Program-made: the position numbers and the translations under genes
Shown here: positions 1 to 64,000 of the stretch, one piece after another
Numbering within the stretch: position 1 is the first letter of the stretch
Layout of the letters: every line of letters begins with the position of its first letter
The notes under the pieces: model-generated
Told to the model about the DNA's origin: nothing
The model's input: only the letters and a program-made list of their open reading frames with translations
The model's database searches: none
Source of the DNA: Botryllus schlosseri
Lineage: Eukaryota
Length of the DNA: 64,000 bases
Reading direction: 5' to 3'
NCBI GenBank assembly: GCA_051294905.1
Contig: CM119372.1
Location: 4,216,001 to 4,280,000, forward strand

Positions 1-76
1 GAAGTCAAGAAATATACATCGTAATTGCGATCAAAGTACTACCACTCAACTGTAAACGTTGAAATCATATCATTCT

Positions 77-3000
77 CTATATGCTTGTGTACGCGTCCGG
101 AATATCGTCATCAACTCTCATCGAGTAAACCCCGCGATTTTCGAAGTCAATCGTACGCGCGCTGCCGGGAACGTATCCGATCGCGGTGTCGTACGCTACG
201 CTTTTATCAGAGGGTCCCCACTTCGGACTGGGCTTGAACAACTGACATGAAAACGATTCGGTTTGCTGAACGTGAAGTCTTGCGGTTAAATCAAACGTCT
301 AACCTCTTTTATACTCTCCCCCTTGAGATAGGCACCGATCATCTTGTACACCATGCATATCGGAATAGCCGCTGCGCACGTAAATGTCATGCACAGGCCT
401 AGGTTCTCTGCCCACTGAGGATATACGTAGCCGTCGTACGAAATAGGCGTGTGGTAGACGGCAGAGTATATCGTGATGAACTGAAACACGAAAGGCCGCG
501 TTTTAAAAGGGTTGGTTTGATGATGAATATAGCGATTCGCATCATTCAAATGTGCGCGGTAGAATCTGTATGATCTGGTCGTTACTTGATAACAGCTGTT
601 TTTCAACAAACACATGATGCGCTGGTTACCGCAATAAAAGAATTTGCCACCTTGAGCTATTTTTAGCGATCGTCACTTTCACTCACAATCAAACATATTA
701 TATCCCATTCAGGCACAGAATTGGAGTGACTTCCACAGCCATTGGGTATATTGTGTGTCGAGCACTACTCCACGATAAATATGAAAAACTGCACATATTA
801 CTACTACTGTGTTTACTTTTTCGTTTGAGCGCTTTCTCATTGTATTGTTGAATAGATTCACTAAAAGCTTTTCGTCTGTCTCTAGTCAGTAACCTACGTT
901 AGTAACATGGCCATTTCTACTCGCAGTTTCGGTAAGATTTTGTCATACGTAGCGACGGAATTACGAAAATAAAGAAATATATTAGTATACAGTGCATTAC
1001 GATACACGGTATATACCATTGCATTCTAAATGTGCATGGGTAAGGGGTGTGGACGAATAACTTGGGCGCTACATCGTGAATACTCGACTCGGACTTGTTC
1101 AGATAAAAGTTTGGGAAACCACTCTGAAACATCTCTCTCTTGGTACAGAGTAGAATCCGCAATAACTTGGAAATTCAATTGAACTCCAAATTGGAAAGAA
1201 ATGCAGCAAAAGTCAAGTTTTGTTCATATCAAATCAGATTTCATGCTCATAAGCATGAGAATGATATATGTATGTACAGTTGTACATCATTCTTGACCCG
1301 ATTCGTATAATACGGTTCTCCTACAGCATTTTCGGGACAACCAGAAGTTACAATACCATTAGAATGAGAGCAAAGAAACATTTCACAAATTCGATCAGAA
1401 TAAGATTACCGACTTTTCGCTCTAATTAGTCTAACTATATAACTATAGAATTATGTTATTGTCCAAGTCTGGTACAGAATCTCTCTCTTTTCTGAAGCCC
1501 ACCCCGCAGCTGCATAGCACCAGTTAGTGAGACAATATCGTATCTCACCAATATCATTGCCGGTGTAACACCCATCCACCCGAGTCGGAAGTATATGTTC
1601 GGTGTTGACCCCAACATGAGTTCAATATCTCGATTGAATCTCCACCGAGTTGTAAAGAAATACCCTGAAAAACAACGCAAATCCACACCGGGAAACAGGA
1701 ATACCAACGGTCGTCAAACTTACCGTAACCCCAGTTCAGTGTCACACACAGAACGAATGCTAATATGAGTAACCCGTAGAAAGAGGAATACCACTCGTAT
1801 AGATTGAACCAGTATATTCCACCCTAGCCAAAAATAGCGGGCGTGGAAAGTGACAACGATGACGCAATCGCATTCAATACAAACCTCAGTCACGAGCAGT
1901 AAACCCAACAGAAAGCCGGTTACACACACAGCGACCATAAGGTGAATCTTTCTGGTGCGGAAAAAGTTTGGGAATTCGTCTGATATACCGGTAACCACGG
2001 TTTCAATCGTAGCAAACTGAAATGCATACAGTATTAACCAGATTGTGATCGTGGATAAATAGAACTACTGTAAAGTCATGACCATCTGCATATTTGCACT
2101 ACGCACTGCACGAAAATCGGCTGTAAGACCGTATGATACCTCTGGTGGCAGATGATGTTACAGAATCGAAATTCTACTGTTGCAGCGGTCATAAGCCTTG
2201 CAGTGGCGTTGCATTAACAGGTCTACAGCCTATCATTCTATTTGCTGTTTGATGGGAATCACCGACTTGCGCGTTAAATGAATATATTCGTCCGATCCAC
2301 GTTGTCACTGAGTCAATTATCGTCACAAATTCTCAACTATCTCCTTACCTGACTGTCGATTCCGAGTAGGAAAAGCATGATGAAAAACAAAACCGACCAC
2401 AGCTGAGGAAGAGGTAACAACGAAACTGCTTCAGGATATGCAATGAACGTTAGTCCCGGGCCTGAGTGTAAAATATGTCAATGTAGTCGTAGGAAGATGA
2501 TATTGTTGTGTCAACCGAGTCTAACCTTCACTCGCGACATCCTCTACGTCCAGTCCAAGTCTGAACGCCATGTTTCCGATGATAGAAAATATCACGAATC
2601 CGGCAAACACGCTAGTACAGCAGTTACCCAGTGTTACAATCAATGTATCTCTGTGAATATGTGTACAGTATTTGGACAAGCTATTTCATGCTTTTAAACC
2701 GTGGTTCACAATATTTTTCAGGCTCAGATGTGTGACCCGAGCCTACCTTAAATCGATAAATGGACAGTTGGACACTGGACACGGACAGTGGACGTCGGAC
2801 AGCTTTTAGTAGGCCACGCCCGATTTTGACCCTGCTTACTCACTGTGCTTAGCATGTAGGTCTGTAGATGGTATCCTGTATTGTATATTGGTCATTTTGT
2901 TGATCGCGATCTATTAGTACGATCGCGCAGTCACCAGTCATTCCTAGTATATTGCGGTACCGTTTCGATCGCGACGGTTTCTGTAGACCACCTAGCAGTT

Positions 3001-6000
3001 ATATCCAAAGGCCATTAATACGTGAAAGGGGCAATTTAAACATCAAATTATTGTTGTCGGCACCAAATCCAAACCTCAATTTCAGAGCAATGAGGTCATA
3101 ACCAAGGCAGAGAACTCTTCGCAGCCAATGATCTAAAGTATTCAAATCGCAGATTGGTCAGTTTAGTTTCCAACGTGCCGATATCGCCTCCAGTGGGCGA
3201 TTTTGAAAAACAAGGGGTGAAAATCTAAAAGGGGGCGCTAGGAGACGAAAATGTTACAGTGTCCAGTGTGATATATTAAACTAACACGGTCAGAAATGCA
3301 CACGAATACGGCTTATTCTGCATATGATGCGACAAAAGATCAACTCAACGGAAGTTAGACGCGTATATACCGGTTTTCCTGGCACCTACTACCTTAGAAA
3401 ATGCCCTATTTTAGTAGATTCGTCAGTGATCGGAGTTAGGTTATTAAATATTCCTATTTTATGTCCTCCTTTTCGGATCCGTAAGTATGGAGGGCGACAA
3501 TTTGTGTCGAGACTGACAAGTGGGCGATGAGTCGAAAAAGGTTGGGAAGCACTGCGCGTATAGATCGTAGCATCTTCGGCATCCGCAATGTAGAACTCAC
3601 TCTGCCAAAATGCCATGAAGGCTCGGCATGAGCATTGAGCAGCCTTGATGCAGGTCAATAAGGAATGGAATTCGTTGGCGTTGAGGCATGCGTTCTATTG
3701 TGAAAATATTATGAATGTGCATTGCGCATTGCAATGCTTATTGTGGGACCCATTCAGGAATGAGGTTGCAGATGAACTTGCACATTCCACCGCCTCTTTC
3801 GCATTTGACAGTCAAGGAATACCTCAAATTACCTATAGAGATGTCAAGAATGAAGTACGCAAATACGTCTGGACTGAGTGGCAGACCGAGTACCGTTCAA
3901 CAGAGACGGGAAACCACTACAAACGTTTCCACCAAACGGTACAAACAACGTTTCCCTCGATGCACAGATCGCGTTTGTATGAAACGATAATATTCCGTCT
4001 CCGATCCGGCCATTGTCGCCTAAAAGGGCATTTATTTAAAATAGGCTGCATCGACACGCCATTGTGTGACTTATGCCTCGTACCCGAGAATGTGGATCAC
4101 TTCCTCCTCGTATGCCCAAAATACGATTGGCACCGAGCATATTTGGTTGATTTCTGCTTGAACTTGAAAGTCGAGTTCACCACATATAACCTTCTCGTAC
4201 GACCAGAACTTCTCTCGCCTCTCGTTGAGTTAGTCCTGGCCAGCAATGTGTTGATTTGAGCAAATGTTTTTTAGGCACACGATTTGCGACATGTAATACG
4301 ACATTTCTGTCGTGGCACACCTGACCGATAAGGTGACAAGCGCCACAATGTCCCATTTTCACAATTAATAATAATAAATCGTTCCATATTTCTAATCTCG
4401 GTTTCAATTTACTTTGGGGCAAACAAGTTATATATTTGACAGCAATATAAATTTGAATAGTGTGTATATTAAGAAGCAGTTTATCCGCCTTGCTGAAGTT
4501 TCAGTTTCTTCAACGCACTATCAGCATTGTTGTCCCTTACAAATTGAGAAAGGGTATCGCAATTGTTTCCACTGATTTTATTTAAGGTAAGCTGATATAT
4601 AAGTATAACATAAGAAGAATTCTACCTGAACAAGTTGTTGTTGAACTTGTTGTATGAAGCAAAGGTTAGTAGCCCTCCGAACCCGATTCCGAGTGAGTAA
4701 AATATTTGAGTTGCAGCATCCTTCCATACCTGCAAGCATAATTGGATATGTGATATGGTTATCTATATTGTTATGGAGTGATTATAGCAGGGTCGGATAA
4801 CCTGCCGGCTTTTGCCTATGGCCTGCGTCGTTATTACGTATTGGTATATGTAACCAACATAACATTAGTGTGTTTGTATAAATTTCCCCATGAAATATAT
4901 TAGCAGGGAGAGGGTCTTCTAAAAGTAATGGCAAAACTGCTCTTTCTTGATAACAATTTTTACTGAATAAATACTAGTCAACCCTCAAGTTTTCCGGACC
5001 ACGACCGGAAATATCGATCTTGCCTTCCGACACATGCCACCTATTTTTTCGCCACTCCTTTTATATTAGCTTCATTTACTTTTCATACAGTATACACTGT
5101 AATGCCTCCTACTTACATCGCCTAGGCCAGGAGGGTGGGTGATTACAAAGACTACTTCAAGTCGTTTCGACACCTTCCTATCTTTCATTATTGTATCGCA
5201 GTCTTGTTGTGTGTTGAAATGATGAAATTGTTAACAATAAATCGAACCCGCATTACTTACTTACACCCTCACTGGGAGCAGAATCTCAAGAATAATTCTT
5301 ACTAGCGTGATTCCGCAGAGTAGACGTGGAATTTGAGCAGGACATTAGAAAATGATTCGCGATTCAATCGGGCCGAATGCCCAATGTTCATTCGACCCAG
5401 CAATGATAAAAAAGTTGTTCTGATTTCCGACGTCAAATCGGGCTAATATTATGCTGTAATCAACTACCTTGTTCGGACCCGATGTATAAGTCCTAGTTCC
5501 ATCGCTACCACAGATTTAGGCTCCGCTGAGGATATCTAATGAAAATATTGAAATGAAAATTGCAAATAGCATTGTGATCGCTTAGAGCAGTGGTTCCCAA
5601 CCTTTTTTAGACACGCCCCCCTTTATGATAGTGGAAAATTTCGCGCCCCCCTTATCTTCATATCACAAAATCCAACCGGGATGCTAGCAACCTCAACAGA
5701 TTGTTTTATGGCATGGAAGGTTATGACTGTTGATGAAATAATAAAACAATATGAAATTCGGTCTATATATAGAGAAACACGCGCGAATTGGAGGTAAATC
5801 GCGCAGAGCGCGAAAATATTTTCAGTTGACCGCTTCTTCGCGCCTTTTTCAGATGCTTTCACGCCCCATCCCAAGGAGGGCGTGCCCCCATGTTGAGAAC
5901 TACTGGCTTAGAGCAAACATTGTAATATTAGCACCACGGGAACACTATTATTACGTTATAACATCCACGATATCACATCACTCGTGTGCCCTAGGTTTGC

Positions 6001-9000
6001 ATACCGAGTTTGAAAATGAAAAATAATATATGACTGGCCCCCTAAAGATTTGTCTAAAGTCATAATACTCGAAAGGTTCACTATACATCTGATGAAGCCT
6101 ATAGCTAGAGATAGCACGACAATATCGAAAATACTGTACGACGAAATGCCTCACCTTAGCATCTGATAAAAGCTCCCATTTCGGTACAATATAAAAGTAA
6201 ATTCCGTCTCCAGCTCCCTCGAGAGTAACTCCACGAAAAAATAGGATAATGAGAATAAGATAGGGGAATGTTGCTGTGAAATATACCACCTGGAATAACG
6301 CAGAAAACAGGCGAATCATGCCCCCAAAAGAATAAAATTTAATAGATTACGATACGAGACTGACAGACTGTATACTTACTTTCCCTGATGACTTTACTCC
6401 TTTGGCCAAACACACGAAGACAACGATCCATGCCAGCAACAGGCAAAGACACAGATCCCACAAAACTTCTCCAGGGTCATCAATGCCCGTACTTCTATCC
6501 ATTCGCAGAACTCTGTATCTGTACAGCGTGCAATACATGCAACATATAGTAATGGATCGGTTTTAGGGTTGCCATATTTCGCGAGTCGGAAAGAGGACAC
6601 TTTTTTCAAATCGCAAAGTTTAGATTACTGGAATAGAAAACTGACGATTCTGAAATTTGTCAAAGCTATAAAGGAGGACGAATTCCCAAAATGGAGGATA
6701 TTTAAGCGTCCCGGGGCACATTTTCGGTTTCCTGAAAACGGAGGTTAAATCCTCCTAATGGAGGACATTTATGGTAGCCCTAGTTGGTTTGAATTTTGCG
6801 TTCCCCATTCAATTTGCCTTTTCCGTCCCTATGTCGCATATTCAATAGCACCAAGAGTTCTGGTGTATAAAATACGACTGGTTTACACCACATTACTATT
6901 TATTACGCACGATATATATATATATGTCTGATTGAGAGATATAGAGTATTCACATCGATGTCGACTATTATGCAGGCTAAATACAGGAGCAACATTCATA
7001 CTTCCAGTATTCCTCGCTTGGGCTAACCCGTTTTGGTGCGTCTGTTGAGTTGATCGTTTGGTTAACGCCAAGTGTAGTAGTATAATCTGGTGACGCCGTC
7101 GTGGAGTTTGCAAAAGTATCATTCTAAAAGGGATTGTTAATAACAAATTGTTAGTAATCATATCTCCGTTCGGGAAATAAGCCAAGTTAGTTCGTGATCT
7201 GTTTTAACACGTGTGTGAGGCCTATAGCATTAAACATGATGTCGTCAACGGGCTTAGCTCATCGACAGTATGGATGAAGCAGGTCAAAATTGTAGCTCTG
7301 ATGTTTATTGGCGAAATGATTCGCTCTATTCAGACTTTCATACCTCTGTCTGTGGTAATAAGTGTATTTGCTTAACTTCACGTACCAGAATAGGCAGTAT
7401 TGCATTTCAAGTTATTACGAACCCACGGTCACTCACTCCGAGGCTTTGTTGACAAACGGCATCCGTATTCCAATCTTCACACGTCAACGTCCACGGCAGA
7501 ACGGATTGAAATGACGCAAACAAGTAGAACAACGCGTAAGCGATTACCATGTTGTAGTAAATGGAGACCAAGGCGGATACTGCGATCATTCCTACCCCGA
7601 TACCTGAAATGATTGAACTGTAATCGAGAATAATCCCGCCTTCGTATAGATCGGAACCCAGATGACTGAGAGTAGACCGTAAAGCAGGGGTTCCCAAACT
7701 TTTTAAAACTGTGTAACCGTTCGTATTACATACATGAACGGCGTACCTCTCACAGCTAATGCTGCATAAACAGTACGCAATTGTATGACAAAACACAATA
7801 ACAAACTATGTAGTTACACTTTCAAACGCCATTTCACTGTGATGGATGATCGTGGAGTTACTCCAAGAGTAAATCTATTCTTGGAAGTGTTTTGGAAATT
7901 CTGCCACGAAATGTGTTCGGCGTCCTACACATTTGCGCATTCATGAAAAAACCTTGCTCACAAGTTGCAACTGCAACCTTTAAGTGAAGGGGAATGTAAT
8001 AATAACGCGTAACGCTTGCGACGACACCTTTGGCTATGATCGCAACATGTAGGCTACCAATATAGTCATTTCTATCTATCATCTCATCTTGAAGATATTC
8101 TGGAATAGCGGTCATGTATATCATAGGAGAAATAGGAGATCTCCACAGACTCATTATCTCCAAAACACCAACAAAATTCCTGAACAGCAATATGTTAGTA
8201 CAGTGGTTCTCAACCTTCTTGTCTTCGTGGCCACCCTTTGAACCGTCACGGACCCCCGCGGACCCCCTTGAGCTTTCGTTCCAAATTTGCTCAATTATCG
8301 TCAACTGTCTTGTGTAAATGTAGACTAGTGATAACAGCCACAAAATGATTTGTTTTGAAAATAACAGCACACTATATGTAAAAATTGGGTAGACTTTTTT
8401 ATTTCGAAGGGAATTTTCCAGCTGTATTTATTGTCTTGAAAATCAGCGTCTTCGATTTGATATGAATGAGTGTCGAAAATCCACTTCCACAAAGATATAT
8501 TGGTGGTGAATGTAATATTAGAGTAACGCTTCCGACGACAGCTGTTGGGGTGAGTTTCTAATGAACATATCACGTCCAGCCTATATATTCATTTTTCTCT
8601 ACCATCTCATATTAAAGTCATTTAGTAGTTTTATTACAGGAGAAAATGTATTTCGTGGCAAGGATTCAACTTCTTCATTGGGACAGATTTGCAAATTTCA
8701 AACGACCGTTTACTAATTTGCTGAGACTGACAATTCCAAATCCAAAATGTTTTGCAAACATCTCGAAGTCACCCTGTTCTACCTTGCTATCTCCGACATT
8801 TTCTTTTTCACAAACCCCTACAAAACATCTCTAAACAGCAATATGTTTGCATCAGCAGGCTATTGGCAATTTGACAATTAAAATGAGTTTGCACAGTCGG
8901 ATATTTCATCTCAGATGACCATTTCAATGATGTGAGTCCTAACGTTTTAGTTATTATGAAGCGAAACTGGATCATGCTTTTCCTAATTAAAAATCTATTA

Positions 9001-10195
9001 AAAATTAGGCTGTCACTCATTTTACAAATTTAGAGGCTTCGTGGACCCCCTGAAAATGCTTCACGGACCCCTGTTGAGAACCTTTGTTTTAGTCTAGGTA
9101 AGCTATTGGCAATTAGGCAATTAAAATGAGTTTGCACAGTGGAGTATTTCGTCTCAGATGGCCATTCTGTTTATGTGAGTCCTGAAGTTTTAGCAGTTAT
9201 GAAGCGAAAGTTCTTCGTGATTTCTTTAATTTAAAACAAAATAAAAATTAGCAACTAGTTTTGCAAATTCGGGGGTTTCGCGGACCCCCGGTTGAGAACC
9301 ACTGGTATAATGTTAAAAATTCATGTCTAGAAACTCGGACGAGTTGCATATATCTAAGCCCAACCGTAGTTAGTTTCATAAAATCAATTGCCTTAAAGGT
9401 TTTCGTTGGCTCCTAATCACCGGCGAAGCTGCTAAAGCAATGACTCTCTGAGAGTGCTATAATTAGGCAGATATGAATTGCAGCAGCAAACGTCCGAGGA
9501 CTATCGATGCATAAATATCATAATTCGTAATATCATAACAAAAGCCAAATGCTTGTATATCACTCATTCCACTGTCGTGCTATATCATCAGGATGATAAT
9601 ATATACGTGTCTGGCACCAGGTCAGGTTGAAATACTTCGCAAACATGACCTGTCACTGGAAGAATGAGGGTATTTCCAAGATTTTGTATTCACCCCGACG
9701 AGTGTGTTATTGAGCTGATTGATGAATGAGTTATGATAATACACCACGGATACAGTCACGTCGATGGATATGTGTAGCTGGATGCTTTTTCTTACCTTTA
9801 AACGCAGGGCTAGCTCTCCAAGCCGACACTGGTCCAAGACCGGAGAATTGACCCAGGGTGAGCTCCATTAAAAACAACGGTATACCGGCCAAACACAACA
9901 TGATGACGTACGGAATCAAAAACGCCCCTGAAAACATGATCATCATAACCAATCTCCCAGTGGGGTACAAGTTAACAAAAAATGTTGTTGATGATAATAA
10001 TAATAATAATAATGATTCCTTCAAGCGAACCGCTTCGGTAGATGAGAAAATACTTACCTCCACCATTCCTGTAGCACAAATATGGAAAGCGCCAGACGTT
10101 TCCCAATCCGACGCAATAACCGATGCACGAGAGTAGAAATTCAATTTGCCCTCCCCACTTCCCACGGTCCTCATGCTCATTGACAGTACCTGGCC
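77..10195 (-). CDS. SLC6A7: SLC6 Na+/Cl- dependent amino-acid transporter, proline transporter (PROT/SLC6A7)-like; 14 exons, N-terminal exon not securely found
   Basis: Exons (minus): 10195-10058, 9927-9796, 7603-7437, 7123-7002, 6518-6380, 6289-6155, 4729-4626, 2650-2526, 2461-2349, 2016-1885, 1823-1724, 1664-1549, 480-304, 241-77 (stop). All are GT-AG and phase-consistent. Motifs: [99 protein letters not shown]. Confidence 0.93.
3368..3554. mobile_element. hAT-type MITE
   Basis: 8-bp TSD CGCGTATA at 3360-3367 and 3555-3562. Right TIR gttgggaagcactg; left TIR degenerate. Confidence 0.6.
3751..4378 (+). mobile_element. 5'-truncated I-group LINE of a different family (RNase H end + CCHC + 3' UTR + (TAA)n)
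   Basis: NEVADELA...[18 protein letters not shown]...[20 protein letters not shown] to a stop at 4259. Clearly homologous to the C-terminus of the full-length ORF2. Tail aattaataataataa. Confidence 0.9.
5588..5905. mobile_element. hAT (Charlie-like) MITE
   Basis: TIRs cagtggttcccaac / gttgagaactactg. Perfect 8-bp TSD GCTTAGAG. Confidence 0.9.
6564..6782. mobile_element. hAT-type MITE
   Basis: TIRs tagggttgccata / tatggtagcccta. TSD atcggttt vs gttggttt (6/8). Confidence 0.7.
8201..9304. mobile_element. hAT non-autonomous element with duplicated right end
   Basis: Left TIR cagtggttctcaacc. Right ends gttgagaacctttg (9086) and ggttgagaaccactg (9304). About 250-bp tandem duplication. Confidence 0.75.
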
Positions 10196-13100
10196 CTGTT
10201 TTCTAACGAAATTAACAACATGCATTAAATATCGCGATCAAGGCGGGAATGGAAACTATACACTTCCCGATTTGTGAGCTGGAATTTCAAATCGAGTTAA
10301 ATTTATCATATATTATTTTCTAAATTCGATATTAAATCCTCTCACCGTCTCGTCGCCCATGCTGCGTATGCTTTAATCTGTAGGCCAGATGTCCTTAAAT
10401 TAAAAGCGTATGGGGTCATTCACAACAGAGAGTATGATACAGTCTAAAAATTAACAAACACAAGAAATAATATCTGATTCTAGGTAGCCAGTTTGATTCT
10501 GCTGTCTGACGCGTGACGCGTGTACTTTATTTTGGGTTTACCAATTACATACACCTATTTTTTCAGGTTTTACGAGAGACGAGAGTTCAATGGAATAGTA
10601 CCCGTTCTATTATACAAAATGCATTACTGTGAAATTCCAGCAAATGGACGATGTCACTCCTTACGTCAACATTGGTTTCATAAAATTACGATACAAAGGA
10701 GTTATAGGAATATCGTGATTTTTATGGATATCACAGCAAATAGTTCCTCAATTCCGAATACAACTATTCGCAGAGCTGTCTTACTGTAATTTTTCCGAAT
10801 CACGTCCACGAAATGTAGACTCCAACAGACATATGCGTTTCAAAGCCCTAACCGACACGACCGAATCCCACCCATGAGGAGCCCAAGCTCGAATTGGGGT
10901 CGGAAATTAGTAGATAAATCAACAGGGTTGGATATATTCAACTTGAAAATTTGTCTTCGCGTTTCAAAAGATTTACTGTAACTGGATTAAGTGGCGGGAT
11001 AGAGTCCGGTCGAGGTCGACTCAAAAATCCCTTCCCAAGTGTTAGAGGTTATCTAGGCTTCTCGCCTTCTGATCCGCTTAAGCGTTGTCTTGAAAAGCCT
11101 TGAAGTGGGCCATGTCACAAGTCGGCAGCTACGGAATCAAAATAAAGAATATCGGCCTGGTGTAATAGATCATTGCAGTCGAAAAACACAATGAATACCA
11201 CAAAAAAACACTGTAACCAGATCCACCGATTTTGTAGGGTGCACAAACTGCACAAGCACATGTATAGAAATGATTCAAACTATACCAAAAAGTGGGGTCA
11301 TCTTAATATCGATTGTGACCGGCGTAGACTGAGCCATTCGGTACCTGACGAAAGTAGGTTCCCTTTTAGTTTAGTATGTTACGTACCAGCGATTCTAATA
11401 TCTTTCAAGTGACGATAATAATTAATCGGACAATCGCAATACTTTGCCTCGTCCTAATCGCTGGTGCGAAGACAATTAATAGCGCGCATTTGTCATCTAT
11501 TACCTACATCAAAGTAAAGTCCAAGCACATTCATTTGCATGCGTGAAATGAACTGCTTATGCGTAGGCCTATATCACTGCCAATGAGTTTTGTATACGCA
11601 CGTTCGATTTGTTTAGTAGCCTACTGCGGAAGATGTCAGATGTAGTTTCAGGTAGAATATACCAACGTGGTACATGTGATTATTGTATATGTGTGATATT
11701 ACCGATCGCGTGTTCTGGTGGCATAAGCTCCCTGAAGTTGCGTTTATCAGCAAGACCGATCCCAAGCCTTTTAAGGGAGGGGCTGACAAAGTGCTGTTAA
11801 GGTGCCGATGTCTTTCAAGCGCAAAATATTCATCACATTTTCATAAGCTACCACGTGTAGTTTTCTCCGCTGATCTCCGTATCAAGTCATCAATAGAATA
11901 TTACAGTCACTCCAATAGTAGTCATTTCACTCAATTCAAACGTTTACCAAATCCTAAACCCCTTACACCTGACTGCTTCTTTAGCACATAATGGTTGAAC
12001 AAATGACATCCGGGCCCTCCCTAAATCGAGTTAGGGTTAGAGATAAGGTTAGCTTGTGATAAAGTTATAGCTTGGATATTTTGAGTGAATGGCTATCCTG
12101 ACACTAGCTGTTTTGACGCTCGCTATTTTGAATGCTTCGCTGTTATGGCACTATATTTCATGACAGTCAGTATCTTAAATCCTCGCCAATATGGCGCTAG
12201 GTGTCTTGAAGTCGCGGTTTGGAGACTTGGTGTTTCGACACGCGAGCCGAGAAAAAGGCTTTGAAACGATGTCATTGGCGGATTTCACTGATAAATCTGG
12301 ACCAGAAATCTAGTGTCTCGCGATCCCAGGCGAGACTTGAACTTGAACATTGCCGTGCGAAACGAGCCAAGCTTGCTCTACAGACATTTGCCATTATCGT
12401 GCTTGTGGGAAGGAATTTAGATTTCATTTGATATGAACTGAACTTAATTCAATATCCAGGTTCTCGCGAATTCAGTAATTCTACTTCTAATCTAATTTGG
12501 AAAAAATGTGTAGTTATAATTCTGATTCTAATCTAATTTGAAAAATGAGTAGCTATAATTCTAATTCTACTCTAATTTGGAAAAACTGAAAACTTTCTAG
12601 TTATCAAAGTTTGTCCCAGGTTGTCTACTGTTATGGACTTGCGACTACATCCGTACCTCTGAAATATCGTATAATTATCCCATACGTATAAGGACGGAAG
12701 TGGTGGAGATTGTTTGCTAGCCCCGAGAGAAGTTGACAATGCAAACACTACCGGGACGACCCGAAATTCATTTTATATGACGGATGACATGTCACTGCAT
12801 TTTAATTTCAAAAGATATTCGGAGTCGCTATGAATGCGAAACTGTAAGCTGTCATATTATCAATCACGCAAGTTTAAACTTGCTCGCAATTTTCGCTCTG
12901 TCGAAATGGCCACAATCTTTTGTCAACCAATCTCTCTATTGTGCCGCCAACCGTTATTTATATCATAAGTACTAAGTACACCTTGAATGCTGTAAATAAC
13001 ACATTTCGCGACATCATGCCACAGTAACCCATAACCTTACACTTGTTAACAAAAAGCATGTTTGATTTGTGCAATCGTCATGTGGAATATTGGAAACCGT

Positions 13101-13551
13101 CTAGGGACGGTGCGTGAGCTCGGTTCACGTGCGTGTGGCGTATGCGAACCTTGATAGTTCAGGAAACGGCGGAAAGAGAAGTTAGAAAGTCACGCGGACA
13201 TTCTCAGCACACGCTGATTAAGATATGCTAATACATTCAAAGGCCGTTGGGACGTGGATCTTCACTTGTCCAGTGCAGATGGCAACATCTTTGCTCAAGT
13301 CTAGCAATTCAAAATTCTCACAGGTTAACTTTAACATGGCTTTCGCGTCCCAATTGCAAACCCTTGCACAGCTGAACATGCCAGATCTATGTGACTTTTA
13401 CTTGAAAGTGACCACGGGGGAAATTTCATGTGACTGACTGATTTAGTTCTAATTTTTACTTTAAAAAATCGAAGGGTCCGCGCGGAGTACCCTGCACAGT
13501 GCACACGCAGGTTCGGCGCTTTTGATTTCAAAGTGCCTGAATCGTATAATG

Positions 13552-14829
13552 CAGGGGTCGGCAAACCTCGGCACGCGTGCCATTTGTGGCACGCGAGATG
13601 ATTTTTCATGGCACGCCAAATGATTTGACGCAAACGTCATATTATAACCATGTTTTAGCAAAAAGTGAAATATAAGTTTTTAAAATGTACAAACCTCGTA
13701 GGCGACCAAATATTATTTCGTAAATCAACATCAAAGAGATTTTTTTTGGCATATTTTAATTATCTTGATATTTTTCCGCGCTCCGCGCGATTTATTGGGC
13801 TCTGATTTCATAATTATAATGTGCAAACCCCCCAAAATATGTATAATGTACAGAAATGAGTCCAACCGTATTAGCAATTATGAAAGAACGGCAACTTAAC
13901 ATCGCATGAAATCGTTTTGGAGCTTAGGCTAGGAGTGTGCTTGTGGAATGTGCAGCTTGCGGGAGCGCGACTATTATACGAGCCGGCATTTTGACGCAGG
14001 ACATTTTCACGCTATAGAAGACACGACATCGACCTTACGTTTTTGGTAACATGCGACCACGCGACTCCATGCGGTGTGTGTGCTGCTGAATGATTGGCGG
14101 TAATAAAACCTTGAAACAAAAATAATCGCCGCATGTTGGCCAAAACGTTCGACATTTCTTTGTCCAGTGTCGGAAATGACCAGCGCCGAATAGTCCAGCG
14201 CCCTTACGTATCAAGTGATACCCACCGAGGAAAACAATGAGCCCCGTGTCTCCATGCGGATTTGGAATCGTTCTCATCTCACGAAAGTAGATGTTATTTT
14301 AGTTTCGTTAAATATGTGTAAGTGATTCCAATGTATCTGGAGCAACGGCAACCTTCACCGCTTTACCGCGACCTTTGAAGCTTAGCAGTCAACCTAGTGC
14401 CAGACCAACCTTAATGTGACATCAAACCAACTTGTATCAGTTGTATGATACACTGATACAGGGGCAGAAACATTTTTCATCGTTAGTACATATCATCGTA
14501 ACAACATTGATTGGCTTGTCACTCATTGGATATGGTATAGCGAACGCATTTTGCTTGGAAATGACCAAAGCAACCACAGAATAATTGCGCGATTAAAAAT
14601 AAACGGTGCAAATAGTACGTACAGCGATATGTATAGTGTGGCAGCGCCCAATAATTTAAGAATCACTGTCGTAACCGATGCCATTGCCAAGTGCAGATAA
14701 CCGGTTGATGGGATTCCTTGCTTGAAACGCTAAGTATGACAAAATTTAAAATGTTTGGCACGCCAGTTTGTAATAATTTCACATTTTCGACATTTTGGCG
14801 CGCTGCATACAAAAGGTTGCCGGCCCCTG
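13552..14829. mobile_element. hAT non-autonomous element (1278 bp)
   Basis: TIRs caggggtcggcaaacct / aggttgccggcccctg. Perfect TSD GTATAATG. Confidence 0.92.
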
Positions 14830-15107
14830 GTATAATGGCTTAAGAATCTTGGCTCATATGTTCCCATGTCCAATGCCCATACGGTTACTCTGTATGTAAA
14901 AAGTATCAACGAGATCTCAACTAGACTGCTCGAAGGCCATCTGCGTGGTCTAAACCAGTCTTGACCAATTGTAATGAATCACTCGTGTCAGCTTATCAAT
15001 TGGAACTCAACTGCCACCAAGTGCAGTTATGTCGAATAAGCTCATTGGTCACCACCGATAGTACTGCTCGTTAGAAATAGTGATTATGTGGTGTGTCATT
15101 TTCTTAC

Positions 15108-15138
15108 ATTTTCCGCTTCTTTTTAGCATAAAACTCAT
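15108..15138 (-). CDS. Candidate first coding exon of the SLC6 gene (MSFMLKRSGK)
   Basis: ATG at 15138, 31 nt, then a gtaag donor in phase 1, which matches the phase-1 acceptor at 10195. No homology support. Confidence 0.25.
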
Positions 15139-16203
15139 CCGTTACAGTAGACAGATTGTTGCCGTCATTACTAAAGTCCTAATAGCGTCTAAATTACCCA
15201 GACAACATAGGCCTACCTAAAACTCTGGTTCTGGTATATAGCCACGCGGCAACAATGCAGCAAGAAACTATATCTAGTGAACTTGTAACCCCGTGGTACG
15301 ACTTTCAAAACAATTACACGTATATGCCAACGATAGTCAAATTGAATGTAATCTTACAGACCCCAAGGAAATACAACTACAGCAGCCAACCTATCTTTCT
15401 AAATGTCAAAGTCAAACCAAAGACTCTTACGGATCGCTCTATACTGGCATATATGGAGAATTGGAGATTTACGATATACTTCATCATCGCTGTGCGTGTG
15501 CATGTGCAATGTGCATCGATGTGTACTGAAACGTTTCAATAATTGCCCGCGTGGATCCAGTACACTTTCGTTGGCCTGATTGAATATATCTGACCAAGAA
15601 TGAATCACACAAACAGGGCTGCATTCAATGAAAGTTATAATTAACAACTATTGGTGTTTTGTGTCACTCTATATTTGACGATGCAATGTCGCATATACGA
15701 AGTTTGACCCCAGACACTTCTGACTATCCATGTTACGTGGTTCCTGTAGCATCGTTGTGTCTTTATTTGAACAAAGGTACAAAAGTAGGAGGTACAAAAG
15801 TTTACAACGCAATAACTTAATGTATATAGAGAGATTAAACCTATATTCATTATTCAGCATAATAAAATCAGACAATGAAACTTGAGAGAAATCATACGCA
15901 AATTCAAATTTTAGCCAATGTGACCATGTGGACACTGGACACTCAGGTGGACAGTGTCTTTTAGAGGCATGGGCGCGAAATATCCGTGACGTCACGTATA
16001 CAGTGCGATGTAAGAAACAAAGTGGGATCCATAATGGCAAAAAGTTAGGCCATAGCGCAGACTGAAATTCACCTGCAATATCATAGCACTTGAGGGTGAT
16101 TACTGCTGAAAAGTATCAACTCGGAAACCGTTTTTATGCTGTGAATCACATGAACTTGCGGATACGCGTCGAACTGCATACTAAAGTATGCATATATTTT
16201 ATT

Positions 16204-19200
16204 TTATATAGATACTTCGTCCCGTAAGAGTTCAGTGAATAGAAGAAATCTTTTGATCGAAGCGGGCAAGTACAGATCTTTGAGGGAACGCAATCGGTTG
16301 TGACCCAGGCTGCGGCGAATTGAAATGCGGCAAAGATGCGTTAGTTTCATGGGTTGTTCTAGAAATGAAAAGAATGAATAGGTCGTTTCACTCGTTTGCA
16401 TGACACTAAACAAGTCCAGAAAGAGATGCTTACTGCACAGCTCCTGTAAGAATGCCACGCATTCTTGCCTCATCGAAGACTGACCGTGACGGAACTGACC
16501 AAAGACTTTTGCAGCCTCGTCAATGTATGTCCTGTCGCCGTGTTGAAATCCGCCACACAGCGCAATCAGTTTTAGGAAGCGGACGTCGCATTGATGACGT
16601 AACACTGCTTTCACGGCGTTCGATCCACGGCTTTTGTCATTACTGCTGGTCTGAAGCTCAGCGCCATTCAATATTAGCAGTTTGAAGCATTCGAAATTGC
16701 GGTAGACTGCGTGGTAATGGAAAAGACACGTTCAAAGTGTTTATACGGGGACGAGGATCAAATCATGTACCAACTGTCATGTAGAGAGGAACGCTCCCGA
16801 AATGCGGAGAATTGCCTATCAAATTGGCGTTTCGTCCATTTACGTCAGCCCCGTATTTTATCAAGAGACGCAGGATTTCTACAAAGTTTTCACGAGCGGC
16901 GATGTAGATCGGCGTGGATAGATTGAGAATGCTCCCTTCTGGATTAGCACCTGAAGGTTACGAGTAAGTATAACATAAAAATTAGGAAACATACCGGTCC
17001 TAATAGCAGCATTGCAATGCAGACTTGGATAACACGATACGGTGAGTCTAGTTGCCTGATGAAATGTTTCTATGCTCTATAATTCCTATCTAATTTTTGG
17101 TTTACATGAAAATGCTACAGAAGAACTGTATAGTGCCAAACGACCCAAACTTGCCGTACAGACAGTTGCCATTCCATGCTTATGTAAATAAACTACGATT
17201 TGTTATGAGCAGAACTTAATTTTAATTGTATTTCTTTATAATTCGGAATTTACTTCAATTTCCAAGTTTTTGCGAATTCAGCAATTCTAATTATGATCTG
17301 ATTTGGAAGTAGATAAAATGCAAATTCTAGTCTAATTTGAAGCTGAAAATATTTTAAGTGTATAACTCTCGTGCAGTGCAGCATTTGCTACGATGATTCC
17401 ATGCAAGCAAAATAGACAGAGTGAGAGAGAGAGAGAGAGAGAGAGGGAGAGATACAGGCAGGGAGGGAGAACAGATGAGATCAGGAAAGCTGAAAGGTAT
17501 ACCGGTACCTGCATCGAGTAGTTCTTTGAGGCAAGCGACGTGATTATGTTTTGCAGCAGCGAATAAAGCTGTCTGAGCCTTTACATTAGGAATTTCAAGA
17601 CTGAAGTGTGAGATATAGATCAGAATTACAAGAACTGAAAGAGCAACTATAATATGTAAACCGTCTACTCACTCGGCTCCAGACTCGCACAACACTCTCA
17701 CGGTCTCTGAGTGACCCCTGGACGCTGCAATCCACAGGGAAGTACAGCCGAATTTATCTCTCCTGTTCAGTGACTCCCTGGCGAGACGCTCGCCTGCTTC
17801 TGTGATCTCGCCGTAAAACTCTTCCCGGTCGAAGGACAAATCTGGGTGTCGCGACATGTCAATGTCTGAAAGTATGCAACAAACAGATATGTGTCCTTAG
17901 GTCAAATTGTTATTTTCTGAACCCAAGATCACACTGTCAACAGTGGAAGCTATTTCCCTTCATTTTAGTGTTGTGCTGTTATATTTCAATTTTCGTTATT
18001 TCCTAGCTCGTTTTATTTTCCTACTTAACTGAAGAAGTTGATCATCAGTACTTACGGGGCCTACGGTACTTACAAATATATATGCGTGACTCTCCCTCAA
18101 CAACATATTTTTAAACACAAGTTTGACAATTATAGAAATTTATCTCATTCATGACTTGCATGGTTGTTAATATTGACTATAATGTATTTCATAATGGACG
18201 AAATAAACGAACTCTCTTGCTATGCAATATGAGCGGTTGGGCTCGGTATGGGCGTTATAGTGAGTTGGATTAAACACCTGTTATAGTTTGGTAGTTCGGA
18301 AGTTCGAAGCTATAGTTTTGAACCTACAAATTGCACAATTGCATATCTGCCCGAATGGAATTCAACGGCATTTCCATTTGCCTAACCCGGTTGTTTTAGG
18401 CTGGAACTTTGCGCATATGCAATAAAACATGCCCCGTGCCCTCGTCAAGGCATCGATGTCGCAATAAACGCATTCAATTTAATAACGAATGCGTGCTTCT
18501 CTAGAAGTGACCGCATCCTCTATTCCTCATATAACGTCAGGCCAAGAAACTTTTATATGTACACAAATGCTGCTATTGTGGGTCCAGTAATGGGCGTATA
18601 GGCTGGGCAAACTGGGCAATTGGGCATAGTGTCCAATTGAAAATTGAACACATGTCGGCATCTTGCGGATGTTTAATAAACCTGGACTATGCTCAACGAA
18701 TGAGTTTCAAGCAAGCCGTGTGCACCGTGATCCTTTCACCCACTTTCCTATCAACAAACATATCGTTGTGGTATAACAGTTCAATTAAATAGTATATTCA
18801 TATTGAAATGAACCCGAATATTTTCGGCTGACACTCGTCAGGGGTAATCGTCAGCAACTAGTAGAGAATTGGAAAGAACATTGTATATCAACAATCGTAT
18901 CACAAAATATGACGTCACCAGCATGAAAGAGAGAGCGTTCAATGTACTATTTTTAGGTGGTACGCGAACTCCTTTTGTTGACAGAGTTTTGGTTGGTGTA
19001 TTTTGATAAAAGTTGATTCCAAGGCACACAAATGGAATTGTGAGCGACCTCGCCCTACGATTCGAAATCGGTCGTCTCGATAATTATTCGCACAAATCGG
19101 ATTATCCAACAGATGTTTGCCGATGGCAGAATTAATGGCCTTTGATCGATCAGCATCAATCTCGGATTTTATCAAATCAATTTGGATCAATCACGGATTT

Positions 19201-19865
19201 TATCAAATCAATTTGGAGTTGGTATGGTGCCTCGTGACGGGTTTATATCTTTTCCGACTGACCGTGTCGAGTGAAATGAATTCGGCATATTATTATCCCT
19301 AGTTGCTTTCTCATACTTACGTAACTGTCTTGGCTTGATTGGTCGACCAGATAATAGTGAACGAACCTGAAAAAGCGGTTCACTAAATGCCAACTGCAGT
19401 CGCAATAATTTGAGACTTAGCGGACTTTAAAAACTTCGCCTTGTGGGGACGCCGCATATACCAGGGTTACAAACAGGTCTTGTTATGGCAGTGCCAACCG
19501 TACATCCACTTATTATATTATACCATTGTTTCGCCCAACACATTATTCAAATGCGTTTTCCTGGCGACTGGACTATGGTCACCACAATTGAAAAATTAAC
19601 TTACTAATCGCCACGAATATATGAGTAAGAATACCATTAATCACCATAAGAATATTTTGCCAATTTCAACGTCTGTAAACGTATAAATTAATCCCAAAAT
19701 GATGTCTACGCCCACCAGTTCGTGATTGCCTCGTCTAGCGGCGACATGGAGTTTGGATTCTTCAGCTCCTCCGATGCCCGAAAACATAGAGCGTACCACT
19801 TCTTTGATATCGCATTCAGAAGTTGGCCTGTCGTCGTCACTGGTAATATGTTCGCCAAAGATCAT
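16204..19865 (-). CDS. Ankyrin repeat and SOCS box protein, ASB1/ASB12-like (about 362 aa from these exons)
   Basis: Exons (minus): 19865-19716, 19366-19321, 17865-17673, 17600-17509, 16950-16771, 16706-16434, 16358-16204; total 1089 nt in frame. Ankyrin repeats: SKLHVAARRGNHELVRSLL, TSLWIAASRGHSETVRVLCESGAD, KAQTALFAAAKHNHVACLKELLDAGANPEG, STPIYIAARENFVEILRLLIKYGADVN. SOCS box: PMKLTHLCRISIRRSLG...LYLPASIKRFLLF. Confidence 0.9.
17423..17452. repeat. (GA)n microsatellite in an ASB intron
   Basis: gagagagagagagagagagagagggagaga. Confidence 0.9.
18780..19217 (-). mobile_element. Penelope-like element 3' fragment: GIY-YIG endonuclease C-terminus plus terminal repeat (pLTR)
   Basis: ORF 19190-18939 SAIGKHLLDNPICANNY...GRSQFHLCALESTFIKIHQPKLCQQKEFAYHLKI is the typical PLE endonuclease tail. 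It lies in ASB intron 2. Confidence 0.85.
18811..18846 (-). ncRNA. Minimal type I hammerhead ribozyme (PLE-associated, dimer type)
   Basis: Minus strand reads UACCC-CUGACGA-G UGUCAGC C-GAA-AAUAUU-C-GGGU: intact core CUGAnGA/GAAA, 1-bp stem II, palindromic stem III AAUAUU, UUC cleavage triplet, stem I ACCC/GGGU. Confidence 0.8.
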
Positions 19866-20672
19866 CTGGGTGACAATTCACAATTCAGTCAAGAACTTTC
19901 AATGAATAGCACACTATTTGTCGGCTGACATTTAATATCGTACCGAAACCCAGAGTTTGTCGAAAAAAGACATAATTAAGAAGTTTTTGCGACATTCGAC
20001 ATAATAAAAAAATGTTTGAGATATTCATATACACAATACCAATATTGATGCCTGTCACCGATATCAATGTTGGTGTGCGTCCATGGTTGCGACGGGGAAA
20101 AAGTATGTTGGACGTTAGCGCAAGAAAAGTCACAATAAATAGTACTATAACAAGAACGTACGCGCAGCGAGGAAACCAAACACTGAAGTGGAAACGTGAC
20201 ATTGATTGATATATTCAATAATTTACAATAGATATATTTGTGATTGAAACACGGCCTGATCCGTCGTTAAGTCTAAATTGAAACTAATTTGATTGTCACT
20301 GCTTGTATGTATACAGTCATTTGATACCCTCCCGTTCATCACTTTGAGCCAATATCTGTTCAAAACCATCTAGACCTGACTGACCTGCACTGCCTATTGT
20401 ACGGCCAGGTTATCGACAGTCTATACTTCGCGCGCCCAGTGCAAGAATAATAATTATTACCATTCTGCAATGAGAAATAAACTACATTTCACTTTAGTTA
20501 GCTTCACGTATTTAAGGCAATGACCCTATAGTTCTGTGATGATTAAGTTGTACGGTCAAGCGAGGATTCAAATCGCGATAGTTTCTGAAGTAGTCCAATG
20601 CACCAGCGCCTGTCAACCTGTGATCTGTTAATGGCTTGTAACCTACTTGCGTTCCGATAAGTGAAAACTTAC

Positions 20673-20690
20673 GTCGGCAGTCTTTCCCAT
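20673..20690 (-). CDS. Candidate upstream micro first exon of the ASB gene (MGKTAD)
   Basis: ATG GGA AAG ACT GCC GAC followed by gtaagt, phase 0. The ASB exon at 19865 starts directly after an acceptor (cccag|ATG). Confidence 0.35.
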
Positions 20691-21049
20691 CAACGGCTGC
20701 TACTTGCAACGAAAGTGTGAACACGGTCGCCTGCTATCATATATTGCGTTGGGAATTGAGTGCCAGCATGTATAAGCTCTACAGTGAACTATACGTTTCA
20801 ACTGCGGCACTGTTGAGTTGTTCGTGCGCAGCTGCTATCAATGTGATGTTGGTAATTCTCCATTTGGATGATAAGAGATAACATCGTGAGATACTTCCTG
20901 GACCATCGCATATTCCTCATTGATAGCTAATAGCTTGACATGTGAAATGCGTCCTTGGTACTTATCACCTCTCATCAAATCACACCACCGTATGAATCTG
21001 GACTATTAAACAATTTGTACGAAGCAAGAACTACAAATTTAGTTGGCGT

Positions 21050-21195
21050 CAATTCAATTCAATTTATTGCTTACAATTTCTTCATTTCAATACACCACAA
21101 GGCACAAGCCTGAGACACAATGAAAGATAGGAAGGTGTCGAAACAACTTGGAGCAGTCTTCGAAATCAGACACCCACCTGGCCTTAGCGATATAA
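21050..21195. repeat. Interspersed repeat, probable SINE/LINE 3' tail (copies about 5110-5230, 29830-29985, 44190-44315)
   Basis: Shared gactactccaagtcgtttcgacaccttcctatctttcatt core. One end is (aattg)n-like. Confidence 0.65.
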
Positions 21196-22688
21196 AAAGA
21201 AGTCATGCACATTGCACACTGAATGAAAAGTGAAAGAAGAAAATATAAAAGGACCTTTAAAACTTAAAATCAACCCAAAGTGTAATTCAGACAAAAGTCT
21301 GCAGCACTTTATTTGTTTGGGATAGGATTGCGCTGAAAAGGGCATATTTTGTCCTTATCATATTGCTGTTCATTTGTTGCTTATCATAATGCTGAATTGA
21401 CCTCCAGCCTTGTCATACTCTTCGTGTCTGTTGTTTTTCTATTTTCTGTTCATACTTTGATGGGAAAGCTAGCCGCAAGGTAAGTCATCATCCTTGCACC
21501 AGTGATACATCCATTTGTACTCCCTGTGAAAACTGTCCTTGTTTGATTTTGCCGCTTTTCATGCAGATGTTGTCGTTAACGATATTGCACAAGTTTACTG
21601 AAACGAATAAGCGACAGGCTCCACATGTGGCGAAGGGCGCATCCAAAATAATTTCCCACGGTAGTATCGTTATGGCAGGCGCATTAGTCAAATGCTGTTC
21701 ACCGTGCATCGACGAAATGCAGAATCGTAATTTCCCACAGTCAACACCAGAGAAGACTCATAACTTTGTATAGATGTGTTCCTCCCTCCAACGGAATTGC
21801 AAGTAATAAGGAATTTGTTTTTACGAAGAAATAATTATTCCCAAGTGATTTAGGTCATGTTTTTCATCGCGGTGATTCTTCAATGACAGCGCGATGTTAC
21901 ATGCTTTTTCAAATACCAGCACAGTTCGTTAAAATTTAAATAAATTCAACATATTCATGGCCTTTGGGAAACATGTTTTTCAATTGTGACTTATGTCCTG
22001 TTCAACTGAGGTTTCGAGGCTCCAACTACGGGAATAGAGTACTGGAACTGATTTTTGCTAGTTAAATATTACTAATTGTTTGAAGGCGTATATCTTCGCG
22101 AAGAAAAGAAATCGACTCTCGACGGGCACCCTTTGAAAACTCATTAACGCTCGAGTCCCCGCGATAAATTCAAAATGTTGCAAAATTCCAAGATCGTGGA
22201 ATTACAGAATCCAGTTTGCTCAGAATGTACAGTGCTGAACTTATTTCATGTGACCAATCTGCTTGTTGACTCTCCACACTTTTTTAAAACCGTGGCACAT
22301 TTTGGCTTGTAAATACGCACCTCGCGATGCCAATTAAATAACGCGGATAGGGAGGTGTAGTGATATAGTCAGTATATTTTCTTCTGCGCCGTGGTGGTGT
22401 TTTGACGGCGCAGCCACAGGATTATGGAGTCAACAGACTCAGTCCCATCATTTTCCCCCCTCGCAATCCCGGAGCTCCAAACACCAATGGACGGGAAACC
22501 GTGGAATCTAACCGGGCTTAACTCAAATTATTTAGGTAAATTAGTAATGTATTGGATCTGCGTTACATACGCAGATTCACAGAATCGTGGGTTAAAGTAC
22601 GTATAAGGACGGGCTGGACAAACTATACCCGATTGATTCGATTCTGAATCGATTCGAGTCGAGTTTTCGAGTATCACTAACGGAGGTC

Positions 22689-23113
22689 CGGGGTTGCAGT
22701 TATAACAAACGGTGTTTTAAAACACTTTGTTTAAATCATGTTTTAAACAAAGGCATTTAAATTTTGTTTTTGTTTTTTTAATTGCAAAATTATGCCATAA
22801 TTGCTCATACAGCATGTTGTATGAGCGTACGGACAATTACTACCCTATATAGCCGACGTATATCGATATGGAATGGTTGAAACCCTCAAAATAGTCGGTT
22901 CAACAGTAATAGTACAGATATTTCGTCAAAGGAGCTATATTTACCCAATAGTTTCAATTGTCAATGTCAATCCAATATGACGTCAAAATTGACTCTGCGT
23001 GACATCATGGCGTGAAAAACAAACAAACAAAACAATAAAAAACATGTTTTAAACAAGGGCCTTGTTTTAAACTTGTTTGTTTTAAATTTATTTTTATTTT
23101 AAATGCAACCCTA
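22689..23113. mobile_element. hAT-type MITE nested in a second MITE; partial copy at about 53520-53668
   Basis: Ends (c)gggttgcagtt / aaatgcaacccta. TSD cggaggtc vs ctgaggtc. Confidence 0.7.
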
Positions 23114-23613
23114 CTGAGGTCACAACAGTCTCGATGATTTGGAAAGTTTAAGTATCGCAAATCACATCATTAGCGATCACAAAGAAAGCAATTCAGGTTA
23201 CACACCACACCACATCAAAGATAATTTGATATCTTTTTTCGATCATACCAAATACATGTGTAATAGCCCTCCTGCGCCCCTATTCGGGTTCGCTATTGGT
23301 CATGCTCTGGTTGTTGGGCGGAGAGCATGATGTCTTCCGTTCTCGTCGCGAAACGTATAATTTTAGTATTCGAAAATATCATATCTCACTGCGTGACGCG
23401 AATCATTAAAATTAATGCTCGATTCAGATTCGAGGATTCGAATCAACGACCCAGTGACCCAATTCGGCAGAGAGGAAAGCCGTGACGCAACTTTCCCGTG
23501 TATTCACTCGGGTTGAAAACCGCTGCCATGGAACTTTCATTTTAGCTATTCGTGCGTGAGAGGGAGATTAATTAATTAAATCGATTTAAATATTGACGTG
23601 TATATTTAAATTA

Positions 23614-24494
23614 TAGGGCTGGTCTTCATCGAGTACCTGCGTGATTCGATTCTGAATCACGTATTATGCTTCGAGTCGAGTATTCGAGTATCACTCACTA
23701 TGACGTCATAACAGAACATAAATATGTCAAAGTTCAAATTTGTACCTTTTATGTCGCCAAAAAGAATATAACGCATGTTATCCATCACATTAAAGACCCA
23801 TTGCCGCCTGAAAGCGCATTTATATAAAATTGGATGTAGCGACACCGACCTATGCGACCATTGTACAGTACCTGAAACAGTCGAGCATTTTTTTGCTGCA
23901 CTGCAATCGATATGATTTTCATCGGAACTTTTTATTCGACAGGGCGCGCGAGCTCAAAATCACTGCAACACTCGAAAATCTACTGATCATCCCCGAAATG
24001 TTATCCCATGTTGCAGAATTTGTTATATCTTGTGGTACTTACTTGTAAATCGGTTCTTGCCCATATTTTGGTATATCGCTCATTCTAGTCCCTGACGCAC
24101 CTGGCCTTACAGGCGAAAAGCGTCACTCATCTTTTCATCAATAATAATAATAATAATCACATTAAAGATGGTTTTGTATTTTTTCGACCATACCGATTTC
24201 ATTGCACTTTGTGACAATGTTGTGGGATGATCATGACTTCGGAAATGTTTTATTTCCAGTAACGTTCGGACCTTGGTATATGTTTTGTATGCTGCGATAC
24301 GGCCAATCAAGGTTACAAGGCCCCCACAGTGGAAAATAGTATCTAAACTATAATTCTCGTTGATAAATATACATTTCAGTGACGAGGATCGTATAATTTC
24401 AGTACTCGAAAATATCGTATTTTTCTACTCGACTCGAATCATTATTAAATACTCGATTCGGATTCGAGTACTCGAATCATTGTGCCCGGCCCTA
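23614..24494. mobile_element. hAT-type MITE (TAGGGCTGG family; relatives near 22620, 57420-57680, 59130-59160)
   Basis: TIRs tagggctgg / ccggcccta. Perfect TSD TTAAATTA. Internal gattcga/tcgagta repeats. Confidence 0.88.
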
Positions 24495-25047
24495 TTAAAT
24501 TACCTTAGCAAAATTAATCGGAATAGCATTAAAACCATGGAATGGATATCATTTGGATGCCCAACAAGAGTGGAATCACGATGTACACAAAACCCATCAG
24601 CATTGTGCATTTTGTTCACCAAGCAGTTTTCTATACAATTGTGGTAGTCTCTGCGTGTTCCCTTGGGAGATAGGTTGAATGAATAGCCTACCCGTCTAAA
24701 AGATTTGTGGAATTCTAATCGTGCAATATCTAGCAAGCAATTAGAAACGGACTCAATTAAATGATAGGAGCTACCGTGTTCACAATTGATGTTTGCATTC
24801 CGAGGTTACCTTGCTCAAACTTCTGACAGTTGATTCACAATTTAAAGAGCGAAATCTAAGCATTTTATTGTCAACTCCCTAATTCGCTTCGTTATTTTAC
24901 CGTATAGTAAACTCAAATCAGCACTCCTGTATATAGGAACCACGGGATATACATAGGATTAAGAGTACGTCTGCATGTTGCGTGAATGACTCTGAAATAT
25001 AAGTAAGCGACTTTTCCCACATCGCTTTCTTCACATAAAAACCAATT

Positions 25048-25078
25048 CAGATGTAGTCAGATGTTTCAGTTGCAGTTG
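25048..25078 (+). promoter_or_regulatory. Cluster of four E-boxes upstream of HAND
   Basis: CAGATG at 25048 and 25058; CAGTTG at 25067 and 25073. About 620 bp upstream of the HAND ATG. Confidence 0.4.
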
Positions 25079-25699
25079 ATGATTCTTGTCACATCACCAA
25101 ACTGTTATTTAACAATATGCCAGACATAAATGAGAAATCCTTCCAGCATATCCTATTTAAAAGAGAGATTGGCGATTCAAGAAAGGGCAAAAGTTGGGAT
25201 TGTCTGTATAGTTATGATTTCATTGCTAACAGAAATGCTATATAAGACTAACAGACAGGCAGCGTGTGCTTATTACCTCACAAACTGCGCTACCATGTTA
25301 CTTTCAGTGATAAGAAGAAAGTAAAGGGTCGCCATTTTGTATGCCAAGATATACATCAACTGACAGAGTAAATGGAGCAAGTATAGATTCCTAAGCATAC
25401 ACTTATGCATATGGTGTTATAGAAGCGATATCCTTTACCGGTGACGGTGAGAAAGTACAGCAGAATGCAAATAGGTAATATTTTTGTGTATCGTCAAGTG
25501 CCGAGTCGGAGAGGTTCTGTTATTGATCGAAATAGAAGTCATATAATATATAATAATACCTATGATTTTATTCGAGGCTGATTGCAGCGATAAGACAATA
25601 TAGACCGGGCTTTTAAACGTGACTTCAAATTTACAGAAACTGTTACTACTCGCCCAACGCGTTTATTTCCTACCAGTAAGTTGATAGGTTCTGTCAAGA

Positions 25700-28194
25700 A
25701 TGGGAGTTTTGACAGACGATGTACCTCAGCATCGCCCGAGTCCGACGGGAGGGGTCGAGTCTACAAACAACGAGTTATGCCAAAGCAACGACGGCACGAG
25801 CGCGAATCTTGATTCGATCACAGGAAAATACTACGATGTCAAAACAGACTACGCAAACGCAGAAAACATTATGAATTACATCGGCAACGGTATCGATGGC
25901 ACACAGTACACAGTGTCACCTCCCACCGGGATTTCAGACGATACGAATTTCGTCCGATCGCGAGGATGCAAAAAGGAGAAGAAGCGAACGGAATGCATCA
26001 ATTCCGCCTTTTCAGACTTGCGACGACGTATCCCGAACGTGCCTCTCGATACGAAGCTGTCCAAGATCAAGACGCTGCGACTGGCCACGTCTTATATCCA
26101 ATACCTGACGGATATCGTGCGGAACTCGGACCCGGAAGACGTGCGAGACGGGAGGGAATTTCGCGCTGACTTGAAAGCGCTGAGGTCGCGAGAAAGACGA
26201 CGGGAACTGCATCGGGTAGGTCCTTTGTATTTTAATTTTTGATTTATTTATAATAAAATATGTTTGCACTTCGAGAGCGATGTTGCTCCTCTTTTGGATC
26301 TAAATGGCCCCCCTTTAACGACGAGCTCAAAATCAGGGTCGCAAATAGTAATTTTAAATTGTACTAGGTAAAAAATTATTAGATTTCTATCAAAATATGT
26401 AATTACAAGATGAAAAGTGCTACCAATTTCTGTGGTTTATACGAAACCGGTTCATATATATCCATAGACACGCGCCTAGCATGTCTCCCAAGTACCAGAA
26501 TAATTTAGTAGAGGCCCGTTCGAAAGAATGTAACACTTATTGCCATTAAAAATACGCATATTCTATGTTCAAGAGTACAAACGAGTCGTTATTTTGGTAT
26601 TAATGGCGTTTGGACTACTACGGTCAATTGGTCATTTACAACAGGACCATAGTTCTTTATCATGCTTCCTGGCCTGCCGACTGGTAGCACGCCCCACCTT
26701 CTTTCTAGGCCTTTCTAAGACACCGCATTCGCTGTTAGTAATAGCTAATAGGGTTATCAGTTGCATTTTTGGATTGTCATGTGTCATCGGTTATTGCTTT
26801 CGTTTCAATTCAATTTATTTTTGCGGCACGCTGTCACGTGAGCCTTGCAATGTGCTGCATGTAGTACCAATAAAAGAGGCCACTGAAAATTCTGATAGGG
26901 AAATGAAATCGCATTCACTCGTGGTTCCATGGTTGTATCCTATGGTACACTATACCGCGGATCGAGATCCCGATTTAATCTCTCACAGAACACAGCGAAT
27001 AATACCTACAATAACGAGTTAGCAAATTGCAATTCATCAAAGCATGATTGTTTGTTTGTGGTATTCATGGTTTTTGTCGACTACTAAATGGTCAATTGGT
27101 CATTTACACCAGGCCAATGTGTTTCATTTTAATTCTGTAGCTGCCGACTTGTAGCACGGCCAACTTCTAGGCTTTTATAAGACACCGCTTGCATGGATGA
27201 TATGGCGAGCTGAAGTCGGCCTCGGTCGGACTTGGACCCGCAACCCATTGGCGTTGCAGTATTGGCTTATACCACTACGCTATCCCGCCACATCAAAGCA
27301 TAATTCTTTACACAGAAGCAAACCAGTGTAGCGACAAAACCCGAAGACCCGGGACACGAAAGAAACAACAGCTACCCAAGCAACCGTAATCTATGTGACG
27401 ACATATCGCTTAGAAAGAAAGGACGCACAGGTTGGCCAGAAGCTGTCTGGGCCATGGAGCTCGAAAACATCCCCCCGTCCTTGATAGAACACAACATACC
27501 GCCCGCGCATCCCGACATCATAACATCAACCCCTCACCAAGCCCAACCGCAACTTCACAAATGCTACACAAACTATCCAACGCCGCATTTTGACGGAGAA
27601 GTATCGCCGACCAGTCAACAAGACCTCAGTCACAACCCGACCATAAGTAATCATTACGGTAACACACTGATTGGATACAGTATTATACCCACCATCCGCG
27701 AAAACCAGGGATATGTCAGCGAATCATTCGCGACCTACGACGACTTCGTGCCATATTTACCATACGCACCGCTTCCTCTACCCGGAGCGTCGTCTTTTAG
27801 CAGGCGATATTCCCAATTCCTTCCCCCGAACGACTCAGAGCAACAAGGTTATCAAATCGCGAATTTACAAAGCCTACCAACGATCGAATCAGCTGGACCA
27901 ACCGCGTATGAGCCCGGATGTTATCAAAACAATGTTGAAGACGCTGGCGGTGACCTGCAATCGTCCGTAGTGGCTGAAATAACGCTGATTCCCGATGGAA
28001 ACTACCAATGGGGGGAAGCTGAAAATGAAGTAGGCGCGATGCAAGAGAGCAAATCGATGCAGAGCAAGTTCGCGGAACTGAAGACGGTATCGGCCGCCAG
28101 CATAAGGATATCGACATCGACTGTAAACGGTAAGCTGTACACTGTACAGGGTATACTGTACATGTACTTGTACGTACATATTCGCACTACTTAG
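25700..28194 (+). CDS. HAND: HAND-family bHLH transcription factor with long C-terminal extension
   Basis: Exon 1 is 25700-26215 (b[49 protein letters not shown]), donor gtaggt, phase 0. Exon 2 starts at 27316 (cacag|) and encodes [18 protein letters not shown], the HAND C-terminal motif KGRTGWPQHVWALEL. It stays open to a stop at 28194, or splices at gtaagc 28130 to a small exon 28236-28285. Confidence 0.92.
27050..27291 (-). mobile_element. tRNA-derived SINE in HAND intron 1 (partial body copy also about 26600-26740)
   Basis: Minus head gtggcgggatagcgtagtggtataa...gggtccaagtcc has A- and B-box-like motifs. Body is shared with 42120-42695. Confidence 0.7.
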
Positions 28195-30679
28195 TCAAAC
28201 CATGTTTGTAGTCTATTTCCAATTCTATCCAACAGATTTTCAGGGAGCACTACTTGCTTTTTCCGATTTGGAATTTGAAAAGTAGAAAGTCACGTTTATA
28301 AATGAAATAGTCCCTGTATCGCGGTAGCCGCGTACGTTTTCAAAGATTGCACCCATTCGTGGTGTCATCAGTCATTTTGAGTTGGTCGCGTCAATGAATC
28401 TTTTAATTTCGAATGTAGCCATCTCCGATTAACCGCTAATCGTATGCGATCCCGCAACCAAATCTACTTCGAAAACAACTTGGGAACTTTCCATGCCTTC
28501 CATATATTCTATTCGACTTGAAGTAGCATTTCTGTATTGGCATGTCTTGGAAATCGCTTCCGCCACTTGCAATTGAGCGATAATTCACAGCGGTAATTCT
28601 ACAACTTCACAACAACGATTTAAATACATGTTGAAAATGTGGAATCACAATGATGGCGACTATCGGCCTAGTGTAAAATGCCCAAAATAGTGGAAACACC
28701 GTGAACACTGAAACGGCAGCAGCATGAGTTGAATATAGGTATATTACGAAATTTGTGCTACATCGTAGGGTCCGAATCATGTGATCAGCAGTTTCTATCA
28801 TCTAACTGCACTTTTACACACATGCATCAATTATATAAAGATATATCCAAGTGGTATCACGTTGCCTGTGCCATTTTCCGGCGCCTTGTCGGGGTCGTAC
28901 TCGAATACAGAGCCCCGACATATGATATATCGCCATAAGAACTGTTTGATTTGACTTTTCCCCCGTCGGAATGGGTGGGAACGCAAAACATTGTCGTAGG
29001 GTTACAAATCTATGAACTTGTGAAACTAATCCCACCACTGATTAACGAGACATGCCTAATATTCATGGCAGTAAATTTGAAAACTGAAAACGTGCATCGC
29101 ACACGCACGGTTGCAATCCATAAGCTCAGCCTTGAACAGTTATGCATTGACTCAGCGGCTCGTATAAAACGACACGGTATGTTGACGATTGTTCCGATCA
29201 AACTCCGATTTCAAACGATTACATTGATATCAAAGTTAGCGATATTTAGCTATAAATGACAATGATACAACGTCTATTTAGCGAAACAGCAGGACTTCGA
29301 ACACAATGCACAAGACATCGGAACTCAATTGACTACAATTGCATAACCATTAACCACACAGCGCATTATTCGAAATCCTCAGGGACAATCCTTCACGTGG
29401 TACTTTGACCGGCTTCCAAGTATAACATTACTTCTGATAAACGCACGCGGCCATAAAATGAAGAAACGGTTTATGATAATTGGATGCTTTTACGATTCGA
29501 AGTTATTCGGAGTGCGTTTTTACCGTATCACCCGTATTGGTGCTCTATCCGTACACATGAAATTATATTCAGACCGCATCGAGTTCAAGTTACACATCCT
29601 CGTATCAAAATTGCAAGTCAAATTTAAAAGGTTCGCGATGATTCATTTGTTTACGAAAATGTGGGATTGTTAAAACAAAATACACTAATTCAGCGTGATG
29701 GATGTACAATGCGCAGTTTCTCACTACTCAGTGCACACACGGCCACTCCCTTTATTCTGTGCTCTGATCGCATATAGCCTATACACTATAGCGATATCTC
29801 AAGGCACACGCACTGATCAGTATCATTATAATTATTAAATTTCCTCATTTCAAAACACCACAAGACTGCGATGCAATTAACAGTTAGGAAAATGTCGAAA
29901 CGACTTGGAGTAGTCGGGGCCTACTTAAGTTATCGCAGGCCCCGAAGTAGTCTTTAAAATCAGACACCCACCAGGGCTTAGCCCTTGACGATTAGAAGAA
30001 AAGAAATGAGGGAGAACATAAAATGGCTAGTGATGAAAATGAATGATTCATGTATCGATAAGTCACATCGAGATCCACTATCCTCGAAAGTTGACTAGTA
30101 TTCATTCAGTAGAAATTGCATGTATTTCGATTTGAATGTGGACTGTGAAACGGTACATTTTGCAGGTTCCGGGATATTCACCGCGTCCGGAAACGCGGAG
30201 TTGCCGTGTTTTGGAGCCACCAGAGTTGTAGAATCGAGCTGCACCGCGTAAAAGTCAGCAGACTCGAAACCGCGAAAACACACTGCCGGGAACCCGCCGC
30301 AAATATGTATCAGGATGTGCGGTTTGGTATAACCGAAATCAAATGTCAGAACTCTTGATAACGCAGGGACGGGTATGAATGAGTAATATTTTGCGTCACC
30401 GACAGCGACGGTGTCTATTTTTGCTTCCGAGTGCCGAGAGCCACACGCATTTGGTGACTTTTTATATTTACTGTATTGGTACATGTCGCAACTTTATCCC
30501 GTGATAAATCAACGCTGCCGCGATAAAAGCGCGCAGCCATTTTGAAGTTTGTAGGGAGTATGAGTTTACTTCAATCATTTCTACGATTTCAACAAGGTGG
30601 TGCCGAATAGCTAAACTCTTGCCAATTCCCTAACTCCTATCAGAACCCGTAGACTGTCGATTAGCAACAATCGTCGTAT

Positions 30680-31915
30680 AACAGCTTCCTGGAGGTACCG
30701 AACTTCAATATACAAGTGAATAGTATATTCATATTGAAATGAATCCGACTATTTTCGGCTGACACACGTCAGGGGGTTGTCGACAGAAACTAGAATCATC
30801 TTACCATTATTGATGTAAAAACTTCATTTCAATTCTCGACTAGTTGCTGATGATTACGCTTGACGAGTGTCAGGCGAAAATGTTCGGGTCTATTTCAACA
30901 TGAAGATATTACAACTACTGAAAATGTGAAAATGGGTACGCCAGGACCAATTTCACATCCCAGACACGATTGTTGATATACGAGATGATTTTCGAGTTTT
31001 TTTTCAACATGAATGTATTATTCAATGGTTTATTGAAGTTTTGTACCTCCAAGCATCTCGTCAAATACATCCCAGAAACGTTGTCATCCACATTTCATTA
31101 CGTCGACATTGTATTTTATCATGATAAATAGATATACGATAAATACAGAGCTATTTCCGTGGTAACCCGACAACGAATGAGCGTCTTGCATAATTTTACA
31201 TGCGTCCCATATTTTCGAACATTTTCCGTCGATAAATCACTCCGTCTGGGAAGTGATGTGCCTGGATATACAAAGGAAGTGACTTTCGAAACGTCTATGC
31301 TAATTTATTATTACTGGTGGCTGTCTCGCCGTGAAAAATATTATTTCCTGCGTGTTTATTAATGTCTTGATAACATAACCGGGACGATATCCGTTGCGAA
31401 CTAGATTGAGTAGTCGATTAATTTCTGCTGCGTTGAGGTCGTATTTGGTGATACGATTGTTGATGCACGATGTCCTTTCCGATTCTCTATGCTAACGATT
31501 ACCCCTGACGAGTGTAAGCTAAAAATATTTGGGTTTATTTCAATACGAATACACCATTCAATTGTATATTAAGTTCTGCACCTCTGCAGGCTCTTCCAAT
31601 TTTTGTTAAGCGTGATAAATATGACATGCATAGCAAAGATTCAATCGAGAATATTGGACCGTTTCAAATCACAGCTGCTCGACATAGGGCGTGTCCGATT
31701 TGGGTAACGAGATACCGCGTTGTAGAATTTCGGTGAAGTTAATTTGTTTTCGATGTTCTTAATAAATGCTATTGGTTCAATTTCCAGTATACCATCTCCT
31801 TATTTCATATAACCAAGTCCGTCGAGTAGTAATGTACCACACAGTGGGGTAACATGAGCATTTAAGCAACGAAGAGCTTCTTGGAGGTATAGAACTTCAA
31901 TTGAACATACTATAG
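30680..31915. mobile_element. Cluster of PLE terminal-repeat copies (inverted and tandem) with degenerate hammerheads
   Basis: Minus copy about 30680-30800; plus copies about 30835-30920, 30963-31060 (core deleted) and 31448-31600; minus tail 31870-31915. All match the 18780-18900 repeat. Confidence 0.75.
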
Positions 31916-32144
31916 TCTGCGCCCCAGATTGCAAAACCACGATCTGCCTTATCTATTACGCTTAACTTTTTTGCCTTCTTCTTTGTTATTTTTAATCAGT
32001 GTACAATTTACGTGCCTTTTATTTCTGTTTTTCGACTCATTTCTATCTTTTCATTTTATCGCAGTCTTGTCGTGTATCGAAATGACGAACTTATCCATAT
32101 ACTGAACTGAACAGTGAACTTGGACGATACTACCGTCCGTAACT

Positions 32145-32481
32145 CAGACTTGGACAACTAGTTAATTAGACTAATTAAAGCGAAATGCCGGTAATCTAAT
32201 CCTTATATAATTTGTGAAATGTTTCTTTGCCCCAATTTTAATTCTGATTTAATATCTGTTTTTCCTGTAAATGCTGCAGGAGATCTGCACATAGTGTGAA
32301 ACGAGCCAAGCATGGTGTATAGACATTTACCATGCTCGTGCTTATGACTGTTATGAGGATGAACTGTGATTTGATATGCACTGAAATTGACCCAATTTGA
32401 AGTTTTGGCGAATTCAGTAATTCTAATTCTAATTGCTATTTAATTTAGAAAAGCTAAAAATCGTCTGGTTGTCCAAGTCTG
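32145..32481. mobile_element. Best copy of an abundant MITE family (TIR CAGACTTGGACAAC, internal AATTAGA repeats)
   Basis: TIRs cagacttggacaactag / ctggttgtccaagtctg; TSD 6/8. Other copies at about 1160-1471, 12340-12613, 17020-17350, 43675-44007, 46554-46916, 47690-48055, 53908-54240, 56360-56685, 60330-60480, 61325-61670. Confidence 0.85.
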
Positions 32482-34295
32482 CCATAACGCAAATTCATTA
32501 TTACTTCGGCGTTGTTTCTTGCCACACTTTCATTTCATTTTCATCTTGATAAATAATATATGTCGCGGCTTAAGATACTGTTTGATATAACTAGAAGTGT
32601 ATCAGCAGACGAAATGTCAGAACATTACCTTATGTATATTGCCAAGCGCTCAGTTGAATGTGCAAATGGTACATTACCGCGTGGTTTAATCTAAAATGAT
32701 GACTAAAACATTTCAAAAGAATTTGTGGGTAAATTGTACTCTTCTACCGTATTCCCGGTGGTATGTCGACAACTGCATTTTCTTGAGTATATCGTTTGAA
32801 TTTTTGTTTCGCTTGCAGAATTTTTCATAGTCGCTTCTAGTACCGTCTGTTCATTGCGTAGTGTATTTCGGAAGCGTTATGTATTTTCATCACTTACCGA
32901 TCATTGCCTTAATTCTGGGAAATAAAAACTCAGTTTTGCAACAGCTCCTTTGATTCACATATTATCGCTGCCAGTAGTTTCATGGCGTAACAGATTTAGG
33001 TAGTATGTAGGCTACAGCACATCCCCCATCGGCCTCATGAACTCAAAACGTAGGGTGATGTTTGAGGATAGTTTTGAGGCGTTTGACAAGCGGCTCCACG
33101 TTAGTGAGTAATCAATCAGTTTCGCTATTACTAGAAGGAATAATATTTATGATTTCTAGCTACACGCTATTACCCTACGCCGCGACGACAGATAAGAGAT
33201 TTCGTTAGGCTGATAAACAATTTGGATAACGCCCCTGTGATTACATTAAACTGACACCAATTGAAATATCCCAGGCCCGCTAATGACGCGAAGATTAAAG
33301 GAGGAATGCTTGCGCGTAAGTTGGCTTTCGAAACGGATCCAATCAGAAACTAAATCCGAATGGAAATGACTTCATCATTTGCGTAGACAGAGCGGTCTGG
33401 AATCTGGATGCATGGCAACAACAAAGAATATTGTGATACCGCTGTGGTTTTCGTAGTTCTGACAAACTGTTTGCTGCTTCTGACCGAATACAAAATAACA
33501 AACAGCTTGTGCACGCGACTGTTTGGAGCGTGCCAGTCAGGCCGGCAGTTTCTGTGAAGTATGTATGAATCAAGATGGATAAACATGAGGTGATGCCGCA
33601 AGTAGTGTTTGTCACTAATAGTCCTGCTACCAACGTCACTAGTTCACTAAACACCGACTTGATCAGACCATTCAATGAAACATTGCGTCTTGTATCAAAC
33701 CGTTTGTAGAAAAGATGCACTACAGTCAAATAAATCCCCATTCTGTAGGTGGAGCCAAAACATCAGGCGATGAGACCTAATGTAGTAGTGGTTCCCAACC
33801 GGGTTCACCCTTCGCACGAACCCAAGGAGTTCGCTGGAGGTCAAAACACACAACCGTCTCACGAACCAGAAATCACACTGATTTGTAGTAACTATTCATT
33901 ATAATCTTTTTGTAATATTTTAATGACTTTGTTCTTTTAACACTTTTTTGACGCACAGTTCAAATTGTGCACCAACATTTTACAGACACTAATGTACTTA
34001 TAGATGTGTAATGTGGTGTTATTTTGCTTCTGTGATTAGTGGAATTCGCCGAAGGCTTGTAGATTAGCGTACGGGCCAGATACATGAATTACTGGACTGC
34101 GCACCAGGTTGGATGAAACCACATGCCGGTCTTTCTGAAATCAGTAATCGCCTAGCCTGGGTTGATTCGTGGCATCTACAATGTGTACATTACCGGCCAC
34201 GCATATTTATTTTTGTCCTTGATGTTCTTGCGGCATATACACCGACTCATGAGGTGACATACACACGATGTGTGCATACTGCATATATGCATACC

Positions 34296-35630
34296 CAGCA
34301 CCGTAACTGCCGCACCCCAAACCCCTCACTTGGGGGGGGGGGGGCGAGCTCGAAGGGGGCCCAAAATTACTTCGTGAATTAACGTAAATTATAGAGTAAT
34401 TTTTGAAAATTTATGCAACATTTCAAATTTTTTCGCGCTATGCGCGATTTCAAGGTGCCACATATCATTATTATTTGGTACTCTTCTCCAAAGAAAAGAA
34501 CACGCAAGACTTTTAGAAATTGGCTTATCGGCGTTGGCCAATACCGCGACACAGCGCACCAAGACATATAACGATTTAGGACATATTACATGAGACTCCA
34601 ATTGTGCCAGAACGATCGATCGGCAGCGTAAAAACCTTGGCCGAAAAGGACTGCCCTTACGCTGACCGAAAACTTTGTTATATATACAAAATACATAAAG
34701 GTTTAATTGTCCATAGCCTAGGCTCCTAAATGAATGGCGCCGAATGTTCCTGTCTTGGCAATCTGAACCTCAGAAGACGAATTCCATCCCGCAGGGAAGA
34801 ATTATACGCCAGTAAAGAAATACTAATTTGAAATCGTGTGCGTCTTTTAGTTTAGTACGTTTGCTCGATTCTATATTTTTTCATATAGCAGACAGGAGGT
34901 TACGAAATAACATTATGTAACGAAGGTATACCAACGGGTCCGCCCGCTTGAAGATGTTTAATTATTATTTACGCGCCCTACAGTTTCCAAGACACCTCAC
35001 TCAGCTCTACCGGTAAGTCTGATAAAGTGAGCAGAGAGGACAAGAAATTGATAGCAATAAATATGCAATTCCCGATCTTATTGACCGATTATATCATTAA
35101 TTATCGAAAAATTTTGCGCGTAGCGCTGGCTCACTAAACAGTACGACTGATTTCGTGGCAAAAGCGATCAATACATCGGGGGGGGGGGGCGGTTTATCAC
35201 CCTATGGGAGCCCAAGACCCAAGTTTTTTGGGACCTGATGAAGTTCTGTTTCGTTCCTGCGAACGGGTATACGCCCGAAGATGTTCAATTAATATTGAGG
35301 GGTCCTACCTTTTCAAATACATCTCACTCAGCTCTATCGGTAAATCTGATTACGTCAGCAGATAAAAAGTGATAGCAATATATATGCAATTCCAGATGAT
35401 ACTGACCGATTCAATCACGAATTTTTGAAATTTTTCGCGCTTCGGGCGTCTAGGCTAGAATAGGTAGCTCACTAAACGAACACCCACTATTAATGACAAG
35501 TAGCGGCAAAGAGCGGGTAGACAAAGAGGGGTCTGGGGGGCGAAGCCCCCCAGAAGTCCGGTTTATCACCCTATGGGGGGCCCAAGACCAACGTTTTTTG
35601 GGGGGCTGGCGAAGTACTGTTACGGCCCTG
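34296..35630. mobile_element. hAT non-autonomous element (1335 bp) with internal ~350-bp tandem duplication
   Basis: TIRs cagcaccgtaac / gttacggccctg. Perfect TSD TGCATACC. Repeats at about 34990-35250 and 35320-35620. Confidence 0.88.
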
Positions 35631-36290
35631 TGCATACCACGAGTGCATGATATGCATATCATATGCCGCTGGACAAGGAAGGCGCAGCTGCAGAAATAGC
35701 CTTGTAATGATTTCTCCAAGTCTTGCTCCACGTTTCCATCATGCTGATCCCGATAATGTTGAGCGACAAGCGGAGAAGTAATGGATACCAGTGTTACCAA
35801 TCTGGTCTCTGGCCTGACCCGGCCGGGGATCCTACCCACGACCCACGAGTTGGACAAGAACAATTGGGTAATGGACATATCATTACTTTTCTGGAAGGAG
35901 CAGTTCACGTCAGACTTGGAAAACGGCATAGTGCAGCGAGTTGACAAGAATACCCCTCTCGCGAAGGGAAATCCAATGCCAAGTCGCCATCGCCTTACAC
36001 CGTACAGTCATAGTAGATATTGTGGCGAATAATAATAGGCTAGCCTGCTTGCATAGTAGCTGTAGACTGCGAACAACATCCTAGTTTTTAAAACTTTACA
36101 TTAGTACAACGCCGTACTGACTCCCGGCTAGCATGGGCGATGGTTATTATTATTATTATTAAAGGTTTTCAGTGGCACTTATCACCTGTTAAGGTCTTGT
36201 GTGCCACGGACGCAAATAAGATCAGGAAAAAATCAAGAAAAGGGCACTCAAGAAAATTCAAGAAAAGGGCACTCAGCATGACAACGGCAC

Positions 36291-39200
36291 TCAGATGTAT
36301 CTACCACTTGATAGAACAAATTCAGCAACAGCGGGCGATAAGGCTGGGTTAGACAACACGTGAAACAAAGTGAAATGAAGATTGAGCCTAGTACACTCGT
36401 CGCGCAGAAATCTGCGATAAAATTGATATTCCGGACATACAATAACAAAATGGTACACCGTTTCAGGTACGTGACAACGTTCACAAAGGGGGGACGGAAC
36501 ACAACCGATTTTAAATAGGTGACTCTTCAGCTTGCAGTGTCCAGTGCGGAGCCGGAACATGATGGAGTCGAATAGACGATTGGAGAGCATCGGCGCAGGC
36601 GCGAGGATTGATTCTCGGAACTGACGGTAGTGCGACCCGGTGTCCGAAGAACGGTATTGTTCTTGCCAGAGGTCAACACACAGGGATCTGATTAAGGCCT
36701 TGGCTTCAGGTAGCGAAACTGTCGCTGCATCGGTTGGAGGAGGACATAACGATGCCGTCCTAGCAAGTTCATCGGCTTGAGTATTACCCGAGATCCCACT
36801 GTGTCCTGGGATCCAAGCCAGAGTTACATGGAGGCGCAGATTGGTGATCTGAAGTAAGGATTCGAAAATATTTAGTAAAATAGCGTTGGTGCTGCACGGT
36901 AGCTGTGTTCGCGATACATTTGAAATAGATTTGAGGGCACCGAGACAATCTGACAGAATGATATACCGAGAGTGCGATGAGCCATGTTCTGTAATCCACT
37001 TCAAGGCATGAAGAATGGCGCTCAATTCGGCGGAATAACTGGAATATGCACTCGGTAACGCTTTGGATAATTGAACGGAGTGGGCGGGAATGAACAGGCC
37101 GTAGCCAACACCGTTCTCGGTCTTGGATCCGTCAGTGTACATCGTTAGGAAACCTGCGTATTTTTCAAAAATGAAATCCAGGCTATTAGATAAGATAACT
37201 GGTGGCGTGGAGCACTTCGATATAGTCTCGCAAAGTTCGAGATCGACGTTTAGACACGGCGCGGTCCATGGGGCGGGAAGAGAGGTTGGCTTGGTATGCA
37301 GTTTAACTGCTCGCAGTGAGGGTATCTGTGTGATTATATTAAATGTTCTGAAGTTGGGGTTTGTTAGATGATAAATCTCGTGCCAAGTTCCTTCTATGAG
37401 CTGTTCATGGTACGGAATCATCGATGGCACCGTTTGCAATTTACAACGGAGGTTGAGACATAGCTGGATATGACGAAGACTGAGCGGCATCTCATTACAA
37501 GCAGCTTGTAGCGCGCATATAGGTGAGCTTCGCATCGCCCCACAGCAGAGACGTAGTGCACGGTTCTGGATTGTTTGGACTTTCGCAAGGTGACACTTCG
37601 GGGCAAAGAAGTATGCTACCATCCCATACTCTATGACAGGACGTATCAATGCTCTATATAGCATCAAGAGGGATCTTTTACCAGCGCCCCATGCCGTCCC
37701 TGTAAGAGTTCGTATAAGGTTGAGTCGTTTGCTACATTTATCGACGATCTTGTCGATGTGGTATTTGTAGGACAATGTTTTGTCGAAAGTCACTCCTAAA
37801 TACCTCACCGTATTTTGCACTAAAATGGATTTACCTCCGAGATGCAAGGACACCTGGGGGAATTTTCGTTTGCGAGAGAATATCATGGCCACGGTCTTGG
37901 ATTCCGAAATAATGAAGCCCCACTTTTGGCACCAGTCGTGTATGGCGTTGAGGGATATTTGCACATTATCAGCGAGTGATGGGATAGACAATCCACTGTC
38001 CCAAACAGCAACATCGTCTGCATACATCGCATGGTCACATTTAATAATCTGTGGTAGATCATTAATCATAATCGAGAACAGAATCGGGCTAATCACACAA
38101 CCCTGGGGCAAGCCATTTTCAAGGGTATATTCTGCCGAAAGAGAGTTTCCAACTCTCACTTGAAACACCCGCTCCGTCAGAAAGTTTTCAATCCACAAAA
38201 GCATGTTACCTCGTATTCCCATCTGGGAAAGTTTATACAGCAAACCTTTTCTCCATACCATATCGTATGCACTCTGGAAATCGATGAAAACGGAAACAAC
38301 TGATCTCTGATTGTTGATCGCTTTGTAGGCGGTATCGTGGAGACGCAGAATGTGATCGAGAGTGCTCCGACGTTGACGAAAACCGGATTGACTGGGAGAT
38401 AATAGATTGTTCGATTCAACGTACCACTTCAACCTGTACACAATCATGGTTTCCATTATTTTACAAATGTGACTAGTTAATGAGATTGGCCTATACGACT
38501 TGGGTTGAGACTTAAGTTTTCCACTTTTCAGGATGGGGACGACAACTGATCGCTTCCAGGATTCGGGTATTTCACTTTTGTTCAACGATCTGTTGAACAA
38601 CGCAAGAAGATCAGTGAGCGAGTTCTGAGATAAATTTTTAAGCATTTGATAGCAAATTGAGTCACCGCCGGGAGACGATTTACCACGTGAAGCAATTGCG
38701 GACATCATTTCTTCCCGGCTGAAAGGGATATTAATTGGGTCCGCAGTAGAAGAGGAAAAAATAGGCTGAATCATGCTATCACACATTTGGTGCGACTGGA
38801 ATGCCTCTGTGTAGTGATTGGAGCTGCTGACATCACAAAAGAGTTTGCCGAATACATTAGCTTTTTCATAGTCGTCCGAAATAGTGATATTATTGTCAAC
38901 GATATGTGTGATTGCTCGAGATGCAGTTTGACCGGAGATTGACCTTACCACATTCCATACCTTTTTAAAACCCGAGTGCTCGTTCAAGGATGCACAGAAT
39001 TCCTCCCAGCATGTGCGTTTTGCTGCCAAGATCGTTTTTCGGCATTCTGCTCTCATCTTCTTGAACTGTACCACGTCTGCTGTGGAGAATGTCCGCTTCA
39101 TTTTCTGAAAAGCTGCTTTTTTACGACGGATTGCTCTTTGACACGTTGCAGTCCACCAAGGCACTGGGTTCTTTTCGGGGGTCTTCAGACGCGGTATTGT

Positions 39201-40004
39201 TTCCTCAGCAGAGACGAGCAGGAATTTTGTTATGGTTTCGTTCAAACTTTCGGCATTGACATCTCGAAGGTCATATGAGCATAGTTGGTCGTTCACAAGT
39301 CTCGAAAATGTAGGCCAGTCTGCTCTATTAAACATCCATCTTGGCGGTCTTGGTATTCTGCGAAGGATCCTGTCGTTGTAGGTGGTGAAGACGACAAGAT
39401 GATCGCTCCCAAGAAGTCGCTCTGATACCGTAGTCAGGCATTTTGCCGCAATATCTCTAGAGACCAGTGTTAAATCGATAAGGGACCAGCGATTCACTGC
39501 ATTAGTTGAGATGTTGAGTCTGGTAGGAGACCCTGAATTCAGTAACACCATGCTATGATGGTCCATAACATCATAAAGCAGCGTTCCGCGTTGGTTGTTC
39601 ATGTGGCTCCACGACGTATGGTGAGCGTTGAAATCACCGCATATAATGGCCCTTGACGATAAACTATCGAAAAACTGCAGGTCGCATCGATTCAACGTAC
39701 AGTCTGGGGGTATGTAGACATTACAGATGGTAATATTGCAAACCTTCACCGCGAGAACTTCGAGTTTGGATTGTTTTGTAAAAAGAAGACTTGATGAGAG
39801 AGTTTCAACGACGAAAATGCATAACCCACCCGAGTGAAGAGTTTTGTCTTGCCGATATATGGTATAGCCATGTATCCTAGGAGAGTACCTTTCAACAAGA
39901 TGCGTCTCCTGCAGAATTATAACGTCAGGTTTCGCTTCTAGCGTCGCGACATAGTGTTTGAGTTCATGCAATTTTCGATAGATACCGCGACAGTTCCATT
40001 GCAT
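36291..40004 (-). CDS. LINE ORF2: AP endonuclease - reverse transcriptase - RNase H - CCHC
   Basis: APE motifs QWNCRG, QETHL, GDFNAHH, SDH. RT motifs YRPISLTS, QSGFR, GLPQGCVISPILF, YADD, YLG. RNase H motifs YTDGSK, AEL, SDC, WIPGHSGISGNTQAD. C-terminal RLRTGH...CERC...ETVYHFVIVC. Confidence 0.96.
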   Translation of the reverse strand: MQWNCRGIYRKLHELKHYVATLEAKPDVIILQETHLVERYSPRIHGYTIYRQDKTLHSGGLCIFVVETLSSSLLFTKQSKLEVLAVKVCNITICNVYIPPDCTLNRCDLQFFDSLSSRAIICGDFNAHHTSWSHMNNQRGTLLYDVMDHHSMVLLNSGSPTRLNISTNAVNRWSLIDLTLVSRDIAAKCLTTVSERLLGSDHLVVFTTYNDRILRRIPRPPRWMFNRADWPTFSRLVNDQLCSYDLRDVNAESLNETITKFLLVSAEETIPRLKTPEKNPVPWWTATCQRAIRRKKAAFQKMKRTFSTADVVQFKKMRAECRKTILAAKRTCWEEFCASLNEHSGFKKVWNVVRSISGQTASRAITHIVDNNITISDDYEKANVFGKLFCDVSSSNHYTEAFQSHQMCDSMIQPIFSSSTADPINIPFSREEMMSAIASRGKSSPGGDSICYQMLKNLSQNSLTDLLALFNRSLNKSEIPESWKRSVVVPILKSGKLKSQPKSYRPISLTSHICKIMETMIVYRLKWYVESNNLLSPSQSGFRQRRSTLDHILRLHDTAYKAINNQRSVVSVFIDFQSAYDMVWRKGLLYKLSQMGIRGNMLLWIENFLTERVFQVRVGNSLSAEYTLENGLPQGCVISPILFSIMINDLPQIIKCDHAMYADDVAVWDSGLSIPSLADNVQISLNAIHDWCQKWGFIISESKTVAMIFSRKRKFPQVSLHLGGKSILVQNTVRYLGVTFDKTLSYKYHIDKIVDKCSKRLNLIRTLTGTAWGAGKRSLLMLYRALIRPVIEYGMVAYFFAPKCHLAKVQTIQNRALRLCCGAMRSSPICALQAACNEMPLSLRHIQLCLNLRCKLQTVPSMIPYHEQLIEGTWHEIYHLTNPNFRTFNIITQIPSLRAVKLHTKPTSLPAPWTAPCLNVDLELCETISKCSTPPVILSNSLDFIFEKYAGFLTMYTDGSKTENGVGYGLFIPAHSVQLSKALPSAYSSYSAELSAILHALKWITEHGSSHSRYIILSDCLGALKSISNVSRTQLPCSTNAILLNIFESLLQITNLRLHVTLAWIPGHSGISGNTQADELARTASLCPPPTDAATVSLPEAKALIRSLCVDLWQEQYRSSDTGSHYRQFRESILAPAPMLSNRLFDSIMFRLRTGHCKLKSHLFKIGCVPSPLCERCHVPETVYHFVIVCPEYQFYRRFLRDECTRLNLHFTLFHVLSNPALSPAVAEFVLSSGRYI

Positions 40005-40021
40005 CAGGTTCAGCGATTGGG

Positions 40022-41392
40022 TCAAGCTGAAGGCTGTTCTGATGCAGACAGAGCAGAGGACTGACAACGGTTGTTGCAAGTATCAGAGACTGATTTAAGG
40101 GTTGCACTCTCAACTGTGTACCCCAGGTATTTGGAGGAAACTTCCGCGACTAGGCTAAATACATTGCTATTCCCGTCTTTGCATGCTGTAACAGCAAGTT
40201 GTACGATTTCCGCAACAAGCGCTAGTAGGCGAATTGGATCGAGTTGTGCTATTGCTGCAGCTGTGCTATGGACTCGGACTGGGGGTTCTCGGGGTATGGG
40301 CTCATTATCGAAACGTTGGTTATTACGAGGCACGAAGTAGCGTAGGTCGGCGTCGTTGGGGGCTGGTGTCGTAATGCGCGATGTATTCCTTCTACCATGT
40401 CTAAGCGCTTGCGAGTACGCGAGGTCTCGGCTTGGAACGTTATTACTAGCGAGCTCTACATCTGGCGTAATCGGGCTAGGATTTTCGCGTAGTAGTAGGG
40501 TTTCTTTCGCCTCGGAGTAGGAAACCTGATTGCGTTCTTTAATTATTTGTATCCGCGCTTCTTCCTTGTATTTAGGGCAGCCTGCGTAAGCGGCACTATG
40601 CGGTTTGTTACAATTGAGACATTGTACTAAATTTTTACAGTCGCTGTGCTCATGATCTGATCCCCCACATTTGGTACAGCAATGTTTTCCACGGCATTTC
40701 GTCGCTGTATGGCCGAAACGGTTGCAGTTGTAGCATCTGGTCGGTGGCGGGTTGTACGGTCGGGTTGGGAATCGGAGATAGGCGAATGTTAGAAACCGGG
40801 GGACTGTAGTGCTAGTGAAATTCAAAAGAACTGATTGGCAAGGTTCAAAGCCTTCGTCTGTCTTCCTACGAAATCGTTTGACATAGGAAACCTTGTACTT
40901 TTGGAACCCGTCCAGCAACTCGTCATCTGATATCTCTATGGGCACGCCCCAGATCACAGCCCTAGATGTTGGGGGTTTGGGTAAGAAAACGGAGGCCTTA
41001 ATCGGGATGTTAGTCTTTGCGTGGGTGAGCGTATCGCATTCCAGGAGTTTCTTTACTTGCTTAGCGTTAACACAAGATATAAGCAGATCGCCAGAGTTAA
41101 GCATGCGAATGCTTTCCGAACTACCGACAAGGTGAAATATTGCACTGTTGACTGCGGTGGGGTGATATTGCCTTAACGGCCTATTTGTACCGGTCACCAA
41201 AACCTTTAAATTATTTCCATCGGAGCACAGCGCCCCACTAGCTACGTTTTCAGCACTGTTGGACGATGAAGGTGGCGCATAGTGTCTGGCAGGAATCTTA
41301 GCATCTGTACTGCAACTCTCATCGCTATCGCCAAGGTTCTCGTCTTCTGGTCGGACCCGCTTCCTTAGGGAAGTGTGATCCGACACCTCCAT
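40022..41392 (-). CDS. LINE ORF1 gag-like nucleic-acid-binding protein with three CCHC knuckles
   Basis: First ATG at 41392. Knuckles CYNCNRFGHTATKC, CTKCGGSDHEHSDC, CLNCNKPHSAAYAGC. Confidence 0.92.
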   Translation of the reverse strand: MEVSDHTSLRKRVRPEDENLGDSDESCSTDAKIPARHYAPPSSSNSAENVASGALCSDGNNLKVLVTGTNRPLRQYHPTAVNSAIFHLVGSSESIRMLNSGDLLISCVNAKQVKKLLECDTLTHAKTNIPIKASVFLPKPPTSRAVIWGVPIEISDDELLDGFQKYKVSYVKRFRRKTDEGFEPCQSVLLNFTSTTVPRFLTFAYLRFPTRPYNPPPTRCYNCNRFGHTATKCRGKHCCTKCGGSDHEHSDCKNLVQCLNCNKPHSAAYAGCPKYKEEARIQIIKERNQVSYSEAKETLLLRENPSPITPDVELASNNVPSRDLAYSQALRHGRRNTSRITTPAPNDADLRYFVPRNNQRFDNEPIPREPPVRVHSTAAAIAQLDPIRLLALVAEIVQLAVTACKDGNSNVFSLVAEVSSKYLGYTVESATLKSVSDTCNNRCQSSALSASEQPSA

Positions 41393-42119
41393 TTTAACAA
41401 CAAGGGAGCAATGTATCTGTCCCTTCACTTAATGCACTTATCTGGGTACAACAAGCTATAAGCAATTCCACGTAACGACTTTCTTCGGTATTCGAACGCT
41501 TTCGGCGACCAATTATCTACCTGTAGCAGAGACAATTACGAGCTCCGCACGCGGCGACGATCACTCGACGAATGATGGGCGATGGTTAGGCCACGCAGTT
41601 GAAAAAACACGTTTTTAAAACTTCACATGACTACAACGCCGTACTCTCTAACATGGGCGATGGGCAACGGGCATGGTTACCACAAAAGGAGTAATATTTT
41701 ATTAAAATAGTACAGACGGGCCCACAACAAGACATATCATGATCATAAACGTCATTTTATTTTGAACTATGAGCTGCGTACGATACCTGACGACGCTTTC
41801 CAGCAACTATAATGAATCGATATTGGGGCTATAGACAGACATGCTACTAGCTCAGGGCCGGGCAACATACGGCCCGCGACGGCATTTTGTCCGGCCCGCG
41901 GTCAGCTTCTCGTCTTACATGATAATGTGGCCCGCGGCCGATCAGACTGCCGAGATTCCCCACTACTTGCTTACTACGTCAAATTTTAGTGACTGTATGT
42001 TAATAGCCTATATTCGTGTGTGCGCACTTCGCAGCGTGCCAGAGTGGAGCTTACGGGTAAGTTCGTCGAAGCGAGAACACTTGCACTGTCAGCATTTACT
42101 GTGTACTTAACTCCAATGT

Positions 42120-42695
42120 TGTTTGTGGTAATCATGGTGTTTGTGGACTGCAATGGTCATTTACACCAGGCCGATATTTCTTATTTTTGATCCCGTAACC
42201 GGTTGCCCGACATATGAGCATGCGACACAGTGGAAAACGATAGTTCAGCATGGAACACATCAGCATGCGTCACTTCAGCATGTGACTGTATAAGCCTAAA
42301 ACTTACCCTAACCCGAAACATAGCCTAACCTAACCTAACCTAGCCTAACCTACAACCTAACCCTAACCCAACCATAAATACAACCCTAACCTACTACCCC
42401 TAACCCGTAGTTTAACCCACATGCTCATGTGTCGCATGCCAAATTGTCGCATGCCGAAGTCTCGCATGCTGTAATGTCGCATGCTCATATGTCCACGGAC
42501 CCCCGTAACCGCCAACTGGTAGCACGGCACAAGTACAGGCTTTTGTGAGACAAAAGTTATGTTATGCCGATGAAATGGCGAGGAGGAGCCTAGATAAACC
42601 TCCAACACTTAAGTAGAAATTCTAGTGTCGGACTCGAACCCACAACACATTGGGTATTGTAGCTGTGGATTATACCACTGCGCAAACTCGCCACC
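42120..42695 (-). mobile_element. tRNA-derived SINE interrupted by a MITE
   Basis: Head ggtggcgagtttgcgcagtggtataa...gggttcgagtccgac. Same body as 27050-27291. Confidence 0.72.
42201..42501. mobile_element. MULE-like MITE with (CCTAAC)n telomere-like core; relative at about 61690-61890
   Basis: 9-bp TSD CCCGTAACC. Perfect 18-bp inverted repeat gacatatgagcatgcgac at 42209-42226 and 42476-42493. Internal gcatg repeats. Confidence 0.75.
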
Positions 42696-44399
42696 CACCC
42701 AACGACCCAAGCCTATATGGATTGATATCTTGGTAAATTTGGGGTATCGGGCTTATCGAGCAACTTAATCTTAATTAAGGATTGCACCTTGTGTTGATTG
42801 ATCAGAGAGAAGCGGATATAGCGGTGCATGTATGACAGTGGTTCTCCAGCTGGGGGCATGAAAGCATCTGAAGGGGGCGCGAAGTCACAGTTAACTGAAA
42901 AAATTTTCGCGTTTCGCGCGATATACCACAACCTCATGCTGTTTACTGTATGTATTGTCTGAATTTCATATTTGAGAATTCTCTCATCAATAGCCATAAC
43001 CTTTAATGCCAATAAACTATCCGTTGGGATGGCTAGCATGGATGGCGCGGAATTTCTCACTATCAAAAAGGGGCGTGTTCAAAAAAGCTTGACCACATGA
43101 CAATGCTGTTCTCAAATCCACATTATCTTCGTCATTATCGGCGAGAAATTGCTTCGAAACAACATTGCTTCGTTAAAATACTATACGATTTATTCCATGT
43201 AAATGTATATGTGAACAAATGGGCAAATAATGTATCGATTCAGCAATCCGGCCCGCCAAGTACTTAATTTTCCTATATCCGGCCCGCTGACTCGAGAAGT
43301 TGCCCGCCCCTGTAACTAGCTGAAAGACTATCCCATCCTAATGTTTGATCTTGTCGGAACGTCTGATGCCGTTTTCTAAGCGTCTCAGTCACGGCAGTGT
43401 CTGGGCCATCGCACGCCAAGACAATATGCTTGCTTATGCTTAGCTAATGCTTAGTGATATCAGCTCACTCTCCATCGATGCAATGCCGTTGCCATCGCCG
43501 GAGCCTTTTCAGCTATAGTGGGGAATCGTATTGTTGGGCCCAGGCGAATAGCTTATTTTGAAACAACAATAATTTGAAACTGAAATCAATTTTAGCATTT
43601 CGAAATGCTTTACCTAGCGTCTTCCCAAATCACAAATCAGCACGCCGGGCGCGATTGCGGTGGCCCCTGGTATAGTACAAAACAAGCCAAGCTTGCTGTA
43701 CAGACGTTAACCATTCTCATAGTAATAGGATAGCACTGTGATTTAAACTGATTTTTGCTGCATTCATTTTCCATTCACAATTTCATTCAATTTCCAATTT
43801 TTTTTTGCGAATTCAGTATATCTAATCTAATTTAAGAGTAAATTGTGTAGCTGTAATTCCAATTAGAAAAAAGCTGTGTAGCTCTAATTCTAATCTAATT
43901 TGGAAAACTTGTGTAGATCTAATTCTAATCTAATTTGAAAAAAAAAACACGATGTAGCTCTAATTCTAATTGGGAAAAGATGAAAATTTTCTAGTTGTCC
44001 AAGTCTGTTTCGCGCCGGCTATCCGATAGTCGCCGAGCATGTCCACATCCAAGTCGAAGCAACTAGATGTCAGTCAGCCCCCAAAACATGACATGTCGAT
44101 CTCGCCTTCCGTTACATGCCACCTCCGCGCGGTCGGTTGTTCTTTTATGTGACCTTCTTTCACTTTTCATTCAGTGTGCGTGCCTCTTCTTTTCATCGCC
44201 TAGGCCCAGTTGGGTGTCTGATTTAAAGACTACTCCAAGTCGTTTCGACACCTTCCTATCTTTTCATTGGATTGCAATCTACCGGTGTTTTGATCTCACA
44301 TATTAAACTGAACCGATGATGATGTAATATTCCACATCTACCTACGCCTATGCGTAAGCGTCTAATAATCGGAATAACCAATCGCGATCACTACTAAAT

Positions 44400-44890
44400 C
44401 ACACCGACATTGAAGAATCATCTCAAACCATTTCATTGCGTGAAGAAATATCAGGACTTCGAAAAAGCATCAAGTCAAGCAAGAAGGAAATCACTGCCAT
44501 ATCGGTAAGAAAAGTCGACACGGCCACAGCGCTGATAATACTGACAACGTATCAAAGTGAAACAGGCAGATATAGTGACGCAACAAATCAACAAGCCACA
44601 ACGAAACGTCGGCAACCATTGCAGTTACAACAAACGTTGAAATATCGAAGAGACTCAAAGACAAACAAGTCTACAGAACAAAAAGATCGCAGTGATATAC
44701 GGTATTCTCTACAGATCAACGGTATAGTAGCATAAAAGCCGTCAGACTTCCAAAATTGAATACAAGAATCGCGAGGTGGCGTAGAAATGAAGAAATAAGC
44801 ATTACAAGAAAAGTTGAGAGAAGGGCCGACATCGACATATACACTATACGCGTATCATCAATACTCAGGTGGTCAGTAACGAAGCACTTT
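44400..44890 (+). mobile_element. Highly degenerate Penelope-like RT N-terminal fragment
   Basis: Frameshifted translation ...RRNEEISITRK...SSILRWSVTKHFPKL resembles the PLE pattern N.DI.IT..DKG...IL.D..KF. Upstream basic helical ORF 44436-44735. Confidence 0.45.
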
Positions 44891-45393
44891 CCGAAACTAG
44901 CCAACCCCGATTAACCGCTAAAGGTATACGATCCCCAATGAACCAAATCTGCTTTTTGAACTACAACTTCCATAACTTCCATTTTCTATTCCACTTGAAG
45001 TAGTTTTTAGCAGTTACTAGTTTTTAAGCGATGAAATCGCTACTTTTACTCGTGATCAAATTGAAATTTACGGCATGAAATTTTCTCGAGCAGAACGCTG
45101 ACAACTTTTACCATCTCATTACAAATTTTTTTTACAAAGGCAAGGTAATGTTTCAACCAAGAAAAATCGTGACGATCACGATACCACAGCACAATGTTAA
45201 GCGTTCGAAAGCGCGTATGACAAGGACTACAACACACATTATCTCCGTCGCTCTCTTTTCAACACACATGCGTAGTACTGCAGATAAATCGGCCATGACT
45301 CCATACAAGTCCCAGTAAAGGCGTCCCCGTTATGTGCGGAATACGTGCAGCCGATCAGTACGAGACGGCGACGGCATAAACGGACCCTCGCCG

Positions 45394-48300
45394 TCAATGC
45401 TTCAAGGGGTCGAAGGCGTCCAGCGTGAAACTGCCCTCGGAAACGGCCAGGCCTGTGCCGAACGCGCTCTAAACAGGAACGTAACGTTAACGACGGTGTG
45501 ACGAGAAGATATGTTTTTTACCACGGGACGCGCCATCAATACGTTAACGCACGCAACTAGATAATTATAACTGTTTTATTAGAGCGAATTGTCGCTAATC
45601 TAATTCGTGAAATGTTTCTATATACTGTAATTTGGATTGGATAAAGAATTGAAACAATGATTCGCTCGTAAGGCTTATATTTTCGATACTCGATGGAACC
45701 GTTACAATTGACACCAGAATCGTATGCGAGCACCAGAATCGTTGGTTGGGTTCCAGATTAACAAAATATATGAAGTGCATTGTGACAACATACGCAGTAG
45801 ATGTAGTATAATGATGAGGGTCAAGACCAGAGTCCTATCGGTATCGTATGTTTGAGCTGATAGCTAGCAGATAACCCCGATATCATCGGCCGAGATTCAA
45901 AAGATTTTAGCCTCAAAGCAAGGCTGATTTCTAAAAGTTCATACGATATCTGTCGACATAACCCAAGTTATCGTAGGCCCAGGTTCAGAGCGTGTAAGCT
46001 ACAAGAAATAGATCAATATTCCCGGTCTAACAGCCTCAGATCATAATACCGATTCCCTACTTCCACATTGTGACGTCACGAGAATTGCCGGGATTTTTTT
46101 TTACCTGATACTGATATTTATTTCAAAGCGTGATGTCGACTCAATATTTTCGGAAAACCGATAAAAAGTGACTTTCATACAGTAAGAATACCAAGAATTG
46201 GCTACAGTGCAAAGATAATGCCGCAAGTCAGACCCAGAAAGGCCGCACGCGTTTCACGCCAACTCACAACAGCAAGTTGCCTCGTCTTCTCCGCAGAATC
46301 GCCGCCACCCTTACTAGGGGGCTGTCTTTTGCAGCGACCGCGCGGAAAATATTTCCCCCTCCATCTCGTACCGGCCGCGCCGCGCCTCTGCTTTTTATTT
46401 TTACGCGTTGGCGGGCGGGTGATCGCGGGAGCGTTCTTTTGACCGCGAATTGGCGACAGAGGGCAGCGAGAGATTTCCGGGTTCTGCGAAAGAGAGTCGA
46501 AGAGAAGAGGGAAAGGAGAGAGAAGCAGAATTGAGAATACAGACAGGCTGGTCCAGACTTCGACAACTAGATAATTTTAATTGTCTGATTAGATTAATGA
46601 AAGCGATAAGCCGATAATCTAATTCTAATCTTATTTGTGAAATATTTCTATGCCTTAATTTTAATTTTACTCCTATTTCCGTTTCTTCTGAAAATGATGC
46701 AGGAGAACTGTATATTGCATATCGAGCCGAGCTTTCTGAACAGACATTTGCCATTCTTGTGCTTATGACAATCAACTCAGATTTAATATGAACTGAACGT
46801 GACAGAGTGTCCACGCTTTCGCGAATTCAGCAGTTATAATTTGGTTTAATTTGACAAAACAAAACTGTGCAGCAATAATTCTAATTCTGATCTAATTTCG
46901 AAAAGTTGTCCGAGTGAGGGCGGGTCACCGTAAGAACTAAAAAGGATATAAAACTGGGACCGTGTCAAACTCAACTTGCGTCGCGGGCCGGATCATTCAA
47001 ATGATTCAAATTCCATGCCCTTGTTTTTTGCTTGAATACTCAATTATGAAGCCTACACAATAATATATTACATTATATAACGGATCATAGGGTTTTACTC
47101 TAGCAACGCCTTTATTCGGCGACAATGAAATCAGCAAAATTAAGTTGTAAGTAACGGTACGGTAATATAACTGCTAAAATAGTAGCCTTATGGGCGATAT
47201 GCGTTAGCATATTGCTACGATTGCTTTGCTTTAGTCGTAATCTGGCAACAGTCATGTGTATGCGCTATGAGGAATACGCGAGATTCGGGTTTCACCGTAT
47301 GCCGAGGAGCGTTAGTCATTAGCGAAATAGGAGTGCGTCCACAGATATTTGAATTATATTTTTGTATGACAATTATATTCTCCATGTAACTTGCATACAG
47401 CGGTCTCTAAGTATGTCGTTTTCACTTCTGCGAATAACTACTTTTTGGTCCGTTTTGAATTGAGTGTAAATGGCGGCTCTTTCTTGCCGATGGTGACTAA
47501 GAGTGAAACTACAACACCACTGTCGGATGGTTGTAACGTAGCCTGTGAACCTACTCGACACTTGCCGTCTTGAGGGATTATTTGATGCTAGTATTTCGCA
47601 CAGAATTCCAACATTTGTCGGAAAGGTGCTGGATGATATAGCCGTTTTTCAGAATCGCTTTGCGGGCCGGATGAAATCCTCTGGCGAGCCGTATGTTTGA
47701 CATCCCTGATATAAAAGGATAATGCCACGAGCAGATTTGGACGACGCGAAATCTAATTAGCAAAATTCTAATCAAATTTCCGGTTGTCGCAAAAATGCTA
47801 CCGAAAAAACTGTGCAGTGCGAAACGAGCCGTCAGCGATGTACAGACATTTGTCATGTTCACGCTTACGAGAACGGGGATCCGAGTTGACACGAGGTGAC
47901 CTTGGTTTTGCCGTATTGCTTTTTAACCTGGATTTCAATTCGATTTCCAAGTCGTTTCATTTGCGAATCCAGAAATTCTGATTCTAATCGAATTAAAAAA
48001 GACATCGGTAGCTATAATTCTAATTCTAATTCGGAAAAGCTGGAAGGTTTCATGTTTTTTCCGCTCTGGCAGGAAGAAGGAGATGAGAAGATAATAACCA
48101 ATGAAACAGAATCCCAAATATGAAGTTACACACTCCATGGTAGTGACGTCGCAAAAGAGAATGCGTTGGGCGCCGTGTCAGATTTTGAGTGACTGCGATA
48201 GGATTATTATCAAAAGGTACATATTTGAATTTTCCCTATTATTCATGCTAGTGTGATGTCATTATGAGTGATACTCGACTTTCCCGGGAATCAAACCGAA

Positions 48301-51300
48301 CCCGACACAGGTTTGAAGATTTTCCAATGAAATTACCCGGTGCACAGCACAGGATGAGGGTTTTTATGGAGTCGGTATTGAATATACATAAAGCAGATCG
48401 CGTCAGCGCGGAAACGGCATAATCACGATTACACTCCACACCGACCCCTGCATTTACACTGGATTCTGTATTGCGCAATGCGCGTATATGATCAATGTCA
48501 TCATATATGATCAATACGTCAGCCTGACGCAAACTGGTTTTTTCACGTTACTAATTGGAATAGCGGCTGCGTAATGTTTCCTTTACCGTGTTGTTGTTAT
48601 GGTGTTCATGATGTTTGGCGACTACCACGGTCATTAGGGGTGTTCAAAAATGACTTTTTTTCTCAAATCGTACTGGCTACTTGATAAAATTGTTAGGTTA
48701 CCTAATTTAAGCCTACTCACCAAATTTGGTTCAATTCCAGCCAGTAGCCGCATTGCTGTATGTAGGCTGACGTAATTCTACATGTGCAGTGTGCACTGCG
48801 CAGTATGTGGCAATAAACAAACACAATTAAGCTGCTTTCATGTCAGCAAACTGGTTACGCTACGGTCGGCTCATTTCTAGGGCCGGACACAACGATCAGC
48901 GCAATACTAGTCGGGCATCGATTGTAATTTGTACTCGAGTGGAATAGTGGAGTTTTCAGAGAAACAGAAGTATACGCCTTCATACCAAGAGCACTAATTC
49001 TACAGTTGAAGCCTCGAAGCCTCCGCTAGCCATATTTCATCAACGGAAAACTCGTTTGAACCCAATTATTGCTGCTGCTACGACGTCACAATAAGCGATA
49101 CTCGAATAATCCGAATCTAAGTACCATGTACTGCCGATTTTACCGCAGCCCTACGCATTTCGAGGTAGCGCAAATTTTCTCACCTGCATGTCCAGGATAT
49201 CTTTGGGGCTGACGCAGGAATGGGGCGCGGGCGCGAACGGTTCGGCGGGAAACGGATTCGCTGTAACGAAGACAACACAAATTCAAACAAAGAAGCAATA
49301 CGCGCGTGTAGGATTTCCGCATATACATACGGGTTACACTCGTGCTTAGGCTGTAATTGCGTGGATGAAAATCGGTGCATTTCCCTAATTTCCACCACAG
49401 CCCAGGGTGTAAAACAGGCTGGCAGAACCTTCGGTGCTAAATTTTGCTTCAACAGTCATTCCAATGAGGGAAAACTAATCAAATACACCAGTCCTACTCG
49501 TAAACGGAACCCACTCCACTCCTAGGATGCGTCTACATAAGTATTTTGGTATTTGAAACATGTTTAAGTTCATCCATTGAAGGGGTGTAAGAGGCAGACA
49601 TTGCACCCGAATGTGAGTTCGGAGAATACTGAGTTAGATACGGGTTTCGTTCACAGCATACCACCTACCTTGCATAGCGACTAGTCGGGTCCCTCTGGAA
49701 GGCGGTTGCGGTATCGTGGGCACAAAAGGCCGCATGTTGAATGGATCCTGAAAACGAAACAGCTATTAGACAAGCAGACACGCGCGTGTAAATCCGGCTG
49801 AAGCGACACGCGGGCAGAGAAAACAGTGTAGAACAGAACAGGAATACCCAAGATCAGAAAGAAGCGGAACAACTCCACAGTATAGTATAACCTGAGACTC
49901 CCAACCCCCAGAAACGCGTGACGTCTCGCAACCCGCGCTATCCAAAATATCGCTCTCCCGGCAATCTAGCAAGTTCAGCCGAAACTCCGCGGCGCCCGTC
50001 GTGTCAGGGCGCGGCGCAGGCTCCTTCTCGACACCGCCACGAAACGACGCCTTTTCAGTATCGAAAAGCGCGCCATTTTCACGAACGTTCCGATCTCGTA
50101 ACCGAGTTTGCTCTCCCGCCCTTGGTAATGAGATGGTCGGCGTTGTTTCGAAGATGGACTGCCTAGTTTTGTTCGTTTGATTTGATTTAAACTCATTGGC
50201 TTCTAAGTATCGACTAGACTTTACAGCTTTCGGCAAGGCTATAGAAGATACACAGTCAACACAAGAAGCATCTTTACTAGCTGCATGTCGAAAGGCCTCC
50301 ATCAACCTATTCACGTTATCGTACGTAGTGTCTACGGTGCTTTGATCGCGCCGCGGATAATCGCGCCCCGCGAGCATCATGTAACCATCTTCTCCACTCA
50401 GATGACGCAAAGTGGCGTCGATATTCGCGCCCCGCGTGCAGTCCCCGCTTTCGCGCAACACGTAAGAGTATTCTTTGGACGACGACCCGGACGTAACGCT
50501 GCTGCTGACGCTGGTCAGCTCGTCGCTTGAATCAGTCTGGTCGTAATACGCGCGCATTGCTTTCAAACTGTTATCAAACGGTATCCTCGTGTCTGCCTTA
50601 GATCTTTTCTTCAAAGAACCGCGCATTGTGACGTCACTGTCTTTTAACAGCTCGCTGGGGGAGTGCGCTTGATGATTAGCCCGCGGGTCTATCATCATTT
50701 TATGTAAAGTTGCGATCACGTCGTCCATACTGGCGTAAGTTCCAGCGCTTTCCGAAACGGCGGGGGATGAAAGGCGATCAAAGCACGCCGCTTCGCTTTG
50801 ATCATTTTTCGGTTTCTTTGTTGATAAACCGGGGAGAAGCGAGGATAGCACGTTTTTCAGCCTCTCTTCGCGCGGCGCCTTTGATCTCCTGTGCCGTTTC
50901 CCGCTTTTTCTGATTTTTTCGCCGGAATCCGTTTCCGGGACTGAAACGCGGTGCGTCTGATCTCCCGGAAGCGCGTTTCCGCGTGGAGGATGAGGAGGAA
51001 AGATGGAAGAAATCGAATGCAAAAGAGAAGGATTGATCTGGAAAGGATGAAAGGAAAAAAATCACAAGAAAATGTGAAAGACATTCAATATTCCCATGAG
51101 AAAGCGCGCGAAATTCTCCCGCGTCTCTATGACGTCGTGCACGACCGAGGAAAATCAAAGCGTTGTGTTATTCATCAAGATAAGATTTGTGTGTTACGCC
51201 AACCTAGTTTGTACCAACAGGAGTTTGTGTAGATCACGAAATAGTACACTGAGCCTAAGCCTATTCTGTTTCTGAGCTTAAGCTCTGTTGGCCTTAATTA

Positions 51301-54300
51301 TTTGAATCTCCATGTCCGCGAGTCATAATTGGTGATACGATCGTCTCTATTAGTTGCCGACTGCTACCTCTGACGTGTGTGAGCCTAAAATATTCGGGTT
51401 ATTTCAATGAGTATACTATTGAAGTTTAGATATGGACGTTGCGCGTGAGTCAAGCGCGCGTACGCACGCAATACACGAGGAAACACCTTGCATACCTATT
51501 CCACCAATAACTGTATCAATTTCAATGGCTAAATTGAGCATGGCAAATTTCAACTTCTTATCAGGCCCAAAATAATATGAAAGTCAGCTGTTAGGCCTAA
51601 TAACAGTTTTCACTCATTTCACAGAGGCGTTATAGCGATATACCCGGTGATCACCATTGGAAAGGATTTGTACGCGAGAACCAGCCTCGCCAGCCAGGTA
51701 TAGTCATCAGCTCCTAAATACGAATTTCCGTATCGCGATTGTGACATGACAGAACAAATTACAGCATAGAAATATTTGACAAATTAGATTACGATAGATT
51801 CAGATTGTCGGCATTTCACCCTTTAGTTAGTCAATTCCAAGTCAGGTCGAGAACCACTGCCTTCAACATAAAGTTACAACCTGGATTACATCACAGACGC
51901 ACACAATCGAGTTTCGCACGAAACAAGTAAACAGGAAACCGCTCCGTTTGTACCGCGCTGCAAAGGGTCAATCGCTCGAAATCCACCTCAACTACTTACG
52001 ATCATTTCCGGGCTAGTCACGTCCGTCGTTCGCGGGCTGGCACTCCGCGGCACAGCCACGCTGCCCGCGTCAAGATTGGCCGACCGCTCCGGGGTGGTCG
52101 ATGAGGCGAAAAGCTGGAACACAAAATCGGCTGAGACAAGTCGGCATGGCATCTAGGCTATACCGTGAACAAAATTCGTGTATTTCGTGGATTCCCGCAC
52201 CCAAGGAGACAGTTTATGGTGCCAAATCGTACTTTTAAATTCAAATCGCGCTTCCAAAGCCTATCAACGGGTGCAATACACCAATTTTTAAGGATCTTAT
52301 CTTGCGGATCATACGGTAAACCAGCGGTTTCCAAAGTGGGGGCTGCCCACAACTTGGGACCTGAGAGCGGTATGTTCTACGGATAAATTTTGGGAAAATT
52401 CGTTAATTTATAGCTCTCTCTGTGCGCTGAGTTTACCAACTAACCAAACAATCAATCAATGAACGAAGAGACTATTTATTCAGCGACACTTATTACGCGC
52501 TTATCGCTCCTAAGCGAAGTACACTTTCAGCGAAAAAAGTGTGTATTTCCACCCGTGTACCACCCCTGAAACGCGGGTGTGAATATATAATACACCCATG
52601 GCGCACGGAACCAGAGCCGACCTCAAACTTATACCGCGGTATAAATCGAGTAGAACATTTCAATCCAAATTATGCACGTGCACGTTGGCATGCACGATTT
52701 GTGACCGCGATATAATTCTGAGTTAGGTTCTCCCCTAGAAATCCACAAAAGGTGACACACGTACACAGAATCCACCACACCCTGGGATATATCTCTCTAA
52801 GGACTAGGTATTCGACTTATTTTCATCCATTGGAAGGGTGCGAACGCACAATTTTGTACCTGAAAGTTCCGTTTACCTGATTAGCACCCCAGGCTACGGT
52901 GAAAATCCGATGAAGACACATATTTCCGGCCCGTGCATTGGCAGTGCAGTGCAAGCTCGTGAAATACCTTGCTACAACACCGGAATCGACATAGGCCACG
53001 TCATAGATACGCGCCGGGTTTCAATCAATCAATTTCAGATTTTGATCACATCGATTGGAGGGAGATACATTATACATAACACGCATAAAACCACGTAACC
53101 CTCGGTCCGTAGAATGACATACCGCGAACTGCACAACTGTGCAGTGCATTGTTTGTGGTATGACTTCGTTACTCATTAATTTCATCTGGCTAATGTCCAA
53201 GTATGCAATCGAATCCACATCGGCGCGAGAATAATTTCGCGATAGCCGACGGATATCCAGACTATAGCCGAACGCAGTATGCAAAATAAGCAAGTTACAA
53301 TCAGGTGGCATTACACGTCAGGCTGCGTATTACATGCGGTGAAAATTGATAAGACCAGTAAAGGCCAAAATGTGATAAAATTGGCCGATATTAATTGAGC
53401 TCACTAGCGCGATCAATAAAATATGGCTTTGTTAGAAGGCTCGAGGCTGAGTCGCGGATAAAGATATTTTTTGTCCGTTTATGACAGAGTTAGGAAGCCT
53501 TTTTCGACATAGGAGCCATATTCACCCTTGGTTTTCGATTGTCAATGTCAATTCACTGTGCCGTCACAACTAACGATATGTGACGTCATGGCTAAAAAAA
53601 AAACAATAAAATACCTTTTTTAAACAAGGGCCATGCTCTAAACATGTTTGTTTTAAATGCAACCCTAGTAGTATATATGTACTTTAACGTGACTCATACC
53701 TGCGAAGACATTGGTGTCGTGTCCGCGCGTTCGTGCGCCGGTCGGCCGTTGGCGGCATTCTCCAACTCTGCTATTCTCTTTCGCAATTTATCATTTTCAC
53801 TTTCAAGTTCTTTGATACGTTTGCTCATGTCATTAACCTGTTCAAGAGAAGAATTTATATTTTGTCGAATTTATACCTAGACTTTTGGACAGTGTGGTCG
53901 CATTCGGCCAGACTGGGACTATCACATAATCATAGTTGTCTAATTTTGTTAATTAGAGCGAAATGCTGATAATTCAATTCTAATCTAATTGCTGAAATGT
54001 TGCTGAACTCAAATTCCAACCTAAATTTTGGTTTTGCAGACATTTGCAATTCACGTGTTCATGAACTGAACTTAATTTTAGTTGCATTTCCACCCAAATC
54101 GGAGTTTTACTAAATTACAAAGTTTTTGCGAATTCAGTATTTCTATTCTAACTTAAGTTGTGGAAAAAAACTGTGTAGCTGCAATTCTAATTCTAATATA
54201 ATTCTGGAAAGCTGAAATTTTCTAGATTGCCCAATTCTACAATGGGTGAGAAGAACATGAGATCTATCAATACATATTTTATTGTGGTGACTTTAATGGT

Positions 54301-57300
54301 TAAACAGAATCTGGTAAACGTCATAAAATACTGTTTTGGGCTGCAAGGAAACGCACGGCCCCAACAATTTTTAACCGGGGCAGCATGTACAATTAGACAG
54401 AACTAAAACTGTCACTGGCACACGTTTGATACTAGCACGAAGGCTATCTGTAGCTTCATCGGGAAAAAGTATACACGAGTCAAGTTTCAACATTTGTAAC
54501 GCACGAAGATACGTTAGTAATAAAACAACTATAGTAGAAAGCACCACGTTCGAAGACCATTTCACCTTTTTGCTACTCGGCGCTGAAGGATTCTTTTTCA
54601 TAAACTTCTCGTAAGCGATTTCGAAGGCCTGTCCTATCGTCAGTGTGATATCATTGGCCTGTAAATGCGCAATACTCTTCTCAATCGAGAACGATGAAAT
54701 CACGCATAGTATCCTAATCGAGTATCAGGAATCGGGCCTACTGCAGCATATTATTTCTCCCAATTTCGAGAAAGGACTCTGCTCATAAACAGCGACGGAA
54801 TATATCTTAGGAAGTGATGATTGTATCGATTGTAGTTTGTGAGCTAGGGTTGTTCAAAGACATCATTTTTCCGGATCCCGGGATTCACTGATCAAATTGT
54901 TAGGTTGCCTAAAAAAAACGCTGCACACCAAATTTGACTCGATTCCAAACGGTAGGCAGTGAACGCGTAGGAAGTTAAATAGTTTGAATTTATTATTCAA
55001 AAAAATTAAGAACTTTTTTTCGTCAAATTTTGCTGTCAACTCCATGAAATTGTTGACCTGTCTTCAAAAAACGATGCAAAACCAATTTGACGCGAGTCCA
55101 ACCCGTAGAAGCGAAGTGATTCGAGTTTCATTCGTAATTTTGGGATTACCCACCGTCAACGCTATTTTTGCAATTCCAAAATTTCCAACTGCAATAACTT
55201 CCCTTCTACCGGTTGGAAGTGAGAAAAAGTTGTCGTGCGTTGTTCTTTGAGACGACTCAACAATATCATGGGGTTGATAGAAAAAATTGAATTTTTAAAA
55301 TATTTTATAAAAATATTCAAAGTCCTGCACCTTGACATCTGCCAGTTGGATTTGGGACAAATTTGGTGTGAAACGTTTTTTAATCCAACATAATAACTTA
55401 ATCCGCGAATTCACGAAATCCAGAAATTTATTTGTTCTCAAATCGTACTAGTTACTTGATAAAATTGTTAGCTTACCTGATTTAAGCCTACACACTAAAT
55501 TTGGTTCAATTCCAGCAAGTAACCGAATTGCTACAGGAGAAGAAAGTTTCTATTTATTATCTAAAAATAAATAACAAAAAAATTGAAAATTATCTGTTCA
55601 CCCTATGAAAGTGTTAGGTTGTCTATAGAAACGATGTTCACCAAATTTGGTTCAATTCCAACCAGTGAAAGCGGAGTTATTGCCGTCGAAAAATTTGGAT
55701 TTCAATAAAATAGTATTTACGGTGGGCACAACTATAATAAATAACTGAAGAATTGGTCACCGTTAGTACTATTTTATTCATAATCCGAATTTTTCGACGT
55801 AATTGAACCAAATTTGGTGTTTAGGCGTAAATTAGGTAACCTAACATTTTTATCAAGTAGCAAGTGCGATTGGAGAAAAAAAGTCGTTTTTGAACACCTC
55901 TATCGTCCCTGGTAATGGAGTTTACTTCCACTCAAGTAGCGAGGCTGGCTACTTTGAATACCCGCGGTCTCTAAACAGTACCTGATGCACGGAGTCCAGT
56001 CCGTAACAGTAATGCTTGTTGTCGTCGAGCTTCGCTATAAAAGCGAACAGTCTCTTGTCGGTCTTGTCGTCCGCGCAAAACGAAACCCTGTGAAGCGCTA
56101 TGTCATGCCAAGTCTCCTGAAATGGCAAGATTACTCGCGGTTAGGTAAACACGGTCAGTACGCGCGAGCGTTTAGCGAGTGCAATGACTAAACAAGTTGA
56201 CACAACACCTAAAACAAAACGCGTTCTGTTACGCGTTGACAGGTGGGAATCTCATTCATACGCTCAATTATTTTCGTCCAGCTTTACGTCTCAAAAGTGA
56301 AAAGGAAGCCAACATTTGACGTAAGTCAGGGTTATTTTTCACCGAGTCGCACATCTATAGAATTTGCAGAGTTTTAAAATTAGATTATGAATTCGCGAAA
56401 ACTTCGAATAGGGATGAAATGAAACAACAACCGGTTCAAGTTCATGTCTCAAATCTTCTTTGTCACATGCATGAGAATATAAAATGGCTGTGCACCAAGC
56501 ATGGTTCGTTCCGCACTATAAGGTTCTCATGCAGCATTTCAGGAAAACCAGAAACTACGTTTGAATCAGAAATTAGAGCATTGAAACGTATCACAAATTA
56601 GATTATAATTAGATTAAAGGCATTTCGCTCGAATTAGTCTAATTAACTACTAGAATTATCTAAAATTATCTAGTTGGAAAGTCTGCCTTCAAGCACCCTT
56701 CCGTACTCCATTCCGAATTGCCTACATCTCTGAGCGTACGGTACTGCTATGAAATCCCGGCATATCTCTTACCGAAAGTGCATGTAAACTAGCGTTAACG
56801 TGACGACAAAAACTGATTTTGATACCATAGCCATGTCGTCTCAATAGCGCGAACAGATCGACCTCCGAACGGAGGTAATTGACACTCGGAGAAGTATCGG
56901 AAACGGCACCTAGCAAACGACCGGCGACGAACCCGATGTGGAGATTGGTATCAGCACAATGAACGGGAACATTCCACGGTAAGGCTTCAATTCAGTCTTT
57001 CTCGGTCAGTACACACCAGTAGCCTATTAAGGGTGCCTCAAAAACAGACTTTCACTTTGCATTGTTACGGAGTTTTTTCATTGTGATGCAGCAATGTCGT
57101 CAGGAATGAGCAGCCGCAACAATGGCAAAACGCTGGCGGTTTGCGCTGCTCTTTACTTGCTTCCAGACGGCATTGCTGCGACTGATTTTGGGGGTTCTAG
57201 GGCAACGACCACAATAAAATCTATATTTTCGTAATCAGCACCCCGGTAGCTTTCGATTGATACCAATTTCATCAAATTTCGCGCTCGGCAAGCCGGTCAA

Positions 57301-60300
57301 AAGTACAGTCAAATTGCCTTTAGCCAAATGGAAAGTGTGACGTAAACCAATCGCAGTAGACCGTGAGATTTGCTTGTGTCCACACTATTGTAGGACACTA
57401 TGGTTTCACTCATTATGGCATTTCCATCACGTGATCATACCCACTCATTGTACTTTGTGACAATATCGTGGATTGGTCACGACTTTACTGCATGTTTGGG
57501 ATACTGTGATAAGTGATACGACAGATCGAGGTCTCAAAGCTTCCACGTTGGCAAAAAAAGTATCGATACTATAATTCACCTTGATAACATACTCTTACTG
57601 GAAAGGGGTTTTAAATACAGTACTCCGAAGAATCGCATCCCCTAGTCGACTGATTGCTCAAATCATTATACCCAGCCCTAGTATTATCATTGCAAAGACT
57701 GCATCACAGTAGGGCAGAATAGAATTGCCAGTGCTGCTATTTCCAAAGATTTAGATCGCACTGGAAGCATGCGACTATGATAGGTCTGGTTCTCAACCCT
57801 GTAATGCAGGGGTCATCAGCCTTTTTGAAACGAAGAGGTAGCCTACTTCTTGGGTACTGATTTAATGCGACGGGCTACCAGTCACTCCCGCCGTTTATCC
57901 GTGCTAAGTTGGATTTCCGTCACTTAGACATTCAGAGAACTCGGCAGGGTTTCCGCCCCTTACCAAGAACAGAAACTCTCACTCACCGGGACTCACAGAA
58001 GCGAAGCGAAGCGTCTCCGGGCTCAGTTGCGTTGCCGCACTGCGCGCCGAAGCGCCAATATCCGCTTCGAGACCCGGAGATGTTAACTAGATTTCCGCTA
58101 AGCCTCCGCGTGGGCGAAGACGAGCAAAGCCCCAATCTAAAACTGCGTTCGTATGTTCCTTAGTGTCGACTGACCCACGTTCAACTGCTGCTCATACGAA
58201 ACCCTTCTGCGCTTTTATTCCGTATCTAAATATTGCCACCAACATAAAAGGATTCACACCATCTTCAATATCGGCTACCGCGAATATGCCACCGTTATAT
58301 AATTATAATTGACCCGAGTCGGTTACGTATGGTAAGATGTTGCGGACTTGCGGTGTGTGTCGGATCGGGTTATTGTCAATTTTGCTACTATAAAGGATGG
58401 TGTGAAGAAAGGTGCGCCAGAGCGTTATAATCGTAACCGATGCCTTAATGATCTCCACAAAATCGTGGTCGCAATCAATTAAAATGACGCAGTCGCCGAC
58501 CGGTAGCGCTAGTTACTACCCACGCGTGTTCACTGTTCATGTTCAATGATTTACAGCGAATTGATCAACAAATGAATTACTTGCATCCAGCCTACGCACC
58601 TAGCAGAGTTCTATGACGGTAAACACATTACTTTCGATTGGACCACGTCACTCGTGTCAATTGGCGTAAAGGCTTGAACACACGCAGGGAAATTCGGAAA
58701 GACTGCTGCTCAAACTCGAATACGTCCAAAAAGGTGATCGAACGACACGGAATAAATGATAGGTCCGCATCCGCACACACGCATAATATGCCCATTACAC
58801 ATGATAACCGCACAACCCACTGCGCCACGTCACATAACAAACAGGGATTGAAATGACGTCAGTTCTGCACCGCATACATGCAATTTGATATTTCTTGGGT
58901 TGGTCGCGACTTCACACTCATGCCATTTCCGATAACGAGCGACGCTTTGTACTCATGTTTTGGATGTTGTGACACCACTGGCTGATGTTTCAAGGATTCC
59001 AGGATGGGAAAAAGCCTTAAAACTATGATTATTGTTGATAATATTACTAATAGTGGAACGGGGCGTATGATTCCAAATACCGGAAAAGATTTGCCTATCA
59101 CTACTCAAGTGGAATCATGACAATGAATACACGATTCGGATTCGAGTCATTGCGCCCAGCCCAAAAACGATAAACCAAGAAGATTTCCAATAGCCTAGTG
59201 GTCAATGTCTCGCTATCAAAACATTTAAGCGTGGGCTGTTGGGATATTGAATCACACGCACAAATAGCCTAGTTTGGATATAGATCAGTCCGGTTGTGGA
59301 ACAGTACTAAAGGAGCATTTTCTTGGAGGTACAGAACTTCAATATACAATATGAATATACTATTCAACTGTACATTGAACATCACGCCCCTCCAGATTAC
59401 CAATAATTGCATCAAACACGCAGTATAACGTTATTTTACGACACAAAAGAGTGAAACTGAAACACGTGAATATAACAAAAGGAAGCAAATCAAGGCTTGG
59501 CATTGTAAGAGCTTCTTGGAGTTACGGAACTTCAATACACAATTGCATATTATATTCACATTGAAATGAGCCCGAATATTTTAGGCTGACACTAGTCAGG
59601 GGTAATCGTCAGCAACTAGTAGAGAATTGAGAATTTGGTGATATACGATTGTCGAAGTCGATATACAATGTTCCTTCCAATTATTATCCACTAATCGCTG
59701 ACGATAACCCATAACGAGTGTTACCGAAAATATTCGGGCTCATTTCAATATGAATGCACTATTCAATCGACAGGCATTGTATTATAATGCTAAGGCGCGA
59801 GAATTCCAGCCTGACATCTGCATGACACCCGCGACATGTCAACGATCGATCGCAAGCAGTTCAATTCATGATGTCGCGATGGCAGACAGTGTGGAAAGAG
59901 TAACACGAACTATATCGATCGCCGGAACAACTGCTATACGCTATCGACAAATGGCTAACGAAAAGAGACGCGACCACAATCTTTCCCTGATTCACACACG
60001 CGCCATTCTGCCTATTTGTGCTGAAATAATATCGCGACACTAGCACGCATTCTATCTATATCTGCAGTAAATCGGCTGGGAAGCATTTAACCTAGAATCT
60101 AGACGCAACCTCGAAGCAGCCAAACCAAGTTGGCACTCGTGGGAATTTGGAGCGATCAAACCTTCCGATCATCTTATAAGCAGCTGGGGTCGCATGCACT
60201 CACGCGAAACGCTAATAGACGCCGCTAGGTACTGGGTAGGCCGCTGGGATAACAATCACGTGTGGAGAGCGAATTTATAAAGTGACCAGGCAGCAGAAAG

Positions 60301-61303
60301 TGGTCCAATAAACGGGGTAGTTGTAGGCAGAGCTGGTAATCTAATTCTAATCTCAATTGCGAAATAAAATGATACCGTAAAACCGTATAGTGCGAAACGA
60401 GCCAAACTTGATGTACGGACATTTGCTATTCGATATAACGTAATTTTGTAAGATTTTGCAGATATTACGCCACAGATTACATCAGGATGCATCTGCTAAT
60501 TGGATGAGCACATGATGTTTGCGATTGCGCATGTTCTTTTCTATCCTATATGAGTACGTTTTTAGAGGAATCAGTTCGCCAATGCAACTGTCCTTATTTG
60601 TATTCGGTTTTTCCAATCATAGTCATTTCACAATTTTAGTGATTTGTACGATTTTTAGTGATTTTGATTGTTTGATTACTGTTTAATTATCAAAACCAAG
60701 CGCATGAATCATTCGCAATTCTGTGTCCAAGTGGTAGACTACGCTGCCTGTACCTTTGACATGACCCATGAACATATCCAGACCATCACTAATCACCACG
60801 CCATGCTTGTGATTAGTTGATTTATTTTCTGGACTGGGGGATTGAACCAAATTTGGTGTGTAGGCTTAAATTAGGTAACCTAACAATTTTATCAAGTAGC
60901 CAGTACGATTTGAGAAAAAAAAAGATTTTTGAAGACCCCTAATGCACAATCATATCGGAAAGCAGGCCAATGAAAGTCGGATTCGGATCTAACCATTAAA
61001 TTTAGCGATGCCATTTTAAGACAAGTCACTCTCAGCTGACGCTAAATAATAAACATCCAATGTCATTGCTAACAAATAGTGAACCCAGCGCGATATATAG
61101 TCAGTTACAAAAACACGCGGCCGACGACTTGCCTTCGTTTTAATATTGCTGATGGTGACGGAGTTGATATTAATGCTAAGCTCCACTTTGGGTGGTTTGG
61201 TCCCTTCCGTTCGTTTGATCTGCCGTGAAAAGTTCAATTTCTGCAGAGCCGCCTTCACCATTTCCATCCCTCTGGGCTCCGGAACTTCCGCCTTTCCGAG
61301 GAA
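45394..61303 (-). CDS. GULP1: GULP1/CED-6 PTB-domain engulfment adaptor (5' exon(s) not identified)
   Basis: Exons (minus): 61303-61133 ([12 protein letters not shown]...PKVELSI...KTK), 56116-55982 ([22 protein letters not shown]), 54658-54566 ([16 protein letters not shown]), 53837-53700 (coiled coil [21 protein letters not shown]), 52113-52000, [51037-49892 large cassette], 49747-49669 (DPFNMRPF), 49260-49184 (NPFPAEPF...ILDMQ), 45468-45394 ([11 protein letters not shown]). Phases are consistent. Confidence 0.9.
51340..51430 (+). mobile_element. Degenerate PLE terminal-repeat copy
   Basis: ctgacgtgtgtgagcctaaaatattcgggtt matches the hammerhead-bearing repeat, with core mutations. Confidence 0.65.
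55430..55900. mobile_element. TA-flanked MITE family (other pieces 48637-48775, 60841-60939, about 54880-54950)
   Basis: Shared ggggtgttcaaaaatgacttttttctcaaatcgtactggctacttgataaaattgttaggttacc in both orientations. Ends abut TA. Confidence 0.7.
59310..59767. mobile_element. Inverted pair of PLE terminal repeats with degenerate hammerheads
   Basis: Minus copy about 59505-59640, plus copy about 59640-59767, extra minus tail 59310-59370. Confidence 0.75.
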
Positions 61304-62569
61304 CTGTGAACGGAAAAAATAGATCATTCTAATTAGATTAGAGTAATTGGAGCCAGATGAGGTAATTTGATTGTAATTTAGTTTCTGAAATGTTTAACTA
61401 TGCTCTAATTTTTAATTCTAATATAATTTCTGGTTTTCATGATAATGCTACACAGCTGTATAGAGCGAAACGAGACAAGCTTGGTGTGCAGACATTTGCC
61501 ATTCTCGTGTTATATATGAGTCTGATTTAATATGAATTGAACTTGAGTTTTGTTGTGTTTTTTTTAAAATTCAGAATGTAAATCAATTTTGGAATTTTAG
61601 CGAATTCAGTAACTATAATTCAGTAGCTATAATTCTAAACCAAATCTAACTTGGAATTGCCGAAACATTTCTATGTGTCCAACCCTGATCCGCGGACATA
61701 TCAGTATGCAACACTCTAGCAAGCGACACGTGTTGAGCATGGGAATACACTAGCATGAGGTCACGTAATGAGCATGTGGGACTTGAGCATGGTGATATAA
61801 TACGAGCACGAGAAATTGAGCATGTGACACCAGATAATTGTACACTTGAGCAAGGATCGTGTTCTAAAGTGTCGCATGCTCATGTGTTCCCGAGCTATAA
61901 AGTCGTATCCCCATGCTCAACTGCCATATCGTCTTCCATTGTGTCACATGTTCCCCTGCAGGCTAGGTTAACGTGCGAGTCAGGGTAAAAGGTATTTTCC
62001 TTTCTAAATTTCACACTTTGTCTCCGTCAATTTAATGATCAGACGTCACAATAAAACAGAGCTGCGATGACGTTACCATAAAATATATTTTGAATCTACA
62101 AATTATTTGACACGTTGCAACTGCATGCGACTTACAGTCATGCGGATGTAGGCCTAAACAATGAAACGAAGTTTAAATAAGTGAATGGGTAATTATAGAT
62201 TATATTTACACATTTTACTACTACAAAAGGACGACAAAATATTACAATATCAATTTATTGTCATCCACCTATGTTTTTTGTATCCCACAGCCACAGGCCA
62301 CGCTAGGAGAGATCAGTGACGTGTTTTGTGAAGAAGCATATTATATTATGTATGAATGTATATAATACAATACAACCATGGTCGAAGAGAACGCAAGATC
62401 CCAAAAAAATTTAATGGGCATCGCAAATATTGCTCAAGAATTAAAAGTAGCAGGAAATACAAAAGGTTGGATGTAACTTGAGCAACAGTAACCATAGTGA
62501 AAATTATACGAGGAATGAAAATTAGAAAAATTTCCAAAACTCAGGATATCATTAAATATGCACTATGTA

Positions 62570-63889
62570 CAGGGGCGTATCCAGAGCGCGAAAAAGGGGG
62601 GGGGTTTGCGTTACGAATTTGACTATTATGACGTCATCAATGCGATCACTCGTCTTCACGCCATGGCGAATATCAACGATATACGATAATGTATAGTTTG
62701 ATAATAAAAAGAGATTTGCGGTGAGTGGGAGATGCACGAACACGATGCAGACATTGCCTGAAAATCGCGTTTTTTTATGGTATGATTAAAAGAAATTCGT
62801 AAATGCTCGCATTTAGTCATGAGCCGGCAAACGCCGCCCGTCTCCAAGCGCCTACTTCCGGCCAGAGATATGCGACTTTGTTAGGTTTTGACGACATTAT
62901 GCGCACGCCCGGTGGTATCGCAGCGGACGAACAAGCGCGGAATAGGGCGGTAGCATAAACGAGGGCGATCGCCAGAGGTGTGGTGTGAACAGTGTACGTC
63001 GTACACGAATGTGTGCTTTTCGATGGCTTTACCAGCCGTACGGCTGAGCGTGTAGTACGCGCGAAGAATAATTAGGCCTTAATTGCAAGCACGCAAGTCA
63101 GTCAATTATTACAGAGTACACACTGGGATAATGACTTGATCGACAGAGAAATTTGTCAGCCGATATAATTAGGTTAACTTTACTACTAGGCCTACTCAAT
63201 TCTCCCGTTCAGCGGCAACATAGGCCTGTATTTCAACTACAGCAAGCCACCTAACAATCGGGAACGTGGATTGCTAGGCTTGTATTTTGAATGTGACTGT
63301 CAATCGTAGGCCATTTCTCGCCGATAATCGCGAAGACAATGTGGATTTGAGAACAGCATTGTCGTACTGGTGCCGCCGTGTCTGCGTCTCGCTGATCAAT
63401 CAACACGCCGTGCAATTCTTAATTAGGATTTCAAGGCGAGCAGGTGCAGCGAATTCGTGGGCGCTGTTGATTGCCGACAACTTCGTCTTGGCAATTACGT
63501 ATCGCGTCGACCAATTAGATTAGATTTTCCAATAATGCGTCTCTCATTTTAGCAAGGCGAGAGAGAAATCGAGGGAAGAAAGTTGAGAACGTCTGCAACT
63601 GCCACAGCTGAAATGTAGCTGAACAAGGGCAGAATTCGTATGGAATTTGCGAAATATGATGACTTATTTTAACCTTTCGACTAATTCGGCGCATAATTCC
63701 AATATTTTGTAGGGGTTATAAACCCCCTAAATAACATTAGGACACCATATTCGCCTTCTCATATGAAAAAACGGATATGTTAAACTAATAAATTAGCAAA
63801 TATTAGTGGCTATATTTGACATCAATTTTTTGAATTTTGAAAAGGGGGGGGTTCCGACCCCCTAAAACCCCCCCCTGGATACGCCACTG
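62570..63889. mobile_element. hAT non-autonomous element (1320 bp)
   Basis: TIRs caggggcgtatccag / ctggatacgccactg. Perfect TSD ACTATGTA. Confidence 0.9.
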
Positions 63890-64000
63890 ACTATGTATAT
63901 AGCAATATGTCATTGCTGAATAATGAATAAGGGAACATCTTGAATTATGCACAAGTGGGTAATTTACTATCAATCGCTTGTATAGGTTGCAGTCTAGAAA

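Follow-up and report, generated by a model that had tools for sequence, protein, structure and literature searches.

A probable Hand orthologue of Botryllus schlosseri encodes a bHLH factor with a long C-terminal tail common to ascidians

Within the cardiopharyngeal network of chordates, for which ascidians serve as the main invertebrate model, Hand is one of the core factors. HAND proteins normally end shortly after a C-terminal signature motif. Within the window, a stretch of 64,000 nucleotides from Botryllus schlosseri (contig CM119372.1), a HAND-like reading frame does not stop there, which raises the question whether the continuing frame is part of the protein and, if so, whether it was gained recently or is an old feature of the lineage.

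The Hand product comprises 471 aa and is encoded by three exons (Table 1), compared to about 460 aa assumed in a preliminary description of this DNA. The tail behind the motif was also longer than the approx. 230 residues given there, with 249 residues including the last 28, which are contributed by a third coding exon that had gone unnoticed. Public RNA contigs were aligned from position 26120 onwards, thus covering exon 1 downstream of its bHLH part; as assembled contigs, they report presence and not abundance. The junction between exons 1 and 2 (26215 to 27316) was observed in one contig from one run (X1 record 1), and the junction between exons 2 and 3 (28129 to 30166) in contigs of X2 and X3, two studies other than X1. 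GC content peaks at 0.51 over exon 3. The start of this exon matches the annotated last exon of the Styela gene (GYGTFTST) and a candidate exon in a related contig, L001 (GFGTFTTS), and the layout of exon 1 is likewise the same in Styela and L001. High-copy repeats were seen at intron 1 (very high copy, approx. 26960–27380, repeat depth up to 4e5) and in intron 2 (approx. 29840–30143). The segment 27180–27290 looked tRNA-like by eye; ARAGORN and a repeat finder returned nothing over 26200–30200.

Table 1. Features of the Hand locus; positions are those of the window, and aa numbers refer to the 471-aa product.
Feature	Position	Strand	Remarks
Coding exon 1 of Hand	25700..26215	+	172 codons, phase 0; ATG to donor CGG|GTAGGT; based on ORF and sequence
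bHLH domain, aa 90-137	25967..26110	+	Pfam HLH PF00010, E 2.6e-16, 59.6 bits (cutoff 20.7)
Intron 1	26216..27315	+	1100 nt, GT..AG; absent from spliced contig X1 record 1
Coding exon 2 (motif and most of tail)	27316..28129	+	814 nt, ends in phase 1
HAND C-terminal signature motif, aa 206-222	27415..27465	+	in the frame beginning at the 27316 acceptor; columns invariant in 9/9 tunicate sequences
Tail, exon-2 part, aa 223-443	27466..28129	+	disordered; S/P/Q/Y-rich; net acidic
Conserved tail block, aa 286-302	27655..27705	+	near-identical in P0001 and P0002
Conserved tail block, aa 312-339	27733..27816	+	common to P0001, P0002 and Styela (..LPAASSFSRR); RRxS site at 27802-27813
SLPTIE block	27871..27888	+	weak; aligns with LPSIP (P0003, Styela) and LPSISTLC (Ciona, Clavelina); column P188 invariant 9/9
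Most conserved tail motif, aa 423-444	28066..28129	+	abuts the donor; E, L and V invariant in 9/9 sequences
Intron 2	28130..30165	+	2036 nt, GTAAGC..TTTTGCAG; absent from X2 record 13 and X3 records 20-22
In-frame TAG inside intron 2	28192..28194	+	read only upon intron-2 retention; 465-aa variant
Coding exon 3	30166..30251	+	last 27 codons and TAA; starts (G)SGIFTAS

The tail is transcribed, spliced and coding. As already noted in the preliminary description, the motif is followed in the same exon by an open frame, with 221 stop-free codons up to the 28130 donor. A run of this length, judged unlikely for an AT-rich 3' UTR in that description, has a probability of 6.7e-5 given the stretch's own base composition and of 1.5e-6 given intron composition, and the remaining five frames contain between 5 and 14 stops each. 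GC content is 0.48–0.50 in the extension and 0.37–0.42 in its flanks. Among the differences listed for exon 2 in public contigs with the same species label, 15 out of 26 fall on third codon positions; 13 are synonymous and 13 nonsynonymous, where the exon offers 181 sites of the former and 632 of the latter kind. A crude estimate of pN/pS from these listed differences is roughly 0.29 for exon 2 and 0.44 for the tail. No indels are listed inside exon 2, and the first listed ones lie 6 nt past the donor. The spliced contigs, the bias towards third positions, the lack of listed exon indels and the conservation in orthologues described below all agree with a coding stretch, as had been assumed.

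The preliminary description had left a choice between a stop at 28194 and splicing from 28130 to 28236. The donor at 28130 is correct, as the public contigs join 28129 to 30166, while neither the acceptor nor the stop could be upheld. With intron 2 retained, the main product would end at the TAG inside it and exon 3 would be minor or non-coding. A single contig points this way: X1 record 1 lacks intron 1, yet reads through the donor unspliced to 28233. However, X1 also contains low-depth contigs derived from both introns as well as a contig that is unspliced across the exon-3 acceptor, which indicates that it carries pre-mRNA or DNA, whereas the junction to 30166 comes from the two other studies. 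In addition, the residues between the donor and the TAG are unconserved in every orthologue, conservation in the genomic contigs P0001–P0004 ends exactly at the donor, and a divergent DNA contig (X5) has listed indels from right after it; exon 3, on the other hand, matches the last exon of the Styela RefSeq model and L001. A main product ending at this TAG is thus unlikely, but a shorter isoform stopping at 28194 may be formed by intron-2 retention. The short intron 28130–28235, use of which would give a protein ending in ..DFQGALLAFSDLEFEK, has the GT at 28130, an AG at 28234–28235 and a frame that stays open to 28285. Its junction was found in no contig of four runs, while the 30166 acceptor was found in two, and neither Styela nor L001 has anything comparable to the resulting end peptide, so that use of this intron can practically be dismissed.

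When a cnidarian HAND1-like protein was compared with this genome, the bHLH domain of the window gene was the best match (E 3.6e-13, 71% identity). In similarity searches, this PF00010 domain was nearest to HAND rather than to Twist, Scx or Tcf15, and the Styela orthologue matched HAND1/2 proteins from many phyla. The C-terminal signature GRTGWPxxVWAxEL, present here, was found in 129 out of 130 collected proteins. It is followed by 20 residues or fewer in 105 of the 129 motif-bearing HAND-family proteins, and the HANDs of teleosts, sea urchin and Aplysia stop 2 residues past ...ELx, which confirms that the motif is normally terminal and sets the window protein apart from the typical HAND ending. 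A 453-aa Rhopilema model (P0010) was considered as a long-tailed counter-example and rejected; its motif is broken mid-way, which points to wrongly joined gene parts, while the RefSeq protein from this cluster stops at the motif.

Genomic contigs of related species showed 85% (P0001), 43% (P0002) and 25% (P0003) identity to exon 2. A profile search against 1.84 billion representatives matched, beyond the short motif, only P0001–P0003 and the Styela clava protein XP_039266442; a BLASTP search with the tail only against the Styela tail gave an E value of 3e-9. The tail was present in every ascidian Hand found, namely in Styela, two Ciona species, Clavelina and four other contigs, with 202–242 residues past the motif; the tunicates in this sampling are all ascidians. 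A stop right after the motif, named beforehand as the outcome that would refute the extension, was found in none of these ascidian orthologues. The ascidian Hand basic region and a tail exceeding 200 aa are common to the window gene, Styela, C. savignyi HAND, C. intestinalis, Clavelina (388 aa) and P0015. The same three exons and a GULP1/PID neighbour were found in Styela (L012) and L001. The motif next to the donor (aa 423-444) still had 71% identity (E 2e-6) in the most distant of the stolidobranch contigs and is co-linear with ELQPVS of the Ciona-type tails (hhalign E 0.097). Similarity between stolidobranch and Ciona/Clavelina tails is weak overall, with an E value of 0.028 in BLASTP and the hhalign match extending over 16 columns. 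A single origin of the ascidian tails is the parsimonious reading of these alignments.

These findings bear directly on the proposal that the tail is a stop-loss exonisation of the 3' UTR. A recent stop loss at the species or genus level would account for tail and motif lying in one exon with no intervening intron, and for the lack of any detectable tail homologue outside tunicate Hand proteins, which would fit an origin in non-coding DNA. As an event in the present genome or in closely related ones it is highly improbable and was rejected, since the tail is ascidian-wide: it was recovered with every ascidian Hand, including those of Ciona and Clavelina from other ascidian orders and the cDNA-derived Ciona records, and Styela and L001 share tail motifs as well as the position of the downstream intron. 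Stop loss, if any, predates the ascidian radiation, and a 3' UTR origin of the tail is not indicated by the data. Very likely, the window gene represents Hand (Hand1/2) in an ascidian of stolidobranch type, as an orthologue that encodes a 471-aa bHLH factor with a lineage-wide, probably regulatory tail. This tail is an old feature of the ascidian lineage and not a recent read-through.

An ancient stop loss with 3' UTR exonisation in the ascidian or tunicate stem, with the tail recruited as a regulatory domain and a shrinking N-terminus in Ciona and Clavelina, would be compatible with this assignment and is a possible, if tentative, history. It is in line with the fact that HANDs of other phyla stop 2 residues past the motif while the tunicate frame runs on in the same exon, that the tail is without relatives elsewhere, and that only 9–22 residues precede the bHLH in Ciona, Clavelina and P0015 compared to 126–229 in fish, urchin and Aplysia. 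However, the 3' UTR of an outgroup is not expected to align after such a time, and stolidobranchs retain an N-terminus of 86–110 aa in addition to the tail. A domain swap is thus not general, because both regions coexist in this group. A more specific scenario assumes a single origin of the tail in the tunicate or ascidian stem, by loss of the ancestral stop two codons past the HAND motif and de novo recruitment of 3' non-coding sequence. The tail would then have become the effector domain of Hand, for activation or cofactor docking, and permitted the near-total loss of the N-terminal effector in Ciona and Clavelina; the scenario as a whole appears rather doubtful. If true, this relocation would be a documented move of a regulatory domain in a core heart transcription factor.

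For the Hand orthologue with an old tail, the composition of the extension gives some indication of its role. The tail contains 11.6% S, 9.6% P and 5.2% Y, and its residues 121-200 carry a net charge of -12 with Y, F, I and L interspersed. AlphaFold2 predicted no domain in the exon-2 part (mean pLDDT 44.6, pTM 0.12), and the sole predicted helix corresponded to the signature motif (exon 2 residues 42-49); with 9 rows in the underlying alignment, the prediction may overlook a folded element of small size. When compared with Pfam, exon 2 matched no family at E values up to 1. T-box_assoc fragments were tried as tail relatives and discarded, given that their best ESM Atlas score of 0.77 is below a meaningful level; such matches were regarded as noise typical of transcription-factor tails. 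Predicted disorder and a net acidic charge with interspersed bulky hydrophobic and aromatic residues are features of acidic/aromatic transactivation domains. The resemblance to such a domain described earlier is consistent with these values, and the tail is probably a disordered regulatory region for activation or cofactor docking. As such, it would offer a surface for activation or cofactor docking through the acidic and aromatic stretches at aa 312-420, and the FSRRYS block, the LPxI block and the terminal ELKTVS..I.ISTS motif may bind partners or be modified. The RRxS sequence is taken by us to be a putative site for a basophilic kinase. In Ciona and Clavelina, the tail is nearly the only part outside the bHLH domain, so that any effector function would have to reside there.

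A lineage-specific, conserved and disordered tail makes up over half of ascidian Hand. As it is lineage-specific and nearly the sole non-bHLH part in Ciona, equivalent effector domains cannot be presumed in comparisons with vertebrate HAND1/2, and caution is advised for constructs that are reduced to the bHLH or tagged at the C-terminus. With regard to annotation, the gene model is fixed here at three exons and 471 aa, and the Styela 'uncharacterized protein' LOC120341914 can be named Hand. The tail does not represent a novel type of element. It has been contained in Ciona cDNA records for about twenty years and is ordinary yet under-described; a literature search yielded no account of a C-terminal extension of tunicate Hand.

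Ascidians have a second gene of the HAND family, Hand-r (Hand-like/NoTrlc; PMC4356046; 10.1101/2021.02.10.430586), which like the window gene encodes a HAND-related bHLH. In this genome, contig C8 carries a candidate copy (L005). The bHLH of this copy is 49% identical to cnidarian HAND compared to 71% for the window gene, and no GRTGWP motif was detected within approx. 14 kb downstream. With the more divergent bHLH and the missing motif on C8, the window gene is Hand and not Hand-r.

The Styela clava gene LOC120341914 (XP_039266442, 467 aa) is closely similar in organisation, with three coding exons, the same intron positions and a downstream GULP1-like PID-domain gene as in the window. Its tail shares the ..ASSFSRR.., LPx-containing and G.G.FT.S blocks, but identity over the exon-2 part is 29% and the middle of the tail cannot be aligned. 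In Ciona, the orthologue of C. savignyi was deposited as 'bHLH transcription factor HAND' (BAD18073.1/Q75UU2, 346 aa), and NP_001071729.1/BAE06481.1 of C. intestinalis is the same gene (378 aa). The Ciona gene Hand is KH.C14.604 (PMC7693978), linked to these cDNA accessions via the deposited name HAND. Ciona Hand has the unusual basic region, the GRTGWPE.VWA motif, a tail that continues, as in Clavelina, for 202–235 residues after it, and an ELxxVS motif approx. 30 residues from the end, all as in the window protein. It differs in having 9 instead of 86 residues ahead of the basic region, and the similarity of the tails is marginal. Canonical vertebrate HAND1/HAND2 and most invertebrate Hand proteins have the HAND-type bHLH and the GRTGWP..VWA.EL motif in common with the window protein. 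They combine a long N-terminal region with an end 2–20 residues past the motif, in contrast to 249 residues here, and their basic region reads NRKERRRTQS instead of KKEKKRTEC.

The reading frame of Hand stays open beyond the HAND signature motif (GRTGWPxxVWAxEL), as the preliminary description had proposed, and the protein continues past the motif with a tail of 249 residues. Hand is single-copy in the 495.5-Mb assembly. Its spliced coding sequence of 1413 nt plus stop encodes 471 aa in three exons, the third of which had been missed. Logan contigs from four public runs with the same species label, stemming from four studies, were placed on positions 26120-30300. A 990-nt contig of run X1 links 26214 to 27315; intron 1 is gone and the whole tail is contiguous with exon 1. 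A 1040-nt contig of run X2 spans 27657-28128 and then 30165-30300 and beyond, and contigs of run X3 have the same junction from 28128 to 30165. The donor proposed at 28130 is right, since X2 and X3 contigs splice there, onto exon 3; the acceptor proposed with it at 28236 was not joined in any contig of the four runs. The alternative end, the stop at 28194, is reached by the X1 contig alone, which continues unspliced to 28233. Since low-depth contigs from each of the two introns occur in X1 as well, together with one that is unspliced across the exon 3 acceptor, the contig reaching 28233 is read as deriving from pre-mRNA or from a minor form with intron 2 retained.

Features of the Hand gene, its neighbour and the second HAND-like gene
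Feature	Position	Details
bHLH-encoding ORF	25700-26242	Pfam HLH, E 2.6e-16
Exon 1 donor	26215	CGG/GTAGGT, after codon 172; from sequence
High-copy repeat, intron 1	~26960-27380	ends ~65 nt before exon 2 acceptor
Exon 2 acceptor	27315	..TTTACACAG; frame from 27316 reads KQTSV...; from sequence
HAND motif	27415-27465	in the frame opened at 27316
TAG ending exon 2 frame if unspliced	28192-28194	
Intron 2	28130-30165	GTAAGC..TTTTGCAG, canonical sites
High-copy repeat, intron 2	~29760-30180	ends ~20 nt before exon 3 acceptor
Exon 3	from 30166	adds (G)SGIFTAS...SSCTA; TAA at 30249-30251
GULP1/CED-6-like neighbour, downstream	window ~45394-56131; L001 11553-17493; L012 (Styela clava) 16083-18226	minus-strand frames in the window; tblastx
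Second HAND-like bHLH gene	C8:1797008-1797637 (L005 1417-2046)	minus strand; 209-aa first-exon ORF, basic region NRRKRERNVSIN

Over the intron repeats, the summed contig depth of a DNA run goes up to 4e5, and numerous loose contig ends occur at 27086, 27176, 29840 and 30143. The region ~26620-26720 holds a related partial copy. The minus strand at 27180-27290 has a tRNA-derived look by eye, and ARAGORN called no tRNA there. The window's longest open frame, 1263 codons on the minus strand at ~36294-40082, has no relation to Hand and could be the ORF of a transposable element.

The coding nature of the tail is borne out by the spliced contigs, by its retention in relatives and by 221 codons without a stop from the motif to the 28130 donor (P ~7e-5 at the stretch's own composition, 1.5e-6 if intron composition is used). 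The remaining five frames contain 5-14 stops, and the GC content of 0.48-0.50 along the tail drops to ~0.41 just past 28200. Exon 2 polymorphism was taken from the differences listed across public contigs and is indicative only. Among these, at least 26 fall in exon 2, 15 of them at third codon positions; 13 synonymous and 13 nonsynonymous differences over ~181 and 632 sites, respectively, give a crude pN/pS of ~0.29 for exon 2 and ~0.44 when only the tail is counted. The listed indels all lie outside exon 2, the first of them at 28136, 6 nt inside the intron. In the DNA run X5, a 2669-nt contig has 185 differing and 75 gapped positions against 27231-29876, so that either heterozygosity is very high or the run represents a cryptic sister lineage. 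A lineage of this kind may be the source of P0001, the closest protein match (85% identity).

A word-indexed search with exon 2 yielded three proteins called on genomic contigs of sequencing-run assemblies, which are 85, 43 and 25% identical when trimmed to exon 2. All three have the same 15-residue HAND motif followed by 232-242 more residues with the terminal block ..ELKTVS..SI.I.TST.NG. Their similarity stops precisely at the splice donor of the window, beyond which each enters its own intron. The most distant relative lies on a 17.5-kb contig (L001) with a bHLH exon upstream, an identical G/GTAA donor and a candidate third exon starting with GFGTFTTS. A profile built from the window sequence and these three, run against 1.84 billion representative proteins, brought up one extra full-length relative, Styela clava XP_039266442 (467 aa, 'uncharacterized protein'); apart from it, the search gave only two weak matches centred on the short motif. 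The Styela gene shares the layout of three coding exons and has a PID-domain gene as downstream neighbour, and this GULP1/CED-6-like gene is syntenic in the window, L001 and Styela. The Styela orthologue (L012 8001-10226, OZ123514.1; 'uncharacterized protein LOC120341914') could be renamed Hand. By gene content and nearest relatives the window species is an ascidian, and of the named ascidians Styela is the one nearest to it.

With the Styela protein as query, the nearest relatives were four other tunicate proteins, namely, from Ciona savignyi (346 aa), C. intestinalis (378 aa), Clavelina lepadiformis (388 aa) and the contig protein P0015 (370 aa). They share the odd basic region and GRTGWPE.VWA, followed by 202-235 residues. 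By cluster look-up, the C. savignyi protein was deposited as 'bHLH transcription factor HAND' (BAD18073.1) and that of C. intestinalis is NP_001071729.1/BAE06481.1; judged by accession type, we take both to be cDNA-project records. Public cDNA records of Ciona have included the tail for years, and no discussion of it was found in the papers searched. The HAND family is represented in ascidians by two genes, Hand and Hand-r/NoTrlc (PMC7693978; 10.1101/2021.02.10.430586). In this genome, the other HAND-like gene, on contig C8, has a more divergent bHLH (49% identity to cnidarian HAND vs 71% for the window gene) and the GRTGWP motif was not found within ~14 kb downstream, so that the window gene is Hand and the C8 gene the Hand-r/NoTrlc candidate.

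The preliminary description had put the tail forward as a candidate exonisation of the 3' UTR by stop loss. This interpretation holds in part: the stretch is coding, but it is no stop-loss event of this genome. The refuting condition named there, orthologues stopping right after the motif, was not encountered in ascidians; every ascidian Hand found continues past it. A stop loss, if there was any, would lie in an ancestor of all sampled ascidians, and the tail may or may not stem from a 3' UTR. In tail-only BLASTP, window and Styela match with E 3e-9 over 134 columns, and the window tail matches the L001 protein over the terminal 21 residues only (E 2e-6). Between Styela and Ciona, only ..P.(F/L).EL..VS.. 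is alignable (E 0.028). Profile-profile comparison of five stolidobranch-type tails with four Ciona-type tails gave E 0.097 over 16 columns, which sit at matching relative positions in the two profiles (columns 202-217), and a second co-linear block (LPTIE/LPSIP/LPSISTLC) appears in the nine-sequence alignment. The economical reading is that the tail arose once, before ascidians radiated, and that a disordered region then diverged fast; the sequence similarity across ascidian orders is no more than suggestive of this. We rate the tail as an ordinary, correctly spotted and already recorded lineage feature, whose use for annotating the gene and for functional studies of ascidian Hand is modest.

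No Pfam family matches the tail. AlphaFold2 on the exon-2 part with a nine-row alignment gave a mean pLDDT of 44.6 and a pTM of 0.12; the HAND motif is the only helix predicted, and the model is slightly more confident over the DDFVPY..FSRR and ELKTVS blocks. The tail contains 11.6% S, 9.6% P, 6.4% Q and 5.2% Y, and its residues 121-200 have a net charge of -12 with interspersed aromatic and aliphatic residues. By composition only, this fits a transactivation-like character, and the tail is plausibly regulatory. T-box C-terminal fragments from an Atlas look-alike search had low scores and were discounted as evidence.

Among 129 collected proteins with RTGWP (a sample limited to 257-817 aa, if anything favouring long forms), 105 have up to 20 residues after the motif, 14 have 21-100 and ten have more than 100. 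Nine of these ten are tunicate; the tenth, a jellyfish gene model with the motif broken mid-way, is regarded as mis-joined, and the RefSeq protein of its cluster stops at the motif. A few of the 14 intermediate proteins are arthropod or bivalve-like. Most have 47-72 residues after an ELKKKF-type ending (P0005, P0119-P0123, P0128 and P0129) and are contig proteins save P0128 and P0129 from the rotifer Rotaria socialis; this extension is apparently independent of the ascidian tail.

HANDs of fish, sea urchin and Aplysia end two residues past ..ELx, in contrast to the 249-residue tail of the window gene. They have 126-229 residues before the basic region; the window species and Styela have an N-terminal region of 86-110 residues alongside the tail. 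Ciona, Clavelina and P0015 have just 9-22 residues ahead of the basic region, which would make the tail practically the sole possible site of effector function in these proteins.

Follow-up and report, generated by a model that had tools for sequence, protein, structure and literature searches.

Structure and splicing of the locus

The window, a stretch of 64,000 nucleotides from Botryllus schlosseri, carries on its minus strand a gene that, judged by its sequence, is a GULP/CED-6 orthologue. Pfam PID (PF00640) was matched on three exons. PDB searches with the first PTB-domain exon within the window (61133–61303) and with the middle one (55982–56116; Pfam PID E 1.3e-5) returned the human GULP1 PTB structure 6ITU as the sole match, at E 4.4e-12 and E 1.2e-12, respectively. 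The Styela orthologue matched the same structure at E 1.4e-43, with the next family at E 7e-16; the Dab-like PTB/PID domain of the host gene is nearest to GULP1. The last PTB-domain exon (54566–54658), also matched by Pfam PID, is 79% identical to Styela in tblastn and is joined in the X1 contigs to the coiled-coil exon (53700–53837; joint depth 29.8). The latter was located by tblastn with the Styela protein and aligns with the Styela coiled coil, and Pfam gave sub-threshold matches of coiled-coil type alone. A coiled coil/leucine zipper therefore follows immediately after the PTB domain. The donor of exon 61133–61303, AAG followed by gcaagt, is of the GC type.

Downstream of the coiled coil lies a linker exon of 38 codons (52000–52113), which is joined to the coiled-coil exon by X13 reads and X1 contigs. 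It encodes ...SPEMI at its end and closes with ATGATC before gtaagt at 52000, in phase 0. The 3' part of the gene consists of three short exons. The DPF exon (49669–49747) starts after ttttcag with GATCCATTC at 49747, in phase 0, and was aligned to DIFNMQPFVP of Styela. The NPF exon (49184–49260; ANPFPAEPF...) is joined to it in the X1 contigs (49260/49669, depth 22). A loose end of an X1 contig at 49184 runs into the last coding exon (45394–45468), its reverse complement fitting the exon start; this exon contains the stop and was also located by tblastn with the Styela protein. The DPF, NPF and LDAFDPL motifs encoded by the three exons are candidate AP-2/EH motifs, and AP-2 binding has been reported for Ced-6/GULP (PMC3338440). 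Without the large exon described below, the located exons sum to 293 codons, with ~27 N-terminal codons outside those located. The first coding exon that would hold them (~27 codons, ...KQWIHP...) was not found in 61300–64000. The predicted protein has ~320 amino acids without the insert and ~700 with it.

Between the linker exon and the DPF exon, and hence between the coiled-coil/linker part and the DPF/NPF tail, lies a large internal coding exon of 1146 nt (49892–51037, minus strand; 382 codons, phase 0 at both ends). A reading of the sequence alone had proposed this exon with its position, phase, splice sites and fully open frame, and all of these were confirmed. Translation gave zero stops over the 382 codons, and an open frame of 431 codons (49769–51061) encloses the exon. 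When the window was block-shuffled 200 times, the longest stop-free stretch had a mean of 164 codons and a maximum of 241, so the frame is not a product of chance. The acceptor (51038–51066) is a pyrimidine-rich tract plus AG, tgtgatttttttcctttcatcctttccag, ending in ttccag and followed by ATC, with exon base 1 at 51037. At the other end the last exon base, 49892, closes a CAG that precedes the donor gttata (49886–49891), and an intron of 144 nt separates the exon from the DPF exon. Because the flanking junctions are in phase 0, inclusion and skipping are both frame-neutral, and the same frame-preserving length and phase were found in Styela.

Splicing was examined in the X1 contigs, which behave like spliced RNA: depth was 0 in three intron bins, and four junctions of the gene had GT..AG ends. 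The sequence-only reading had named three junctions. One of them, 49892>49747, which connects the insert donor to the DPF exon, was seen in one X1 contig (joint 49746/49891, CT..AC ends, depth 2.8, side 25). Neither the X1 contigs nor the X13, X16 and X17 reads, in which coverage is thin, contained the acceptor junction 52000>51037. The skip junction 52000>49747 was likewise not seen in X1 contigs or raw reads, which at this thin coverage is absence of evidence. The raw RNA runs X13, X16 and X17 contributed 8, 0 and 1 reads over 5951 bases, too few for junction counts. One X1 contig (50786–51100, depth 3.8) passes the acceptor unspliced, and in another (49722–49920, depth 4.4) the 144-nt intron after the insert donor is retained. 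Parts of the 382-codon exon are covered by X1 contigs, and words from it are present in 6 RNA-like runs from 4 studies. Inclusion appears to be the default state of the exon.

The homologous exon in other ascidians

A phmmer search with the insert against 1.8 billion representatives gave 4 matches, including a Styela clava protein of 995 amino acids (LOC120341888, XP_039266394) that combines PTB domain, coiled coil, insert and a DIFNMQPF tail. The homologous insert is encoded there by one exon of 606 codons with phase 0/0, which is present in all three RefSeq isoforms. The Styela exon before the insert has 39 codons and ends in EAI, with ATC followed by gtaagt as in Botryllus. Styela isoform X3 is PTB-less. 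In Ciona intestinalis LOC100182079 (873 amino acids) one large exon of ~450 codons was found, with the acceptor in phase 0 and the donor, as inferred from the P0012 reading, in phase 0 as well; the only gene model includes it. A PID-domain protein of Clavelina lepadiformis (757 amino acids) also carries the homologous insert. Comparison of the insert profile with Ciona and Clavelina by hhalign gave a probability of 96.9 and E 1.5e-10. At a further ascidian locus (L002) the homologous exon, the exon order and a convergent HAND-like bHLH neighbour are as in the window. In three relatives (P0001, P0003 and P0004) gene callers working on unassembled contigs had called the insert as a stand-alone protein.

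Styela, Ciona and Clavelina thus share with the window the orthologous gene, a large exon at the same site and the invariant core GE.GYM.L ... VD..YD.V. They differ in several respects. Insert length is 382 codons here compared with 606 in Styela and ~450 in Ciona, and overall identity to Styela, Ciona and Clavelina is 20–35%. The separate linker exon of the window is absent from Ciona, and an N-terminal block D-x-x-Y-x-[ST]-[IV], found in Styela, P0001, P0003 and P0004, is absent from the window species. On the sequence comparisons, the large GULP exon is an ascidian-wide trait and not a single-species oddity.

Searches beyond this group were also performed. Among the matches listed, a homologue search with the insert profile gave P0004 alone, and one with the Styela insert region gave the query and P0004 alone. 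Proteins of 547–1741 amino acids with a GULP-type PTB domain at E<=1e-10 were ascidian only among the matches listed, and no counterpart of the insert was detected outside ascidians in this set. Drosophila Ced-6 and C. elegans CED-6, which we take to have ~517 and ~492 amino acids, presumably fall below that length window. Searches of the ESM Atlas with the whole exon and with core residues 200–262 gave nothing usable (top score 0.82, within the range of shuffled sequences). A PDB profile search with the seven-sequence insert alignment gave a single insignificant match (E 0.076). Neither ascidian GULP nor the 382-codon exon was treated in any paper found.

Conserved elements in a predicted disordered insert

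The insert is predicted to be mostly disordered. AlphaFold2 gave a mean pLDDT of 47.5 and three helices only (residues 104–116, 206–213 and 238–261), the latter two lying in the conserved core with pLDDT up to 93. Most of the insert evolves fast, as judged from the sequences. X1 contigs differ from the window at 17 positions inside the exon, all of them outside the conserved blocks; 15 are non-synonymous and 2 synonymous, from which it follows that much of the exon is under little constraint. Divergence in parts of the exon (2.4–4%) is similar to that of the adjacent introns (~3%).

Against this background a few elements stand out. The seven-sequence alignment (A3) has 17 invariant columns, clustered in the core GE.GYM.L ... 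VD..YD.V...M...R. The ascidian-wide core (residues 205–256; 50270–50425, minus strand), supported by hhalign, the invariant columns and the predicted helices, reads N-I-D-x-T-L-x-x-L-S-G-E-x-G-Y219-M-x-L ... V-D-x-x-Y239-D-N-V-x-x-L-M-E-A-x-R. Y219 and Y239, the latter in the Grb2-type motif YDNV, are invariant in 7/7 sequences and never Phe. In their contexts Asn occupies the +2 position in 6/7 sequences and acidic residues lie upstream; YDNV reads YDSV in Clavelina (N241 to S). A second block, S-x-x-G-T-Y101... (residues 95–116; 50690–50755, minus strand), consists of the tyrosine and then a predicted amphipathic helix, and S95, Y101, D105, D106, T110, L111 and M114 are invariant in all five sequences of alignment A2. 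Alignments A2 and A3 further define a Ser-rich acidic block that closes with E-Y-S-Y192-V-L (residues 172–196; 50450–50524, minus strand), with S176 and S187 invariant in 7/7 sequences. A basic cluster (residues 41–53; 50879–50917, minus strand) has a counterpart at the aligned place in all homologues.

The sequence-only reading had pointed to the basic cluster and to the tyrosine motifs YASM, YSYV, YMML and YDNV as candidate SH2 sites, and all five are present. Conservation bears out only part of this proposal. Y219 and Y239 hold throughout, but Phe replaces Y101 in both Ciona sequences and, in Clavelina, Y192, which is invariant in the stolidobranch-like set. The ascidian-wide tyrosine motifs are GYM.L and YD[NS]V alone. 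In YSYV it is the second tyrosine that is conserved (Y-x-L). Among the Styela-like relatives tyrosine is the best-conserved residue type, with 4 of 9 invariant compared with 44 of all 382 residues (hypergeometric p = 0.013).

Several further motif assignments were considered and rejected. YASM is not a conserved p85-type YxxM site, since that form occurs in this species only and the relatives have YANL, YSNI and YASV. YMML...YDNV does not read as an ITAM: the tyrosine motifs are spaced by 16 residues here, by ~18 in Ciona and by ~30 in Styela, a distance that exceeds the 6–12 typical of ITAMs and is not conserved. A self-ligand of the PTB domain was ruled out by zero NPxY/NPxF in the insert, and LNLLD misfits the clathrin box consensus L-hydrophobic-x-hydrophobic-[DE].

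A candidate docking region and its alternatives

The explanation that we favor, with a probability of roughly 80%, is that the exon is a genuine, ascidian-wide GULP/CED-6 coding exon whose disordered insert would act as a docking region. The 382 residues separate a PTB-plus-coiled-coil half, expected to bind NPxY receptor tails and to dimerize, from a tail with AP-2/EH-type endocytic motifs. The insert itself is a fast-evolving linker, predicted to be disordered, with a few short, strongly constrained elements, namely the basic cluster, the Ser-rich acidic run, three short amphipathic helices and two invariant tyrosines, and through these motifs receptor-bound GULP may gather additional partners. 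The most likely switch would be phosphorylation of Y219 and Y239, because YDNV is a Grb2-type pY-x-N site. A strict phosphotyrosine reading is weakened for Y101, Y192 and the YDNV site by the Phe of Ciona, the Phe of Clavelina and the YDSV of Clavelina, respectively. Y101 and Y239 flank predicted helices, and according to the structural model they could serve as structural contacts of helical binding motifs.

Other origins of the frame fare poorly. It is scarcely credible that the frame belongs to a separate gene nested in a GULP intron, or to a TE ORF there, whether domesticated or decaying. The frame runs past the acceptor by 24 codons on the upstream side and past the donor by 41, the insert was called as a stand-alone protein in P0001, P0003 and P0004, and an intact LINE lies ~4–9 kb past the 3' end of the gene. 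However, the exon is present in a single copy in the 495-Mb genome, and Pfam gave zero matches on it, with no RT, transposase or other TE domain. It lies on the same strand as both neighboring exons and in frame with them, RNA-like contigs join its donor to the DPF exon, and in the Styela and Ciona RefSeq models it is within the GULP reading frame. Its assignment to GULP/CED-6 rather than to a TE or nested gene, as first made from the sequence alone, was thus upheld. It is also very improbable that the exon is a neutral, recently exonized intron segment without function. At least five ascidian lineages, with Styela, Ciona and Clavelina among them, retain an open frame of 382–606 codons, and neither the 17 invariant residues nor the hhalign value of the core (E 1.5e-10) is expected of such a segment, even though the excess of non-synonymous differences (15 of 17) and the intron-like divergence would suit it.

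Two alternatives concern how the docking region is used. Regulated skipping by tissue or stage, giving a vertebrate-like GULP of ~320 amino acids, with inclusion giving a scaffold of ~700, falls somewhat short of an even chance; it is compatible with the favored explanation and differs from it in regulation only. Skipping would be frame-neutral in the window, in Styela and, on the P0012 donor reading, in Ciona. Summed X1 contig depth is 1.5–9.6 on the exon compared with 17–42 on the flanking exons. One X1 contig (depth 16.2) matches 52073–51999 and continues with 16 letters located elsewhere; since a match to 51999 needs a G after the junction, we infer that it fits the DPF exon (GATCC) and not the insert (ATC). 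However, word depth in these contigs is a poor measure of expression, and contigs of other haplotypes may drop below the 95% match threshold because the exon is highly polymorphic. The X1 contigs contain zero 52000>49747 joints, and the exon is in 3/3 Styela RefSeq isoforms and the sole Ciona model; the earlier label of a cassette exon is not supported by these data. Docking that does not depend on phosphotyrosine, with helices, Yxx-hydrophobic signals or 'dephosphin'-type Ser/Thr stretches tuning a clathrin-coat adaptor rather than an SH2 scaffold, is a tentative reading, held at distinctly less than even odds. It accommodates the Phe at Y101 in Ciona and at Y192 in Clavelina, the coincidence of the conserved blocks with the three predicted helices, the fit of all four motifs to a generic Y-x-x-[MLV] pattern and the invariant S176 and S187 in the acidic Ser run. 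Grb2 recognizes pY-x-N, and against this reading stand Y219 and Y239, which are never Phe in seven sequences and have contexts typical of kinase/SH2 sites. Drosophila Ced-6 is a clathrin adaptor with phosphorylation-dephosphorylation cycles, as seen in a calyculin A gel shift (PMC3338440), which agrees with the phosphotyrosine-independent reading.

Within the favored docking explanation, a more specific version, in which ascidian GULP is a Dab1/Shc-like scaffold whose phosphorylated insert tyrosines recruit Grb2-like and other SH2 proteins in an amount set by splicing, appears unlikely. Once the PTB domain had engaged an NPxY-bearing receptor (CED-1/MEGF10/LRP type), the GYM.L and YDNV tyrosines would become substrates of a Src- or Syk-type kinase, and Grb2-like and other SH2 proteins would be drawn to the phagocytic cup. 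The dose might be set by exon skipping, by a PTB-less isoform such as Styela X3 or by an exon extension (51881) that contains a stop.

Vertebrate GULP1, C. elegans CED-6 and Drosophila Ced-6 have the same N-terminal Dab-like PTB domain, adjoining coiled coil and DPF/NPF/F-D-P tail in the same order; the single exon of 382 codons (450–606 in relatives) between coiled-coil/linker and DPF sets the ascidian gene apart. By analogy, the protein would be a PTB adaptor with a candidate docking insert, Dab1/Shc-like. Dab1, Shc, IRS, Dok and FRS2 likewise have a PTB domain and then a disordered region with conserved Tyr motifs, and by sequence and prediction the insert presents such motifs in a disordered region beside the PTB domain. 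YDNV fits the Grb2 pY-x-N class, and D-G-Y-M-x-L resembles D-G-Y-M-P-M in IRS-1 and Y-V-N-V in Shc. The likeness is one of working principle: no sequence homology to these proteins was found by Pfam (nil) or in the PDB (the one insignificant match given above), and the PTB domain is of the GULP rather than the Shc or IRS type.

Little is understood so far of how GULP/CED-6 relays signals from CED-1/Draper/MEGF10-type receptors, and apart from its PTB domain, its zipper and its endocytic motifs the known protein has little to offer. The two invariant tyrosine motifs of the ascidian-wide insert provide a concrete, testable entry point; Ciona and Styela are open to manipulation, and in colonial ascidians cell clearance reaches a massive scale. 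If the exon were constitutive and phosphorylation-independent, it would be an ordinary lineage-specific disordered insertion. The initial statement that no such exon is known holds for vertebrate GULP1 and CED-6, but public ascidian gene models already include homologous exons, under the name 'uncharacterized protein'. The result explains that label, and the ascidian orthologues can now be named as GULP orthologues with a lineage-specific candidate docking exon.

The host gene and its large exon

The host gene belongs to the GULP/CED-6 family. A PDB search with two PTB exons returned human GULP1 (6ITU) as the sole match, and the Styela orthologue matched the same entry at 1.4e-43, the next PTB family following at 7e-16. 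On the minus strand, the PTB domain is encoded by exons 61303-61133, 56116-55982 and 54658-54566 (73-86% identical to Styela), followed by the coiled-coil exon (53837-53700), a 38-codon linker exon (52113-52000), the large exon (51037-49892), the DPF exon (49747-49669), the NPF exon (49260-49184) and the last exon, ending FDPLKH (45468-45394). This order places the insert between the coiled-coil/linker and the DPF/NPF tail, as the sequence-only reading had proposed. The first coding exon was looked for within the window and was not found. The located exons total 293 codons with the insert left out; the protein would therefore comprise ~320 aa without and ~700 aa with the insert, in agreement with the proposed ~300-aa skip form and a more than doubled inclusion form. 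The intron downstream of the first PTB exon found apparently begins with GC (AAG/gcaagt; 61127-61132, minus), a putative non-canonical GC-AG donor.

Translation of 51037-49892 yielded 382 codons without a stop. The surrounding open frame spans 51061 to 49769 (431 codons), compared with a mean of 164 and a maximum of 241 codons for the longest run free of stops, whatever the frame, in 200 shuffles of the window that retained local composition. The acceptor at 51037 consists of a 25-nt pyrimidine-rich tract with ttccag/ATC at its end, and the donor at 49892 is CAG/gttata. The upstream exon ends with ...ATGATC/gtaagt at 52000 and the downstream exon starts with ttttcag/GATCCATTC at 49747. All four boundaries are in phase 0, so that the fully open phase-0 exon described earlier was borne out by translation and boundary sequences. 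The basic cluster (insert residues 41-53) and the four tyrosine motifs YASM (Y101), YSYV (Y192), YMML (Y219) and YDNV (Y239) were all found in the translation. A repeat, a TE or an independent nested gene, the last two of which the sequence-only reading had raised itself, was ruled out: the translated exon matches itself alone in the 495-Mb assembly, no Pfam domain was found in it, and it shares strand and frame with GULP.

Homologous exons in other ascidians

A phmmer search with the insert against 1.8 billion cluster representatives matched four proteins. Among them is Styela clava XP_039266394 ('uncharacterized protein LOC120341888 isoform X1', 995 aa), in which a PTB domain and a coiled coil are accompanied by a homologous insert and the tail DIFNMQPFVP; the remaining three are the same open frame called stand-alone on unassembled contigs. 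A protein search with the Styela PTB half, restricted to lengths of 547-1741 aa, matched ascidian proteins alone: Ciona intestinalis LOC100182079 (873 aa), a closely related protein (848 aa) and, from Clavelina lepadiformis, a PID-domain protein of 757 aa. The insert profile matched Ciona and Clavelina across the core block (probability 96.9, E 1.5e-10). No counterpart of the insert is known from vertebrate GULP1, a member of the same family as the host gene, and within reach of these searches none was found in any other non-ascidian protein. The statement that no such exon is known in vertebrate GULP1 thus holds. In ascidians, publicly available RefSeq and ENA models of the gene in Styela, Ciona and Clavelina already contain the exon. 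A search of the accessible literature found no paper on ascidian GULP or on the large exon. Disordered lineage-specific insertions are common.

At the Styela locus, the insert is a single 1818-nt exon (606 codons; acceptor cctacag/CAC, donor GAG/gttctt, phase 0 at both), preceded by a 39-codon exon ending ATC/gtaagt and followed by tttctag/GACATATTC (DIF). In Ciona, residues 199 to ~652 lie in one exon with a phase-0 acceptor, and a phase-0 donor after ...HW is implied by the sister sequence P0012. On L002, an ascidian contig, the exon order is that of the window: the linker exon ends with EMI and gt, a 610-codon open frame ends with Q and gt, and the next exon reads DAFNMQPF. Thus, position, single-exon nature and phase of the insert are conserved. 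A HAND-like bHLH gene lies downstream of and convergent to GULP in both the window (25955-26179, plus) and L002 (10114-10620). The two bHLH regions are 79% identical; the gene neighbourhood is therefore conserved. Between GULP and the HAND-like gene, the window contains an apparently intact non-LTR retrotransposon (36291-41428, minus), in which a 468-codon ORF without Pfam match precedes one of 1262 codons that encodes endonuclease, reverse transcriptase and RNase H domains (RVT_1 Pfam E 1e-41).

RNA evidence and splicing

Run X1, made up of Logan contigs and guessed to be RNA, shows the behaviour expected of RNA: the intron bins 51188-51784, 52183-52580 and 52780-53575 have no depth at all, and four joints with GT..AG ends all fall at predicted exon borders. 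Within the large exon, X1 contigs cover 49891-49994, 50125-50416 and 50786-51100, and one joint (49746/49891, depth 2.8, side 25) connects its predicted donor to the DPF exon. From three raw RNA runs, 8, 0 and 1 reads fell on the gene; in one of these runs, X13, two reads connect the coiled-coil exon with the linker exon. Of the junctions proposed earlier, 49892>49747 was therefore seen, in the one X1 joint, but neither 52000>51037 nor the skip junction was seen in the X1 contigs and the three raw runs. One X1 contig runs unspliced across the large-exon acceptor. Another, of depth 16.2, matches 52073-51999 and continues with 16 letters from elsewhere; a match reaching 51999 requires a G after the exon, a condition satisfied by the DPF exon but not by the insert. 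Skipping is thereby hinted at, not demonstrated. X1 depth is 1.5-9.6 on the large exon versus 17-42 on neighbouring exons; contig depth is a poor expression measure, and polymorphism of 2.4-4% in the large exon is enough for other haplotypes to drop below the 95% threshold. Six RNA-like runs from four studies contain words of the large exon alone, at shares (0.06-0.29) exceeding those of a 2.6-kb stretch with introns included.

Other transcript forms were observed. RNA reads through the 52000 donor (51880-52000, minus) in an X1 contig (51880-52073, depth 18.8, about equal to the spliced form) and in one or two X13 reads over the intron, extending to a second donor-like site, CAG/gttgta, at 51881. 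A stop follows after three codons (...EMI-V-S-S-stop), and the product would be a GULP truncated before insert and DPF/NPF tail, or a decay target. The segment ~46300-46440 (minus) is a candidate for an alternative C-terminal exon; it shows homology to the basic cassette of 70 residues (...KWSKKYFPSGKKKRY...) that separates Styela isoform X1 from X2 and that L002 likewise carries (5209-5451). In run X1, the NPF exon (49184) is joined straight to the last exon (45468), skipping the candidate exon. Styela RefSeq isoform X3 (832 aa) starts at the coiled coil (MSKRIQDLE...) and lacks the PTB domain while retaining insert and tail, so proteins lacking the receptor-binding domain may carry the insert as well.

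Constraint and candidate docking sites in the insert

AlphaFold2 gave a mean pLDDT of 47.5 for the insert from a shallow alignment, with only three predicted helices (104-116, 206-213 and 238-261; pLDDT 81-93 for the third). Alignment with three Styela-like relatives showed 44 invariant residues out of 382, and tyrosine is the most conserved residue type (4/9, p = 0.013). Inclusion of Ciona and Clavelina leaves 17 invariant columns: T110, S176, S187, L210, G215, E216, G218, Y219, M220, L222, V235, D236, Y239, D240, V242, M246 and R250. Conservation of the tyrosine motifs is accordingly divided: Y219 and Y239 are invariant, but Phe replaces Y101 in both Ciona sequences and Y192 in Clavelina, which also has Ser at N241. 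All 17 differences between X1 contigs and the window within the large exon (15 non-synonymous, 2 synonymous) fall outside the conserved blocks. The pattern is that of a predicted disordered linker with putative short linear motifs. A conserved coding exon puts ~380-600 predicted-disordered residues, including a constrained 50-residue core, between the receptor-binding/dimerising half and the endocytic tail.

The core and other blocks would serve as docking sites. Phosphotyrosine-dependent recruitment is tentatively the single most likely mode (probability about 0.3-0.35), because the surroundings of the invariant tyrosines are typical of kinase substrates, with acidic residues upstream and the sequence Y-D-N-V. 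By established SH2 specificity, Y-D-N-V belongs to the Grb2 pY-x-N class. About equally likely is a phosphorylation-independent role of the helices or of Yxx-hydrophobic signals, or Ser phosphorylation; the occurrence of Phe at two of the four tyrosine sites speaks for this alternative. The conservation of the insert in Styela, Ciona and Clavelina, together with its pair of invariant tyrosine motifs, yields a testable hypothesis. Functionally, the insert may resemble the tyrosine-rich stretches of Dab1, Shc and IRS, with no homology to them. Tyrosine kinases are required for engulfment signalling downstream of Draper, and such kinase inputs have been suggested as able to alter Ced-6 activity (PMC3338440).

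Polymorphism in X1 was very high, with three alleles at 49712. Seven differences, all amino-acid-changing, cluster in 47 nt of the large exon (50167-50213, residues 275-291). These observations point to pooled or chimeric individuals and a hypervariable stretch.
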